Part shown: piece after piece, positions 1 through 64,000 of the stretch
Numbering within the stretch: position 1 is the first letter of the stretch
How the letters are laid out: each line of letters starts with the position of its first letter
Origin: Scyliorhinus canicula
Lineage: Eukaryota
Length of the DNA: 64,000 nucleotides
Reading direction: 5' to 3'
Assembly: GCF_902713615.1 (NCBI RefSeq)
Contig: NC_052147.1
Span: forward strand, 235,297,758-235,361,757
The notes under the pieces: generated by a model
Seen by the model: only the letters and a program-made list of their open reading frames with translations
Database searches by the model: none
What the model was told of the DNA's origin: nothing
Made by a program: the position numbers and the translations under genes

Positions 1-943
1 ACTATGCATCGCACAATGCATTGAAGTAGAAATTTTATTATATATTCCTGGTTATCATTTTAGTTTTCTTTAACCCAAAAGTGCCGTGTAAATTCTGACA
101 TTCTTTGAAATTAAACCAAAGATTTCTTTTTGGCAAGTTACTGGCCATTAAATGTTGTAAAATAGGTAATAAATATGAATATGGAGGCAAGACTGACACT
201 TCATTTTTTAAATATACCTTTGTGAAATGTGGTTTCGCAAACAGCAAAAAACTGTTTTCATAATATTTAAGCTGCATTTTGTATGTGGAATATCTTGCTA
301 ACCTTGCAGGCTTGGTGTTAAATTTGAAAGAATTAGTTCACCTCCTATGATGTTGATCCTGAAGATACTCACTCCTTAATGATGAGCATTGAAAACATAC
401 TTAAAATACTGATGCATTTTTGCCTGGAATAGAGAATAACTTTGAATTCAAATAATTCCTTTTTTTACCATCATACTTCACTAGATGTATGTTGTCATTT
501 TAACCTCCAAGATTGTGCGAGTGAAGTCTCTGATCTATAAAAATGGCTACCTATCTCTATTTGCTTGTTAGCTGTGAACTTACACAACTGACAGGTGAGC
601 CTGTCTGGTGGCTGATATATTATGGACAATGGTCAGAACTGAACTGATTTGCCATAGAGAATTATCATGTGCAACCAATGATCTTTTAGTATCTTTCTCT
701 TTTTACGGAGGATCCTTCATCATCCATTTTTTCTGCAGCAGGCAGATGATACCTCTTTATTTCTCTCAGTTGCCTCTTTTCGTGGCTGAAAACCTAGAAT
801 TTTTGCAGTTGTTCCTTACCACCTAGTCCTTTGGTACTAAGGATTAATCTTGAGGCTACTTTCTGCATGACCTCCAGTCTGATTTCCTCCTCACAAAGAC
901 CACAACTGGATACAGTATTCAATGTATGGTTGGGCTTGAATAT

Positions 944-1480
944 TGCAATTGTCTCCTTATTTGAGAAAGGATGTGGTAGCACTAGAGGAAATTCAGAGGA
1001 GGTTCACCTGATTGATTCCGGGGATAGAAGGATTGACGTATGAGGAGAAATTAAACAGTTTGGGCTTATACTTGCTGGAGTTTAGAAGAATAAGAGGGGA
1101 TCTAATCGAGGTGTATAAAATACTAAAATGGAGTGATAAAGTAAATGTAGACCAAATGTTCCCCCTTGTGGGGCAATCTAGAACGAGAGGTCACAGATAC
1201 TGGTTGAGATGTGGTAGGTTTAAAACTGAGATGAGGAGGAACTACGTCTCGCAGAGGGTGGTGAATTTGTGGAATTTGCGGTGGAATTTGAATCATTAAA
1301 TATTTTCAAGAAGGAGATAGTTACATTTCTTATTTGAAAAATGGATTAAAGGGATATGGTGAGCAGGTGAGGAGGCGGATTTGAGACCAGGAAGAGATCA
1401 GCCATGATGTGCTTCAATGGAGGAGCAGGCTCAAAGGGCTGAATTGCCTACTTCTGCTCCTAATTCCTATGTTCCCATAT
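944..1480 (+). mobile_element. CR1-clade LINE, 3' fragment
   Basis: ORF 1012-1299 (YEEKLNSLGLYLLEFRRIRGDLIEVYKI...TRGH) is the CR1 ORF2 C-terminus, followed by a 3' UTR ending in cctaattcctatgttccc. Boundaries approximate. Confidence 0.85.
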
Positions 1481-2154
1481 GACTGTCATTTAGCATTGTG
1501 TTTGCTTGTTGCTATCTTTGACTACTTGGAAATGTTAAGTTCATAGTGCACTGATGGCCTTAAGATTCCTTGTGAACTTTTTCCTCAGTTGTTTCCACAT
1601 CATTCCTGATGTATAAAATCCTGTGGCTTTTCCTTCCTGTGTGCAATGCTTATAATATAAATTTCACCCTTACATATTTTAACAAATTACATTTTTAGGT
1701 TATCAGCTGAATCCTTAGATTCAGTTGCTCTCACCTTCCTCATTTTGATATTAATTGTGAATCTGACAAGTTTGAACTGAATTTCTAAATTGTAGCTATC
1801 AATGGAAATTAGCAACCTCACAGGCTCACTTCATTGAACAATTCCCATGCCATCATCTCCCTCCTGTCTTAAGTTCCTAGCGATCATTTTCCTTTTGCCT
1901 GTGTTTCAAACATTCTAACATTATATCAATTGCTTTAAATTAAATTTTTCACCATTGAAAAATCTTTGTCAAAGGTGTTTTCGAAGTCTAGGTGAAACAT
2001 ATTGGGTGGGATTTTCCAAGTCTCACCTGTAGGGCTCCAGACATTCCCGCCCGAGGTCAACGGACCTTTGGCTTGTCTGTCATATTTACTGTCCTCCAAA
2101 AGCTGAAAAGATTGGTCATACAGAATTTTCTCTTCTGAATTTGTTTTGGTTATC

Positions 2155-2585
2155 ATTCATCAGTAGTGATTACCATATAGACAATCTCAAGTTTAGACCA
2201 GAAAATTTATTCAAATGTGCGTAAATGTTCTTTCTGTCTCCAAACGAGAGCCTTTTTTTTGCAGACAGAAAGGTCATGTACACAAATTGTGCCTGTTTCA
2301 ACTGATCAGAATAGCCGACAGCTATTCTCTGGTTAATTGCCCAGGGAGTCTTGCCAAATTAAAGTCAACCTGCCTTCTTTAAATTTAACAAAGCTTGGCA
2401 GTTAACTGTCGGTCATCAGTCAACTGGCGCATTCAGCATTACTAATCAGAGTCCACTTAGAAACCAATCAGCATTCTCTTCTCATGAATTATAAATTGTT
2501 GTTCCCTCTATATTTGGCATTCTTGTGAATGTCCTGAAGAGTGCAAGATGAAAAGCTTTAGCGATACTGAAGTTCTGTACAAATA
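2155..2585 (+). repeat. Putative Penelope-like terminal repeat with degenerate hammerhead-like motif
   Basis: CCAAT boxes and TATA-like ttataaa, then ctgaaga-gtgcaagat-gaaa-agct at 2534-2557. Boundaries uncertain. Confidence 0.4.
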
Positions 2586-2714
2586 TATTTGATGTGGTAT
2601 TGGTAATTTTATAATTTCCCAAGAGGGTTTTGTCACCTTTCGGAGCAATAAAAGTTGTGGATTCATATTTCACTCAAAATGACTGTCACCTTTCTGTTTT
2701 ATTGTGCAGCCATT

Positions 2715-3398
2715 TTAGCCAAAAAGGCTCGTTAATAAAGTGAGGCGCTGGCAGCCTTCGTGATCAGGACACTTGGCCATGGTGGTAAGTATGGGTGTTG
2801 GCACATGGTGCTTGGTGGAGAGCGAGCACATTGCCTGCTGTGGGGTTCGGTCGCCTCCGGGTGGGGGTTGGGGTGTTACAGGTGTGTGAGTTGGGGGTTG
2901 GCGCCAGCGGCACAGTGCTGCCTGCTCACGCTGAGGAGGTTGAACAGGTCTTTCGGCACTGCTGTCCAGTCCTGGCCGTCGGGCCTCCACCACCTGCGCC
3001 CAGGCCTGGTGTACGGCGGCGGGGGAGGCCTCCTTCCCACCCGGGGAACAGGGTGGCACCCCCTTTCCTCCATGGTGTCCGCCAGTGTCTTCAGCTCATT
3101 GTCCGTAACCAAGGGTGCTGCTCTCCGTGCTGCTGTCTTGTCGGCTGGGAAGAGAATGTGTGGGGAGTGAAGTGCTAATACGTGGCTGCAGCTTGTCAGC
3201 CTCTCGAGCGGCAACACCGACCCTGGCGAATTGGACACCGTTTCTCATTGAAATCAATCGTGATCCACGTGGCACCGGTGCTAGATTATTGACCGATTCT
3301 TAATTACTCCACAACCAACGCCAATTTAGTGGCCGTAGAATTTCACCGATTCAGTCCCGGCGCCAACACTTTCTTTCAAAAACAGAGAATCACAACCC
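2715..3398 (-). mobile_element. PIF/Harbinger relic: terminus plus Myb/SANT-like gene exon
   Basis: Minus-strand translation across frameshifts RRAAPLVTDNELKTLADTMEER..AWAQV..RTGQQCRK; terminus gggttgtgattctct. Confidence 0.7.
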
Positions 3399-4319
3399 TT
3401 GTGTTATTCATCTTGATTGTTTCTGAACCCAGCAGTTGTTCCCAGAAACCACCCTCTTTCTTAAACCTCCCAAATAAGATGCTTACATTTGCACCTCTTC
3501 TGCTATTGAGATTTCTAAGTGTTTACAGTCAGCTCATGTACACTTTATTGAATCTTGTAAAAAAAAATACCTGTATATGTTTCAGTATTTATCTGAGAGA
3601 ATCTCTTTAGACTTGAGATAGAAATGTAAAGAATTGATTTATTCAGCCTCTTCTCGCCTGAGACGTTTTGTGAATTTACACCTTCTGATTCTCATGGTGA
3701 CACTGTCGAAAGTGCTTTAACACAATTTATCAGGATTGAATATTTTTGAAACATTTTGTTCTATGAAAAAATACTGAAAGGAGAAATTCCAGTGGGATTG
3801 GCACATGCTTTCCAATAAGCTAATTCCTGTAAAATAATTGTTCCTATTGTTAGAGCCCTTCCTGTCTATTTCCTTTGTTCCCAGTTATTTTATTTTATTG
3901 TTTTGGTATGAGGATCAATAATTGGGCCTTTAAGTATAGCGAGGAAAAAGGAATATTCAAAGTTTAAACCAACTTGCTTGCCAGGATATCATATTCTCAG
4001 GCTTTGTATTTGGGAGAAGGAGAAGCCAGCTTCTTTGGCACCAAGTAAATGGGAGGAACCAATTTTGGAGGGAATTAGTTTAATTGGTTAATTGGCAACC
4101 AATTGGTTGGCCTGGGGCAGTATTCTGCCTGACAACAGTCAGCGATTGGTTCCTGCTGGGTGATGCTTCTGAGAGAAAATTTCAGAAGTGATCAGACCTC
4201 AGAAGTGAAGGGAGCTGTTTTTTTCTGTCTGCTGCCTCTTGCCTGTAGGTGGAAGATGAAGTTCCTTTAAATGTATCAAAACCACCAGCTGTTGCCCTCC
4301 AGGGACTGAAGTAGAAGAC

Positions 4320-4505
4320 ATGCTGCGAGGTTCTCCGTAGGTGGGATCCCCCACTTTTCCGGCAGTGCACCCACATCCCCGGGTTTCCCAACGGTGTGGG
4401 ATGGCCACAATGGAAAACCCCATTGGCCAGCTGCCGGAACAGAAGACCCCGCTACCGGTGGGGGCATGCTGTGCTGGAGAATGGAGCTGGTTGGACGGAG
4501 AATCT
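4320..4505. mobile_element. Harbinger-type MITE inside the solo LTR
   Basis: GC-rich block with imperfect inverted ends (ggttctccgt...acggagaatc). Confidence 0.5.
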
Positions 4506-4835
4506 GATCTACTGTTTTGAAAGCAGTGAGAGTCTAGCTTTGCTGTGAACCTGAAATGGTGCTGATCCTGCAGGGAAGGTAGACAACCCAGTCTGAGAAG
4601 GTCCTATCAAGCCTCAAGGAAAGGAAGTACCAAACCGGAAGCCTGAAAGACAGAATCAAATATCCTATCCTTCTATTTTATTAGTATGTTCTTGGCCATT
4701 CCACCACCCTTTCCCCTCTGTGTGGTTTGTCTGTGTGTGAAGAGTGGGGCGAGTTAGAAAAAGGGGTAGGGTTGGGAAATGGGTAGTAGACAGCTGTGCT
4801 TGTTTATTTAAAGATATTGCTGAGAATAAAAGGTT

Positions 4836-5148
4836 GTAATAATAATAATCCTTATTAGTGTCACAAGTAGGCTTACATTGACACTGCAATGAAGTTACTG
4901 TGAAAATCCCCTCATCGTCACATTCTGGTGCCTGTTCGGGTACACTGAGGGAGAATTCAGAATGTCCAATTCACCTAACAAGCACGTCTTTTGGGACTCG
5001 TGGGAGGAAACCAGAGCACCCAGAGGAAACCCACGCAGACACGGGGAGAACGTGCAGATTCCGCAGAGACAGTGACCCAAGTTGGGAATCGAACCTGGAT
5101 CCCTGGAGCTGTAAAGCAACAGTGCTAACCACTGTGCTACGTGCTGCC
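4836..5148 (-). mobile_element. tRNA-derived V-SINE (HE1-like) with (TTA)n tail
   Basis: Reverse complement has A box/B box (ggttcgattccc), the V-domain tgggtttcctctgggtgctctggtttcctcccac and a TTA tail. Confidence 0.9.
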
Positions 5149-5461
5149 TAACTCATGTTTTGAAGTTACAACCTGATGACTGTAGTTTATGGGACTTAAA
5201 CAAAGACTTTGGGTATTTAGATGAATCAAAAATCACTGGTGTGACTCTGGGTCAGGTGGGGCAGGAATTGGACGTGCACTAGCCCAGGGTGTCATAACAC
5301 TATGTAACTTCCTTATACGACAGGATACATACAGTTGTGTGTGACAACCGAGATTAAATTCAGTTATCTGACTGTCATTTACAAACATTTTAAAATAGTT
5401 TCACAATCTCTCTCATGGACAAATCTCATCTTTTTTTAGATTGTTACCTTTTATAGATAAA

Positions 5462-6435
5462 GAATGGAATCTTCCACCTCTAAACTGTGCCATATCGGAT
5501 CAGTGGCGGGTTTCCGGCTGATTGGCAGGCTGGGTTCTCACACCTGATTTTCCGCTTGAAACCTCATTCATTATGCATAGATGGGCTGCTCACCAAATGA
5601 TGTGGCAGGGAGGACATTGATTCATCCGCTGGCCATCACCCCATGGGGTTGAAGTTCCTGGTTACATATTTAAATGCCACTCAAGCACACGCATTACTCT
5701 CTGCAGCCCAGCTGTGTGAACAAGAAACGTGCGCCAAGGTTCTAGTCACTGCTCCTTGGAGGCTTTAACTCAAGGTGTCCGCCAGCATTGGGAGGTTTTT
5801 GAAAAGGATGGATCCAAGAGGTCTACCAACCTCATCTTGGTGGCCTTGGAGGTGTTCGCAAAGGCAGTCAGCTCTGCCGGCAAGCGCCAGATAATGCCAT
5901 TCAGGACAGAAAGAGGATGAATGATCTCATCTGCATTGCCAGGGTAAGTCAACCTTCATCTCATTCCAAGCACACACACTCATCATGGCATCATGCAGTC
6001 AAAGTATCACACAGCTCAGGGATCTCACACAATGTTAGCAGGGGAGAGATCAGCATTGTTTGCTTATTCACAGCATTTAATCCATCACCTTGCACAAACA
6101 GCACCTTCAGCTGATACATGGTGGGGTGGGGGGGGGGGGGGAACTTCAGCACACACAGCAGGACGCATGCATCCTAACCTCTGCTTCATATCTTTTCATT
6201 ACCTCCCATTTATTTGTCTTCACACAGGCCAAGCTTGCCCACAACAAGAGAGAGAGATCCCAAACTGGAGGAGACGTGGCGAACATCCAGGAACTCTCCA
6301 GATTTGAGGAGGATTCTTCTAGGTTGGCAGGGTAGGACCGAGATCCCTCTGTGGTGAAGGTGAGGTCAGCTTATCCCAGAACACTAGAATGGATGAACCC
6401 TCCGTGAGTTGATCACATTCTGACATTCACGGTGA
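5462..6435 (+). mobile_element. Harbinger relic with intron-containing Myb/SANT gene
   Basis: Exon ending RKRMNDLICIAR|gtaagt (about 5943); second exon after cacag| AKLAHNKRERSQTGG (about 6228). Confidence 0.7.
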
Positions 6436-7193
6436 GTGCTGTGCAATTTTTCCTGTGAAGGAAACTGGATTTCCGATAGGTAAAAGGGTAATTGATTTAG
6501 CCATTTTAAAGTAAATACTAAAGCCCATCATATAACTTCAAGCATAACAGATTACAAATACACATAGCTTGCAGAATTTGCAGTGGCAAAACACAGAATC
6601 TGAAAAATTTATAAAAGCTAGCGAAAGCTTATGCAACATTTTACTGATATCATAAACTGACCATTGTTCTAATAGCAAAAGCTATGCAGCCATACCCAAG
6701 GTCGCCATGACTACATGAACACACCATCGTTCAGAATTCAGATAAAAGTACAGTCAGCAATAAACCAGCAAAAACTAGAATTGATGAAGAGGATATATTA
6801 CATTCCAACACACAAACATCTACAAATGCAATATATCCGAATATGTGTTGCGCATTGATGACTGACAACTAACCATCCAACCAAATGAGTTTGAAACCCA
6901 TCCAAGCCAATCAGCACATTGCAGGGGTAGGGACAGATGGAGTCAGACTGATAACATTCTCCTTAAACATAGGTGTTCGGGAAGCCATTTTTCACCCAGG
7001 ATCACTCTATAGTTTTCACTTAATTATGCGCTATCCTTATTTCGTATTTACATTTTTCCACTCCAACTCTGGAAGATCGTGCAAGCTATTTTGCTTTAAG
7101 CAAAGAACCGTTACTGTATTTTTGAAAGTTAAATTTGTTGTAAATTATTAATCCAATTATTTCTCTTAAAGCCTTTTTGCTGGCAAGGGCTTT

Positions 7194-7885
7194 TTGGATG
7201 GAGAGCCGGCCGTCCAACAGGCCGATGAGGAGGTGCAAAGGAGGCACTGCATGAGGCTCCGTTTGGATCGAGAGTACCGGTCATTCATGAACCGGATGGA
7301 ATGGGCATGCCGTCGAAGACTGCAGCTGAGCAGAGCGACAGTGCGACATATCTGTCAGATGATGGCACACCTGGTACTGCAGGGGAATGGCGGAGGACAC
7401 ATGTTCCTGGTGGCCATCAAGGTGATGGTTGCCCTGAATGTCTACGTCACAGGGTTCTTCCAGGCGCCAAGGTGGGGACTTGTCTGGGATCTCATAGAGC
7501 TCGGTGCACAGGTGTGTCCACATCATCACAAAGGCTCGATATGCCCAGTCGGCACAGTACATTCACTTCAATGTGGACCGAACCCACCAGAATGCCCAGG
7601 CAGTGGCGTTCGCCACCACCACCGAGATGCCCCTGGTCCAGGGTGTGATGCATGTCGCTCTACGAGCACCGGCCCATAACTAACCGGTGTTTCACAAATT
7701 GAAAGGGGTTCCACTCGAAGAATGCGCAGCTGGTGTGTGATCATAAGCAGCACATCATGTACGCCTGTGCCCAATACCTGGGCAGTGTGCACGACGCCTT
7801 CATCCTTGCACACTCGGTTCCTGCCGTCTTTGAGGCAGCCCCCTGGCTGGGGGGTGGGGTTGGCTTCTGGGTGACAGGGGTTAGC
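7194..7885 (+). pseudogene. Harbinger (HARBI1-like) DDE transposase fragment
   Basis: CRRRLQLSRATVRHIC..KVMVALNVYVTGFFQ..KGFHSKNAQLVCDH..GSVHDAFIL motifs; frameshifted and truncated. Confidence 0.85.
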
Positions 7886-8320
7886 CACTGTGGTAGTGGC
7901 TGATGGCACTGTTGCGGTGAGGAGCCGCAGGTCTGGCAGTCCCTCTCCAGTCTTCTCCCGGTCTTCTCCTGGGAGGGGGGGACACAGAAAATGCACAATG
8001 TTAGACAGTCTGACGCATGCAGCCCAGGGTGTGGGTAGCTAGTGGCTTCAGTGGCCAGAGGTCCCAGCCATGGCGGCTGCTTTGGGTGTCTGCATGTGGT
8101 GTGGGGTGGGGGTTCGGCAGCTTACCAGTTAGGGGAAGGTGGGGGTGGTTAGGAGTGAGTGGGATGGGTTTGGTACTAGGGGCACAGTGCTACCTACCTC
8201 ACTCTGGCCACCCTGAGGAGTTTGTGCAACTTTTTCCAGCACTGTTGGCCCATCTGAACTGTGTTGCCCATGGCACTGACCACCTCTGCCAGCTGCATCC
8301 AGGCCTAGTGAACGGCGCCG
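7886..8320 (-). mobile_element. Harbinger Myb/SANT gene fragment convergent with the transposase
   Basis: QQCWKKLHKLLRVAR|gtgagg, intron, then cag|EK..REKTGEGLPDLRLLT. Confidence 0.7.
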
Positions 8321-8322
8321 CT

Positions 8323-8634
8323 GGCAGCACGGTAGCACAAGTGAATAGCACTGTGGCTTCACAGCGCCAGGGTCCCAGATTCGATTCCCCGCTGAGTCAC
8401 TGTCTGTTTGGAGTCTGCACGTTCTCCCCGTGTCTGCATGGGTTTCCTCCGGGTGCTCCGGTTTCCTCCCACAGTCCAAAGACATGCAGGTTAGGTGGAT
8501 TGGTCATGATAAATTGCCCTTCGTGACCAAAATGGTTAGGAGGGGTTAGTGGGTTTGGGGGATAGTGTGGAAGTGAGGGCTTAAGTGGGTCAGTGCAGGC
8601 TCGATGGGCCGAATGGCTTCCTTCTGCACTGTAA
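8323..8634 (+). mobile_element. V-SINE (HE1-like)
   Basis: ggcagcacggtagcacaagtg..B box..V-domain..CR1-derived tail gatgggccgaatggcttccttctgcactgta. Confidence 0.9.
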
Positions 8635-9049
8635 GTTCCAGGTGTGTGCTTGGTTCCCAGGGAGTTCTCAGGTGCCACAACACTTCGAGCCTCCTGCCCA
8701 TCTACATTGATGGAACTGAGAGATGAGGGGTTTGTGCCCAAGGCATGGCTGATGACACTGGAGTGGACTCCTCAAATTTCAGCCATGGATCAACATAATA
8801 GATGTTTGAGCATATGATCAGTTTGTTAAAAATGTGGTCCCACTGCTTGGATAGCTCCAGCAGAGCTCTACAACATATACCTCAAAGAGTCTCCAAGATA
8901 ATCATTGTTTCTTGCATGATGCCCCACAGAGAAGGAGGCCTTGCTGACTACTGACCTGAGGGGCCACATTCTTCATCTGATGAAGAGGATGGAGAGGAGG
9001 GAGTAGAGCAGGTAGGTCAGTGGGTTGAAGTTCCTGCACGTACTCAGGG

Positions 9050-9270
9050 GGAGTGTTTCTTCCTATCTACCCTGCCTGTGTCCTTCATAATTTTGTACTC
9101 CTTAGTCAGGTCCCCCCCCCTCCTCAGCCTTCTCTGCTCTAAGGAGAACAACCCCAACCTAACCAGTCTCTCTTCATAGCTGCAATGCTCCAGCCCAGGC
9201 AATATCCTGGTGGATTTCCTTTGCTCCCTTTCTAGTGCAATCACACCCTTTGTATAGTGTGGCTGTGGTA
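9050..9270 (-). mobile_element. CR1 LINE fragment
   Basis: ORF 9044-9307: SYEERLVRLGLFSLEQRRLR. Confidence 0.8.
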
Positions 9271-9419
9271 TTTTTAAAGGATAGGCTTGCAGACCACAAA
9301 GGTACAAACAAACAAAAACCCTTAAAGCTGTTCGGCTAGACTGCTTGTTGAACCATGCAAACGGCCGATGATGTGATCAATACATCACGTGATCGAACTC
9401 TTCCAAATGGCAACAATTT

Positions 9420-9647
9420 TAAAAAAAATCAATTTAGAGTAACCAATTCATTTTTTCCAATTAAGGGGCAATTTATTGTGGCCAATCCACCTAGCCTGTA
9501 CATCTTTGGGTTGTGGGGGTGAAACCCACGCAAACACGGGGAGAATGTGCAAACTCCACGCGGACAGTGACCCAGAGCCGGGATCGAACCTGGGACCTCG
9601 GCGTCGTGAGGCAGCAGGGCTAACCCACTGTGCCACCGTGCTGCCCC
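9420..9647 (-). mobile_element. Short V-SINE variant
   Basis: Reverse-complement tRNA head (gggcagcacggtggcacagtggg) plus a shortened V-domain. Confidence 0.85.
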
Positions 9648-9679
9648 TAACTGGGAACAAACATGAATATAAAATAGTG

Positions 9680-10120
9680 GCGAACAGAAATTTATGCAAT
9701 ACTCCAGCTGTGACCTACCAAGCGCTTTGTGCAGTGTCATTATAACCTCCCTTTCTTATATTCTATGCCTTGGCTAATAAAGACAAGTATCCCATATGTC
9801 TTTTTAACTATCTTATGTACCTGTTCTGCTGCCTTCAGGAACTTATGAACTTGGATAATTGTGAAGTAATGCACTTTGGAAGATCCTCCAGCCAAGTTTG
9901 AGGTAATGCACTTTGGAAGGTCCAATGCATATGGAATTACACTTGCGAGTACTGACAGGCAGAGAGATCTGGATGTGCATGTCCAACGATCACTGAAAGT
10001 GGCAACGCATATGGATACTGTGGTCAAGAAGGCATACGGCATGCTGGCCTTCATCGGTCGGGCATTGAATATAAAAATTGGCAAATCATGTTGCAGCTGT
10101 ACAGGACCTTAGTTCGGCCT

Positions 10121-10152
<32 letters not shown>

Positions 10153-10677
10153 ACACTACCAGAAGGCTGTGGATGCTTTGGAGAGGGCGCAGAAGTGGTT
10201 TACTAGGATGTTGCCTGGTATGGAGGCCATTAGATATGAGGAGAGGTTAGATAAACTCGGTCTGTTCTCACTGGAACGTCAGAGGTTGAGAGGCGACCTG
10301 GTCGAGGTCTACAAGATTATGAATGGCATGGACAGAGTGGATAGTCAGATGCTCTTTCCTAGGGTAGGAGAGTCAAGTACTAGGGGGACATAGGTTAAAG
10401 TGCATGGGGGAAAGTTTAGGACAGAAGTGCGGGGCAAGCTTTTTACACAGAGGGTGGTAAATATATGGAACGCTTCCCTGGGGAGGTGGTGGGAGCAGGT
10501 ATGACAGCAGCATTTAAGGGACATCTAGACAAATATATGAATAGGGTGGAAATGGAAGTATACGGACTCCGTAAGTGCAGATGGTTTTAGTTTAGGCAGG
10601 TACTATGGTCGGCGCAGGCTTTGAGGGCCAATGGGCCTGTTCCTGTGCTGTATTGTTCTTTCTTCTTTGTTCTTTGC
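9680..10677. mobile_element. Two CR1 fragments: minus strand 9680-9860 and plus-strand 3' end 9860-10677
   Basis: ORFs 9876-10112 and 10088-10393 (LYRTLVRPHLEYCVQFWSP); tail tgttctttcttctttgttctttg. Confidence 0.85.
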
Positions 10678-10688
10678 ACCCCAATATC

Positions 10689-11039
10689 TAGAACTAGAAC
10701 TAGAACTAGTACAGTACAACACAGAACAGGCCCTTCGGCCCTCGATGTTGTGCTGAGCAATGATCACCCTACTCAAGCCCACATATCCACCCTATACCAG
10801 TAACCCAACAACCCCCATTAACCTTATTTTTTAGGACACTAAGGGCAATTTAGCCTGGCCAATCCACCTAACCCGCAAATCTTTGGACTGTGGGAGGAAA
10901 CCGGAGCACCCGGAGGAAACCCACGCACACACGGGGAGGACGTGCAGACTCCGCACAGACAGTGACCCAGCCGGGATTCGAACCTGGGACCCTGGAGCTG
11001 TGAAGCATTGATACTAACCACCATGCTACCGTGCTGCCC
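10689..11039 (-). mobile_element. V-SINE with CR1-type tail
   Basis: Highly similar to copies at 29018-29353 and 53113-53449; tail (agaact)n. Confidence 0.9.
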
Positions 11040-11335
11040 ATCTCTCAGGTCCTCTGTACTTTTGAGCATCCTACCGTTCATTGTACAGTCGCTTGTCTTG
11101 CTACCTCTCCCAAAATGCATCACCTCACACTTTCCAGGGTTAAATTCCATTTGCCACTGTTCTGCCCATCTGACCAGCCCGTCTTTATCACCCTGTAATC
11201 TAAGGCTTTCCTCCTTGCTGTTTACCACATCACCAATTTTTGTCATCACAAGCCAACTGATCATACTCGCCACATTCCCAACTAGATCATTAATGTACAT
11301 TATAAACAGCAAGGGACCCAATACCGATCCCGAAG
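11040..11335 (-). mobile_element. CR1 RT fragment
   Basis: GPLLFIMYINDL..WAEQWQMEFNPGKCEVMHFG. Confidence 0.85.
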
Positions 11336-11559
11336 TGCCTCAGAATGTTTTCTGATTATGTTGCTACCACTGATGTTAGACAGTAATTATCTGTTTTATT
11401 TTGCCTACTTCCCTTCTTGAATAATGGTACCACATGTCCTCTACCCTTAGGAAGATCCAATAGGGAGACTAACCTCACCTCTCAAATTCCAAGACGGTGC
11501 TGGAGTGAGGCGACTTCTTGCAAGCTGTGCCCAGCATACCCTCTAATTCTATCTTTGAC

Positions 11560-11805
11560 TCTCGTTCTATGCTTCTAAAACTTAATTCTAACTCTTTTAA
11601 GCTGTCTAACAATGTTTGAATTACCTACTTTGTATTAAGTTGATCTTTTCTCTGTAACTCTATAACTGTAACATTGTATTCTGCAGTCTCTCCTTCCTTC
11701 CCTATGTACGGCATGCATTGTTTGTACAGCATGCAAGAAACAATACTTTTTCACTGTATACTAATACATGTGACAATAATCAATCAAATCAAATCAAAAT
11801 CAAAT
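11560..11805 (+). mobile_element. LINE 3' end (Rex1/Babar-like tail)
   Basis: caatactttttcactgtatac..tgtgacaataat followed by (caaat)n; resembles the tail at 63376-63440. Confidence 0.6.
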
Positions 11806-12090
11806 CTCTGGCCTGGGAAACCGTCACCCAAGAGGTTAGTGCCTGGTGCCAGGAGCGTCACACATTGAAGGAAACAGATGAATGATAGCATCTGCTCAGC
11901 CAGGGTATGTCCTCTCTCAGTTCCCTCCGCTATCAAACATGGAACCATGTACTCACACAGCGACTCTCCTCACAGATCTCATGCATTTCTTAGTGGGGGA
12001 CATAATTCTCTCAATGATACTTTCATATCACCACCACACTATCTGCCATATTGCTCACTCTCCATCTCGGAAGGCTCACCTCTTTGCATA
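11806..12090 (+). mobile_element. Harbinger Myb/SANT exon-intron fragment
   Basis: AWETVTQEVSA..RKQMNDSICSAR|gtatgt; same splice position as at about 5943. Confidence 0.6.
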
Positions 12091-12799
12091 GTCAGACTGT
12101 GAAGGGCACAGCAAACTGTAATCATACGGGAAACCCTCTTTGGTGCATATTACAGAGAGCCACCTGAGCAATCCATGCATTTGAATCGCTTCTTCAGAAG
12201 TGAAGTTCAGGAAGAAAGTGAAAATCAAATGCAACCAAAAGTGTGCTGGTATTACAGAATCTACCTGTATATCTGGGTCTTTGATTAAGACAAATCAATC
12301 AATATCTCAGCCCCAACCATTAAATGGAACTGACAGTGAAAGTCGAAGTTCTTTGGCATATTGATGTTCAGAGAGCGGAGTCAAGCTGATAGAAATGAAA
12401 GGAGATACCATGGCAGAAAGCAAATTAAGCCTGATTGGTTAATTGAAAGCCTATGGGAAGGAAGGAGAAAACAAATCTTGTTTTTTTCATTATTTCTTGT
12501 CAAATGATGATATTTTTGTTAAATGCAGATTGGCTTTAATAATATTTTAAAATATAAATTACTCTGGTGTTATCAGTCATTAATATTTTGGTTGCAATTA
12601 CAGTAGAAACCCAAGCTGCTAAATTTCAGATATTGTTGATGTTGGTTTATCCTGTTCTGGGAAATTATGTATATATACTACTTTCCATTTTAATGTATAA
12701 GTTTATTTTTTAAGTTAGTTCAATAATGATTTTCTGCAGCTGAGTTAATCTTGTTTCATGAAATACACCACTCTGAGGTGACTATCTGAACTGGTGGAT

Positions 12800-13990
12800 G
12801 ATTAGGGGTAAAGATGTGCACTCTCTGCTTCAATGCCCTCCTCCTCAGGATTGGCTTGCAGGCTCATGGATGATGGAACACGTCTTCCCTCCAGAATGCA
12901 TTGGAGAACACAATGTTTTAGGTCCATGGCATTCACAATCCCTTTACCCATCACTGTGATGCCGATCCCCTTCCTACCCAGTGGTCGACACCAAGTTCGA
13001 GGGTTCCTCACATTCTTCTCTCTGCAAACCTACTTCACTGACTGCAATTGTCCAGCTACCCTGCTCTCCGGCCAATTCCATTTCCCCCTGCTCTGCTGGT
13101 GTGAGTAAGTGAATCTTGGGTAATCCTCCACCCATCGATGCCCTTTCTTAGTGGGTCGTTTTCTCCTGCAGTCGGAGGAGGCGAATGCGTCTCTGCTGCT
13201 CACTGGTCAACGAACCGCCTTATCAGCAAGCATTTCGCTGACACATAATGGGACCTCCCATTGTCCGTCCAGACTTCCACTCTCACAGCACTTATTCAAT
13301 GATGAAAGCAAGAACCTTCTGCTTCTCGCCAAATGTGTCCAAATACCATGATAAACCCACTGCTGGGGTTACAATTCTTTGCCTGCATGCCTGCTCCCCC
13401 CCCCCCCCCCCCCCCCATCCCCCCACCCAATTGAAACACCTTGCCTGTTGGCCACACAAGCGCCACATCATTCTAAACATTTCATTATACCGAGCCTGGC
13501 AGTGCAGAATGGTTTGTTTTCATGTTGCAGGCTGGCCCGCCACCATAGCTCTAATTTATTACAAACACGTTTTCAGAACATGAACATACAACTGCAAGGC
13601 AACCACAGCCTTGTTATAATCTACACTTACATGTGCTATTTGACCTTTGACCCCAGGTCAGGTAACACAATGTCGAACAGAATGTACCATATTGCACCTA
13701 ATACTGAAGTCTACTACCACAATCCCCCACTTATAATGACAAGAGATTGTTGACCCTATTTATACATTGCAACCAGGTGCGCTTGTGCATCCCGCTGCTG
13801 CTAAACTCCATTGCAATCTCTGGCTAGGCTTCATTGGTCCGGAACGATGGTTTTCTGATGTCGTTGGTGGGGATAAGCAGCTCCCGCCATTCCTGGAAAG
13901 CCAGGAGGAGACCCTGTGGGAAGGCATCGCTGAATTGTGGGGCCACTGGTCTCAGCCATTCAACAGTCCACCATGCTCCATGCCGATTAA
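12800..13990 (-). mobile_element. Harbinger Myb/SANT gene relic
   Basis: PVAPQFSDAFPQGLLLAFQEWRELLIP..KRTWLQC (exon 1), with a downstream degenerate exon. Confidence 0.6.
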
Positions 13991-14029
13991 AGAATAAGAT
14001 AAACACTGAGGAGGCTGGAGATCTGGACA

Positions 14030-14295
14030 ATGAGTGTGGAATAGGGGGAGAAATACCTTCTCTCAAAAGTACTGTGAAGCTTTGGGGAATTCTCTGCCAT
14101 AGAGGGTTTGGGATGCTTAATTGTTGACTATGTTTAAGTTTGAGGTAGACAGATTTTTGGTCTCTCAAGGAATGGTGATCTGGGGATCAGGTGTAAACAT
14201 GTAGTTGAAGGACAAGATCAGCCATGATCTTTTTGAATGATGGAACAGGTTCGATGGGCGGTATGGTCTACTCCTTTCTCTTGCATTCTTATATC
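14030..14295 (+). mobile_element. CR1 3' UTR fragment
   Basis: agatcagccatgatct..gaatgatggaacagg..tcctttctcttgcattcttat. Confidence 0.7.
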
Positions 14296-14579
14296 CTGTT
14301 TCAGAAGAGCAGATTGAGATTGGAGGTATAATCAGGACTGGGATTCTTCACTGCCACTGCAACATCGATGCTGCGGGCTTGTAGCCACAATTTTGTTTAA
14401 CTCCACTGCTTAGAAATGTTCCTCCCGGGAGACTTCCGGTTGCGGCTATGACCAGCTAAGTCGCACATTTGGCAGCTCCTGCGACAAAGGTGTTTAAGGG
14501 CCGATTGGAGGGCCCCGACGGTACTGTAAAGACGAATCCCGGTGGGGGAAGGCTCCCTGAGGAGAGTGAGACCAACTTT

Positions 14580-15426
14580 ATGGTCGGTACTCGGAGTGGG
14601 GCGACAAAAAAAAGCGGCATCAGCTCCCCGAAAAAAGCGGGGGAAGAGGACCAAAATGGCGGCCGGTGGCGCACTAGAAGATTGGAGAAAATGGGCGGAG
14701 GAGCAGCAGGCCGCTCTCCTCCGGTGTTTTACGGAGCTGAAAGTGGAACTCTTAGAGTCTATGAACGCGACGACCACACGGCTGATGGGGGCCCAGGCGA
14801 CCCAAGAGGCGTCGATAAGAGAGCTGCAGCAGGAGATGACTGCAAGGGAGGAGGAGGCCACGGTCCTCGTGGGAAAGGTGGAGGTGCACGAGGCACTCCA
14901 CCTGAAATGACAGAGCCGCTTTGAGGAGCTGGACACTCGAATGAGGCGGAAGAACTTGAGGATCCTGGGCCTAGCAGAAGGCCTGGAGGGGCCTGATCTC
15001 CCGAAATATGTAGCGGAGATGCTGAGCTCCCTGATGGGAGAGGGGGCCGGTCCATCGCCTCTGGAGCTGGAAGAAGCATATCGGGTCATGGCTAGGCGGC
15101 CTAGGGCGAACGAGCCCCCGAGGGCGGTGCTGGTGCGATTCCAGCGTTTCTGTGATCGGGAGAAAGTGCTGAGGTGGGCCAAGAGGGAGAAAAGCAGCAA
15201 ATGGGAGAATTCGACGGTGCGGATATATCAGGACTGGAGTGCGGAGGTGGCAAAGCGGCGGGCCCGGTTTAACCGGACGAAGGCAGTGCTGCACGCAAGG
15301 AGAATCAAGTTCGGAATGCTGCAGCCAGCGCGCTTGTGGGTCACCTACAAGGACCAGCACCATTACTTTGAGACCCCAGAGGAGGCATGGACTTTTGTTC
15401 GGGAGGAAAAGCTGGACCTGAACTAG
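14580..15426 (+). CDS. L1 ORF1p (coiled coil, RRM, CTD); one in-frame TGA at 14908-14910 and a probable A-run frameshift at 14606-14613
   Basis: RRKNLRILGLAEG..PRAVLVRF..RIYQDWSAEVAKRR..FGMLQPARLWVT are L1 ORF1 motifs; alternative start ATG at 14656. Confidence 0.9.
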
Positions 15427-16376
15427 AACTTGGGAATGCCGGCGGTCGAGGCCGCCCGAGTACCCTTGACTGATCAAGTGGCCCATGTCTTTCTTAGGCC
15501 AGGTCGGAAATTGGTTAAAGTTGATGGATCGTTTGGTTTCTTTGAAACTTGTGTTATGGGGGGTTTCTTTGTTCCTTTTTGTGTGTCTCTTCCCGTTGCC
15601 AACTTCCCTTAATTATTGTTGTTGTAGGGGGGGCTTTTTTACTGTTTTTTGATCTGTTCTTGAAGGGTTATGGTTACTGTTCTGTTCGATGGAGGGTGAT
15701 GGTTAAATACGTTATTATTGGGTAGTTATTTAGTTATGCAGGCATAGTTATGTATTTATGTATTTATTTGAGATTTGTTATTTATATTGTTATATTGTTA
15801 AGTTGGGGAGGCGGGATGGGGGGGGGGCAAGTTGGTTATGCGGGTTTTCTTTTTCTCTTTTTTCTTCCTCTCGTTTAAGGGGGCCTTTTTATGGGCTTGG
15901 ATGGGGACGGGGGTGGAATTGAAGATGGCGGGGTAGGGTGTGGCCGGGCGAAAGCGCGGGCTTTCCCCTGTTTCCCGCGCGCGGGACGGAGGAAGGGGGA
16001 GGAGAGAAGAGTGGGGTGTGGCCAGCAATGGCGGTTTTTCCCGCGCTGAAGCGGGGTCAGAGAGGGATGGCAAGGGGGGGGGGAGGCCCCTCCCCCCCCC
16101 CACATCGGGAGGAGTCGGAGTGTGGCAGGGGCAGCCGGGTCAGCGAAAATCAGCTGACTCTCGGGAGTACGATGGTGGATACACCGCGGCTAGGAGGGGT
16201 CCTAGCCAAGGGGGGGGGGGGGGGGGGGGGAAGGGGGGTTAGGGGGGGATACCGGGTTGCTGCTGGAAAGGCCGAGGACGGGAAGGGAAGAACGGGAGGA
16301 GAGAGGGGGGGGGGCCATCGCCATGGGGAGCGGGTCAGAAGGGGAGGGTCGACCCGGGGCGAACAGGGGACAGGAC

Positions 16377-19300
16377 ATGGCTAATAGACAGGGGAAAGGG
16401 ACAGGTCGCTCCGCGACCCGGTTGATTACTTGGAACGTGAGGGGGCTGAATGGGCCGGTCAAGAGAGCAAGGGTTTTTTCACACCTAAAGGGACTGCAGG
16501 CGGATGTGGCAATGTTGCAGGAGACTCACTTGAGAGTAGTAGACCAGGTGCGCCTGAGAAGGGGGTGGGTGGGGCAGGTGTTCCACTCAGGCTTGGACGC
16601 AAAGAACCGGGGGGTGGCGATTTTGGTGGGAAAGAGGGTGTCGTTCGTGGCGGCGCAGGTGGTAGCAGATAAGGAGGGTAGGTACGTGATGGTGAAGGGT
16701 AGGCTGCAGGGAGAGAATGTGGTGCTGGTGAATGTGTATGCCCCGAATTGGGATGACGCAGGTTTTATGAGGCGCCTGTTGGGCCTCATTCCGGGTCTGG
16801 AGGCAGGGGGCCTGATCATGGGGGGGGGACTTCAATACAGTGCTCGACCCTGGGCTGGACAGATCGAGTTCCAGGACGAATAGGAGGCCGGCAGCGGCAG
16901 AGGTGCTAAGGGGGTTCATGGAGCAGATGGGGGGGGGGTAGACCCTTGGAGATTTGGCAGGCCAAGGGCGAGGGAGTATTCTTTTTTCTCCCACGTCCAC
17001 AGGGTGTACTCCAGACTAGACTTTTTTGTACTGAGCAGGGGGCTGATTTCGAGAGTGCAGGACACGGAGTACTCGGCCATTGCGATTTCGGACCATGCAC
17101 CACACTGGGTAGAGGTAGAACTGGGGGAAGCACGGGACCAGCGCCCGTTGTGGCGCCTGGATGTGGGGCTGCTGGCGGACGATGAGGTGTGCGGAAGGGT
17201 CCGGAAGGGCATTGAGAGATATCTGGGCACGAACGACACGGGCGAGGTGAAGGTGGGGGTAGTCTGGGAGGCCCTGAAAGCAGTGATCAGAGGAGAGCTG
17301 ATCTCCATAAGGGCACACAGAGAAAGGAAGGAGAGGCAGGAGAGGGAGAGACTGGTGGGGGAACTTATAGAAGTGGACAGGAGATATGCGGAGACACCAG
17401 AGGAGGGGCTGTTGAGGGAGCGGCGCAGTTTACAGGCCCAGTTTGACCTACTGACCACTAGGAAGGCGGAGACGCAATGGAGAAGGGCACAGGGCGCGGT
17501 CTATGAGTACGGGGAAAAGGCGAGCAGGATGCTAGCACACCAGCTGCGCAAGCGAGATGCAGCCAGAGAGATTGGGGGAGTGAGAGAGAAGGGAGGGAAC
17601 GTAGTGCAGAAGGGGCAAGAGGTGAACGGGGTCTTCAGGGATTTCTACAGGGAATTGTACCGGTCTGAGCCGCCCAGGAGGAGGGGGGGAATGGAGAACT
17701 TCCTCGATAGATTGAGGTTCCCAAAGGTCCAGGAGGAACGGGTGGAGGGGCTGGGGGCGCCGATAGAGCTGCAGGAGCTAGTTAAAGGGATAGGCCAGAT
17801 GCAGGCGGGGAAGGCGCCGGGGCCGGATGGGTTCCCGGTGGAATTTTATAAGAAGTATGTGGACTTGGTGGGTCCAGTGCTGGTGCGAGCCTTCAATGAG
17901 GCGCGAGAGGGGGGGGGTTCTGCCCCCGACAATGTCACAGGCCCTGATCTCCTTGATCCTGAAGCGGGACAAAGACCCTGTACAGTGCGGGTCCTACAGA
18001 CCTATCTCCCTCTTGAATGTAGATGCCAAACTGTTGGCAAAGGTCCTGGCAACCAGAATAGAGGATTGTGTGCCAGGGGTAATCCATGAGGACCAGACGG
18101 GGTTCGTAAAGGGACGACAACTTAACACAAATGTCCGGAGACTGTTGAATGTGATTATGATGCCAGCAGTGGAGGGGGAGGCTGAGATAGTGGTAGCACT
18201 GGATGCGGAGAAGGCATTCGATAGGGTGGAGTGGGAATACCTGTGGGAGACGCTGGAACGGTTTGGGTTTGGGGAGGGATTTATCAAGTGGGTGAAGCTG
18301 CTGTATTCGGCCCCGATGGCGAGTGTGGTTACAAACGGGAGGAGGTCAGAGTATTTTGGGCTCCATCGAGGTACCAGGCAGGGATGCCCCCTATCCCCCT
18401 TACTATTTGCATTAGCGATCGAACCGTTGGCGATGGCACTGAGGGGTTCAGGGGGGTGGAGAGGACTGACAAGGGGAGGGGAGGAACATCGGGTATCACT
18501 CTATGCGGATGATTTGTTGTTATATGTGGCGGACCCGGAAGGGGGAATGCCGGAGGTAATGGAAATACTAGCGGAGTTTGGGGACTTTTCGGGATATAAA
18601 TTAAACGTGGGTAAAAGTGAGGTCTTTGTGATACACCCGGGAGATCAGGGGGAGGGAATTGGGCGGCTCCCCTTTAAGAGAGCAGTAAAGAGCTTCAGGT
18701 ACTTGGGGGTGCAGGTGGCAAGGAACTGGGGGACCCTCCACAAGCTGAACTTTTCAAGGCTGGTGGAGCAGATGGAGGAGGAGTTCAAGAGGTGGGACAT
18801 GGTACCGCTGTCGCTAGCAGGGAGGGTGCAGTCAGTCAAAATGACGGTCCTCCCGAGGTTCTTGTTTCTGTTTCAGTGCTTGCCCATCTTTCTCCCCAGG
18901 GCCTTCTTGAAGAAGGTAACTAGCAGCATTATGGGCTATGTGTGGGCACATGGCACCCCTAGAGTGAGAAGGATTTTCTTGGAACGGAGTAGGGACAGGG
19001 GAGGATTAGCGCTACCCAATCTTTCCGGATACTACTGGGCGGCGAACGCATCGATGGTGCGCAAGTGGGTGATGGAGGGGGAGGGGGCAGCTTGGAAACG
19101 TATGGAGAGGGCGTCCTGCGGCAATACAAGCCTGGGGGCGCTAGTAACGGCACCATGGCCGCTCCCCCCCACAAGGTATACCACGAGTCCGGTAGTGGCG
19201 GCCACCCTGAAAATCTGGGGGCAGTGGAGGCGACACAGGGGGGAAGTGGGGGGTCTGATGGCGGCGCCACTGAGAGGGAACCACAGATTTGTCCCGGGGA

Positions 19301-20175
19301 ACACTGGCGGGGGATTCCAGAGTTGGCACAGGGCGGGCATCAGGCAACTGAGGGACATGTTCATAGAGGGGAGGTTTGCGAGCCTGGGAGAGCTGGAGGA
19401 GAAATTTGAGCTCCCCCCGGGGAACACGTTTAGATACCTGCAGGTGAAGGCATTTGCCAGACGACAGGTGGAAGGATTTCCCTTGCTTCCCGATAGAGGG
19501 GTGAGTGATAGGGTGCTGTCAGGGGTCTGGGTCGGAGAAGGAAAGGTCTCGGACATCTACAAAATAATGCAGGAGGTGGAGGAGGTATCGATAGAGGAGC
19601 TGAAAGACAAGTGGGAAGCGGAGCTGGGAGAGCAGATAGAAGATGGGACATGGGCGGATGCCTTAGAGAGGGTCAATTCGTCGTCGTCGTGCGCAAGGTT
19701 GGGCCTCATCCAATTTAAGGTGCTGCACAGAGCCCATATGACGGGGACTAGGATGAGTCGGTTCTTCGGGGGTGAGGACAGGTGTGTTAGGTGTTCGGGA
19801 AGCCCTGCGAACCATGTACATATGTTCTGGATGTGCCCGGCACTGGAAGAGTTCTGGGAGGGGGTGGCGGGGACGGTATCGAGAGTGGTGGGAACCAGGG
19901 TCAAACCAGGGTGGGGGCTAGCGATTTTTGGGGTTGGGGTGGAGCCAGGAGTACAGGAGGCAGGGGAGGCCGGAATATTGGCCTTTGCGTCCTTGGTAGC
20001 TCGGAGACGGATCTTGATTCAGTGGAGGGACACAAGGCCACCAAGTGTTAACACCTGGTTAAACGACATGGCAAGCTTCATCCAATTGGAAAGAATCAAA
20101 TTCGCCCTGAGAGGGTCGGTACAGGGGTTCTTTCGGCGGTGGCAGCCCTTCCTTGACTTTCTGGATCAGAGATAG
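16377..20175 (+). CDS. L1 ORF2p (APE endonuclease, RT, CCHC); three frameshifts, all in G homopolymers
   Basis: TWNVRGLN, LQETH, NVYAPN, SDH, GPDG, QGCPLSPLLF, YADD, CVRC..HMFWMC. Confidence 0.95.
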
Positions 20176-20649
20176 GAACTGGAGGCCGAAACAGCAGCAA
20201 CCCGGGGAGAAAGGGGGGAGGGGGGAAGGGAGGGGGGGGGGATAGCAACGTAGGGAGCACGTCAGCGGGGGGTCGCGGGCAATGACTGCCCGAGGCCATC
20301 GGCAGAAAGGGAAAAACGGTTTGGTTGCTAGACTGGTAGCGCGGGGGGGGGGGGGGGGGGGGGAGGATGGGGGGGTGCGCGCGGGGTAGGGCGTGGGGAG
20401 GATTTTCCAGGGGGGATTTGTTGTGTTATAATTTAAAATGTAGTAGGGGTAAATGTTTGTATCGAAAAATTTCAATAAAAATTATTTAAAAAAAAAAAAA
20501 AGAAATGTTCCTCCCTAAAATATCCTGAGATATATGCTACAGGAATTTTATGCCTTTATCTATGTGCCTGAGGTGTCTGATTTTCTAACTTAGCAGTTGT
20601 CTTGGCTTTCAGCCAGATGTGCATTGAAGTTCCACTGCCGGATGTGAGC

Positions 20650-21925
20650 ACATAGAACCACGGAAAGAGGCCATTCAGCCCATTGTGTCTACACCATCTG
20701 AAATATGAACCACCATCTCTAATCCACCGCCCAGCACCCTTGCAGGTAACAGCACTTCAGGTCCAGATCCAGGTATCTTTCAAATGAGTTGAGGGTTTCT
20801 GCCTCAACCACCAATCCATGCAATTAATTTCAGATGCCTACCAGCCACTGGGTAAAACAAATTTTGCTAATACCACCTCTGATCTTTCTACTAATCACCT
20901 TAAATCTGTGCCCTCTGGTAATTGACCTCTCTACTAAGGGAAACAAGACTTTCCTGTCTACTCTGTTTAGGCCACTCATAATTTTATACACGTCAATCAA
21001 GTCACCCTTCAGCCTCCCTTTTCTAAAGAAAACAGCCCTAGCCTACCAAATCTTTCCTCATAGCTGCAATATTTGAGCCCTAACAACATTCTTGTAATGT
21101 TCCTCTGCACACTCTCCAGGGCAATTATGTCCTTCCTGTAATGTGTTGACTAGAACTGTTCACAAAATTCCAGCTGTGGCCTAAGCAGTTTTTTATACAG
21201 CTCCATCATTACATCCCTGATTTTGTATTCTATACCTCATTCAATAAAGGAAAGTGTTCCATGTGCTTTCATTATCACCTTATCCACCTACTCTGCCACC
21301 TCAGGGACCTGAGCACATGCACGCCAAAGTATCTCACTTCCTCTATGCCTCTTAATATCCCCGTTTATTGTGTATCGTGTATTATTTTCTCCTCCTCCAA
21401 AAATGCATTTCCTCACACTTCAAATTGAATTCTGTTAGCCTCTTTTCTGCTCACTCAACCAAACCATTGATACCATTCTGGAGTCGATAGCTATGCTCTT
21501 CACTATCAACTGCAGGGTCAATTTTTATGTCATCTGAAAATTTCCTCATCATACTTCCCACATATAAGTCCAAATCATGAATCCATGCAACAAATAGCAA
21601 GGGACCCAACAAAACCTGATGGAATGTCGCTGGAAACTGCTTTACATTCGCAAAATCATCCATCGATTATTACCCTTTATTTCCTGTCATGGAGCCAATT
21701 TTTGATCCAACTCGCCACGTTCCCCTGTATACCATGGACTTCCACTTTTCTGACCAGTCTGCCACAAGGGATCTTGTCAAAAGCCTTACTAAAATCCATG
21801 TAGACCACACCAACTACATTATCCTCATAATCCCTATTGTTTCTCCTCAAAAAATTCAATTAAGTTCATAAGACACAACTTTCCTCAACAAAATCATGCT
21901 GACTGTCCTTGATTAACCAACATCT
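20650..21925 (-). mobile_element. Degenerate CR1 fragment (RT to 3' end)
   Basis: VVYMDFSKAFDKIPC..WIKNWL; LGPLLFVAWIHDL. Confidence 0.85.
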
Positions 21926-21949
21926 GTCTGGATGACAGTTTATCCTGAA

Positions 21950-24900
21950 TTTCATAACCCAAGCTGAGACACCAGTACAGTGCTAGAAATGTACTAGGCT
22001 AGAAATAGGAAGATAGAGCAGCTAAACACGTGGCTAAACAGCTCGTGTAGGAGGGAGGGTTTCCATTATAGGACCACAGGGAGCTCTTCCGGGGCAGGTG
22101 TGACCTGTATAAGACGGACGGTTTGCAACTAAACTGGAGAGGCATAAATATCCTGGCCGCGAGGTTTGCTACTGTCACACGGGAGGGTTTAAACTAGTAT
22201 GGCAAGGTGGTGGGTACCGGAGCAATAGGTCAGAAGGTGAAAAGATTGAGGGAGAACTAGGGAATAGGGCCAGTATGGCTCTGAGGAAGAGCAGACAGGG
22301 AAATGTTGCTGAAAACAGTGGGACTGGTGGCCTGGAGTGCATGTGTTTTAATGCAAGAAGTATAACCGGTAAGGCAGATGAACTTAGAGCTTGGATTAGT
22401 ACTTGGAACTATGATGTTGTTGCCATTACAGAGACCTGGTGAGGGAAGGACAGGATTGGTAGCTAAACGTTCCAGGATTTAGATGTTTCAGGTGGGATAG
22501 AGGGGGATGTAAAAGGGGTGGAGGTGTTGCGCTACTGGTTAGGGAGAATATCACAGCTGTACTGTGGGAGGACACCTCAGAGGGCAGAGAGGCTATATGG
22601 GTCGAGATCAGGAATAAGAAGGGTGCAGTCACAATATTGGGAGTTTACTGCAGGCCACCCAACAGCCAGCGGGCGAAAGAGGAGCAGATAGGTAGACAGA
22701 TTTTGGAAAGGAGTAAAAGCAACAGGGGTGTTGTGATGGGACACTTTAACTACCCCAATATTGACTGGGACTCACTTAGTGCTAGGGGCCTGGACGGGGC
22801 AGAGTTTGTAAGGAGCATCCAGGAGGGCTTCTTAAAACAATATGTAGACAGCCCAACTAGGGAAGGGGCTATACTAGACCTGGTATTGGGGAATGAGCCC
22901 GGTCAGGTGGTAGAAGTTTCAGTCAGGGAGCATTTCAGGAACAGTGACCACAATTCAGTAAGTTTTAAAGTGCTGGTGGACAAGGATAAGAGTGGTCCGA
23001 GGGTGAATGTGCTAAATTGGGGGAATGCTAACTATAACAATATTAGGCAGGAACTGTGGAACCTAGATTGGGAGCGGATGTTTGAGGGTAAATCAACATC
23101 TGACATGTGGGAGGCTTTCAAATGTCAGTTGAAAGGAATTCAGGACCGGCATGTTCCTGTGCAGAAGAAGGATAAATATGCCAAATTTCAGGAACCTTGG
23201 ATAACAAGAGATATTGCAGGCCTCGTCAAAAAGAAAAAGGAGGCATTTGTCAGGGCTAGAAGGCTGGGAATAGACAAAGCCTGATTGGAATATAAGGAAA
23301 GTAAGAAAGAACTTAAGCAAGGAGTCAGAAGGGCTAAATGGATCACGAAAAGGCATTGGCAAATAGGGTTAAGGAAAATCCCAAGGCTTATTTATATGTA
23401 TATAAAAAGCAAGAGGGTAGCCAGGGAAAGGGTTGGCCCACTGAAGGACAGGCGAGGGAATTTATGTATGGAGCCAGAGAAAATGGCAAGGTACTAAATG
23501 AATACTTTGCATCAGTATTCACCAGGAACAAGGAATTGGTGGATGTTGAGTCTGGAGAAGGGTGAGAAGAAGTAGATAGCCTGGGTCACATTGAGATCCA
23601 AAAAGACGAGGTGTTGAGCGTCTTGAAAAATATTAAGGGAGATAAGTCCCCAGGGCCTGATGGGATCTACCCCAGAATACTGAAGGAGGTAAGAGAGGAA
23701 ATTGCTGAGGCCTTGACAGAAATCTTTGTATTCTCACTGTCTTCAGGTGATGTCCCGGAAGACTGGAGAATAGCCACTGTTGTTCTTTTGTTTAAGAAGG
23801 GTAGCAAGGATAATCCAGGGAACTACAGGTTGGTGAGCCTTACATCAGTGGCAGGAAAATTACTGAAGAGATTTCTTCGAGACAGGATCCGCTCCCATTT
23901 GGAAACAAATGGACGTATTAGCAAGAGGTAGCACGTTTTTGTGAAGGGGAGGTCATGTCTCACTAACTTGATAGAGTTTTTCGAGGAGGTCACAAAGATG
24001 ATTGATGCAGGTAGGGCAGTGGATGTTGTCTATATGGACTTCAGTAAGGCCTTTGACAAGGTCCCTCATGGCAGACTGGTACAAAAGATGAAGTCACACG
24101 GGATCGGGGTGAGCTGGCAAGATGGATACAGAACTGGCTAGGTCATAGAAGGCAGAGAGTAGCAATGGAAGAGTGCTTTTCTGATTGGAGGGCTGTGACT
24201 AGTGGTGTTCCGCAGAGATCAGTGCTGGGACATTTGCTGTTCGTAGTATATATAAATGGTTTGGAGGAAAATGTAACTGGTCTGATTAGTAAGTTTGCAG
24301 ACGACTCAAAGGTTGGTGGAATTGCGGATAGCGATGAGGACTATCAGAGGATACAGCAGGATTTCGATCACTTGGAGACTTGGGCGGAGAGATGGCAGAT
24401 GGAGTTTAATCCGGACGAATGTGAAGTAGTGCATTTTGGAAGGTCTAATGCAGGTAGGGATTATACAGTGAATGGTAGAACCCTCAAGAGTATTGACAGT
24501 CAGAGAGAGCTCGGTGTACAGGTCCACAGGTCACTGAAAGGGCCACACAGGTGGAGAAGGTAGTCAAGAAGGCATGCGGCATGCTTGCCTTCATTGGCCG
24601 GGCAATTGAATATACAAATTAGCAAGTCATGTTGCAGCTGTATAGAACATTACTTAGGCCACACTTGGGGTATAGTGTTCAATTCTGGTCCCCACACTAC
24701 CAGAAGGATGTGGAGGCTTTAGAGAGCGTGCAGAAGAGATTTACCAGGATGTTGCCTAGTATGGAGGGCATTAGCTATGAGGAGAGGTTGAATAAAATTG
24801 GTTTGTTCTCATTGGAATGACGGAGGTTGAGGTGCGACCTGATAGAGGGCTACAAAATTATGAGGGGTCAATTGGTGGATGTCGCTACCCTTCTTAAACA

Positions 24901-25312
24901 AAAGAACAACAGTGGCTATTCTCCAGTCTTCCGGGACATCACCTGAAGACAGTGAGAATACAAAGATTTCTGTCAAGGCCTCAGCAATTTCCTCTCTTAC
25001 CTCCTTCAGTATTCTGGGGTCAATTACTAGGGGGCATAGGTTTAAGGTGCGAGGGGCAAGGTTTAGAGTAGATGTACGAGGCAAGTTTTTTACACAGAGG
25101 GTAGAGGGTGCCTGGAACACGCTGCCGGAGGAGGTGGTGGAACCAGGGACAATAGTGACGTAAGGGGCATCTTGACAAATGCATGAATAGGATTGGAATG
25201 GAGGGATACAGACCCCGGAAGTGTAGAAGAGTTTAGTTTGGACGGGCAGCATGGCCGGTGCAGACTTGGAGGGCCGAAGGGCCTGTTCCTGTGCTGTACT
25301 TTGTTCTTCGTA
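21950..25312 (+). mobile_element. CR1 LINE: ORF1 C-terminus (esterase-like) plus degenerate full ORF2 and 3' UTR
   Basis: CMCFNARSI, GVYCRPP, GHFNYPNIDW, KSPGPDG, MDFSKAFDKVPH, FADD, PHLGYSVQFWSP; multiple stops and frameshifts. Confidence 0.93.
24884..25020 (-). repeat. 137-bp inverted copy of 23669-23805
   Basis: Direct comparison: the reverse complement matches accccagaatactgaagg...gaagggtagc. Confidence 0.95.
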
Positions 25313-25427
25313 CTAAATGAGTGCTGCCTTCATGATGTTGCCTGTGATTGAGAATGTTAAAACCTTTGTGGTCATTAAAGGTCTCATGACTTTCTCCAAA
25401 GATTGTGGGTTATTTCTGTCAATATTT

Positions 25428-25614
25428 AGGGCGGGATTTACCGGCTGTTCACGCCGGCGGGAAATTCCAATCTCATGCCAGCGCACGGATTTCTCGGTAA
25501 TGAAGAGCGCAGTCACCGGAAATCCTGTTGACAATGACGGGGTCAGTAGATCCCACTGGTGGGCCGCATCTACTGTCAAAGTACATGCTGCGGGGTGGTC
25601 AATAAATCCAGTGC
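25428..25614. mobile_element. Harbinger-type MITE
   Basis: Imperfect inverted termini gggcgggatttac...ataaatccagtgc; GC-rich within AT-rich flanks. Confidence 0.55.
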
Positions 25615-26599
25615 AAGAAAAAAAATAACTGTTTTTATCATTTTCGTAAAAGGCCTTTTATTCTTTGCATAAATTGGTTGTGCTGTTTATTAATATTGCA
25701 AACAAGTGCCAGCAAGAATAGTTAATCACATATGAAGAACATTAGGACAATCTGAAAGACATGTGCAATGCTAAATAAAATCAGATCCTATGCATTTGTT
25801 TCAGATCATCTAAATCCATCTCACAGCATTTCTATAACCATGCCTTCTGTTATTTTCTGTTCAAATTGGATCATTTACACTTCGCCAAACCCCTGGGAGA
25901 GACAGAGAGGGCCTCAGTTTCATGTCTCATCTGAAGGAAAACAACTGTGTGTTTTATATTAATGTGAGGAGAATACAGAGTACAAAATGGCATCAGAGGT
26001 TTATGAAAGCAATCAGAATTGGACCTAAAAGTCATAACTGAACCTAGCTTGGTGCGGAGAAATTGCCTTGAGATTAATATAGAAGATATTGCGATGTTAA
26101 AAACGGACAGAACAAATAGAATTGAGGAAGGAGAAATCTTGCCCAATAGTAAGAATTTGGCAGCAAATGAGAGAGGTATGATGTGGGAAGAGAACCTGTC
26201 AGGGCCAATTTGTGTAGCATTCAGGAATAGTAAAGCTGGGACAATCTGCCTGGATAGCTGTTATAGATTACCAGAGACACTGTCAGGATAAAGAAATGGG
26301 ATCACTTCATCTTGTAAAATTGTGATAATGGGAAATTTGAATTAAATTGCAATTAAGTGAGCAGGAACTATGTCACCATTGAAGAGAATAAATAAATTCA
26401 TTCAAGTTGGAAATTAATTTGAGAGTGAATGCTGTGTTTGGTTTGCCAGCATATTTTGACAGGTATTCCAATCTCAACAGTGGCAGGCATGACCATTTTA
26501 ATGATCGAGCTTCATTTGCTTGCAGCCAATGAGATGCAGAGGCTCTGGTGCAGCATGCCAGATCGGGAGGGTGGGAAAACAAACTGGGATCTATCGCAG

Positions 26600-27260
26600 T
26601 CAGAAAATGGTACAGACCCAAGGAGAATAATTTCACCAGTGACTGTTTTGGAGACTTGGACAACCTAAAACCTCAAAGCACTGGATAAATACCAACAGTA
26701 GTACCTTCACAAGACCCTCCAAATCCAGTGGTAAGAAAAGTATTCCAAGAGCAGTGTCTCCTTATAAGTCAACATGTCCAGGATCAAATTGCTAAACACC
26801 CAAAATCATCCCCCCTTGGCAGGACATGCCATTCATATGCCTGACACCAAACCCCTGAAACAAATGCTCTATTCTTAACTCAGTCAGGGATAGGAGATGT
26901 CCAGGAGGACAATGAAAATGCTTTAAGGATGTCCATAGAGCATGCCCAAAACGGTAGCATACCCCATTGACTCATGGGAGTCCCTGGCTTGTGACAGACT
27001 AAAATGGAGAAGGTTTATTTAGAAAGGCAGCAAACACATTAAGAAACTTTGTTGGGAATATACAGAGGTGAAGTTGAGGAATCAGAGAGAGTGCGTACAC
27101 CTCCAATTCCTCACCTTCTTGACCCTCCAAACATCACCTACCCGGATGTGACAGAATCGGCAGATTGCACTTTGCACTCATCAACCATCTCAGAACCCAT
27201 GGAACCGGAATGAAAGCAACTCATCTTTTGAACCCATTGACTGCATGAAAAGAAGTATAA
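26600..27260 (+). mobile_element. Old RTE-clade LINE 3' fragment
   Basis: Degenerate coding remnants such as DSWESLACDRLKWRR, typical of the RTE ORF C-terminus. Confidence 0.6.
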
Positions 27261-28243
27261 TATCACCACGGAGAAGAGGAGATAGAGTGGCAGGGATAAG
27301 GGCCTTGGATTGTTCTTGAAAAAAAAATACTTTGGCTGTTTTGGTACTTTAATTGTCCTTTTATGGACCCTTAATGACATTGTTTCACATCAGGTACCAT
27401 CCACTTAGGGTGGGGGAACTGGATAGCCATTTTGTACCCCATCTAAATGTTGTATTGCGTGAACATCCTGTAAGTTCTTGTAAAATCTCAGCAGACTGCC
27501 TGAAAATGGGATAGAAAGCAGACAAAATGTGGCTCCAGCAGGCTATGGAGGGCATATATTAATGCATCATATTAGAAGTATTATACCAAATCCAAAATTA
27601 TTGGTACTGTAGAGAATTATGCCATGCCAAGTCAAATAATCACGTTTTTCTAAGTTTGGCTAATTGTATCAGGCTGGGTAGCTCATTATACTCAATAACC
27701 ATAAAAGCAAATAATTTGCAACACCAGAGGCATTTTCAGGATTACGTGCAAAGACTCAGATTTTACAGTCAGCAGTGAAGCAATGGCACTTGCCATTGCC
27801 CTCCAAAAAAGTTGCCCACACAAAACCAGCAATGTCCTAGATGAGGGTTTCATCTTTTTCCCAATGTTAATTTAAATCTGGCACCAAGTTAAATGGTACT
27901 CCAGGTGCTCCAAAATTGATGCAATCAAGTCAGGTAAGCAGCCAATCACATTTGTGGATTCTTGCAGAAAGCAAACCAGAAAATCGAATTACCCTTCATT
28001 TTTCCGAAATTTTACAGAAAGTAAAATCAATGATTGAGACATACACATTAGATCCTGAAATTTCATGAGCTACCTCTTTTAGAAGAAATGTTATGAAAAC
28101 GTTTCAAATTTTTACCAATATGGAACAAAAATTACACAAATACAAAATTAGTTTTCCAGGGACAACAGGGCACTTTCCTATAACTTGGTACAGCATTTAA
28201 AACCTAGTCAGACTTCATTAGTGAGGTATAACACTTGTGGGGG

Positions 28244-28620
28244 ATGATGAAAGCTGGATTATGATCTGTATATAATATGAGTAGATCGTCATCATCTGTA
28301 TGTGTATTGTAAGTTATATGTTTCACCGTTGCAATTCTAGCATCTGACCAGCAGGTGGTGCGAGTATGGAGGCACGTGATCCGGACGCACCATGTGTTCC
28401 AGGACAAGGTGTTAGTAAGGAGTTGATAGCAGTCGCATATTAGAGTTTCTCTGTAGTATCTTAGTGTAAGTTAGTGTTAGACCATTATTTCCAACTGTAT
28501 TAATCTTAGACATTATAGTAGTCCTCTAGAGTAGTGTTAGTAATAAATAGTTTGTTGTAAAACAAAGTCTAATGTTCTTTGTTAACACTACCACATCAAG
28601 ATTCAACAAAGAACATTACA
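28244..28620 (+). repeat. 5' LTR
   Basis: Aligns along its length with 32870-33259; ends ...cattaca directly before the PBS. Confidence 0.92.
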
Positions 28621-28637
28621 TGGTACCTAGGAGTGGA
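28621..28637 (+). promoter_or_regulatory. Primer-binding site, tRNA-Leu(UAA)-like
   Basis: tggtacctaggagtgga resembles TGGTACCAGGAGTGG, the complement of a vertebrate tRNA-Leu(UAA) 3' end (recalled, not searched). Confidence 0.7.
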
Positions 28638-29017
28638 TTTTGAAAGAGAACAGTTAGGGACAATTAGGTATGGGGAGAAGACACAAGCAAACAATCGGAG
28701 ATTCAGAGAAAATCGGCTGCAAAACAACATACTACCAGGATTGTTGAAGCGAGATGGAAGCATTGAAGACTCCCAGAACAACTGCTCACGACCGGTAATG
28801 TAGATGCGAACTGGTGTGCTTTCAAACAGCAGTTCACTTTTTACGTGCAAGCTCTTGGTCTCCAAGAAGCTTCAGACCTGGGAAAAATAGCGCTCCTAAT
28901 GACAGTGGCCGGTCCCCAAGCAATTGATCAGTATAATACTTTTCAGTTCGGTTCGGAGGAAGACAAGAATAGCTACTCAAAAATAACCGGGCAATTTGGT
29001 AACGATTGCCATTCACA

Positions 29018-29353
29018 AAACATAGAACATAGAACAGTACAGCACAGAACAGACCCTTCGGCCCTCGATGTTGTGCCGAGCAATGATCACCCCACTTAAA
29101 CCCACGTAACCCGTATACCCGTAACCCAACAATCCCCCCCATTAATCTTACACTACGGGCAATTTAGCATGGCCAATCCACCTAACCCGCACATCTTTGG
29201 ACTGTGGGAGGAAACCGGAGCACCCGGAGGAAACCCACGCACACACGGGGAGGATGTGCAGACTCCACACAGACAGTGACCCAGCCGGGAATCGAACCTG
29301 GGACCCTGGAGCTGTGAAGCATTGATGCTAACCACCATGCTACCGTGAGGCCC
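29018..29353 (-). mobile_element. V-SINE inserted in gag
   Basis: Near-identical to 53113-53449. Confidence 0.92.
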
Positions 29354-30302
29354 TAATTTATAATTCACCACACTCCCTCGCTTCGGGCTCACACTCTGAG
29401 CATTATGTATTCAGGATGAGACTGCAAAAATAGAGCAAAACCTTTGACTGTTTTGTCATGGATCTAGATTTCGAAGCGCAATCCTGTAATTTTGCAGACC
29501 TCCACGATTCATTGATAAAAGACCAAATTGTATACAGTCTGCAATGTGATAAATTACGTGAGTGATTGCTGAGGGAAAATGATTTGAAACAAGCAGATGT
29601 AATAAAAATATGCAAGGCCAATGAGATTGCACAAAAGCAAATCACTGAGGTCCAGACGCAAAAAGTGTGGTGAGAAAAAAAAGAGGACGTGACTGTTGCC
29701 ATCTTTGCTATGTCGCAGCGGGATCAGAAATGTGGTCCAGATGGCAGCCATTTTGAGAAATATTCAGAGAATGCAATTTTATATCGGAGGTACAGCAGAA
29801 CGCACAGCCTGAGAAAATGCCCTGCATATGGCAAAACGTGCGGCAGATGCTCCAAGAGAAACCAGTTTGCCCAGCAATGTCTGTCGATTGCAAGAGTGCA
29901 GCAACCTAATACTGTTAATGTAATAACTGAAGCTAAAAAAATGAGTGATTCATCAATTGTGCAAAGTGCAGCCCTGAACAGGCAAGCTGAGTTTAATGAT
30001 GCAGCAGATGGCTTGGAAGGTTCTTTTTTCATGGACATGATCAATGAAGGAGCTGAACAACAAAACACAAAAATAGAAGAATAGATAGCAAACCACTTGG
30101 ATAATTGGATGATTCCGCTCAAAATTAATCAAACCAGCACAAACATCAAACTGGACACAGGTCAGAGCAACCTTAATCATCGAAGCAGATCTGCTGAAGA
30201 TGTGGATTCAACCACGAATAGAGGATAATGATTGCAGTCTCACTGACTACCATGACGCACCAATCAAGACATTGGGAACATGTAACCTACAAATCGAAGT
30301 CA

Positions 30303-30608
30303 GCAGCAGGTAGCACGGTGGTTATCACTGTTGCTTCACCTCACCATGGTCCCAGGTTCGATTCCCAGCTTGGGTCACTGTCTGTGCAGAGTCTGCAGGT
30401 TCTCCCTGTGTCTATGTGGGTTTCCTCCAAGTCCTCTGGTTTCCTTCCACAAGTCCCGAAAGACGTGCTGTTAGGTGAATTGGACATTCTGAATTCTTCC
30501 TCAGTGTACCCGAACAGGCGCCAGGATGTGGTGACGAGAGGAATTTCACAGTAACTTCATTGCAGTGTTAATGTAAGCCTACTTGTGACAATAAAGATTA
30601 TTATTATA
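30303..30608 (+). mobile_element. V-SINE with (TTA)n tail inserted in the protease region
   Basis: Same family as 4836-5148 and 51948-52245. Confidence 0.9.
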
Positions 30609-30716
30609 GTTAATGCACAATTATTCATAGTTAAATTTGCAATTGTTGAAGCAGACAAGCGATCACTGCTAGGCGCAGCAGCATGTGTATCACTGCAGCT
30701 AGTACAGCGAGTATAC

Positions 30717-30830
30717 GATGAAGACACCGACTATACAGCCACCAACGATACAGACACCGACTATACAAACACCGAAGATACAGGCACCAATGATACGGAC
30801 ACCGACGATACAGACACCGAAGATACAGAC
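30717..30830 (+). repeat. 15-bp tandem repeat (about 7.5 copies) encoding Asp/Thr pentapeptides
   Basis: Units such as gatacagacaccgac; translation DEDTDYTATNDTDTDYTNTEDTGTNDTDTDDTDTEDTD, in frame with the protease end. Confidence 0.9.
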
Positions 30831-30939
30831 CGATGGCATACATGGCAGCCATGGATGCAAAGCCAGTACAGACTCCAGAGGAACAATCCAAGACTCAGGC
30901 CACAGCTCCACATACAGTGAATTACAAAAAAGGTTCTAC

Positions 30940-31527
30940 TGAAAGGGTGGTAGACCTAGAAGATATGGGTGCCCTTGAGAGTGTGAAACTGTGTAAATAC
31001 TAAGTTGGAAGTCGACAGAAACAAAGTCTTCAAAGCGAAGCTAAAGGCTGCTTCAGAAGATGACTTTATGGGTTATTGAGTCAAATGTCTCCTCGAAAAG
31101 AAACACGATGGTGAAGTCAATGGCTGCTCGTCAAACATCGAACAGAGATGTCGTGTCAGAACAATATCATGGCCTCAGAAAGAAATTGATGACCTTTTGG
31201 AATTGAAACAGCACCATGAGCTCGAAATGAAGGAACTGGAGAGGACACAAGCTGTGCTACTGGAGGAGAAGAGGAAACGAGAAACCCTGCAACTTGCCTC
31301 TCAGTTTCAATGAGCAGAAATAGTACACCAGAAACAGCTTATTGAGAAGGATCGACAAGTCATAAACTCGTTGAACACAAAGGTGAACTCCCTTCAGCAC
31401 AGTATTGAGTCTCTAGAGAAAGAGAGAAGTCACATGAAAGGGAATTGCCTTGAATTGGAGAACAAACTTACTCAGTCGAAAAAAGCTTTTGAAACAAGTG
31501 AAGACAACAGAAATGCAGGGCGAGATA
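30940..31527 (+). pseudogene. Unidentified degenerate coiled-coil coding segment
   Basis: [76 protein letters not shown]; source not recognised. Confidence 0.55.
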
Positions 31528-31530
31528 CAA

Positions 31531-32491
31531 AGAACAGCAGCTCACTGCAAAGAACAGCAGCTCAGTGCAAAGAACAGCACACTCCAGCAACTAGAGGAAA
31601 AGCTGAAAGGGCAGTCTGATCATGAAGAGGTTAAAATAGAGCTGAGGGTACTGAAGTCGATGAAAGTGTAGCATCAGGAGGATCTGGATCACAGGAATCC
31701 AAAACCCTAGAGGTACTTCTGCTGAAGATCAACCGCTGATTGCAATCTGAAAATGCAACTCTGCATATCACCAACAGTGATGTAAGTGATCCCTTTCCAG
31801 CATTAGATCTAGGACAACAGCTCCAGCTCAAACTCCAGAATATGCAAGGTATAGAATCAGAAACTGCGGGACACACTTGAGGAATATAACAAGGAGTTTG
31901 CAGAAGTCAAGAATCAGGAAGTAACAGAGAAAAAAATCAATGAAACGAGTATGAGCAGATCTTGAGCAGCAAAGCAGCAAGCCTGCTCTTGGGAAAGAGC
32001 AGAAACTATGGAATAACTTCATGGAAAAGAAAAGGAAGTTGTAGGAGACTCAAACAATTTTCTCCTCCAAATTTGAGGAGGCTGATCACAAAGTTCAAGT
32101 GTTACAGACAGCCCTGGAATCAACTCAGACTGAGCTATGTGATTGAAAAGCAAAGTATGATGCAGAATCAACTGCCAAAGTGGATGAAGTTGAAGTTATC
32201 ATGACAGATCTGGAAAGAGCCAATCAGAGGGCAGAGGTGGTTCAAAGAGAGACAGAGACCTTACGAGAGCAACTTTCCTCAGCTAACAAATCCCTATAGC
32301 TGGCCACCCTGATCCAGAAAGCTCCTGGTGTGGAACAAACTATCAAAGTGTTGACGCAATCAAGTTAGGAAGTTGAACTGATGGCAAAAGACCGTGAGAT
32401 AATACAATTAGTTGAGGATGTACAAAGGTTGCAGGCAAACCTAACTAAACTCCGTGAAACCTCAGCAAGTCAGGTCTCACAACTAGACCAG
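31531..32491 (+). pseudogene. CUX1: Circularly permuted processed copy of the CUX1/CASP coiled-coil exons (circRNA-derived pseudogene)
   Basis: [54 protein letters not shown] joined to [72 protein letters not shown]; no introns; stops and frameshifts present. Confidence 0.92.
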
Positions 32492-32869
32492 TTCATGCTC
32501 AAGAAAAATATAGATCAAGGTGCCAAGCCTATCTTGAGAGATAAAACAGAAAAGAACAAGAGTTCTTCATGTTTCAGCAACAGATCTTTCAAGAAGTCAA
32601 CAAATCTTTCAAGAAGCAAGAAATCAATTGTTCTTCAACAATAGAGCAAAGAAAAGAAGTCAACACATATTTTAATACAAAAAACATAGGAAAAATAATA
32701 CTTCAGGTAACAAAGGCCGTTCAGCAGCAGAATCAGTCGGAAGCCTGATCGATTGAACTGAACAGTCACATTTGCATGCATGCAATTTTAAATGACTAAA
32801 ATCAATGTATATGTGTATAGTTTGAACATACATGATTATGATTCAAAATTATTTTGAAAGCAAGGAGGA

Positions 32870-33259
32870 TGTGATGAAAAGTAGACTATCATCTGTATAT
32901 AATATGAGTAGATCATCATCATCTGTATATGTATTGTATGTTCTATGTTTTACTGTGTAGTTCTAGCATCCGGCCAGCAGGTGGGGTGAGTGTGCAGGCA
33001 CGTGACCCGAATGCATTATGTGTTCCAGGACAAGATGTTAGTAAGGAGTTGGTGGCAGTCGCATATTAGAATGGCTCTGTAGTATCTTAGGGTAAGTTAG
33101 AGTTAGACCATTATTTCCAACTTTATTAATCTGAGACATAATAGGAATCATGCAGAGTAGTGTTAGTAATAAATAATTTTGTTGTAAAACAAAGTCTAAT
33201 TTTCTTTGTTAACATTACCACATCAAGATTCAACATCAGCAAAGTCAAAGAGCATTACG
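32870..33259 (+). repeat. 3' LTR
   Basis: Starts tgtgatga after the PPT gaaagcaaggagga; matches the 5' LTR. Confidence 0.92.
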
Positions 33260-33384
33260 GGGGGGGTGTTGGTTATCAGTATTATGATGCAAAAGAGCAT
33301 GTTTTCAACTGTTCAGTTAATTTACTTCATTAATGTCTGTGGAGAGTTCAACAGTGCACCTTAATCAGAAATCGTAGAAAGAAA

Positions 33385-33745
33385 TTGGGTGAGGTGGTGG
33401 CATAGTTGTATTGTCACTGAACAAGTAAACCAGAGACCCAGAATAATGCTCTGGGGTCCCAGGTTCAAATCCCACCACTGCAGATGGGAAAATTTGTATT
33501 CAGTAAAAATATATCTGGAAATAAAAGCCTAATGATGACCATGAAACCATTGTTGATTGGCATAAAAATCCATCTGATTCACTAATGCCCAGAAATCGTC
33601 TGTCCTTACCTGGTCCACACATGAATACTTACATGTGACTCCAGATCCACAGCAATGTGGTTGACTCTTAACTGCCCCCTCAAGGTCAATTAGGGATGGG
33701 CAATAAATGCTGGCCCAGCCTGCAACGCCCATGAATGAATTTGAA
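33385..33745 (+). mobile_element. tRNA-derived SINE with L2-like tail
   Basis: ggtggtggcatagttg A box, ggttcaaatccc B box, tail gggcaataaatgctggcccagcc..atgaatgaat. Confidence 0.75.
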
Positions 33746-34069
33746 AAAAACATTGATACTGTAGAGAAATATGCCAATGTTTTTGTAGAAGTAGAGAATT
33801 ACTGACAGCAACTTTTGGGTTTCTTTGTTTAACTATGCATGTCCAGGCTTTCACCGTTGCTGTCAGTATCAGAGAAATAATGATGCTGACAGAGTCACAG
33901 TAATTACCATTGTAAAATCTGGTGCTATCTGACATCTGTTTGGTATTAAGTTGCAATATTGATCAGTCCATTATGAAATGAGCTTACTCGGAATGCAGAT
34001 AAAGTTAATAGTAATTATTGTACTGGTTTATTCTACAGTTAAATTTTTTTTTAGAAAATAAATTTGCAC

Positions 34070-35070
34070 AGAATATTACATGGTTTTCCATTGGCTTTCA
34101 TTTGTTATTGAAGGTGGTTGTTTCTTGCACTCTCTATATCTGTCATGCTTCCTAATAAGGCTGTGGGCCCCGATTGTAGGCCAGCATTGCTTTCCACAAT
34201 TTAGCCAACCAATGTTGTTGAGATTGCCCGGTCTTCCTAACTTGCCTTTTGTCCTGGTGTTCAAAAGAAACAAGGTTACTACAGGAGATTACTCCCCAAG
34301 CAGCTCTTTCTTGAGTATTTTCCTTCATTTTGTGGTAAACATGTCAAATTTCCTGAGGTTTGTCTTCAAGGAGTCCTTAAGCCTCTTCTCTTGGACTACT
34401 TCACAGACAGTGTCCAAGTTTAAATTGTGAGTACATGACTAACATAGGGATTTTATCATCAGTTATACACACGATTTGTCCACTCCATCTATTCTGGGCT
34501 GTGATGATGAGTGCTTCAATTCCAGACATCTCTGCTCTTTGAAGTACCTCAGTATTGGACACTTTTTCCTCCCATTTGATGCTCATGCTGTTCTGAATGC
34601 ATGTCATGTGGAACCTGACAAAACTGCAAAATATGTTTGGACTGAGTATTCCATATCTCACAGGCATATAGGAGGGTAGGTATTACCACAGCAGAGGACA
34701 CAAAGTATTATTGATACTGTTGTCTCCTCCATAGTCTCATGCATAAATGGACAAATGCTTAGCTTGCTCTGGCAATTCTATTTGCCACCTCACTGTAAAT
34801 GCAGTCATTTCTGAAGATTGTGGATTGTGCCTCCAAGATAGGTGACATCACCTGCATCATTCAGAGTTATAGCAGATGGAGTGAAGTCAGAATTATTTGG
34901 TGGTGGTTGGTGGAGTAGCCCTGTCTTCCTTAAGCTGATGGTTAGCCAATATTCACCAGCTGCCTTTGAAAAACAGTCCATGATCCATCGAAGGCCATGC
35001 TTACAGTGCGACATGACATTGCAGTCATCAGCAAACAGCAATTCCTGTATTCTCATCTCTGAGGACTGGA
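34070..35070 (-). mobile_element. RTE-clade LINE fragment
   Basis: IQELLFADDC..LTISLRKT; IKWEEKVSNTEVLQRA..RWSGQIV. Confidence 0.8.
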
Positions 35071-35749
35071 AGAAAAATAAACTATTAGGAAAAAGTTGGC
35101 ACTGACTGATAATCCTGGGGACCAGAGTGGTTCCATTTCAAGTTTTGAAGAAAGTAGGTGAGAGGAAATTTCAGCTTTCAAAATTTTTTTGATTCAGAAT
35201 TGGTTCTTTAGAAAATAACACTGGAACTGTAACAAAGGGGAGAGAGAGAGAGACGAATTCAGATCGATTGGCTGGTAATGGGGAAGTTATTGGTATTTGT
35301 GATTCAGGGTAGAGTAACTGAGAACTTCAAAAAATTATTGTGATTAAATAGTCCACGTGAATTTGTAAAGGGTAAGTGTGACAAACATATTTGATTTTTT
35401 TGAGAATGTAAATTAAGTAGTAGATAGTGAAATATCTATGGATGCAATTTATCTTGACTTCCAGGTGGCAAGGTTCCAAATAAATGACCATCAGCTAAAA
35501 TTAAAGACTGTGGAATTCAAGACATATTATTTACCTGCTTAGGAGTTTGTTTAGGTGATATAAGACAGGGAGTAAGGATAATGGATATGTACTGTTGTGA
35601 ATTATACTGCATTGTAATTCACACTGTATTGCATTGCGTTGTATTATGTCCTTGTGGGCTCTGTATGTGAGCCATTGCACGGCTCTGCGTATAGGGGGAG
35701 ATGAGGAGTTTGTACTGGGCTTCACCCTTGTCTCCACTCCACCGCTGTA

Positions 35750-36135
35750 TGATTCTGAGCCATGAAGTTGTGGATTTAAGCCTTACCTCAGGACCTTGGC
35801 ACACGATCCAGGCAGACACTTCATTGCAGTGCTGAGAGATTGCTGCAGACACAATGTTTTGAATGGCACAGTTGCAACTCTCAGATGGACAGAAAACATC
35901 CCAATGGTACTCAGCAAAGCAGGGTGCAGTCAAAACGATTCCCGCTGAAAATTTGATGTAAATTCCATGTAAATGAATGACCACCAGAATCTTGTTGCTG
36001 TCTGTAGATCCTTGCCATCTGCAAAATGGCAGCTGGCTTTCTATATATTACAACATCGAACAAACTTTAAAAGAGTATTCATTGGCTGCGGTGCGTTGGG
36101 GCATCCTGAGGTAGACCAATAAATAAAAGCAAGTT
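35750..36135 (+). mobile_element. Old DeuSINE-like element
   Basis: ccaggcagacact..tgcagtgctgagaga..cattggctg..gggcatcctgagg pattern. Confidence 0.6.
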
Positions 36136-36745
36136 TTAAAAAAAAATTGACGTAATGAGGCCAAGGACGTCAGACAGACACATTAAATCTTTGCCCACCG
36201 AAAACCGCGGGGTTAATTTGGGGCTTTGTTTTGCATAAAGGCGATACATTGCTTTGTTAATAAATAGATCTGTAAATATTAATTGGTACAAGATCTATCA
36301 TTAGTCTCGCTAATTATCTCAAGTGTTGCATTTTCTGCTTCTTTTTAATTTTCACACATGATATTTCAATAGATGAAAAATTCCAGTTGAGCTCACCGAA
36401 TGGTTAGCAGTTCAACACAACATTTGAAATGAATGTTAGAATATGTTAAATATGAACGTCTCTCTGAAATAGTGGGAAAGTGAACAAACTTTTCATTTTG
36501 AACACTGCGTAATGGTGAAACATAGATCCTGATTTAAACATAATAATTAGTCTGTCAGAAAATCTGTCATGAGGTGATTGACATTTTTTGGTTTAACCTC
36601 ATGCTCTCTGCAAGAGTTTGGAAACCTGGAGAATTGCTAAAGGGAAGTAATTTGAATTTCTCATTCTGCTCTTTTTTAAAAATCTTTTTGCCTCTCTGAT
36701 TCTCTGCCTCCACCTCAAGTTGAAAATCTGTAAGTTTCAGATAGC

Positions 36746-37128
36746 AAAGAACAAAGAAGAACAAAAAAAGTACAGCACAGGAACAGGCCCTTCGGCCCTC
36801 CAAGCCTGTGCTGACCATGCTGCCCATCTAAACTAAAATCTTCTACACTTCCTGGGTCCGTATGACTCTATTCCCATTCTATTCATGTATTTGTCAAGAT
36901 GCCCCTTAAACGTCACTATTGTCAGTGCTTCCACCACTTCCTCCGGCAGCGAGTTCCAGGCACCCACTACCCTCTGTGTAAAAAAATTTGCCTTGTACAT
37001 CTCCTCTAAACCTTGCCCCTCGCACCTTAAACCTATGTCCCCTAGTAATTGACCTCCCTACCCTGGGGAAAAGCCTCTGACTATCCACTCTATCTATGCC
37101 CCTCATAATTTTGTTGACCTCTATCAGC
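36746..37128 (-). mobile_element. CR1 3' end
   Basis: [32 protein letters not shown], with tail. Confidence 0.9.
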
Positions 37129-37325
37129 ATGCAAACCTTTCAGCATAACTTAGCAAAATGTGATTAAGTCCAAGAACAGGCGTGGGGATTGCGATGCGCG
37201 ATTAACCTGCGTCCAGTGATTCCGAAGCAGGCTGCGTGTAAACCTTGTGCTACTTCCCATTTAAATGGTTGCTGCACGCTGTCAGTGGTAACCATGCTGT
37301 TGAGTGGTGCTGCACCCCTGTGGGG

Positions 37326-37366
<41 letters not shown>

Positions 37367-37543
37367 CTGGAAGACAGTGACAGGCTAGCAATTCCGAAAG
37401 ATAGTCAGCATTGTTTAAAGCTAGCCTGTATCTCCGGGAGGGCAGATGCATTCTGGTTGTAGCAAGCGCTGGAACTAATTACAGAATACAGTGTGAGCAA
37501 GAAGAACATAGTGATGGTACAAATAGCAAAGAACAGGCTGATG

Positions 37544-37985
37544 TGTTGGGTAAAATGGGTATGCGAAGACTGCGTTTAATGCAGCAGTGAGAGAGACAGG
37601 CTTCCAACACTTGAAGAAATGCAACTCTATTTTATTGAACTCTTAACTATCATACGTACATTAACTGTGGGTTGACACTATGCTGAGTTGACTGGAGACC
37701 CGAGGATAACCTAACCAGACTATCTTACTAGCACATGGTGTATGTTCTAGTTGTTGCTCACGGGCTCTGACTGTCTCAGAGGCTGGATCCCAAGAGAGCG
37801 GGAAAACTAGTGCCCTCTGGCTTTATAGTGGTGGTGTCCTGTCTGGTGATTGGCTGCTGTGTTCTGTGTGTTCATTGGTCATCCTGTGTGTCAATCAATG
37901 CCTGTCTATGCACCATCATATACTTGTGTGTATATTCTGACATCCCTCCCCCTTTTTGTTTACTTAAGAAAAAATGTGTATATGC
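37544..37985 (-). mobile_element. 3' LTR (37544-37942) plus PPT of a truncated LTR retrotransposon
   Basis: TG...CA termini; on the minus strand the PPT aaaaagggggaggga directly precedes tgtcagaa; tataaa and aataaa on the minus strand. Confidence 0.75.
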
Positions 37986-38476
37986 CCAGTAGCACTGGGC
38001 ATGCTACCACTGTGCTCAGGGGGGGTATCGGGGCTGGGGAGGCTCTGTTGGTGGCGGCCGACCACAAGAGGTCCTCTATCCCAACCCCTAGACAGTGTGC
38101 TCCCATTCCGTGGGTAACTCTTGTCCCTGTCTGTTTGCCCAATGGCCACCCATAACTCCCATTGACTGCGAAGGCCTCTGGCCTTGTGGTTGAAGCCTAT
38201 TGCTAATAAGGAATTGGCAATCATGGTTCAGTGAGCACATTGGATCCTTGTGGGTAGATGAGCCATGTAGCATGTGGGGTCCATTGCTTGCATCCCAATC
38301 ACACCTTGATGCATGAACACAGCGGGAGGCAGCATCACAGATGCTTCGGCCAACCTTCGACCGCCCAGGGCATGGGCCCCAGCTCCGGGCACATGAACAG
38401 CCAGATATGCATGGGCAGGGCATGGTGGGTGGGGGAGGGGAGCAGGAGGGGGTGAGGGTGGGAGTGGGGTTGGGGC

Positions 38477-39041
38477 ATGGGATGTCACGAAGCGTGGTAC
38501 ATTGGCGAGACCGTGCAGACACTGCGACAACGAAAGAACGGACATCGCGCGACAATCACCAGGCAGGAATGTTCCCTTCCAGTCGGGGAACACTTCAGCA
38601 GTCAAGGGCATTCAGCCTCTGATCTCCGGATAAGCGTTCTCCCAGGCGGCCTTCAGGACGCGCGACAACGCAGAATCACCGAGCAGAAACTTATAGCCCA
38701 GTTCCGCACACGAGTGCGGCCTCAACCGGGACCTGGATTCATGTTGCATTACATTCATCCCCCACCATCTGGCCTGGGCTTGCGAAATCCTACCAACTGT
38801 CCTGGCTTGAGACAATTCACACCTCTTTAACCTGGTGTTACCCCTATCTCTGGATCTGTAAAGACTTAATTATCTGCAAAGGCTCGCATTCTGAGCATTG
38901 TCTGGCACCTTTGAATTTGTCTGTATATATATTTTTGGAACAAACCTCTTCATTTACCTGAGGAAGGAGCAGTGCTCCGAAAGCTAGTGCTTGAAACAAA
39001 CCTGTTGGACTTTAACCTGGTTTTGTAAGACTTCTTACTGT
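38477..39041 (+). mobile_element. Penelope-like element 3' end (GIY-YIG C-part plus terminal repeat)
   Basis: WYIGETVQTLRQRKNGHR..PVGEHF..RRITEQKLI. Confidence 0.85.
38953..38992 (+). ncRNA. Minimal hammerhead ribozyme motif
   Basis: CUGAGGA-A-GGAGC(agu)GCUCC-GAAA-GCUA: core boxes, 5-bp stem II, palindromic AGCU stem III. Confidence 0.7.
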
Positions 39042-39044
39042 ACT

Positions 39045-40030
39045 AACTTTTCCCACTGAGGTGTGTGTCTCTTCACTGGTGGAGGGTGGGGATGACAGCT
39101 GTGATGTGACTCTCCTCCGAGGTGTTCTCCTTGGGAGGCTGGAGAGGGTGACGTCCAGGATGGATCGGCCGGAGGACTTGTGGGAGAATGGACATGTATT
39201 CAGTGGGAGTGATGGGTCAGTCAGTAAAGCAATAACAGTTCACATTTGACAGGTCTTTTCGCTGGGACCTGGTGGCTCCTCACCTCTGCAACGTCTGCCA
39301 GCCTCTGAGTTGGTGACCGCCTGTCCTCGGCCATACCGGTCAATTCCAGATCATGCTCCTCAAATGAGGTGTGGATTCCTATATCCTGCACACCTCTCCA
39401 GTTTGGGCCCTCTCCTGCCAATTGTGGGAGAGCTTTCCCTAAGGAGATACAGAGAGAAAGTTGTTAGCCACATACGTGGTTCACGGTGGTGGAGGGTGAG
39501 GTTGGGGGTTGCATGGAGAGTTGGGGGCTGGATGTTCGTGTGGGGATGGAAAGGTCTCAGGGTGGGGGTGGGGGGATGGTGAGCACCCGTGCTGCCCGGT
39601 GTAGTTGGTGACCTTTTTCCTGCACTGAAGGCCAGTCCTCCTGGTCACACTCCCGCCTTTCACAGCCGCCGCCATCTCAGCCCAGGCAGCATTATGACTA
39701 ACCCACCGGACCTTCGAGGGAACAGGACATTCTTCCTGGCCTCCACTGCGTCAAGGAGCCTCCCCTGATCGGCATCCCTGAATCTTGGGGCTGGTCTCCT
39801 TGGCACCATTGTTGCGAGCTGGCTGGAGTTGACTGAGCAAGTGCAGCTTCAGTGCTGCTCGACCTTGTTAGCGGGGGGCTGGCAAGCGCGGTGTTTTGTT
39901 GGCGAGCCTTCATTTGTGGCGAGAAGCCCGTGGGGCCTCGTTAAGTGGACCAATTAGCGTTACTGGCCTCGCTGGTCCAAGCGCCGGGAAGCTCGCAGCA
40001 GTTCCCGCTCACTAACGCACTTTGAAATCT
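39045..40030 (-). mobile_element. Harbinger Myb/SANT gene relic
   Basis: PRFRDADQGRLLDAVEARKNVLFP..TRRTGLQCRKKV, intron, KLSHNWQERAQTG. Confidence 0.75.
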
Positions 40031-40064
40031 TAGACTCGCAGTCTCTCTCTCTCTTTCTCTCTCT

Positions 40065-40472
40065 CTCACTGCAGTAAGGTATCCTTGTTCCTGCACTCAA
40101 ATCCTCTAACAAGGAAGGCCAACGTACCTTCCAAACTGTTTGCTATACCTGCCTGCATGACTGCATCCAGGTCCCTTTGTACATCAACATTTCCCACTCT
40201 ATCACTAATTAAATAATACATTCTGCTTTTCCAACTGAAGTGGGTAGCTTCACATTTATACTGCATCTGCCATGTATTTTCCCATTCATTTAACTTTAAT
40301 AAGTTGCCTTGAAGCATCTTAACATCCTCCTTACTGCTCACATTCTTCCAAAGCAAACTTGGAAATATTACTTTTGGTTCTCTCATCCAATTCAATTACA
40401 TATATTGTGAATAGCTGGGGCCCAAGAACTGACATCTGCATTACCCCACTAGTCATCGCCTTCCACTCTGAA
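40065..40472 (-). mobile_element. CR1 RT fragment
   Basis: SVLGPQLFTIYVIELDE..SKFA; WENTWQMQY. Confidence 0.8.
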
Positions 40473-40678
40473 AAAGACACAGGACACAAAACCGTGTTGT
40501 GCCTGGTGAGGATCAGGCCCATGGGGGTAAATTGCGCCAGAGCCCTATCGCTGGGCAAGATCCAGATTTGCCTATTGAAACTTATATACCTGGACGTTGT
40601 ATGCACCTGGGAATCAACATCTGTCCCTGCGAGACCTTCCCAGGGTGTCTTTTAAAAGCAAATTACGGTGGATGCCGG

Positions 40679-40775
40679 GCTTTGACAAAGGGTCATCTGG
40701 ACTCGAAACATTAGCTCTTTTCTCGCCCAACAGATGCTGCCAGACCTGCTGAGATTTTCCAACATTTTCTCTTTT
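40679..40775 (+). repeat. Penelope-type terminal fragment with degenerate hammerhead
   Basis: ttgacaa-a-gggtc(atctg)gactc-gaaa-catta, then cagatgctgccagacctgctgag; inserted in a GC-rich Harbinger-like repeat (about 40480-41140). Confidence 0.55.
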
Positions 40776-41509
40776 GGCGCCATTTACAACTGGTTTCCAC
40801 AAATGTGAACCAGGCATGACGGCAACTCGGGAGTTCCAGGAGGCTTAGAGACCACCCGATTGTTGGGGACAGGGCAGGATGGTACCCTGGCACTCCCCTA
40901 TCACCCCGAGCACCTTGCCACTGCCAGCTGGCACTGCCAGGGTGCCAGGCAGACAGTACCAACGTACCTGGGTGCTAGGTTGGCAGTGCCAGGGGTCAGG
41001 CCTTGGGGAGGGGGTTTGAGGGCCACAGAAAAGGTTGGGGGGTTCCTGGAAAGCAGGACGGGGGATGAAATCTGGGGCTCGGGGCAGCTTTCCAAAATGT
41101 CACCCCGTTCTGCAAGGAGCCAATCCCACTCAGTTAAAGAGACCGCTCAAGTTAATGAATGGGTTGTTGACCAGCTTGTAGCTTTCCATTTCACATGGAC
41201 AAAGTTCAGAAAATTTATCCAATGTAGATACAACTAGACTGATGCACTGCTTTAATGTATGAGTTCTGCAGCACATAACAGTAATATTCTGCAATGCGTC
41301 CATTGCACTTGAGCACTTATTTATGATGTCCCTGCCTGCATCAATATTACACAATGACAGAAATTACAAAATGGGAGCTGGCCATTTAGCTTATATTTCA
41401 TGTACTGGTGCTAGCACTTCAAGTGAGGTTATCACCTTTAATCTCATTTCCTAGCTCTGCGCAATAATAGTAATTCTTTTTCGCACACTGAGTTGTGATT
41501 TAAAATTAC

Positions 41510-42195
41510 ATATAAGAACATAAGAACTGGCCATCTCGCCCCTCGAGCCTGCTCCGCCATTCAATTAGATCATGGCTGATCTTTCTGTGGACTGAGCTCC
41601 ACTTACCCGCCCGCTCACTGTAACCTTTTATTCCTTTACTGTTCGAAAATCTATCTATCATTGCCTTTAAATCATTTAATGAGATAGCCTCAACTGCTTC
41701 ACTGGGAAGGGAATTCCACAGATTTCACAACCCTTTGGTGAAGAAGTTCCACCTCAGCTCAGTCCTAAATTTTCTCCCCCTTATTCTGAGGCTATGTGCC
41801 CCAGTTCTAGTTTCACCCGCCAGTGGAAACAGCTTCCTGCTTCTATCCTATCTATTCCCTTCATAATTTTATATCCTTCTATAAGATTCCTCCTCATTTT
41901 TCTAAATTACAATGAGCATAGTCCCAGTCTACTCAGTCTCTCCTCATAAGCCAATCCTCTCAACTACAGAATCAACCTAGTGAATCTTCTCTGCACCCCA
42001 TCCAGTGCCAGTACATCCTTTCTCAAGTAAGGAGACCAAAACTGTACACTGTACTCCAGGTGTGGCCTCACCAGCACCCTATATGGCTGCAACATAACCT
42101 CCCTGTTTTTAAATTCCATTCCTCCAGCAATAAAGGTCAAAATTCCATTTGCCTTCTTAATTACCTGCTGCATCTGCAAACCAAATTTTTGCAAT
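41510..42195 (-). mobile_element. CR1 3' fragment
   Basis: LVRPHLEYSVQFWSPYLRKD; tail (ataagaac)n. Confidence 0.88.
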
Positions 42196-43069
42196 TAATA
42201 TATCAGTCTACTGCTTAATAATTGAGGATTTGCAGGCTCGCAACTGTTAACTGGAACAATAATTCCCAGTGCACACCACCCCCGTCCAACAACCACCACA
42301 CCCCCATTCACCTAACTATTGTTTCAATTAATATTTTAACCTATTGGCTTAAAACCTTGAGTAACATATCAAACTCTTAATCATGAAGTTGCTACTGAAG
42401 TACTGTCCAAGCCTTAAGAAACTACATATAAAGTGACTGTTCAAATGACTCCCAGTCATATGCATGCTCTAAGAGGCATTTTAATGGACATTCAGTAGCA
42501 GTTTTCCATCTTTGGATGTGCGAAGGACAGGCTGGACAGATCTTTTACATAGGATAGGATATACTGCACAGAAAATACCATTTGGCCCAGCCAGTCCATA
42601 ATGGTGCTTATGATCCACTCAAACCTCCGCCTATCTTGTTTTAAAATCTAAATCTACCATTGTAACCATCTATTCCCTTCTCGCTCAAATGCTAATCCAA
42701 TTTCCCCTTAACAACATCTATATCATTCACTTCAATCCCGTCTTCATTTTTAACACTTTTTGGGTGAAGAAGTTAATTTTTATTTGCCTATTGCATTTCT
42801 TGTTGATTATCTTATGTCCTCTAGTTACATTCTTCCCTTCAAGATGCAGCGTTCTCTCTTTATCCACTTAATCATAATTTCTGTACTTTTCAATGCTATC
42901 CCTCTTGTGCTTGATTTGCTTTTCTATGGCCTGGTCAACTGGTGGAACAACTTTTAGTTCACCCACTGGTGGCCAATGAAGTTGTGGGGGGAAGGTTTGG
43001 AAAGATTTCTTGCCTGCTGCTACAGGCCTCTCAAAGGTACGTTTTATGCTCACATTGGTGCGTGTCCAT

Positions 43070-46000
43070 TGTGGTGGTATGAATGGGAGCACTGCCATTT
43101 GTGCAGAGCATTGGTTTCCCATTGGCTCTGGCTGGTCATGTGCCTCTCGTCTGATTGGCTGGGACTAGTCATGTGACTGCTCGCCAATTGGTCGAGAGGC
43201 AAGTAGACCCCGCCTTCGAGGTGGGATATAAGTACCCAGAGTTCCCGGCGGTCGGCCTTTCTCTGTAGTCGACCACCGGGCTAACAACTAGCTTATTAAA
43301 GCCAAAGTTTGGATCTTCATCGTGCCTTGCGTCCAATTGATGGTACATCAATTTAATCAGCTAGAATTTTGAAGTGGAGCTACGCATCAAGATTGACTGT
43401 TTCCGCATCAGCCCGCATGCTTCAAATGCGCCTGCAAACTTTAAACATTGGCAGGCGTGTTTGAACAGTTACCTGACAACTGCAGCCGGCAAGCCCACCA
43501 AGGAGCAGAAACTCCACATCCTCCACTCGTTCATGGGCACGGTTGTATATTCAATGATTGAGGACGAAAATGATTATGACGCGGTCATGGATATTCTGAG
43601 AGGACACTTTCTCCGGCCGGTCAACGAAGTATATGCACGGCATCTCCTGACTACTAGACAACAGTTCCCTGGTGAGTCACCAGTTTACCAGGCCCTCACG
43701 GCTCCAGGGAGAATGTGCGCCTGTCCCCAAGTTTCTGCGACATAGTACATGGAACTTTTAATTAGAGACGCTTATGTTGCCGGCATGCAATCCTCCTCTA
43801 TCCACCAACGATTTCTGGAGAAGAACGCCCTCAGCCTAGCTGAGGCACGGAACCTCGCAACCTCCCTGGAGGTCGCCGACCTGAACGCCCGCGCATACGC
43901 CCCCGGCCGCGCAGCAACCCCCTGGATTTCATGGCACGTGCCACCTCCATCCTCTGCTGACCCCGACCCCCCCCCCCCCCCCCCCCCCCCCAGGTCTGTG
44001 CTGCGGGATGCTCCGACAAGTTAACGGGGCCCCGCTGCTATTTTTGAGACCTCTCCAAACACCCCCGCCCGTGCTGCCCAGCCCGCTCCGCTCTGTGTAA
44101 GAGCTGCGGGAAGAAGGACCATTACGCTGTGGTCTGCCAGACCAAGTCGGTCGCTGCTGTTCCACGCAGCGACCGCGGATGGCCCCCCCCCGGGCCCACC
44201 CAGGGCCCAGCGCGTGCACCAACCTCTCCGGCCCGCCTCTTGGCCCCCGGAACAGGCCCACGGTCCTCCCGACCCCCGCTCCCGGCTGCCCCGACCAGCC
44301 CACAGACGCCGCTGACACTGCCCCCAGCTGCCACGAGGTTCCCATGGGTGCCGCCATCTTTGGTCCCGGACACCACGTGCGGGTCATGGGCACCGCCATC
44401 TTGGGGCCCCAGCTCCACGTGCGGGTCCTGGGCGCCACCATCTTGGGACCCCGATTCCACGTGCGGGCCCTGGGCGCCGCCATCTTGGCCAACACGGAAG
44501 GCCCTGCCAGCGATTACTCTGCCACCGAGGATGATCTGGAACTCTCGCCACGACTTGCTTCCATCACACTCGACCAGTCGCGACCACGCACGCTCGCCAA
44601 GACTACGACAACGATCCAGCTCAACGGACATGAGACAAAATGCCTACTGGACTCCGGGAGCACGGAGAGTTTCATCCACCCCAACACAGTAAGACGCTAT
44701 GCTCTCCCCATCCACCCAGTCAAGCATAAGATCGATTTGGCCTCGGGTCCGCACTCCGTCCAGATCACCGGCTGCTGCATAGCGGACCTCATGGTCTTCA
44801 AAAACTACAAACTCCTCATTCTCCCCCGTCTATGCGCTCCGGCACTCTTGGGCCTGGATTTCCAGTGCAATCTGCAGAGCTTGACCTTCCAATTCGGCGG
44901 CCCTATTCCCCCCCTTACTGTCAGCAGCCTCGCGTCCCTCAAAGTGGACCCCCCTTCCTTGTTTGCTAATCTCACCCAAGATTGTAAACCTGTCGCCACT
45001 CGGAGCAGACGATACAGTGCCCAGGACCGGACCTTCATCGGGTCCGAGGTCCAGAGGCTCATTAAGGAAGGAGTCATTGAGGCCAGCAACAGTCCCTGGC
45101 GAGCCCAAGTGCTGGTAGCTCGGACTGGGGAGAAAAACGGATGGCCATTGATTACAGTCAGACCATGAACAGGTGTACGCAGCTGGACGCGTATCCTCTC
45201 CCCCGTATTTCCGACCTGGTTAACAGGATCGCGAAGTACAAAGTCTTTTTCACGGTGGATCTTATGTCTGCATACCACCAGCTCCCCATCCACGCGAGTG
45301 ACCGCAAGTACACCGCGTTTGAGGCAGATGGGCGCCTCTACCACTTCTCAGGGTTCCATTCGGTGTCTCAAATGGGGTCTCGGTCTTCCAACGGGAGATG
45401 GATCGAATGGTCGACAAGCACGGGTTACGGGCTACCTTCCCGTATCTCGATAACGTCACCATCTGCGGCCACGACCAGCAGGACCATGACATCAACCTTC
45501 AAAAATTCCTCCCAACCGCAAAACTCCTAATTTAACCTACAATAAGGATAAGTGCGTGTTTAGCACCGACCGTCTAGCCATCCTTGGCTACGTAGTGCAT
45601 AACGGAGTGATAGGCCCCGATCCCGAACGCATGCGCCCCCTGATGGAACTCCCTCTCCCCAACTCCCTCAAATCCCTCAAACGCTGCGTGGCCTTCTTCT
45701 CCTGGACCCTTCACGCTTCCAAAATCCGCCACTCCTTGGTGGAAAAGGAGGCACAGGCCATAGTTGAAGCTGTGCGATATTGGAGGCACTATCTAGCCGG
45801 CAGGAGGTTTACCCTCCTCACAGACCAACGGTCAGTGGCTTTCATGTTTGATAATGCACAGAGGGGCAAGATCAAGAACGACAAGATCTTGCGGTGGCGG
45901 ATCGAGTTGTCCACGTACAACTACGATATCTTGTATCGTCCTGGGAAGCTCAACGAGCCTCCCGATGCCCTATCCCGCGGTACGTGCGCCAGCGCGCAGA

Positions 46001-47599
46001 TTGACCACCTCCGCTCCCTCCACACGGACCTCTGCCATCCAGGGGTCACCCGTTTTTACCACTTTAAGACCCGCAACCTGCCCTACTCCGTTGAGGAAGT
46101 CAGGACCGTCACCAGGGACTGCCACGTCTGCGCCGAGTGCAAACCGCACTACAACACCCCGAACGAGCTCATCTGATCAAGGCGTCCTGCCTCTTCGAAC
46201 GACTTCAAGGGCCCCCTCCCCTCCAACAACCGTAACACATATTTCTTGAGTGTTATTGATGAGTACTCCCGCTTCCCTTTCGTCATCCCCTGTCCCGACA
46301 TGACCACAACAACCGTCATAAAGGCCCTCCTATCCATCTTCTCCCTGTTTGGTTACCCCGCGTACATCCACAGAGACCGGGGGTCCTCCTTTATGAGTGA
46401 CGAACTGCGTCAGTTCCTGCTTAGCAGGGGCATAGCCTCTAGCAGGACGACCAGTTATAACCCCCGGGATAACGGTCAGGTCGAGCGGGAGAATGGCACC
46501 ACCTGGAAGACCATCCTGCTGGCCCTACAGTCCAGAGATCTCCCTATCCCCTGTTGTCAAGAGGTCATCCCTGACTCCCTCCATTCAATCCGGTCTCTCC
46601 TCTGTACTACCACTAATCAAACACCTCATGAACATCTTCTTGTTTTCCCTAGGAAGTCGTCCTCAGGATCCCCTCTCCCGACCTGGCTGGCCGCCCCCAG
46701 ACCCATCTTACTCCGGAAGCATGTGCGGGTGCACAAGTCCGACCCGTTGGTTGAGCGAGTCCAGTTACTCCACGCTAACCCGCAGTATGCGTACGTGGTG
46801 TATCCCGACGGTCGGCAGGATACGGTCTCGCTTCGGGACCTGGCACCCGCCGGCGTGCGGCCTTCTCCTCTTACAGCAACACCTCCCCCCTAACCCCAAT
46901 TCCCACCAGCACCCCCTGCACCCCCATGACCCAGCGCACAGACGCCCTCTTCCCCGATTACAGCGTCTCCACCACCGGCCCGGGGTTCGGAGACACATCT
47001 ACGACCGACGCTCCCGGAGGCAAGGACGACCATCAGCCCGACGTCACCGGCTCCACTGCGACGGTCCACCAGAACACCACGGGCACCCAACAGGCTGATC
47101 GTGTCCATCTGATGCAGCCATGCGACTTTATTGGACTCTATTGTAATTTTTTTTGCATCCTAATGTAGTTAGTACTGTTCATTTTGCCATGAGCCAGTGG
47201 GCAGCCCCCATTTTCTCGATTGTCTCTACTCATACCACCAGTCCTCGGACCCCCCCTCTCTCTCTCTCTCTTCCCCTTACAACACCCCCCCCGCCTTCTT
47301 TCTCCACAAGGGGGGGAATGTGGTGGTATGAATGGGAGCATTGCCATTGATGCAGAGCATTGGTTTCCCATTGGCTCTGGCTGGTCATGTGCCTATCATC
47401 TGATTGGCTGGGACTAGTCATGTGACTGCTCACCAATTGGTCGAGAGGCAAGTAGACCCCGCCTCCGAGGCAGGGTATAAGTACCCAGAGTTCCCGGCGC
47501 TCGGCCTTTCTCTGTAGTCGACCACCGGGCTAAGAACTAGCTGATTAAAGCCAAAGTTTGGATCTTCATCGTGTCTCGCGTCCAATTGATGGTACATCA
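43070..47599 (+). mobile_element. Gypsy LTR retrotransposon, degenerate but bounded
   Basis: 281-bp LTRs 43070-43350 and 47319-47599 (TG..CA), 5-bp TSD TCCAT (43065-43069 and 47600-47604), PPT aagggggggaa. Confidence 0.96.
43374..46893 (+). pseudogene. gag-pol (PR, RT, RH, IN) of the Gypsy element, frameshifted
   Basis: CKSCGKKDHYAVVC knuckle; LLDSGS; SPWRAQV; DAYPLPRI; YLDN; EKEAQAI..TDQ; HHCC; HRDRGSSF; GQVERENG; deletion near 45700 removes part of the RT-RH linker. Confidence 0.92.
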
Positions 47600-49699
47600 T
47601 CCATATGTGAAACATCTGTAGCTCACACTCCACTCAGTCAGCAGCTAACATTGCATCAGTCTTATCTAAGGGATAGGATATTGAGTCACATGTGAGCCTC
47701 AGCCATTAAAAATATTAATAGCATTAAAATAGTTGTAAGATTAGAAACGAGCAATAACTCTTATTCTGTTTAGTGGAAGGAGTTAAAATTATCTGATATG
47801 GCCCCCAATTACTGCACCAACATTTGATCCTCTGCCAGCTTTGTTCATTCAAATGCAATACTTTGGAGTGTCAGGTGTCCAGATTCTTCAACTAAAAGAC
47901 AATGGCTCCTGATACATTGTCCAGCAATGTGTATCTGCGCATCTGTCATCAACTTTACATGCTCACCGGATTTGTGTGTCAACCAATGTCCTTTCTGTTT
48001 TAACTCTAATATCTTTGGGATCGATGTCTTTGTGCTGGCGCTTGGAGTGGATGGACTGAGTGACAGTGTGTGTTGGAAGTACTGGTATTATCAGATGTAA
48101 AGGGGCCTGCTTGCCCTCTCACTGTAACACATTTGGAGTAGGAAAAGGAGAGAATTTTTTTCCGGCACAGAGCTTAGCCGAATGAAAGGATTTCACCGAT
48201 AATTAGTGGAGGGTACATTGCTACAATTGATAAAGGTGCTACATAAAATGCAAGATGTTCTTGAATTGCTTCTAAAAAAAATAAATTTCTTCAAGTCTTT
48301 TTGGCTAATTTATTTTTCTGATCTCAGGGCAATAACTCAGCAGCCAGGGTTTCATAAATTACCTTGCCGTGTTTCAAGTGATTAATTGGTTAAATCGTAC
48401 TAATCAAAAAAATGTACTGGTGCTCAAATATAATTAATATTAATAATGGTTAACACGATTCGAGGTTGAGCACTGAATATTGAAAATTAGATACTCTATG
48501 AATTATACATCTAAATGTTTGCATCTTCTTAAAAAGGCTTGCCCCTGCTCCTTTTCATCTGTGCACTCATTATATTGTATTGCAAAGCACATAGAAATTG
48601 GAGCACTTTGTACTTCCTTCTTTTTCAGCATATCCCTATGGAATTATGTGATTGGAATACATTTGTGTGCTTAAGGTAGAGATTTCCCGCATCTCAGTTC
48701 AACAGCATGGACTCCTTTTAATCTGTGATCTATTCCCCACAATACTTTTCTCTGAAGATACAATTTTTCATGCATCAGCTGCTTTCAAACACATATTCAG
48801 ACTGGAGTGTGAAAATAAGGGTCAAAGGATGATGAAGACAGCAACCAAATGGATCAGTTTTCGAATTGCATTATAATGTCACAGCATACTTATTGGACTA
48901 TGTTGGATTTATCTAGACAGATTTTCCCCAGAGAAGAACTAGGATAACTGGTCATTGGAACCTCCAGCCGAACTCTTGTTCGCCCCGCAAGGTGCTGTGC
49001 TCCATTTGGATGATCAATCTCATCTGCAGCAGGTTGGTGGGGTGGGCTAGAAACCAAGTGCCTTTGGACAATATGCTCGCTACCAGCTGAAGTAATATTG
49101 GCATTCACAGCTGGCCTTCTTCCTGTTGGGAGTTGGGTTGGGAGAGAGAGGAGATGCCACAATGGCCGGGGTCCAGGCAGGGTTGTGGAATCCGGAGATA
49201 TATTTCTGCCCTTTCCTTCTTCACAATAAAAATAACTCGCCTTTAGGGTTCTCTGTCTTACAGTACTACGCTTCAAAAGTATTTTCTTGACTTTAAAACA
49301 ATTTGGGTCACCTGGTGGTCATGAAACGTGCAATATAAATGCAAGACTTTATTTTCTCTTTGGCCTTGTTGCCAATTGATAATAGCTGTAGTGGCCCAGT
49401 GCAAGTTCCACTCAACGCAGATAAAAATAGCATCAGCTGGTGTCCTCGTCAGGCAGTTGCTTGGACACCAACATAATGTCAATGAGCAGTAAGTTGTTCT
49501 GCTCCAGTTGCTGGCTCATTTCCATTATGCAAGAAGCCTGAAAGCCAACCCAACACTTTTAAAGACTGATGAGTCCTTTTTGCTATGTGACAATAGTAGT
49601 GTGACAAAAGAAGAGAGAAAATCTAAAGTCCTTTATGCTAATAAGTAGCTCATTCATCAGTCAATTAAAAGTTGTAAACTGCTATCACTAGGTCACTTA

Positions 49700-50830
49700 G
49701 CCCCTGGAGCTTGTTCTACCATTCAGTAAGATCACGGCTAGTCTGTGACCTAACTCCATGTACCAGTCTTTAACAATCTTTAGTTAACAAAAACTTATCA
49801 ATCTCCGGCTTTAAAATTAATAATTTATCTAAAAACGAGTGTCATTTACCGATGAAAAGTCTAAAACTCGACCACCCTTGGAATCCAGATATCATTCGAC
49901 TAAATCTCCACTGCACTTCTTCCAAGGTCAATATATCTTCCCCAGGTGTGATGTCCAGAACTGCCCACAGTACTGTAAATCTAGTCTACCCAAGGCATTG
50001 CGCAGCTGAAACATGACTTCTAATCTCTTTAATCTAGTCTTCTAGATAAAGACGCCAGCATTTATTCAGTCTTTCTGATTATTTTTGGTATGATTCATGA
50101 CATATTAATTATCTATGAACTTGGACCATTATGTCTTTCTGGACCGCTGCTGTTTCTAGTATTTTATTATTTCAAAAGTACGCTGCTCTATTCTTTTTAA
50201 ATCCAAAGTGAATGTCTTCACATTTAGCTACATTCAACTCCCCTTGACACAGTTTTTCCCAGTTACTGAACCTGTCAATATATTGTTACAATGTTACATT
50301 TCAGGCTACAATTCCTACAAAGCCACCTATTTTGGTTTCAGCATCAAAGTTGAATATACAGTTTTCTACCCTATTACTGGGTTATTGACAATCACAATGA
50401 ATAGTTGAGGCTTCAGCACAAATCACATTCTGCCAATTAGAGTACCTGCTTATTATTCCTGCATTCTGCCTCCTGACACATAGGTCAATAATTTGCATTC
50501 AATTCCGTGAGATTCAACTTCAACTAATAGGCTCTTAGCAGGGACTTTATGAAATGTCTTCCCGGAGTCTGTATCAATGACATTGATAAGCATTCCACTG
50601 TTCACTACATTATAAAAAATTAAATTGGATTCAATAAGCATGCCCGATCCTTTATGAATCCATACTCATCTCTCAAATCAAATTTTCAAGGCAAGCTTAA
50701 GTATAGACTCTCGTATTTTCCCAACAACAGATATTAGGTCAAATAACATAAGTCTCTGGCTTCCCTCTGCCACCTTTATTCCATAGTAGATGACATAATT
50801 TTGTAATCTAAAGGAACAGATCCCGAAGTG
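49700..50830 (-). mobile_element. Old CR1 fragment
   Basis: Degenerate KTFHKVP..VESHGIE; highly diverged. Confidence 0.6.
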
Positions 50831-51947
50831 ACAGAACTTTGGAAGGTTATAGTTAGTGTTGCAATATTATCTACATGTACCTTCAAGGGTGCATATTTAA
50901 ATTGTTGTCAATCTCTTCCACGGAGAAGGGATTTGATGTAGCAACACCATAGACTTTTACTCAGTTTACAACCACAGTGGTAGAAATCAGATGGATACAT
51001 GTCACTTCCCTGTTAACACCATGTTACCTTGACACATGATTGGTATGTTGATGGCAAATAGAACAACATCACATGGTGGCAGCATGGATTTTGAAGATTT
51101 GACTGAGAAGTATATATGCCTCAACCTTTTCACATGCAGAAGAACAACTGGTGTGAAAGTGAATAAAATCACTCTGCTTAAGTTATTCTGCCGCTCTGTA
51201 GGAATCCTACACACTATACCTTCATTCTGGGACATCACTCTAGCCTGAAAGCACTGGGTCTTGGTAAGAGTGTTGATATTTGGGAGTGCTTTATTAGTAT
51301 AGGTCCACCTTCTGCAATGCTTGTGCAGGGACAGAGATTAAAGGCTCTGGAGTGTCTAACTTTAAGAAGAATCCCACAGACAGAGGAATTCATTACTGCT
51401 GCGTGCTGTCCCCACAGAAGGTCAGGAGGAGATTAAAACACTGCAGGCTTCACTAGGGAAGAAGAGTCCATCCATTAACAGCTCCGAAGACCTAACAGCT
51501 AAAATGAGGCAGCAAAAACATTTTTTTTTCATTGTTTAACTTAGTTTTTGAAACCTGAAATTTCTTTTCACACCAATAATCACCTTTTTGTGGACAGATC
51601 TTGAGTAAGCCTGGAAAAAGCTTAAACAGTGAACAGTGCCACCATTACAGACAAGCACCAACCTATGACCAGCTAAGGCTGCACAACGACCAATTAAGGT
51701 GCCCCAATCAGGGAGCAAACCCAAGTTCTTAATCTAAAGGGCTGTACAAAAAACAAATAACTGTCCTATTCCAGAAAGTCCTATTAATCCTGTACAAAGC
51801 CACAGGATGACCACAACATTTCCAACACTGAATTGGAAGGCAATGGATCACCTATTTGAGTTTACTTTGTTTCAAAAGCATGTAAAGCTGTGTTTTCTGG
51901 ACCTCAATATTTACAATGCAGACAAACAAGCCATTAATATTAAAATT

Positions 51948-52245
51948 GGCACGGTAACATAGTGGGTAGCACTATGGCTTCACAGCGCCAGGGTCTCAGG
52001 TTCGATTCCCGGCTTGGGTCACTGTCTGTGCGGTGTCTGCACATTCTCCCTGTGTCTGCGCGGGTTTTCTCCGGATGCTCCGGTTTTCTCCCAAAAGACG
52101 TGATATTAGGTGAATTGGACATTCTGAATTCTCCCTCTGTGTGCCCAAACAAGCGCCGGAATGTGACGACAAGGGGCTTTTCATAGTAACTTCATTGCAG
52201 TGTTAATGTAAGCCGACTTGTGACAATAAAGATTATTATTATTAT
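51948..52245 (+). mobile_element. V-SINE with (TTA)n tail
   Basis: A/B boxes, V-domain, gtgacaataaagattattattattatt. Confidence 0.9.
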
Positions 52246-53112
52246 TGAAATGCTGTCACAATTAAGGCCTCCACAGACTGACACATCGGAGGGTGGATTT
52301 TCCATTGCCCACTTCAGCGGAGTTCCCGATCTGGCGGAGCATCGAGCAATGGGCAAAAAATGGGATTGGAAGCCATTCTGATGCCCTGCTCCTCCGCCGG
52401 CGGTGGCAGAAAGCATAAATGCCCCACACCAGTGGGAAGATGCAAGTGGGTCATTTGCACCCAATTGCACCTGATTAACGGGCTGCAAGCACAATTCTCC
52501 ATGCCCCCGTGATTCTCTAGGCCTCTCAGTCATGTGGCCCTGATGTTGTGGCATCCATGGTTGGTCAATGCATAATGGAGGTGATCCAAAGCCCATGGGA
52601 AGGCCCCTTTCCCCTCACAACGCAAATCCTGTCCCCTCTGCCTGACCATCCACACGCCTCCTCCCCCCCACAGCAGACACCACACCAGACCCTCTCAATA
52701 GAGATACCAATCAGACCATCCTCCCCGCACCCTCCCCACCCATCAGAGGACTCTGCCTGAAAGCTGAAGAGCAGCCTGGACAAGAGGATAAAAAAAATCA
52801 CTGCTTTTTCACATATCCTTTTCTAACATCTGTTGTCTCAGACAGAAGTGTTTATAGCAGCAGCTGTTACAAAGGTCAGATGCTTCCTCAAAGCCCACTA
52901 TACTTCAAAGGGCTTGCAATCCTTTGACAGCCTTTAAAATGCAGATCTTCCATTCGATTTCACACAGCAATACATTGTATTAGCCAGTGATTGAAAGTTT
53001 TTTAACTCCAGGTACAGTTGCTTGGTGGACTGTTTATTGAGCTTTTCCTTCACACTTCAATGCATCTCCATTACCCTACTTTGATGCTAACCATAATCTT
53101 TATAAATACTCT

Positions 53113-53449
53113 TAGAACATAGAACATAGAACAGTACAGCACAGAACAGGCCCTTCGGCCCTCGATGTTGTGCCGAGCAATGATCACCCTACTTGAACCC
53201 ACGTAACCCGTATACCCGTAACCCAACAATCCCCCCATTAACCTTACACTACGGGCAATTTAGCATGGCCAATCCACCTAACCCGCACATCTTTGGACTG
53301 TGGGAGGAAACCGGAGCACCCGGAGGAAACCCACGCACACACAGGGAGGACGTGCAGACTCCACACAGACAGTGACCCAGCCGGGAATCGAACCTGGGAC
53401 CCTGGAGCTGTGAAGCATTGATGCTAACCACCATGCTACCGTGAGGCCC
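53113..53449 (-). mobile_element. V-SINE with CR1-type tail
   Basis: Near-identical to 29018-29353. Confidence 0.92.
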
Positions 53450-55870
53450 CTTGCTACGATTGACAGCCCCATACCACATAAAAATAAGTTAATTGCTTTC
53501 TGCGGAGAAAAAGAGAAAGTAAAAGCACTTAAAAATCCTCAAAGTTTACAGATCAATGAATCTGAGGGGTTTTAAAGCCTTGGTTTTAAAGCCTTGTTTT
53601 GGTGTTCCGGCTAAGCGAGATCCAGACAGTGCAGCGTGTCCCTGGGCTTCAGCGTTTAAGTGCAGGAGAGTTGAAGTGAAGGACACCACACCCCGATTTA
53701 CAGCAATGCCGTAGACCATGTAAGTTAAAGGTCCAATTGAAATATAAAAGTCTTTGGCAGGCCAGGGAGAAGATAAATATCAGGGGGAGGGGATCGGAGT
53801 TCGGGAGGATCATAGTTCGAGGGGGAATGTAAGTTGTGGGGGGTTCAGAGGTTGGGGGATCGTAGGTTGGGGGTTATCGGAGGTCGGAGAATTGGCTTTA
53901 AGAGATGGGATCAGAGGTCAGAGGGGGATTGGAATTCGGGGGGATCAAAGGTCAGAGCAAGTTGGGGAGGTTGCCAGACCTTGGGGAAGGGGTAGATCAG
54001 TATTTCTCAAACTATTCCGGGACCCACTTTTACCAACCAGCTGACCTATGTGAGCCACACTGGCCGATATTGGTGACCCATGCTGGCCGATCTTCATGCC
54101 ACACCACTTTCATTTACCTTTAATGCAACAGGTGAGCCGGTTTGGTCCTCAAGATCTCAGTTGCTTGGTCATTCAATGTTACATTTCTGCTGAGGGCTTC
54201 AGCTGATGATTCAAGTACTTGCTGCATCCTTTGAAAAAAAATCAAAACGTTTTTCCTCAAACTCGCCATGGTTAGTCTTCAAATACCTTTGACGTTTTGA
54301 GGACTTTAAACACTCGTTTGGCAGTACTACCCTGCACATAACACAAATGGACTTTGCATCCTGATTTGCATTTCCACAATTAACAAAGCCATAACTCAAG
54401 AAATCATCTTTATACTGCTTTGCTCCCGATTCCAGCTATTCTTTGTTAGCTGTTCACCAGATGCCCTAGAGCTGCGTACAGATCTAACACCAGCACTCCT
54501 CTGTCCTGTCCTGGACTCACCTAAACAGCTCTGTTGCCTTCTTTACTTTGGGGTGCAGCACAAGCTGTTTCTTATATCGACCAAATGACCACACAACCAA
54601 TATGTTAGCTCAAAAACACAGTTTATTAATAACACAAGATTTGTATCTCTAAGCAATAACACACGCGGCTCCATACTAAACTACACCTAATGACTAAGAT
54701 GACCTTTACTTAACTTCATGTGACTGGCACCGTGTGAGATAAGGCCTTTATCCAGGTCCATGTGGTCGGTTTGAAAGTGGTTGGGTTCATCTCACTTGGA
54801 CTCGCCCATCAGGAATGGTTGCGGGTCCTTGAACATGGTTGTTCTGCTGCGGTTGGCCCCACACAGGCCGGTCACAAAAAAGATCGATCTCTAGTGCGCA
54901 GGGCTTTTTATCCTTCGTCTCTTTCACGCCCTTTTGGGTGGTCCTTACTGCGGGTCCAATGGATCGATAGGGTTCTCGATCACCCTCATCGATCTCAGCC
55001 AATTTGGGGGCAGATACCTCGATAGCTGGGCGGGTCCAAACTATCATTGTCCCAGGCACATAGGCCTTTCCAAATAAGGGGGAGGGGGTGGCGCCGGTTA
55101 GTCTGCTACTGTTGTAACTCCTTGATTCAAATTCTATTGTCCTGGGGGAAATGGTGATCGACTCTTAATGGATACAAGTTTCAGCCAAGTCTGGTTTCTC
55201 TGTGCACTACACAGAGGCTGTGTACCTGTCTGTATCCCAAATTGACCCCAATTCCCATGTTCCTTTGCAGGTGGCCATTTTACATGGCTACATTCCGTCC
55301 TCTTGATCCTGAACGCGAAGCGTGGTGGATCACAGTCTTCATCCCGTAGTCTACCTTATCAAGCCGTCACTTGTCAGTCAGTTCAGGTCCTACTCTACTC
55401 TGTTCTAAATTTATTGTACAATTTTACCTAATTCATTAATATTACATACATTCATTAAAACAATTCACTACTAATAGCTATTTCATTCCTAAAATTGGAT
55501 CCATATAAAACATTTTAACTTAAATTAACATATAAAACAGTTGATTTCTAACTAAACTTTCTAAACTACACTCATGCTGCTGGTTTTACCTAAAGAACTT
55601 ATTTATAACACAAAATCTCCAAAACTTCAACAGCAGCACCACATTATTTCACCTGATCACATTTCATTGGTACAGAGGTATAAAGGGTCCATTTAGCAGC
55701 GGTTATCACAGATTTGTAATTACGACTGCATAATTGAGTGTCAGGCCGACATAGATTGAAACCATGTGTTGGAGAGAAGAGGAGGTTAAAATAAGAAGAC
55801 AGGCAGGCTCCATCAGAAATTTGGACACCTTAATTCTTAGACAGTGTCCATTTCTCATCATCTGGTCACC

Positions 55871-58800
55871 TCAAATTTTTGTGTGCATCAGTTTCTTTAA
55901 CTCAGTTCCCAGAAGGGGCTCATTGCTTAAATCATCACCTTTTCCTGGCTGCCAGACTCGTGTCTGCATATTCTGGGTGGTAGCCGCGTAGGCCTGTAGG
56001 TCCGATTCATCATGTCTTACCAACCTGTAGGAATTGTCACGTTGCCAAAAGGGAGTATCGGGGTTGTCATGTGGCGGTGTGTAGCCAGGAACTGGTGTAC
56101 TGGAAGTGGAAGCAACGTTGTTGGGAGCGGGCGTAGGAAGAGTCGTTGGGTGGAGACAGTCGTACAAGGGGTCGAGAAAATCCATGGCGTTGTTCCGGGG
56201 GCTAGGGTAGCTGATAGTGGGGAGGTTGCTAGGGATGGTAGACAAATCCGGGAGGCTCTCATCAGAGACAAGTTCAAGGTTGAAACCTGTGAGCATGGGT
56301 GGAGTCCAGGGGAGAGTGTCGTCCTGAGGGGGAGGGTTGGAGTGGGCATCGGGCTGAATCGTCAGTGGGCAGAGCATCATCCTCTCCCATTACCAAGGCT
56401 AAGTGGTGGGTGTGGATCCGTAGAGTTTGAGTTGGTTGATGTTGGAACCAACCAGTCTTACTGTTGGGGTACATTATCTTGTACACAGAGGGGCTTACTT
56501 TGTCAGAGATGGAGTAGGGGCCTGCGAATTTAGGGGCTAAGAAGGAGCTGGTTTTGTACAACAAGATCATAACTTGCTGGCCAACTGCATGCTCTATGGG
56601 GTGAACCTTTTTGTCAAAGCTGGCTTTACTCTGCTTTTTCCTAGCACCTAGTCGGACAGCAGCAGCTAATTGTGCCGCTTTAATGTTCTCTGTGACCTGT
56701 TGGACTGTTTTTTCGTGGGTGAGCGCGGTTACTGCGGGATTTGCCAAATTGAGCCCAAATAAATATTCAATGCCTTTCATGGGTGTCCCTGTCATAAGGG
56801 TGTGGGGGGTGAAACCTGTGGAACTGGAAACTGTTCTTGATAATCATGAGAGCAAAGGGTAGTACCGTGTCCCGATGGGCAGGACGGTGGCATAGTGGTT
56901 AGCACAATTGCTTCACAGCTCCAGGGTCCCAGGTTTGATTCCCGGCTTGGCTCACTGTCTGTGCGGAGTCTGCACATCCTCCCAGTGTTTGCGTGGGTTT
57001 CCTCCGGGTGCTCTGGTTTCCTCCCACAGTCCAAAGATGTGCAGGTTAGGTGGATTGTCCATGATAAATTGCCCTCAGTGTCCAAAATTGCCCTTAGCGT
57101 TGGGTGGGGTTACTGGGTTATGGGGATAGGGTGGAGGTGTGGGCTTGAGCAGGGTGCTCTTTCCAAGACTCGATGGGCCGAATGGCTTCCTTCTGCACTG
57201 TAAATTCTATGAAGTGGAATTGTTCTGCTGGACCGTCTTCCTGATGGTTGTTTTTAAAGTCCAGTTCATGCGCTGTACTATGTTGCTGGACTAGGTGTGG
57301 TAGGCTATGTGGATTTTTTGTTTGATACCGAAAATGGTCATAACATTTAGCATTACAATGCCGGTGAAGTAGGAACCTTGATCTGACTGAATGCTGCGTG
57401 GAAGACCCCAGCGTGTAAAGATCTGTTGGGTCAAAATTTTTGCAGTGGCCTTTGCCGTGTTTGAACGTGTGGGGAATGCTTCAATCCATTTTGTAAATGT
57501 ATCGATGATGACTAGTACATACTTGAAACCATTTCTGTAGGGGGGGAGGGGACCAATGTAATCAATTTGCAGATTTATCCAGGGGCCTTCTACAGTTCAG
57601 GTGTGTCTTAATTGTCCCTTCTTTGCATAATGTTCCGAATTGTTCTGGGTGCAAATGAGGCAATTGTCTACATAATGTGTGACGTCGCTTTTTAATTCGG
57701 GCCATCAGCACAAGGGTCTTAAATGGGCAATGGTTGTGTCTATTCCCTGATGTCTGTGTCCGTCATGGAATTGGTAGATTAACTGGTTTCTGTCTTGGGT
57801 GGGGACCATATAAATTCCATCCTTTAACACTATTCCGTCCTGTATTGTGAGTGTGTCCTTCCATTTACCATAGGGGGCTGCAGTTGTGCCTTTCAGTATC
57901 TGTTTAAGGGAGTCATCTGCTTTCTGTGCCTGAGATAAATCCTCAATATTTGTTTGGGAGACCCGGATTGAATGTATCTGTTCACACTCGGGGGGTTGCC
58001 AGAAGTGATTAGTGCGTGATCCAACTTTAGCTAAGGCGTCGGACTAGCGATTCCCGGGGGGGGGGGAGGTGTGGTGATGGCTCTTTAATGATGCCGTATG
58101 TGCGGCCGGTGGCTTTCTTAAGAATATGTTTCAGGAGAGGGGCGGATGGTTGGGGTTTTCCGTTGGTGGATACAAAACCTCGAGATTCCCATAGGGGAAA
58201 GAATTCTGTTAGACTGTTTCAGACATACAAGCTGTCAGAGTGTATGGCTGCAGGAGTTGGAAAGGAGTCTGGGTGGTCAATTACATAAGCTATGGCTGCC
58301 AGTTTGGCTGCCTGCGAACCCAAGTGGCCGGGTAATTTTAAAGATACCTCTTCTAGTGGGCGCCCCTGTGAGCCCTCCATGTAAATACCGCATCCTGTGA
58401 TTCTTACTCCATCCTCAACAGTGGAGGAGCCATCTACATAGATCTTTACTGTGTCCCCTGTGTCTTGCGAACTTTGTGTCTCACCGTTTACACGTGGTTG
58501 TCGCGATTTGGGAACAAAGGGTCCTGTGGGGTGTGTGGCTGCAATATCTGGCATTCGTGTGGGGTCCTTGCATATTGTAAATTGTCTGCTAAGAACGTGT
58601 GGGTCTTGGTGCATTTCACAGAAATATCCCTGCCTTGTAATAAGAGTGTCCAGCGAGCTGCTGTGGTGTGGCTAACGGAACCACACTTTAGTTTGCCGTC
58701 TAACAACAGTTGGGTGGGAGTGTGCTCAGTTAATATCGTGAATAGGTTGAGGCCTGTAATGTAGGCAAAGTACTGAACTGCCCACAAGACTGCAAGCAAG

Positions 58801-60419
58801 TGTCGTTCACAGGCAGAAAATCCTTGTTCTACGGGATCTAAAATTCTAGAGGCATAGGCTACCGGGCCTAATCGGTCGTGACGTTCCTGTAGGAGCACTG
58901 CTGAGAGGGTTCGGTTGGTGGTTGCTACTTCTATGGCGTAGGGCAAGGCGGGGTTGGGAACTTGTAAAGCGGAAGCTGTACCTAGGGCGAGTTTTAAATA
59001 GTCTATGGCGTCTGTGTGCTGGGGAAGCCAGTTCCATGGGGTGTTCTTTATCAGAAGCTCTGAGAGTGGGGCGGCGCATGTGGCAAAACTGTCTATATAA
59101 TTTCTGCAGTATCCCACCAAACCTAAAAATGAGCGGAGTGCACTTATATTATGGGGCAGGGGCAAGTTCACAATGGAGTCAATGCATTTTTGTTCAATTT
59201 CATGTTTGCCATGTGTAATAGTGGTGCCTAAATAAAGTACCTTTTCCCTCAATATCTGTGCCTTTTTCGGGTTTACCTTACATCTGATGGACTGGAGCAG
59301 GGTTAGTAATTTGGCCAATAGAGCCACGTGCTCTTCCCTGGTGTCGGTTTGCAGGAGCAGGTCGTCTACATACTGAATTAGGCTTGCAGGGTGGGAGAAT
59401 TTGGAAAGACCAGCAGCAAGCTGGCTGTGGAAAATGGAGGGGGAATTATGGAAGCCTTGGGGGAGGCACGTCCATGTGTACTGTTGTCCTTGAAAAGTGA
59501 ATGCAAATTTATACTGGCAAGCCCTATCTAGGGGAATGGACCAAAAACCATTGCTGATATCAAGCATGGTGAAATACTTTGCTTGCATTCCCTGCTTAAG
59601 CATGGTCACAGGACTCATGGCAATGGTGGGTGCTGTTAAAGGGGTAACTTTGTTTAGTTTGCAGTAGTCAATGGTGAGTCACCATGAACCGTCTGGTTTC
59701 TTTACGGGCCAAATCAGGGAATTATTAGTGGAAGCTATGGGTCGAATCAGTACTTGTTTTAACAGACATTTAATTACCTTTAAAATTTCTCCCTCAACCT
59801 GCTGTGGAAATCCATACTGTTTCTGTGGTTTGGAGTCAGGACCTGAGATGATAATTGTACCTGGAATGTGTCCGCAGTCATGCTTGTGTTGGGAAAACGT
59901 TCCTTTGTGTGTGGCTAATATCCATCTAATGGTGTCGTCTGTGCTAATTGCTGAAGGGTTAAACCAATAGTCCCCAACTGAGAAAATCCTGTTTTTGTAA
60001 TCCCCCACTGCGAGCGTGGCGGGGGCTCTAGTTGTCTTGGACATTTGCCAGACACACTTGTTTATGGGGTCGAAGGAGAGGTTATGTGAGTTCATAAAGT
60101 CTATGCCTAGGATGTGTTCCGCAGTCAGGGGTAGATCTACTAGAACAACGGGGTGGCAAGTGATTACATTTCCTACTTGGACAGATATAGGGGCTGTGAT
60201 GTATCCCTCGTGCATGTGCCCTGTGAATCCACTGAGTGCGATGGTATCTGTGGTGGGCCAGTGTGTTTTTTGGAATAGGTTTGCGGAGTTTAGTGTGGTT
60301 CGGGATCCTCCTGTGTCCCAAAGAAAATCAACTGCTTGTCCCCAGACTGTGCCTGTGACTACCGGTCTTCCTACGTTGTCCCAGCGCGTGTCACAGTCCC
60401 ATGTTGTGGACTCCAGACA
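55871..60419 (-). pseudogene. pol: protease, RT, degenerate RNase H (tether), RNase H, integrase
   Basis: FLWDTGG; LDISNGFWSIPL; LPQGFHNSP; YVDD; VAYASR..ERHLLAV..TEH; IYVDGSS..IHSDS; QIDYIGPLP; SDQG. Confidence 0.9.
56877..57212 (+). mobile_element. V-SINE inserted in the integrase
   Basis: gggcaggacggtggcatagtgg..V-domain..ctgcactgtaaattctatg. Confidence 0.9.
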
Positions 60420-60422
60420 TCA

Positions 60423-61638
60423 TCAATCTAGGGAGTTATAAGCGAGGTTGTCTGAATGGGTGTTTACGTTATGCATGGGACAAGCGTTGCCTTCTAGCTG
60501 TCGCGGCTGGCGATCGTGGTCTGGCCTATTGTTTCTGGGTGGAGGGGCTGGGCTGTTAGGGTTGTTGGTGGTGTGGAGGGTTTTGTCTGCAATCACAGGC
60601 AAAACGTCCTACTTGTCCACAAGTGTAACATGGACCTCGTGGTGTGTGGGCTGGGGCTTGTGCTCTGGGGTACTGTTCTTGGGAGAAATGTTTCTCTCTT
60701 CTGCCCTCATTTATCCATGCGGGTTCCTGGCTAGTTCTGACTAGGTACATTGTAGCTTCTACTGAGTTCTGGTCCATCTGATCCTGAAGTGACTGTTCCC
60801 AAGCCCTGGATAGGCGTCTGAATACCCAAATCTCATTATGCATGTTATCTGCCGGGTCATAATTCGCGCAAGCCCTTTTACCCACTTCAGTGGCATGTGA
60901 AACTAATGTACGGGACCATTTAGTGGTATCTTCCTCATCAAGGTGAGCGTGGTCTAAGTTTCCGTATACTGCCTTGAAATGTATCCAGATGCGACTGGCA
61001 AAGGAGGTTGGATGTTCCCCTCTCCTTTGCCTACATTTGGACTGGTGGAGCGCTCTTAAAGCTGCCTGTAAATCGGCGCATTTCTTTGTTAGCTGGGTGA
61101 CCTGTTGTTCAGTCTCCACTCTTATCAAGACTGCGCGCTATGTATCTTGATAGGCCTTGTCATACTGGGTCTGAAAGCTGCTAAGGTGTACTATGCAAGA
61201 CTGGTGGGCACGTTTAACATCGGCGATTTCCCTGTCTTTGGTGGCTAACTTCTCCCGGAGTTCCTCAATAATGTTCTCACTTTCTTTAATGTTTCCCTCA
61301 TTCTCTTCTTCCTTCTCTACTAACTGTCTGCAGATCCTCTCGATGACCTCCTCGGTGCCTAGCAACTGTGCCAAGCAGTACACTATTGACATTGGCTTTC
61401 TAAACTTTGCTGCGTTTTTCTTATATATCTCACAAAGATTCTCCCACCAAGTCTGTTCTATCTTTCCTGGATCTGTCTTGGTGTTTGCATAAAAATTCGA
61501 CCAAAGGGGCCATCCTTTCCCCTTTAAATACTTTCTCAACGCATCCTCCCATATGGGGCACTGCTCTGATTTATCAACTACTGTAACCTCGCATTGCTGC
61601 TGTGGGTTCATCAACTTCTCGATCATCTGCGCTGCCAT
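60423..61638 (-). pseudogene. gag-like ORF (coiled-coil N-region, single CCHC-type knuckle), disrupted
   Basis: ORFs 61138-61638 and 60556-61128; CRQRRGEHPTSFASRI (MHR-like); CYTCGQVGRFACDC. Confidence 0.8.
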
Positions 61639-63304
61639 CTCTTCTCTACTTAAAATTTTGAACAGGGGGGAATAAGGAGTCGATCAAACAGGATACGGCT
61701 TACAGCTATATTTGGTTCACAACCCCTCTAGATTTGCATGCAAGTCTGACGAGTTTATCTTACCCTTCCCTGTTAGTTACGCATGCGGTTAGTGTACATT
61801 TCTGAAAATCGGTTATTTGGCGGATATGAAACTTACTCTTGTGGTTCGTTCTTTTTTCCAATTTAATTCAAAGTTGTGGGATCCCTCGGAGTAACAAAGT
61901 CACTTCTAATTCAGGTCCGGCCAGAGTCGCCAATAAATGTTGCCTTCTTTACTTTGGGGTGAACCACAAGCTGTTTCTCATATTGACCAAATGACCACAC
62001 ATTACATTAGGGTTAGGGTTATTACCAATACGGTAGCTCAAAAACACAGTTTATTAATAGCAGAAGACCTGTATCTCTATGCAGTAACACACGCGGCTCC
62101 GTACTAAACTACACCTAACGACTAAGATGATCTTTATTTAACTTCGAGTGACCAGTACTGTGCGAGATTAGGCCTTTATCTGGGTCCACGTGGTCAGTTT
62201 GGAAGCTTTTGGTTTCGTCTCAGCTGGGCTTGTCCTTCAGGAATGCACGCGGGTCCTTGAACTTGGTTGTTCTGCTGCAGTTGGTCACACGCAGGCTGGT
62301 CACAAAAAAGATTGATCTCTAGTGCGCAGGGCTTTTTATCCTTCATCTCTTTCGCACCCTTTTGGGCAGTTCTCACTCCGGGTCCACTGGATCGATAGGG
62401 TTCTCGATCACCCTCATCGATCTCAGCCAATTAGGGGGTGGATACCTGGATAGCTGAACGGGTCCTAGCTATCATTGTCCCAGGCTCGTAGGCCTTTCCA
62501 AATAAGGTGGGTGGGAGGGGGGGGTGGCACCGGTTAGTCTGCTACTGTTGTAACTCCTTGATTCAAACTCTGTTGTCCTCCGGGAAATGGTGATCGACTC
62601 TTAATGGATACAAGTTTCAGCTAAGTCTGGTTTCTTTGCGCAATACACAGAGGCTGTGTACCAAATTGACCACAATTCCCATGGTCCTTTGCAGGTGGTC
62701 ATTTTGCATGGCTACAGCTCCTGCCAACAGGTTCATATGTGAGTTCCTGGCCAGGAGGTATACAGCCTGTTTGTTTCTCTGCCTTCTCTTCCTTATAACA
62801 AAATGATCCAACTTGCCTTGCTTACTTTCAACTAGAAAATGGAAGAAATTTTCCTCCGTGATTTTGTGCCAAAAGCCCAGATGTACAGGGTGTTTGACGT
62901 CAGTGTCCATGCCGGGTATGTGAACTGCTCTCTGCCGCCGCTTCCGGGTGAAAGACTGCATTGTTCCATTTAAAAGCCGGTCGCAGGAGGCATTCACATT
63001 TTAAAAGAGGGTCAAGGCTGGCATTGCCACTTAAAAAGCCTGTCGCAGATGTTGATGTTGGGCACTTCTCGCGCAATGGGGAAAGCCATGACCGATCTCT
63101 CCGCAACCCTTTCGACACCCGCCCGTGACCCAACGTTGGTCATGACCTGCACTTTGTAAAACCCTGGGGTAGATAATTGGCCCTGATGAGACCTGGGAGA
63201 GGGGGCAGGGCTCCTGAGTTGGTTGTGTCAGGCCTGGAGGGAGTGGAGGTGAGAGTCGATTGCATCAGGCATGGGGAGATGAGCAGGTTTTGCGGAGATC
63301 CTGG

Positions 63305-63343
<39 letters not shown>

Positions 63344-63375
63344 CAAGAGTTTGGGGTAGCCCTTGGGGGGAAAGA

Positions 63376-64000
63376 TTGGATTGGATTGGATTTCTTTATT
63401 GTTATGTGTACTGAGGTACAGTGAAAAGTATTTTTGTGCGAGCGGCTCAACAGATCATTAAGTACATGAAAAGAAAAGGAAATAAAAGAAAATACATAAT
63501 AGGGCAACACAAGGTACACAATGTAACTACATAAGCACCAGCATCAGATGAAGCATACAGGGGTGCAGTGTTAATGACGTCAGTCCATAATAGGGTTGTT
63601 TAGGAGTCTGGTAACAGCGGGGAAGAAGCTGTTTTTGAGTCTGTTCATGTGCGTTCTCAGACTTCTGTATCTCCCGCCCGATGGAAGAAGTTGGAAGAGT
63701 GAGTAAGCCAGGTGGGAGGGGGTCTTTGATTATGCTGCCTGCTTTCCCCCGGCAGCTGGAGGTGTAGATGGAGTCAGTGGATGGGAGGCAGGTTCGTGTG
63801 ATGGACTGGGCAGTGTTCACGACTCTCTGAAGTTTCTTGCGGTCTTGTGTGAGCAGTTGCCATACCAGGCTGTGATGCAGCCCGATAGGATGCTTTCTAT
63901 GGTGCATCTGTAAAAAGTTGGTAAGAGTTAATGTGGACAGGCCGAATTTCCTTAGTTTCCTGAGGAAGTATAGGCGCTGTTGGGGCTTTTTGGTGGTAGC
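63376..64000 (-). mobile_element. Rex1/Babar-clade LINE 3' fragment
   Basis: LYFLRKLRKFGL..FYRCTIESILSGCITAWYGN..DRKKLQRVVNTAQSI; tail (ccaat)n. Confidence 0.85.

What the first reader, a model, noticed from the sequence alone, without database searches (positions are those of the whole stretch)
31531..32491. Retroposed CUX1 circular RNA: permuted, intronless coding copy with an apparent back-splice junction inside an LTR element
Seen: the segment translates, through stops and frameshifts, as CUX1/CASP coiled-coil sequence in scrambled order. It starts at [11 protein letters not shown], runs to ..LQSENATLHITNSDVS, jumps back to DPFPALDLGQQLQLK and continues to ..[10 protein letters not shown], ending at the residues where it began, so it is one complete turn of a circle (about 0.94 kb). 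The junction agtg|atccc lies at 31788/31789. Recalled: in human CUX1 the last exon shared by CUX1 and CASP (exon 14) ends at NSDLS-G| and exon 5 starts G|AT-CCC (DPVPAL), both phase 1. Inference: the template was a back-spliced exon 5-14 circRNA that would be frame-preserving, copied by Gypsy RT template switching. circRNA-derived pseudogenes are known in mammals; I know of no such case for CUX1 or in a shark. It would be a fossil record of germline circRNA expression.
Basis: partly seen in the sequence, partly recalled or inferred. Interest (0 to 1): 0.95.

Follow-up and report, generated by a model that had tools for sequence, protein, structure and literature searches.

The report
Circular-RNA CUX1 copy inside shark retrotransposon
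A shark LTR retrotransposon carries an intronless, circularly permuted copy of the CUX1/CASP gene whose internal joint lies exactly where a downstream exon end meets an upstream exon start. The copy was therefore made from a back-spliced circular RNA, and it then spread to dozens of genomic copies as cargo of the element.

Summary
It is not a one-off pseudogene.

- **Permutation.** Window 31551-32487 is one turn of CUX1/CASP coding sequence. Reference residues about 341-417 lie at 31552-31788 and residues about 101-338 at 31789-32487.
- **Joint.** AGTG|ATCCC equals a donor-exon end (..CTGAGTG|gtaagt) plus an acceptor-exon start (..tgcag|ACCCC), as read in genomic contigs of other vertebrates.
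- **Parental mRNA.** The species' own linear CUX1 mRNA runs straight through the closure point. It departs from the copy exactly at 31788, where the mRNA has the upstream exon (NVYKRLIDVP).
- **Circle size.** It would be about 954 nt (318 codons).
- **Setting.** The copy sits in a 5-kb non-autonomous LTR element with gag, zinc knuckle and protease remnants, a polypurine tract and a target-site duplication. It is nested inside a fragment of a second, unidentified expressed coiled-coil gene.
- **Family.** At least 25 Scyliorhinus torazame gene models carry this cargo (the CUX1 part, the second-gene part, or both), and at least 12 show the same joint. Four fetched loci share the edges that are present in them, and three of the four keep the joint. 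This points to one capture followed by amplification.

Not shown: the living circRNA, the shark's own genomic splice sites, the Gypsy assignment, and microhomology at the switch points.

This combines two known kinds: circRNA-derived pseudogenes and LTR-mediated retroposition. The scan had already noted the carrier element on this same window.

The parts
28245..28620 (+). 5' LTR of the carrier element. Its first two bases are mutated or lost, and it ends ..CATTACA.
   Evidence: Direct repeat with 32870-33259, 88.3% identity, K2P 0.128. The same LTR is found in S. torazame loci L001-L004.
28621..28636 (+). Primer-binding-site-like TGGTACCTAGGAGTGG directly after the 5' LTR.
   Evidence: Sequence read. 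The same motif follows the 5' LTR in L001. The tRNA match was not tested.
28658..30700 (+). Decayed gag, CCHC zinc knuckles and aspartic protease (DTG) of the element. It is interrupted by two later repeat insertions (about 29020-29398 and 30300-30608).
   Evidence: tblastn of L001 gag, knuckle and protease pieces gives 67-73% identity. Pfam zf-CCHC_5 E=0.023 and gag-asp_proteas E=0.063 are both below threshold. The inserts are absent from L001.
30722..30830 (+). 15-bp tandem repeat (Asp/Thr/Glu-rich) at the start of the cargo region.
   Evidence: TRF, 7.3 copies. The same repeat is expanded in S. torazame models P0059 and P0093.
31181..31527 (+). Fragment 1 of a second, unidentified coiled-coil gene ('gene X'), sense strand. 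This copy has about 130 bp of private deletions near its right end.
   Evidence: RNA contigs of 4756 nt (X19) and 4279 nt (X6) lie on 31181-31504 at 86% identity with no gaps, then jump to 32523. The deletions show up against L001 and L004. Atlas, PDB, Pfam and homology searches gave no name.
31528..31547 (+). Private 20-bp tandem duplication at the left edge of the CUX1 part.
   Evidence: TRF period 20, 2.6 copies. L001, L002 and L004 have a single unit.
31551..31788 (+). CUX1 circle, segment A: from mid-exon ([11 protein letters not shown]) to the last base of the donor exon (..NSDVS + G).
   Evidence: tblastn. The parental mRNA contig lies on 31551-31780 at about 90% identity. The donor boundary ..CTGAGTG|gtaagt is read in L007, and ten read-through ORFs SDLSG(K/R).. 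agree.
31788..31789 (+). Back-splice-type joint: G (last base of the donor exon) | AT CCC (first bases of the acceptor exon).
   Evidence: Acceptor ..ttcttatgcag|ACCCCGTGCCC in L006. Donor in L007. The X6 loose end before 31788 reads the upstream exon NVYKRLIDVP. The joint is conserved in L001-L003 and in at least 12 S. torazame models.
31789..32487 (+). CUX1 circle, segment B: from the acceptor exon start (DPFPALDLGQQ) to the closure point (..SQVSQL-).
   Evidence: tblastn. The parental mRNA contig lies on 31788-32484 at about 87-89% identity and continues at 31551 ('goes back 934, both 3'). This is seen in two RNA runs and two DNA runs.
32485..32491 (+). AGACCAG, the right-hand copy of the 7-nt motif whose left-hand copy is AGAACAG at 31551-31557. 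It marks the entry and exit point of the circle copy.
   Evidence: GACCAG is on the right and GAACAG on the left in all five copies compared. The parental mRNA reads AGAACAG. Whether AGACCAG is native to gene X is not known.
32488..32582 (+). Fragment 2 of gene X, continuing the same reading frame (..[12 protein letters not shown]..). It is followed by element tail.
   Evidence: The same RNA contigs that lie on 31181-31504 resume at 32523-32582. The right edge is identical in L001-L004.
32856..32869 (+). Polypurine tract GAAAGCAAGGAGGA directly before the 3' LTR.
   Evidence: Sequence read. It is conserved in L001-L004.
32870..33259 (+). 3' LTR (TGTGATGA..CATTAC[G]).
33260..33264 (.). Probable 5-bp target-site duplication GGGGG; its partner is at 28239-28243.
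   Evidence: Copy L001 has a perfect CTGGC/CTGGC duplication.

Best explanation
**Template.** In an ancestor of catsharks, CUX1 pre-mRNA was back-spliced. The exon ending ..NSDLS-G (the last exon shared by the CUX1 and CASP isoforms) was joined to the exon starting (D)PVPAL. This gave an exonic circular RNA of about 954 nt whose length is a multiple of three.

**Capture.** Inside a virus-like particle of an LTR retroelement, reverse transcriptase was making minus-strand DNA. It had already switched from element RNA onto a cellular coiled-coil mRNA ('gene X'). It then switched onto the circle at the motif AGA(A/C)CAG, copied one full turn, and returned to gene X at the same motif. Finally it returned to element sequence downstream of the protease.

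**Product.** The result is a non-autonomous element: LTR, gag, protease, [gene X, permuted CUX1, gene X], polypurine tract, LTR. All parts are in sense orientation and originally in one reading frame. Proteins supplied in trans then mobilised it to dozens of copies, which have since decayed.

**Shown.**
- The permutation.
- The splice-exact joint.
- The closure point inside a parental exon.
- The LTR, polypurine-tract and target-duplication architecture.
- The shared edges across copies.
- Both flanks belonging to one other transcript.

**Inferred.**
- The circular topology of the template.
- The particle setting and the order of switches.
- The microhomology-guided entry and exit.
For: 1. **CUX1 identity and circular permutation.**
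2. **Splice-exact joint.** AGTG|ATCCC equals the donor end ..GAGTG|gtaagt (L007; ten read-through ORFs) plus the acceptor start cag|A(C/T)CCC (L006). Both are phase 1.
3. **The organism's own linear mRNA.**
   - It is continuous across the closure point. The joint 32484 to 31551 has 3 shared bases and is seen in two RNA runs and in DNA contigs.
   - It departs from the copy exactly at 31788, where it reads the upstream exon NVYKRLIDVP.
   - The contig ends 8 nt past 31780, which gives a circle of 954 nt = 318 codons.
   - Teleost equivalents are 939-951 nt.
4. **Content limited to the circle.** There is no sequence of the exon before the acceptor or after the donor. The ends overlap by 3-7 nt, so this is one turn.
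5. **Setting.** It lies between two LTRs with a polypurine tract, a primer-binding-like site and a target-site duplication. Gag, knuckle and protease are upstream. All cargo is in sense orientation.
6. **One capture, then spread.** Of four S. torazame loci on different contigs, three keep the left edge (L003 has an assembly gap there), three keep the joint (L004 has a 17-bp deletion across it), and all four keep the right edge. At least 12 annotated models carry the joint. L001 has a perfect 5-bp target-site duplication.
7. **Both flanks are one RNA.** They belong to one other 4.3-4.8-kb transcript that is not an element transcript.
8. **Precedent.** LTR-mediated retroposition by microsimilarity-guided template switching, with multi-gene chimeras and secondary retroposition, is documented (PMC5131818). 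So are circRNA-derived pseudogenes with LTR-rich flanks (PMC4897178).
Against: - No living circRNA with this joint was seen. The available raw RNA libraries are oligo-dT or poly(A), and assembled contigs drop rare forms.
- The splice sites were read in genomic contigs of other, unnamed vertebrates. The shark's own CUX1 locus was not readable, because the S. torazame gene range is 319 kb and no DNA is served.
- The native gene X sequence at the switch motif is unknown. Microhomology and exact adjacency of the two gene X pieces are therefore inferred.
- A linear RNA with repeated exons would give the same joint.
- The class of the reverse transcriptase donor (Gypsy or other) is unknown.
Confidence: 0.8

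Rival explanations
1. The template was a linear CUX1 RNA in which the block of exons is repeated. This could come from a tandem exon duplication in the ancestral gene, or from trans-splicing of two pre-mRNAs (exon repetition). Reverse transcriptase copied a stretch spanning the repeat joint.
For: It would give the same splice-exact donor-to-acceptor joint. Nothing in the sequence proves closed topology. Dong et al. also warn that non-colinear joints can have other sources (PMC4897178).
Against: - Linear CUX1 mRNA contigs of the organism in two RNA runs leave the copy at 31788 into the normal upstream exon, and end at the donor-exon end.
- The S. torazame CUX1 model P0061 and Callorhinchus P0063 have the normal order.
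- Exactly one unit length, with the same 7-nt motif at entry and exit, is unexplained on a linear repeat.
Confidence: 0.08
2. Two independent template jumps on ordinary linear CUX1 mRNA, or a DNA-level rearrangement of a linear retrocopy (tandem duplication followed by trimming), produced the permuted order by chance.
For: Reverse transcriptases of LTR elements switch templates often, and the element already shows several switches (PMC5131818).
Against: - Both breakpoints would have to fall on exon boundaries to the nucleotide. My rough estimate, not a computed result, is about 1e-4 for about 10 boundaries in about 950 nt.
- The outer ends would also have to close the circle to within 3-7 nt.
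Confidence: 0.03
3. The circle-derived cDNA was made elsewhere, for example by a LINE reverse transcriptase. It was then inserted at the DNA level into an element copy that already carried gene X, and that copy subsequently amplified.
For: A LINE with endonuclease and RT is present in the window. The order of events cannot be read from the sequence. No CUX1-less progenitor was found or excluded.
Against: - The insert has sense orientation and an in-frame fit.
- There is no poly(A), no target-site duplication and no endonuclease-type nick site at the insert edges.
- The same 7-nt motif sits on both sides, which fits copy-choice better.
Confidence: 0.07

Closest known systems
circRNA-derived pseudogenes of mouse and human (Dong et al. 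2016, Cell Res, PMC4897178), e.g. the 33 circRFWD2 copies with an exon 6 to exon 2 joint
   Same: - An intronless copy limited to the circle's exons.
- A non-colinear donor-to-acceptor exon joint.
- No poly(A) tail.
- Many copies sharing one joint.
- Association with LTR sequence.
   Different: - The parent gene is CUX1/CASP and the host is a cartilaginous fish.
- The whole architecture can be read here: the copy is internal cargo of a complete LTR element with gag, protease, polypurine tract and target duplication, nested in a second captured mRNA and covering exactly one turn.
- In the mouse case the mechanism was called mysterious, and only an enrichment of LTRs in the flanks was reported.
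LTR-mediated retroposition (Tan et al. 2016, Genome Res, PMC5131818; plant Bs1-type gene capture)
   Same: - Host RNA replaces part of the internal ORFs between two LTRs.
- Several template switches occur.
- Chimeras of two parent genes form.
- The product behaves as a non-autonomous element and is retroposed again.
   Different: - One of the templates here was circular, so the captured piece is permuted and bounded by one motif on both sides.
- Microsimilarity at the switch points, a hallmark in that study, is only inferred here.
Transducing retroviruses (gag, deleted pol, host sequence)
   Same: The polymerase region is replaced by host coding sequence fused in frame to upstream viral ORFs, and the product depends on a helper.
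   Different: - This is a germline retrotransposon family, not an infectious virus.
- The cargo is a coiled-coil scrap of two genes with no evident activity.
- All copies seen are decayed.
Human CUX1 circular RNAs (ecircCUX1 from exons 9-11, PMC8474885; circ-CUX1, PMC6895612)
   Same: The same parent gene is known to be back-spliced in another vertebrate.
   Different: The exons differ. The form inferred here runs from the DPVPAL exon to the last exon shared by CUX1 and CASP, and I did not find it described in the papers read.

Membership tests
circRNA-derived retrocopy (pseudogene) | Intronless copy of several consecutive exons of a parent gene | tested here: met
   The copy is colinear with spliced parental mRNA contigs over 31551-31780 and 31788-32484 and with CUX1 proteins.
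circRNA-derived retrocopy (pseudogene) | Non-colinear joint in which a downstream exon's 3' end is followed by an upstream exon's 5' end, exact at the splice boundaries | tested here: met
   The window reads AGTG|ATCCC. The donor GAGTG|gtaagt is in L007 and the acceptor cag|ACCCC in L006. The organism's mRNA leaves the copy at 31788. The boundaries were read in other vertebrates, not in the shark's own gene.
circRNA-derived retrocopy (pseudogene) | No parental sequence from outside the circle's exons, and no poly(A) tail | tested here: met
   Both flanks are gene X, not CUX1. There is no A-run at either edge.
circRNA-derived retrocopy (pseudogene) | The corresponding circRNA exists in the species | not testable with these tools
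   Only oligo-dT or poly(A) raw libraries and assembled contigs were on offer.
LTR-mediated retroposition product / non-autonomous LTR element with cargo | Two LTRs with a primer-binding-like site, a polypurine tract and a target-site duplication; host sequence replaces internal ORFs | tested here: met
   The LTRs are 88% identical, a polypurine tract is present, and TGG.. follows the 5' LTR. L001 has a perfect CTGGC duplication. Gag and protease are kept; RT and integrase are absent.
LTR-mediated retroposition product / non-autonomous LTR element with cargo | Microsimilarity between donor and acceptor templates at switch points | tested here: inconclusive
   The 7-nt motif AGAACAG / AGACCAG brackets the circle copy, but the native gene X sequence was not obtainable.
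LTR-mediated retroposition product / non-autonomous LTR element with cargo | Secondary retroposition of the chimera | tested here: met
   At least 25 S. torazame models on different contigs carry the cargo. Four loci were aligned and share every edge present in them. Other copies exist in organism A's DNA.
Ty3/Gypsy (Metaviridae) | RT, RNase H and integrase domain order, and RT phylogeny | not testable with these tools
   The pol region is replaced by cargo. Gag and protease give only sub-threshold Pfam hits and only a weak knuckle match to the Gypsy-like element at 43-47.6 kb. No autonomous partner was identified.

The most novel reading that the evidence does not exclude
The locus records the mechanism of circRNA retro-insertion itself. 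Copy-choice inside an LTR-element particle entered and left the circle at one 7-nt microhomology within an already captured mRNA. Because the circle is 318 codons long, one turn leaves a continuous gag-protease-coiled-coil reading frame. That chimeric frame may have been used by the element, for example as an assembly or dimerisation module, during its burst of amplification. If general, this would explain the LTR-linked circRNA pseudogene families of mouse.
Probability: 0.2. Interest if true: 0.75.

Novelty: new member of a known kind. Interest (0 to 1): 0.6.

Why it matters
**Known background.** CircRNA-derived pseudogenes are known from a handful of mammalian cases. How a circle without a poly(A) tail gets reverse-transcribed and inserted was left open (PMC4897178). 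A link to LTR elements was only suggested (PMC5408686).

**What this locus adds.**
- The full anatomy is legible: a splice-exact back-splice joint, exactly one turn, entry and exit at one short motif inside another captured mRNA, and all of it between LTRs with a target duplication.
- The product then multiplied. This gives a concrete, testable mechanism.
- It extends the phenomenon to cartilaginous fish.
- It dates germline presence of a CUX1 circRNA to before the amplification of this family. LTR divergence is 0.13-0.23; I did not convert this to years because I have no calibrated shark rate.
- It flags about two dozen 'hypothetical proteins' in the S. torazame annotation as fragments of this element.

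Tried and rejected
**Naming gene X: no result.**
- The ESM Atlas gave only generic coiled-coil neighbours.
- PDB sequence search found nothing.
- Pfam found nothing above threshold.
- The homology search with P0070 residues 1-112 returned only other copies of the element. The tool's length window excludes long parental proteins.

**Getting the shark's own exon boundaries: not possible.**
- The true S. torazame CUX1 model P0061 spans 319 kb, so no DNA is served.
- P0006 is not on record.
- P0007 (Coregonus) turned out to be a nearly intronless CASP-like gene and was useless for boundaries.

**Ideas dropped.**
- I first thought the 20-bp tandem repeat at 31528-31579 was a scar of reverse-transcriptase slippage at the circle's closure. 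Other copies have a single unit, so it is a private later duplication.
- I tested whether the Gypsy-like element at 43-47.6 kb is the autonomous partner. It has no LTR similarity and only a weak knuckle match.

**Other blanks.**
- Rfam and tRNA scans of 27.5-34.5 kb found nothing.
- Whether this particular insertion is shared with organisms B and C could not be judged. The unique 3' flank bin had no depth in any run.

**Deliberately not done.** Copies were only compared.

Full report
**1. What is in the sequence**

Three-frame translation of 30900-33000 shows coiled-coil coding sequence broken by stops and frameshifts. A stop-free 50-residue piece (32147-32296) was searched with phmmer against 1.8 billion representatives. 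It hits proteins that Pfam identifies as CUX1/CASP, with CUX1_N, CUT, homeodomain and CASP_C domains.

tblastn of those references back onto the window gives the permutation without relying on memory:
- Teleost CUX1 (P0006): residues 341-417 lie at 31558-31787, and residues 126-338 at 31855-32485.
- Callorhinchus (P0063): residues 139-207 lie at 31552-31799, and residues 15-146 at 32114-32509.

The copy has at least five in-frame stops and three frameshifts.

**2. Is the joint a splice joint?**

Two genomic contigs of other vertebrates were reached through read-through ORFs in the protein collection.
- L006 carries the exon that begins DPVPAL. The intron ends ..cttcttatgcag and the exon starts ACCCCGTGCCC, at the second base of the Asp codon.
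- L007 carries the exon that ends NSDLS. It reads ..GACCTGAGTG|gtaagttg, so the exon ends with the first base of the next codon.
- Ten further read-through ORFs from different sources read SDLSG followed by K or R. This is what G|gtaa.. or G|gtag.. translates to.

The window's AGT G|AT CCC is therefore exactly donor-exon end plus acceptor-exon start, both in phase 1.

Isoform evidence agrees:
- CASP and CUX1 forms diverge right after ..LSG.
- One database isoform (P0004) skips exactly DPVPAL..VKNQ.

**3. The organism's own RNA**

Contigs of two RNA runs and two DNA runs were laid on 30900-33600 at 80% likeness.
- A 1237-nt RNA contig (depth 183) lies on 31788-32484 and then, without a break in the contig, on 31551-31780. 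The tool reports this as 'goes back 934, 3 letters fit both sides'. This is the linear parental mRNA.
- It shows that the two outer ends of the window's CUX1 part are neighbours in the real transcript (..CAACT AGA ACAGCAG..).
- The same joint is in DNA contigs of both DNA runs (organism A and organism B). The closure point therefore lies inside one parental exon, as expected for a random template-switch point rather than a splice site.
- In the second RNA run the parental contig has a loose end before 31788 that reads AATGTTTACAAAAGACTAATTGATGTTCCA. This is NVYKRLIDVP, the upstream exon, and it is identical to the S. torazame CUX1 model P0061. Linear mRNA and the copy therefore part company exactly at the joint.
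- The first contig stops 8 nt beyond 31780, which is 31788, where the CUX1 and CASP isoforms branch. If so, the circle is 954 nt, or 318 codons. The teleost equivalents are 939-951 nt.
- The window copy is 87-91% identical to the parental mRNA.

**4. The setting**

- **LTRs.** Direct repeats at 28245-28620 and 32870-33259 are LTRs with 88.3% identity and K2P 0.128.
- **Element signals.** A polypurine tract lies at 32856-32869. A TGG.. primer-binding-like site follows the 5' LTR. There is a probable GGGGG target-site duplication.
- **Element genes.** Upstream of the cargo lie decayed gag, CCHC knuckles and a DTG protease. These are clearer in the S. torazame copy L001. Pfam support for them is sub-threshold.
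- **What is missing.** RT, RNase H and integrase are absent, and the cargo sits in their place. The scan's note s1-243516 on this same window said as much.
- **Class.** I could not test the Gypsy assignment.

**5. The cargo is a nest**

- A second RNA contig (4756 nt in X19, 4279 nt in X6; depth 23 and 42) lies on 31181-31504 at 86% identity without gaps. It then jumps to 32523-32582.
- It does not lie on 30900-31172 or on the LTR, so it is not an element transcript.
- Both flanks of the CUX1 circle are therefore pieces of one other expressed mRNA ('gene X'), in order and in sense.
- I could not name gene X.
- The circle copy is bracketed by AGAACAG on the left (the CUX1 version) and AGACCAG on the right, in every copy compared.
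- The simplest reading is that reverse transcriptase left gene X for the circle, and came back one turn later, at this one motif. If AGACCAG is native to gene X, this is microhomology-guided copy-choice of the kind shown for LTR-mediated retroposition (PMC5131818). That remains to be checked.
- RNase H nicking of the circle behind the polymerase would be another reason for leaving after one turn. This is my inference.

**6. Not a single fossil**

- The best phmmer hit was a 'hypothetical protein' of Scyliorhinus torazame that fuses gene X to CUX1.
- In all, at least 25 S. torazame models on different contigs carry the cargo, meaning the CUX1 part, the gene X part, or both.
- At least 12 show NSDLS|DPVPAL or its frameshifted equivalent.
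- Four loci were fetched. They align to the window's element, LTRs included, at 71-93% identity.
  - The left edge is kept in three of them. L003 has an assembly gap there.
  - The joint is kept in three of them. L004 has a 17-bp deletion across it.
  - The right edge is kept in all four.
- L001 is complete and has a perfect CTGGC target-site duplication.
- DNA contigs of the window's own organism at about 85% identity also cross the joint.
- Together these indicate one capture followed by amplification as a non-autonomous element.
- Private to the window copy are:
  - two deletions in gene X;
  - the 20-bp duplication at 31528-31547;
  - a 10-bp deletion near 32522;
  - two repeat insertions in gag and protease.

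**7. Rivals**

- **A linear RNA with repeated exons** would give the same joint. However, the organism's linear mRNA and two chondrichthyan gene models show the normal order, and the one-turn geometry would then be a coincidence.
- **Chance jumps or DNA rearrangement** would have to hit two exon boundaries to the base and also close the circle.
- **DNA-level insertion of a circle-derived cDNA** into an existing element cannot be excluded. It fits the sense orientation, the in-frame fit and the shared motif less well.

**8. Comparison with what is known**

This is a circRNA-derived retrocopy in the sense of Dong et al. 2016 (PMC4897178). All sequence-level criteria are met. The living circRNA was not tested.

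It is at the same time an LTR-mediated retroposition product in the sense of Tan et al. 2016 (PMC5131818). Kubiak and Makalowska 2017 (PMC5408686) already suggested that the two might be linked.

New here are:
- the parent gene and the host lineage;
- the fully readable architecture;
- the nesting inside a second mRNA;
- the one-motif, one-turn geometry.

Human CUX1 circRNAs described in the papers I read use other exons (PMC8474885).

**9. Verdict**

It is of moderate to good interest as a clean, mechanistically informative new member of a known kind.

Noticed in passing
window 33357-33600: An extremely high-copy repeat lies just 3' of the element. Summed contig word depth reaches about 9e4-2e5 in the DNA runs and thousands in the RNA runs, against about 100-500 for the cargo. 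It is probably a SINE-like family. There was no Rfam or tRNA hit.
   Followed up: partly
window 29020-29398 and 30300-30608: Two short repeats are inserted into the element's gag and protease region, inverted relative to each other. They are absent from the S. torazame copy L001 but present at many other places in loci L002-L004, so they are later insertions of a dispersed repeat.
   Followed up: partly
window 31181-31527 and 32488-32582: An unidentified expressed coiled-coil gene ('gene X'; mRNA contigs of 4.3-4.8 kb in two RNA runs) is the second cargo. Its name and function are unknown.
   Followed up: partly
window 30722-30830: A 15-bp tandem repeat coding Asp/Thr/Glu runs lies at the start of the cargo region. 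It is much expanded in some S. torazame copies (P0059, P0093).
   Followed up: no
window 32576-32625 (and L001 about 11480-11560): A second 20-bp tandem repeat lies near where gene X homology ends and the element tail begins. The number of units differs between copies.
   Followed up: no
window 16257-20175; 43070-47599; 58488-61638 (minus strand): Other mobile elements are present. One is a LINE with endonuclease and RT. One is an LTR element with 281-nt LTRs, protease, RNase H and integrase. One is a further RT/RNase H remnant on the minus strand.
   Followed up: partly
L005 (Coregonus sp. 'balchen', LR778271.1): A CASP-like model of 352 residues spans only 1405 bp, so it is nearly intronless. 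It may be an ordinary linear CASP retrocopy in a whitefish.
   Followed up: no
S. torazame annotation (GCA_003427355.1): About two dozen 'hypothetical protein scyTo_*' entries are fragments of this element's cargo, not genes. Examples are scyTo_0015116, 0015632, 0010648/9 and 0016134.
   Followed up: yes
window 20327-20386 and 37311-37367: There are long poly-G runs of 20-40 G.
   Followed up: no
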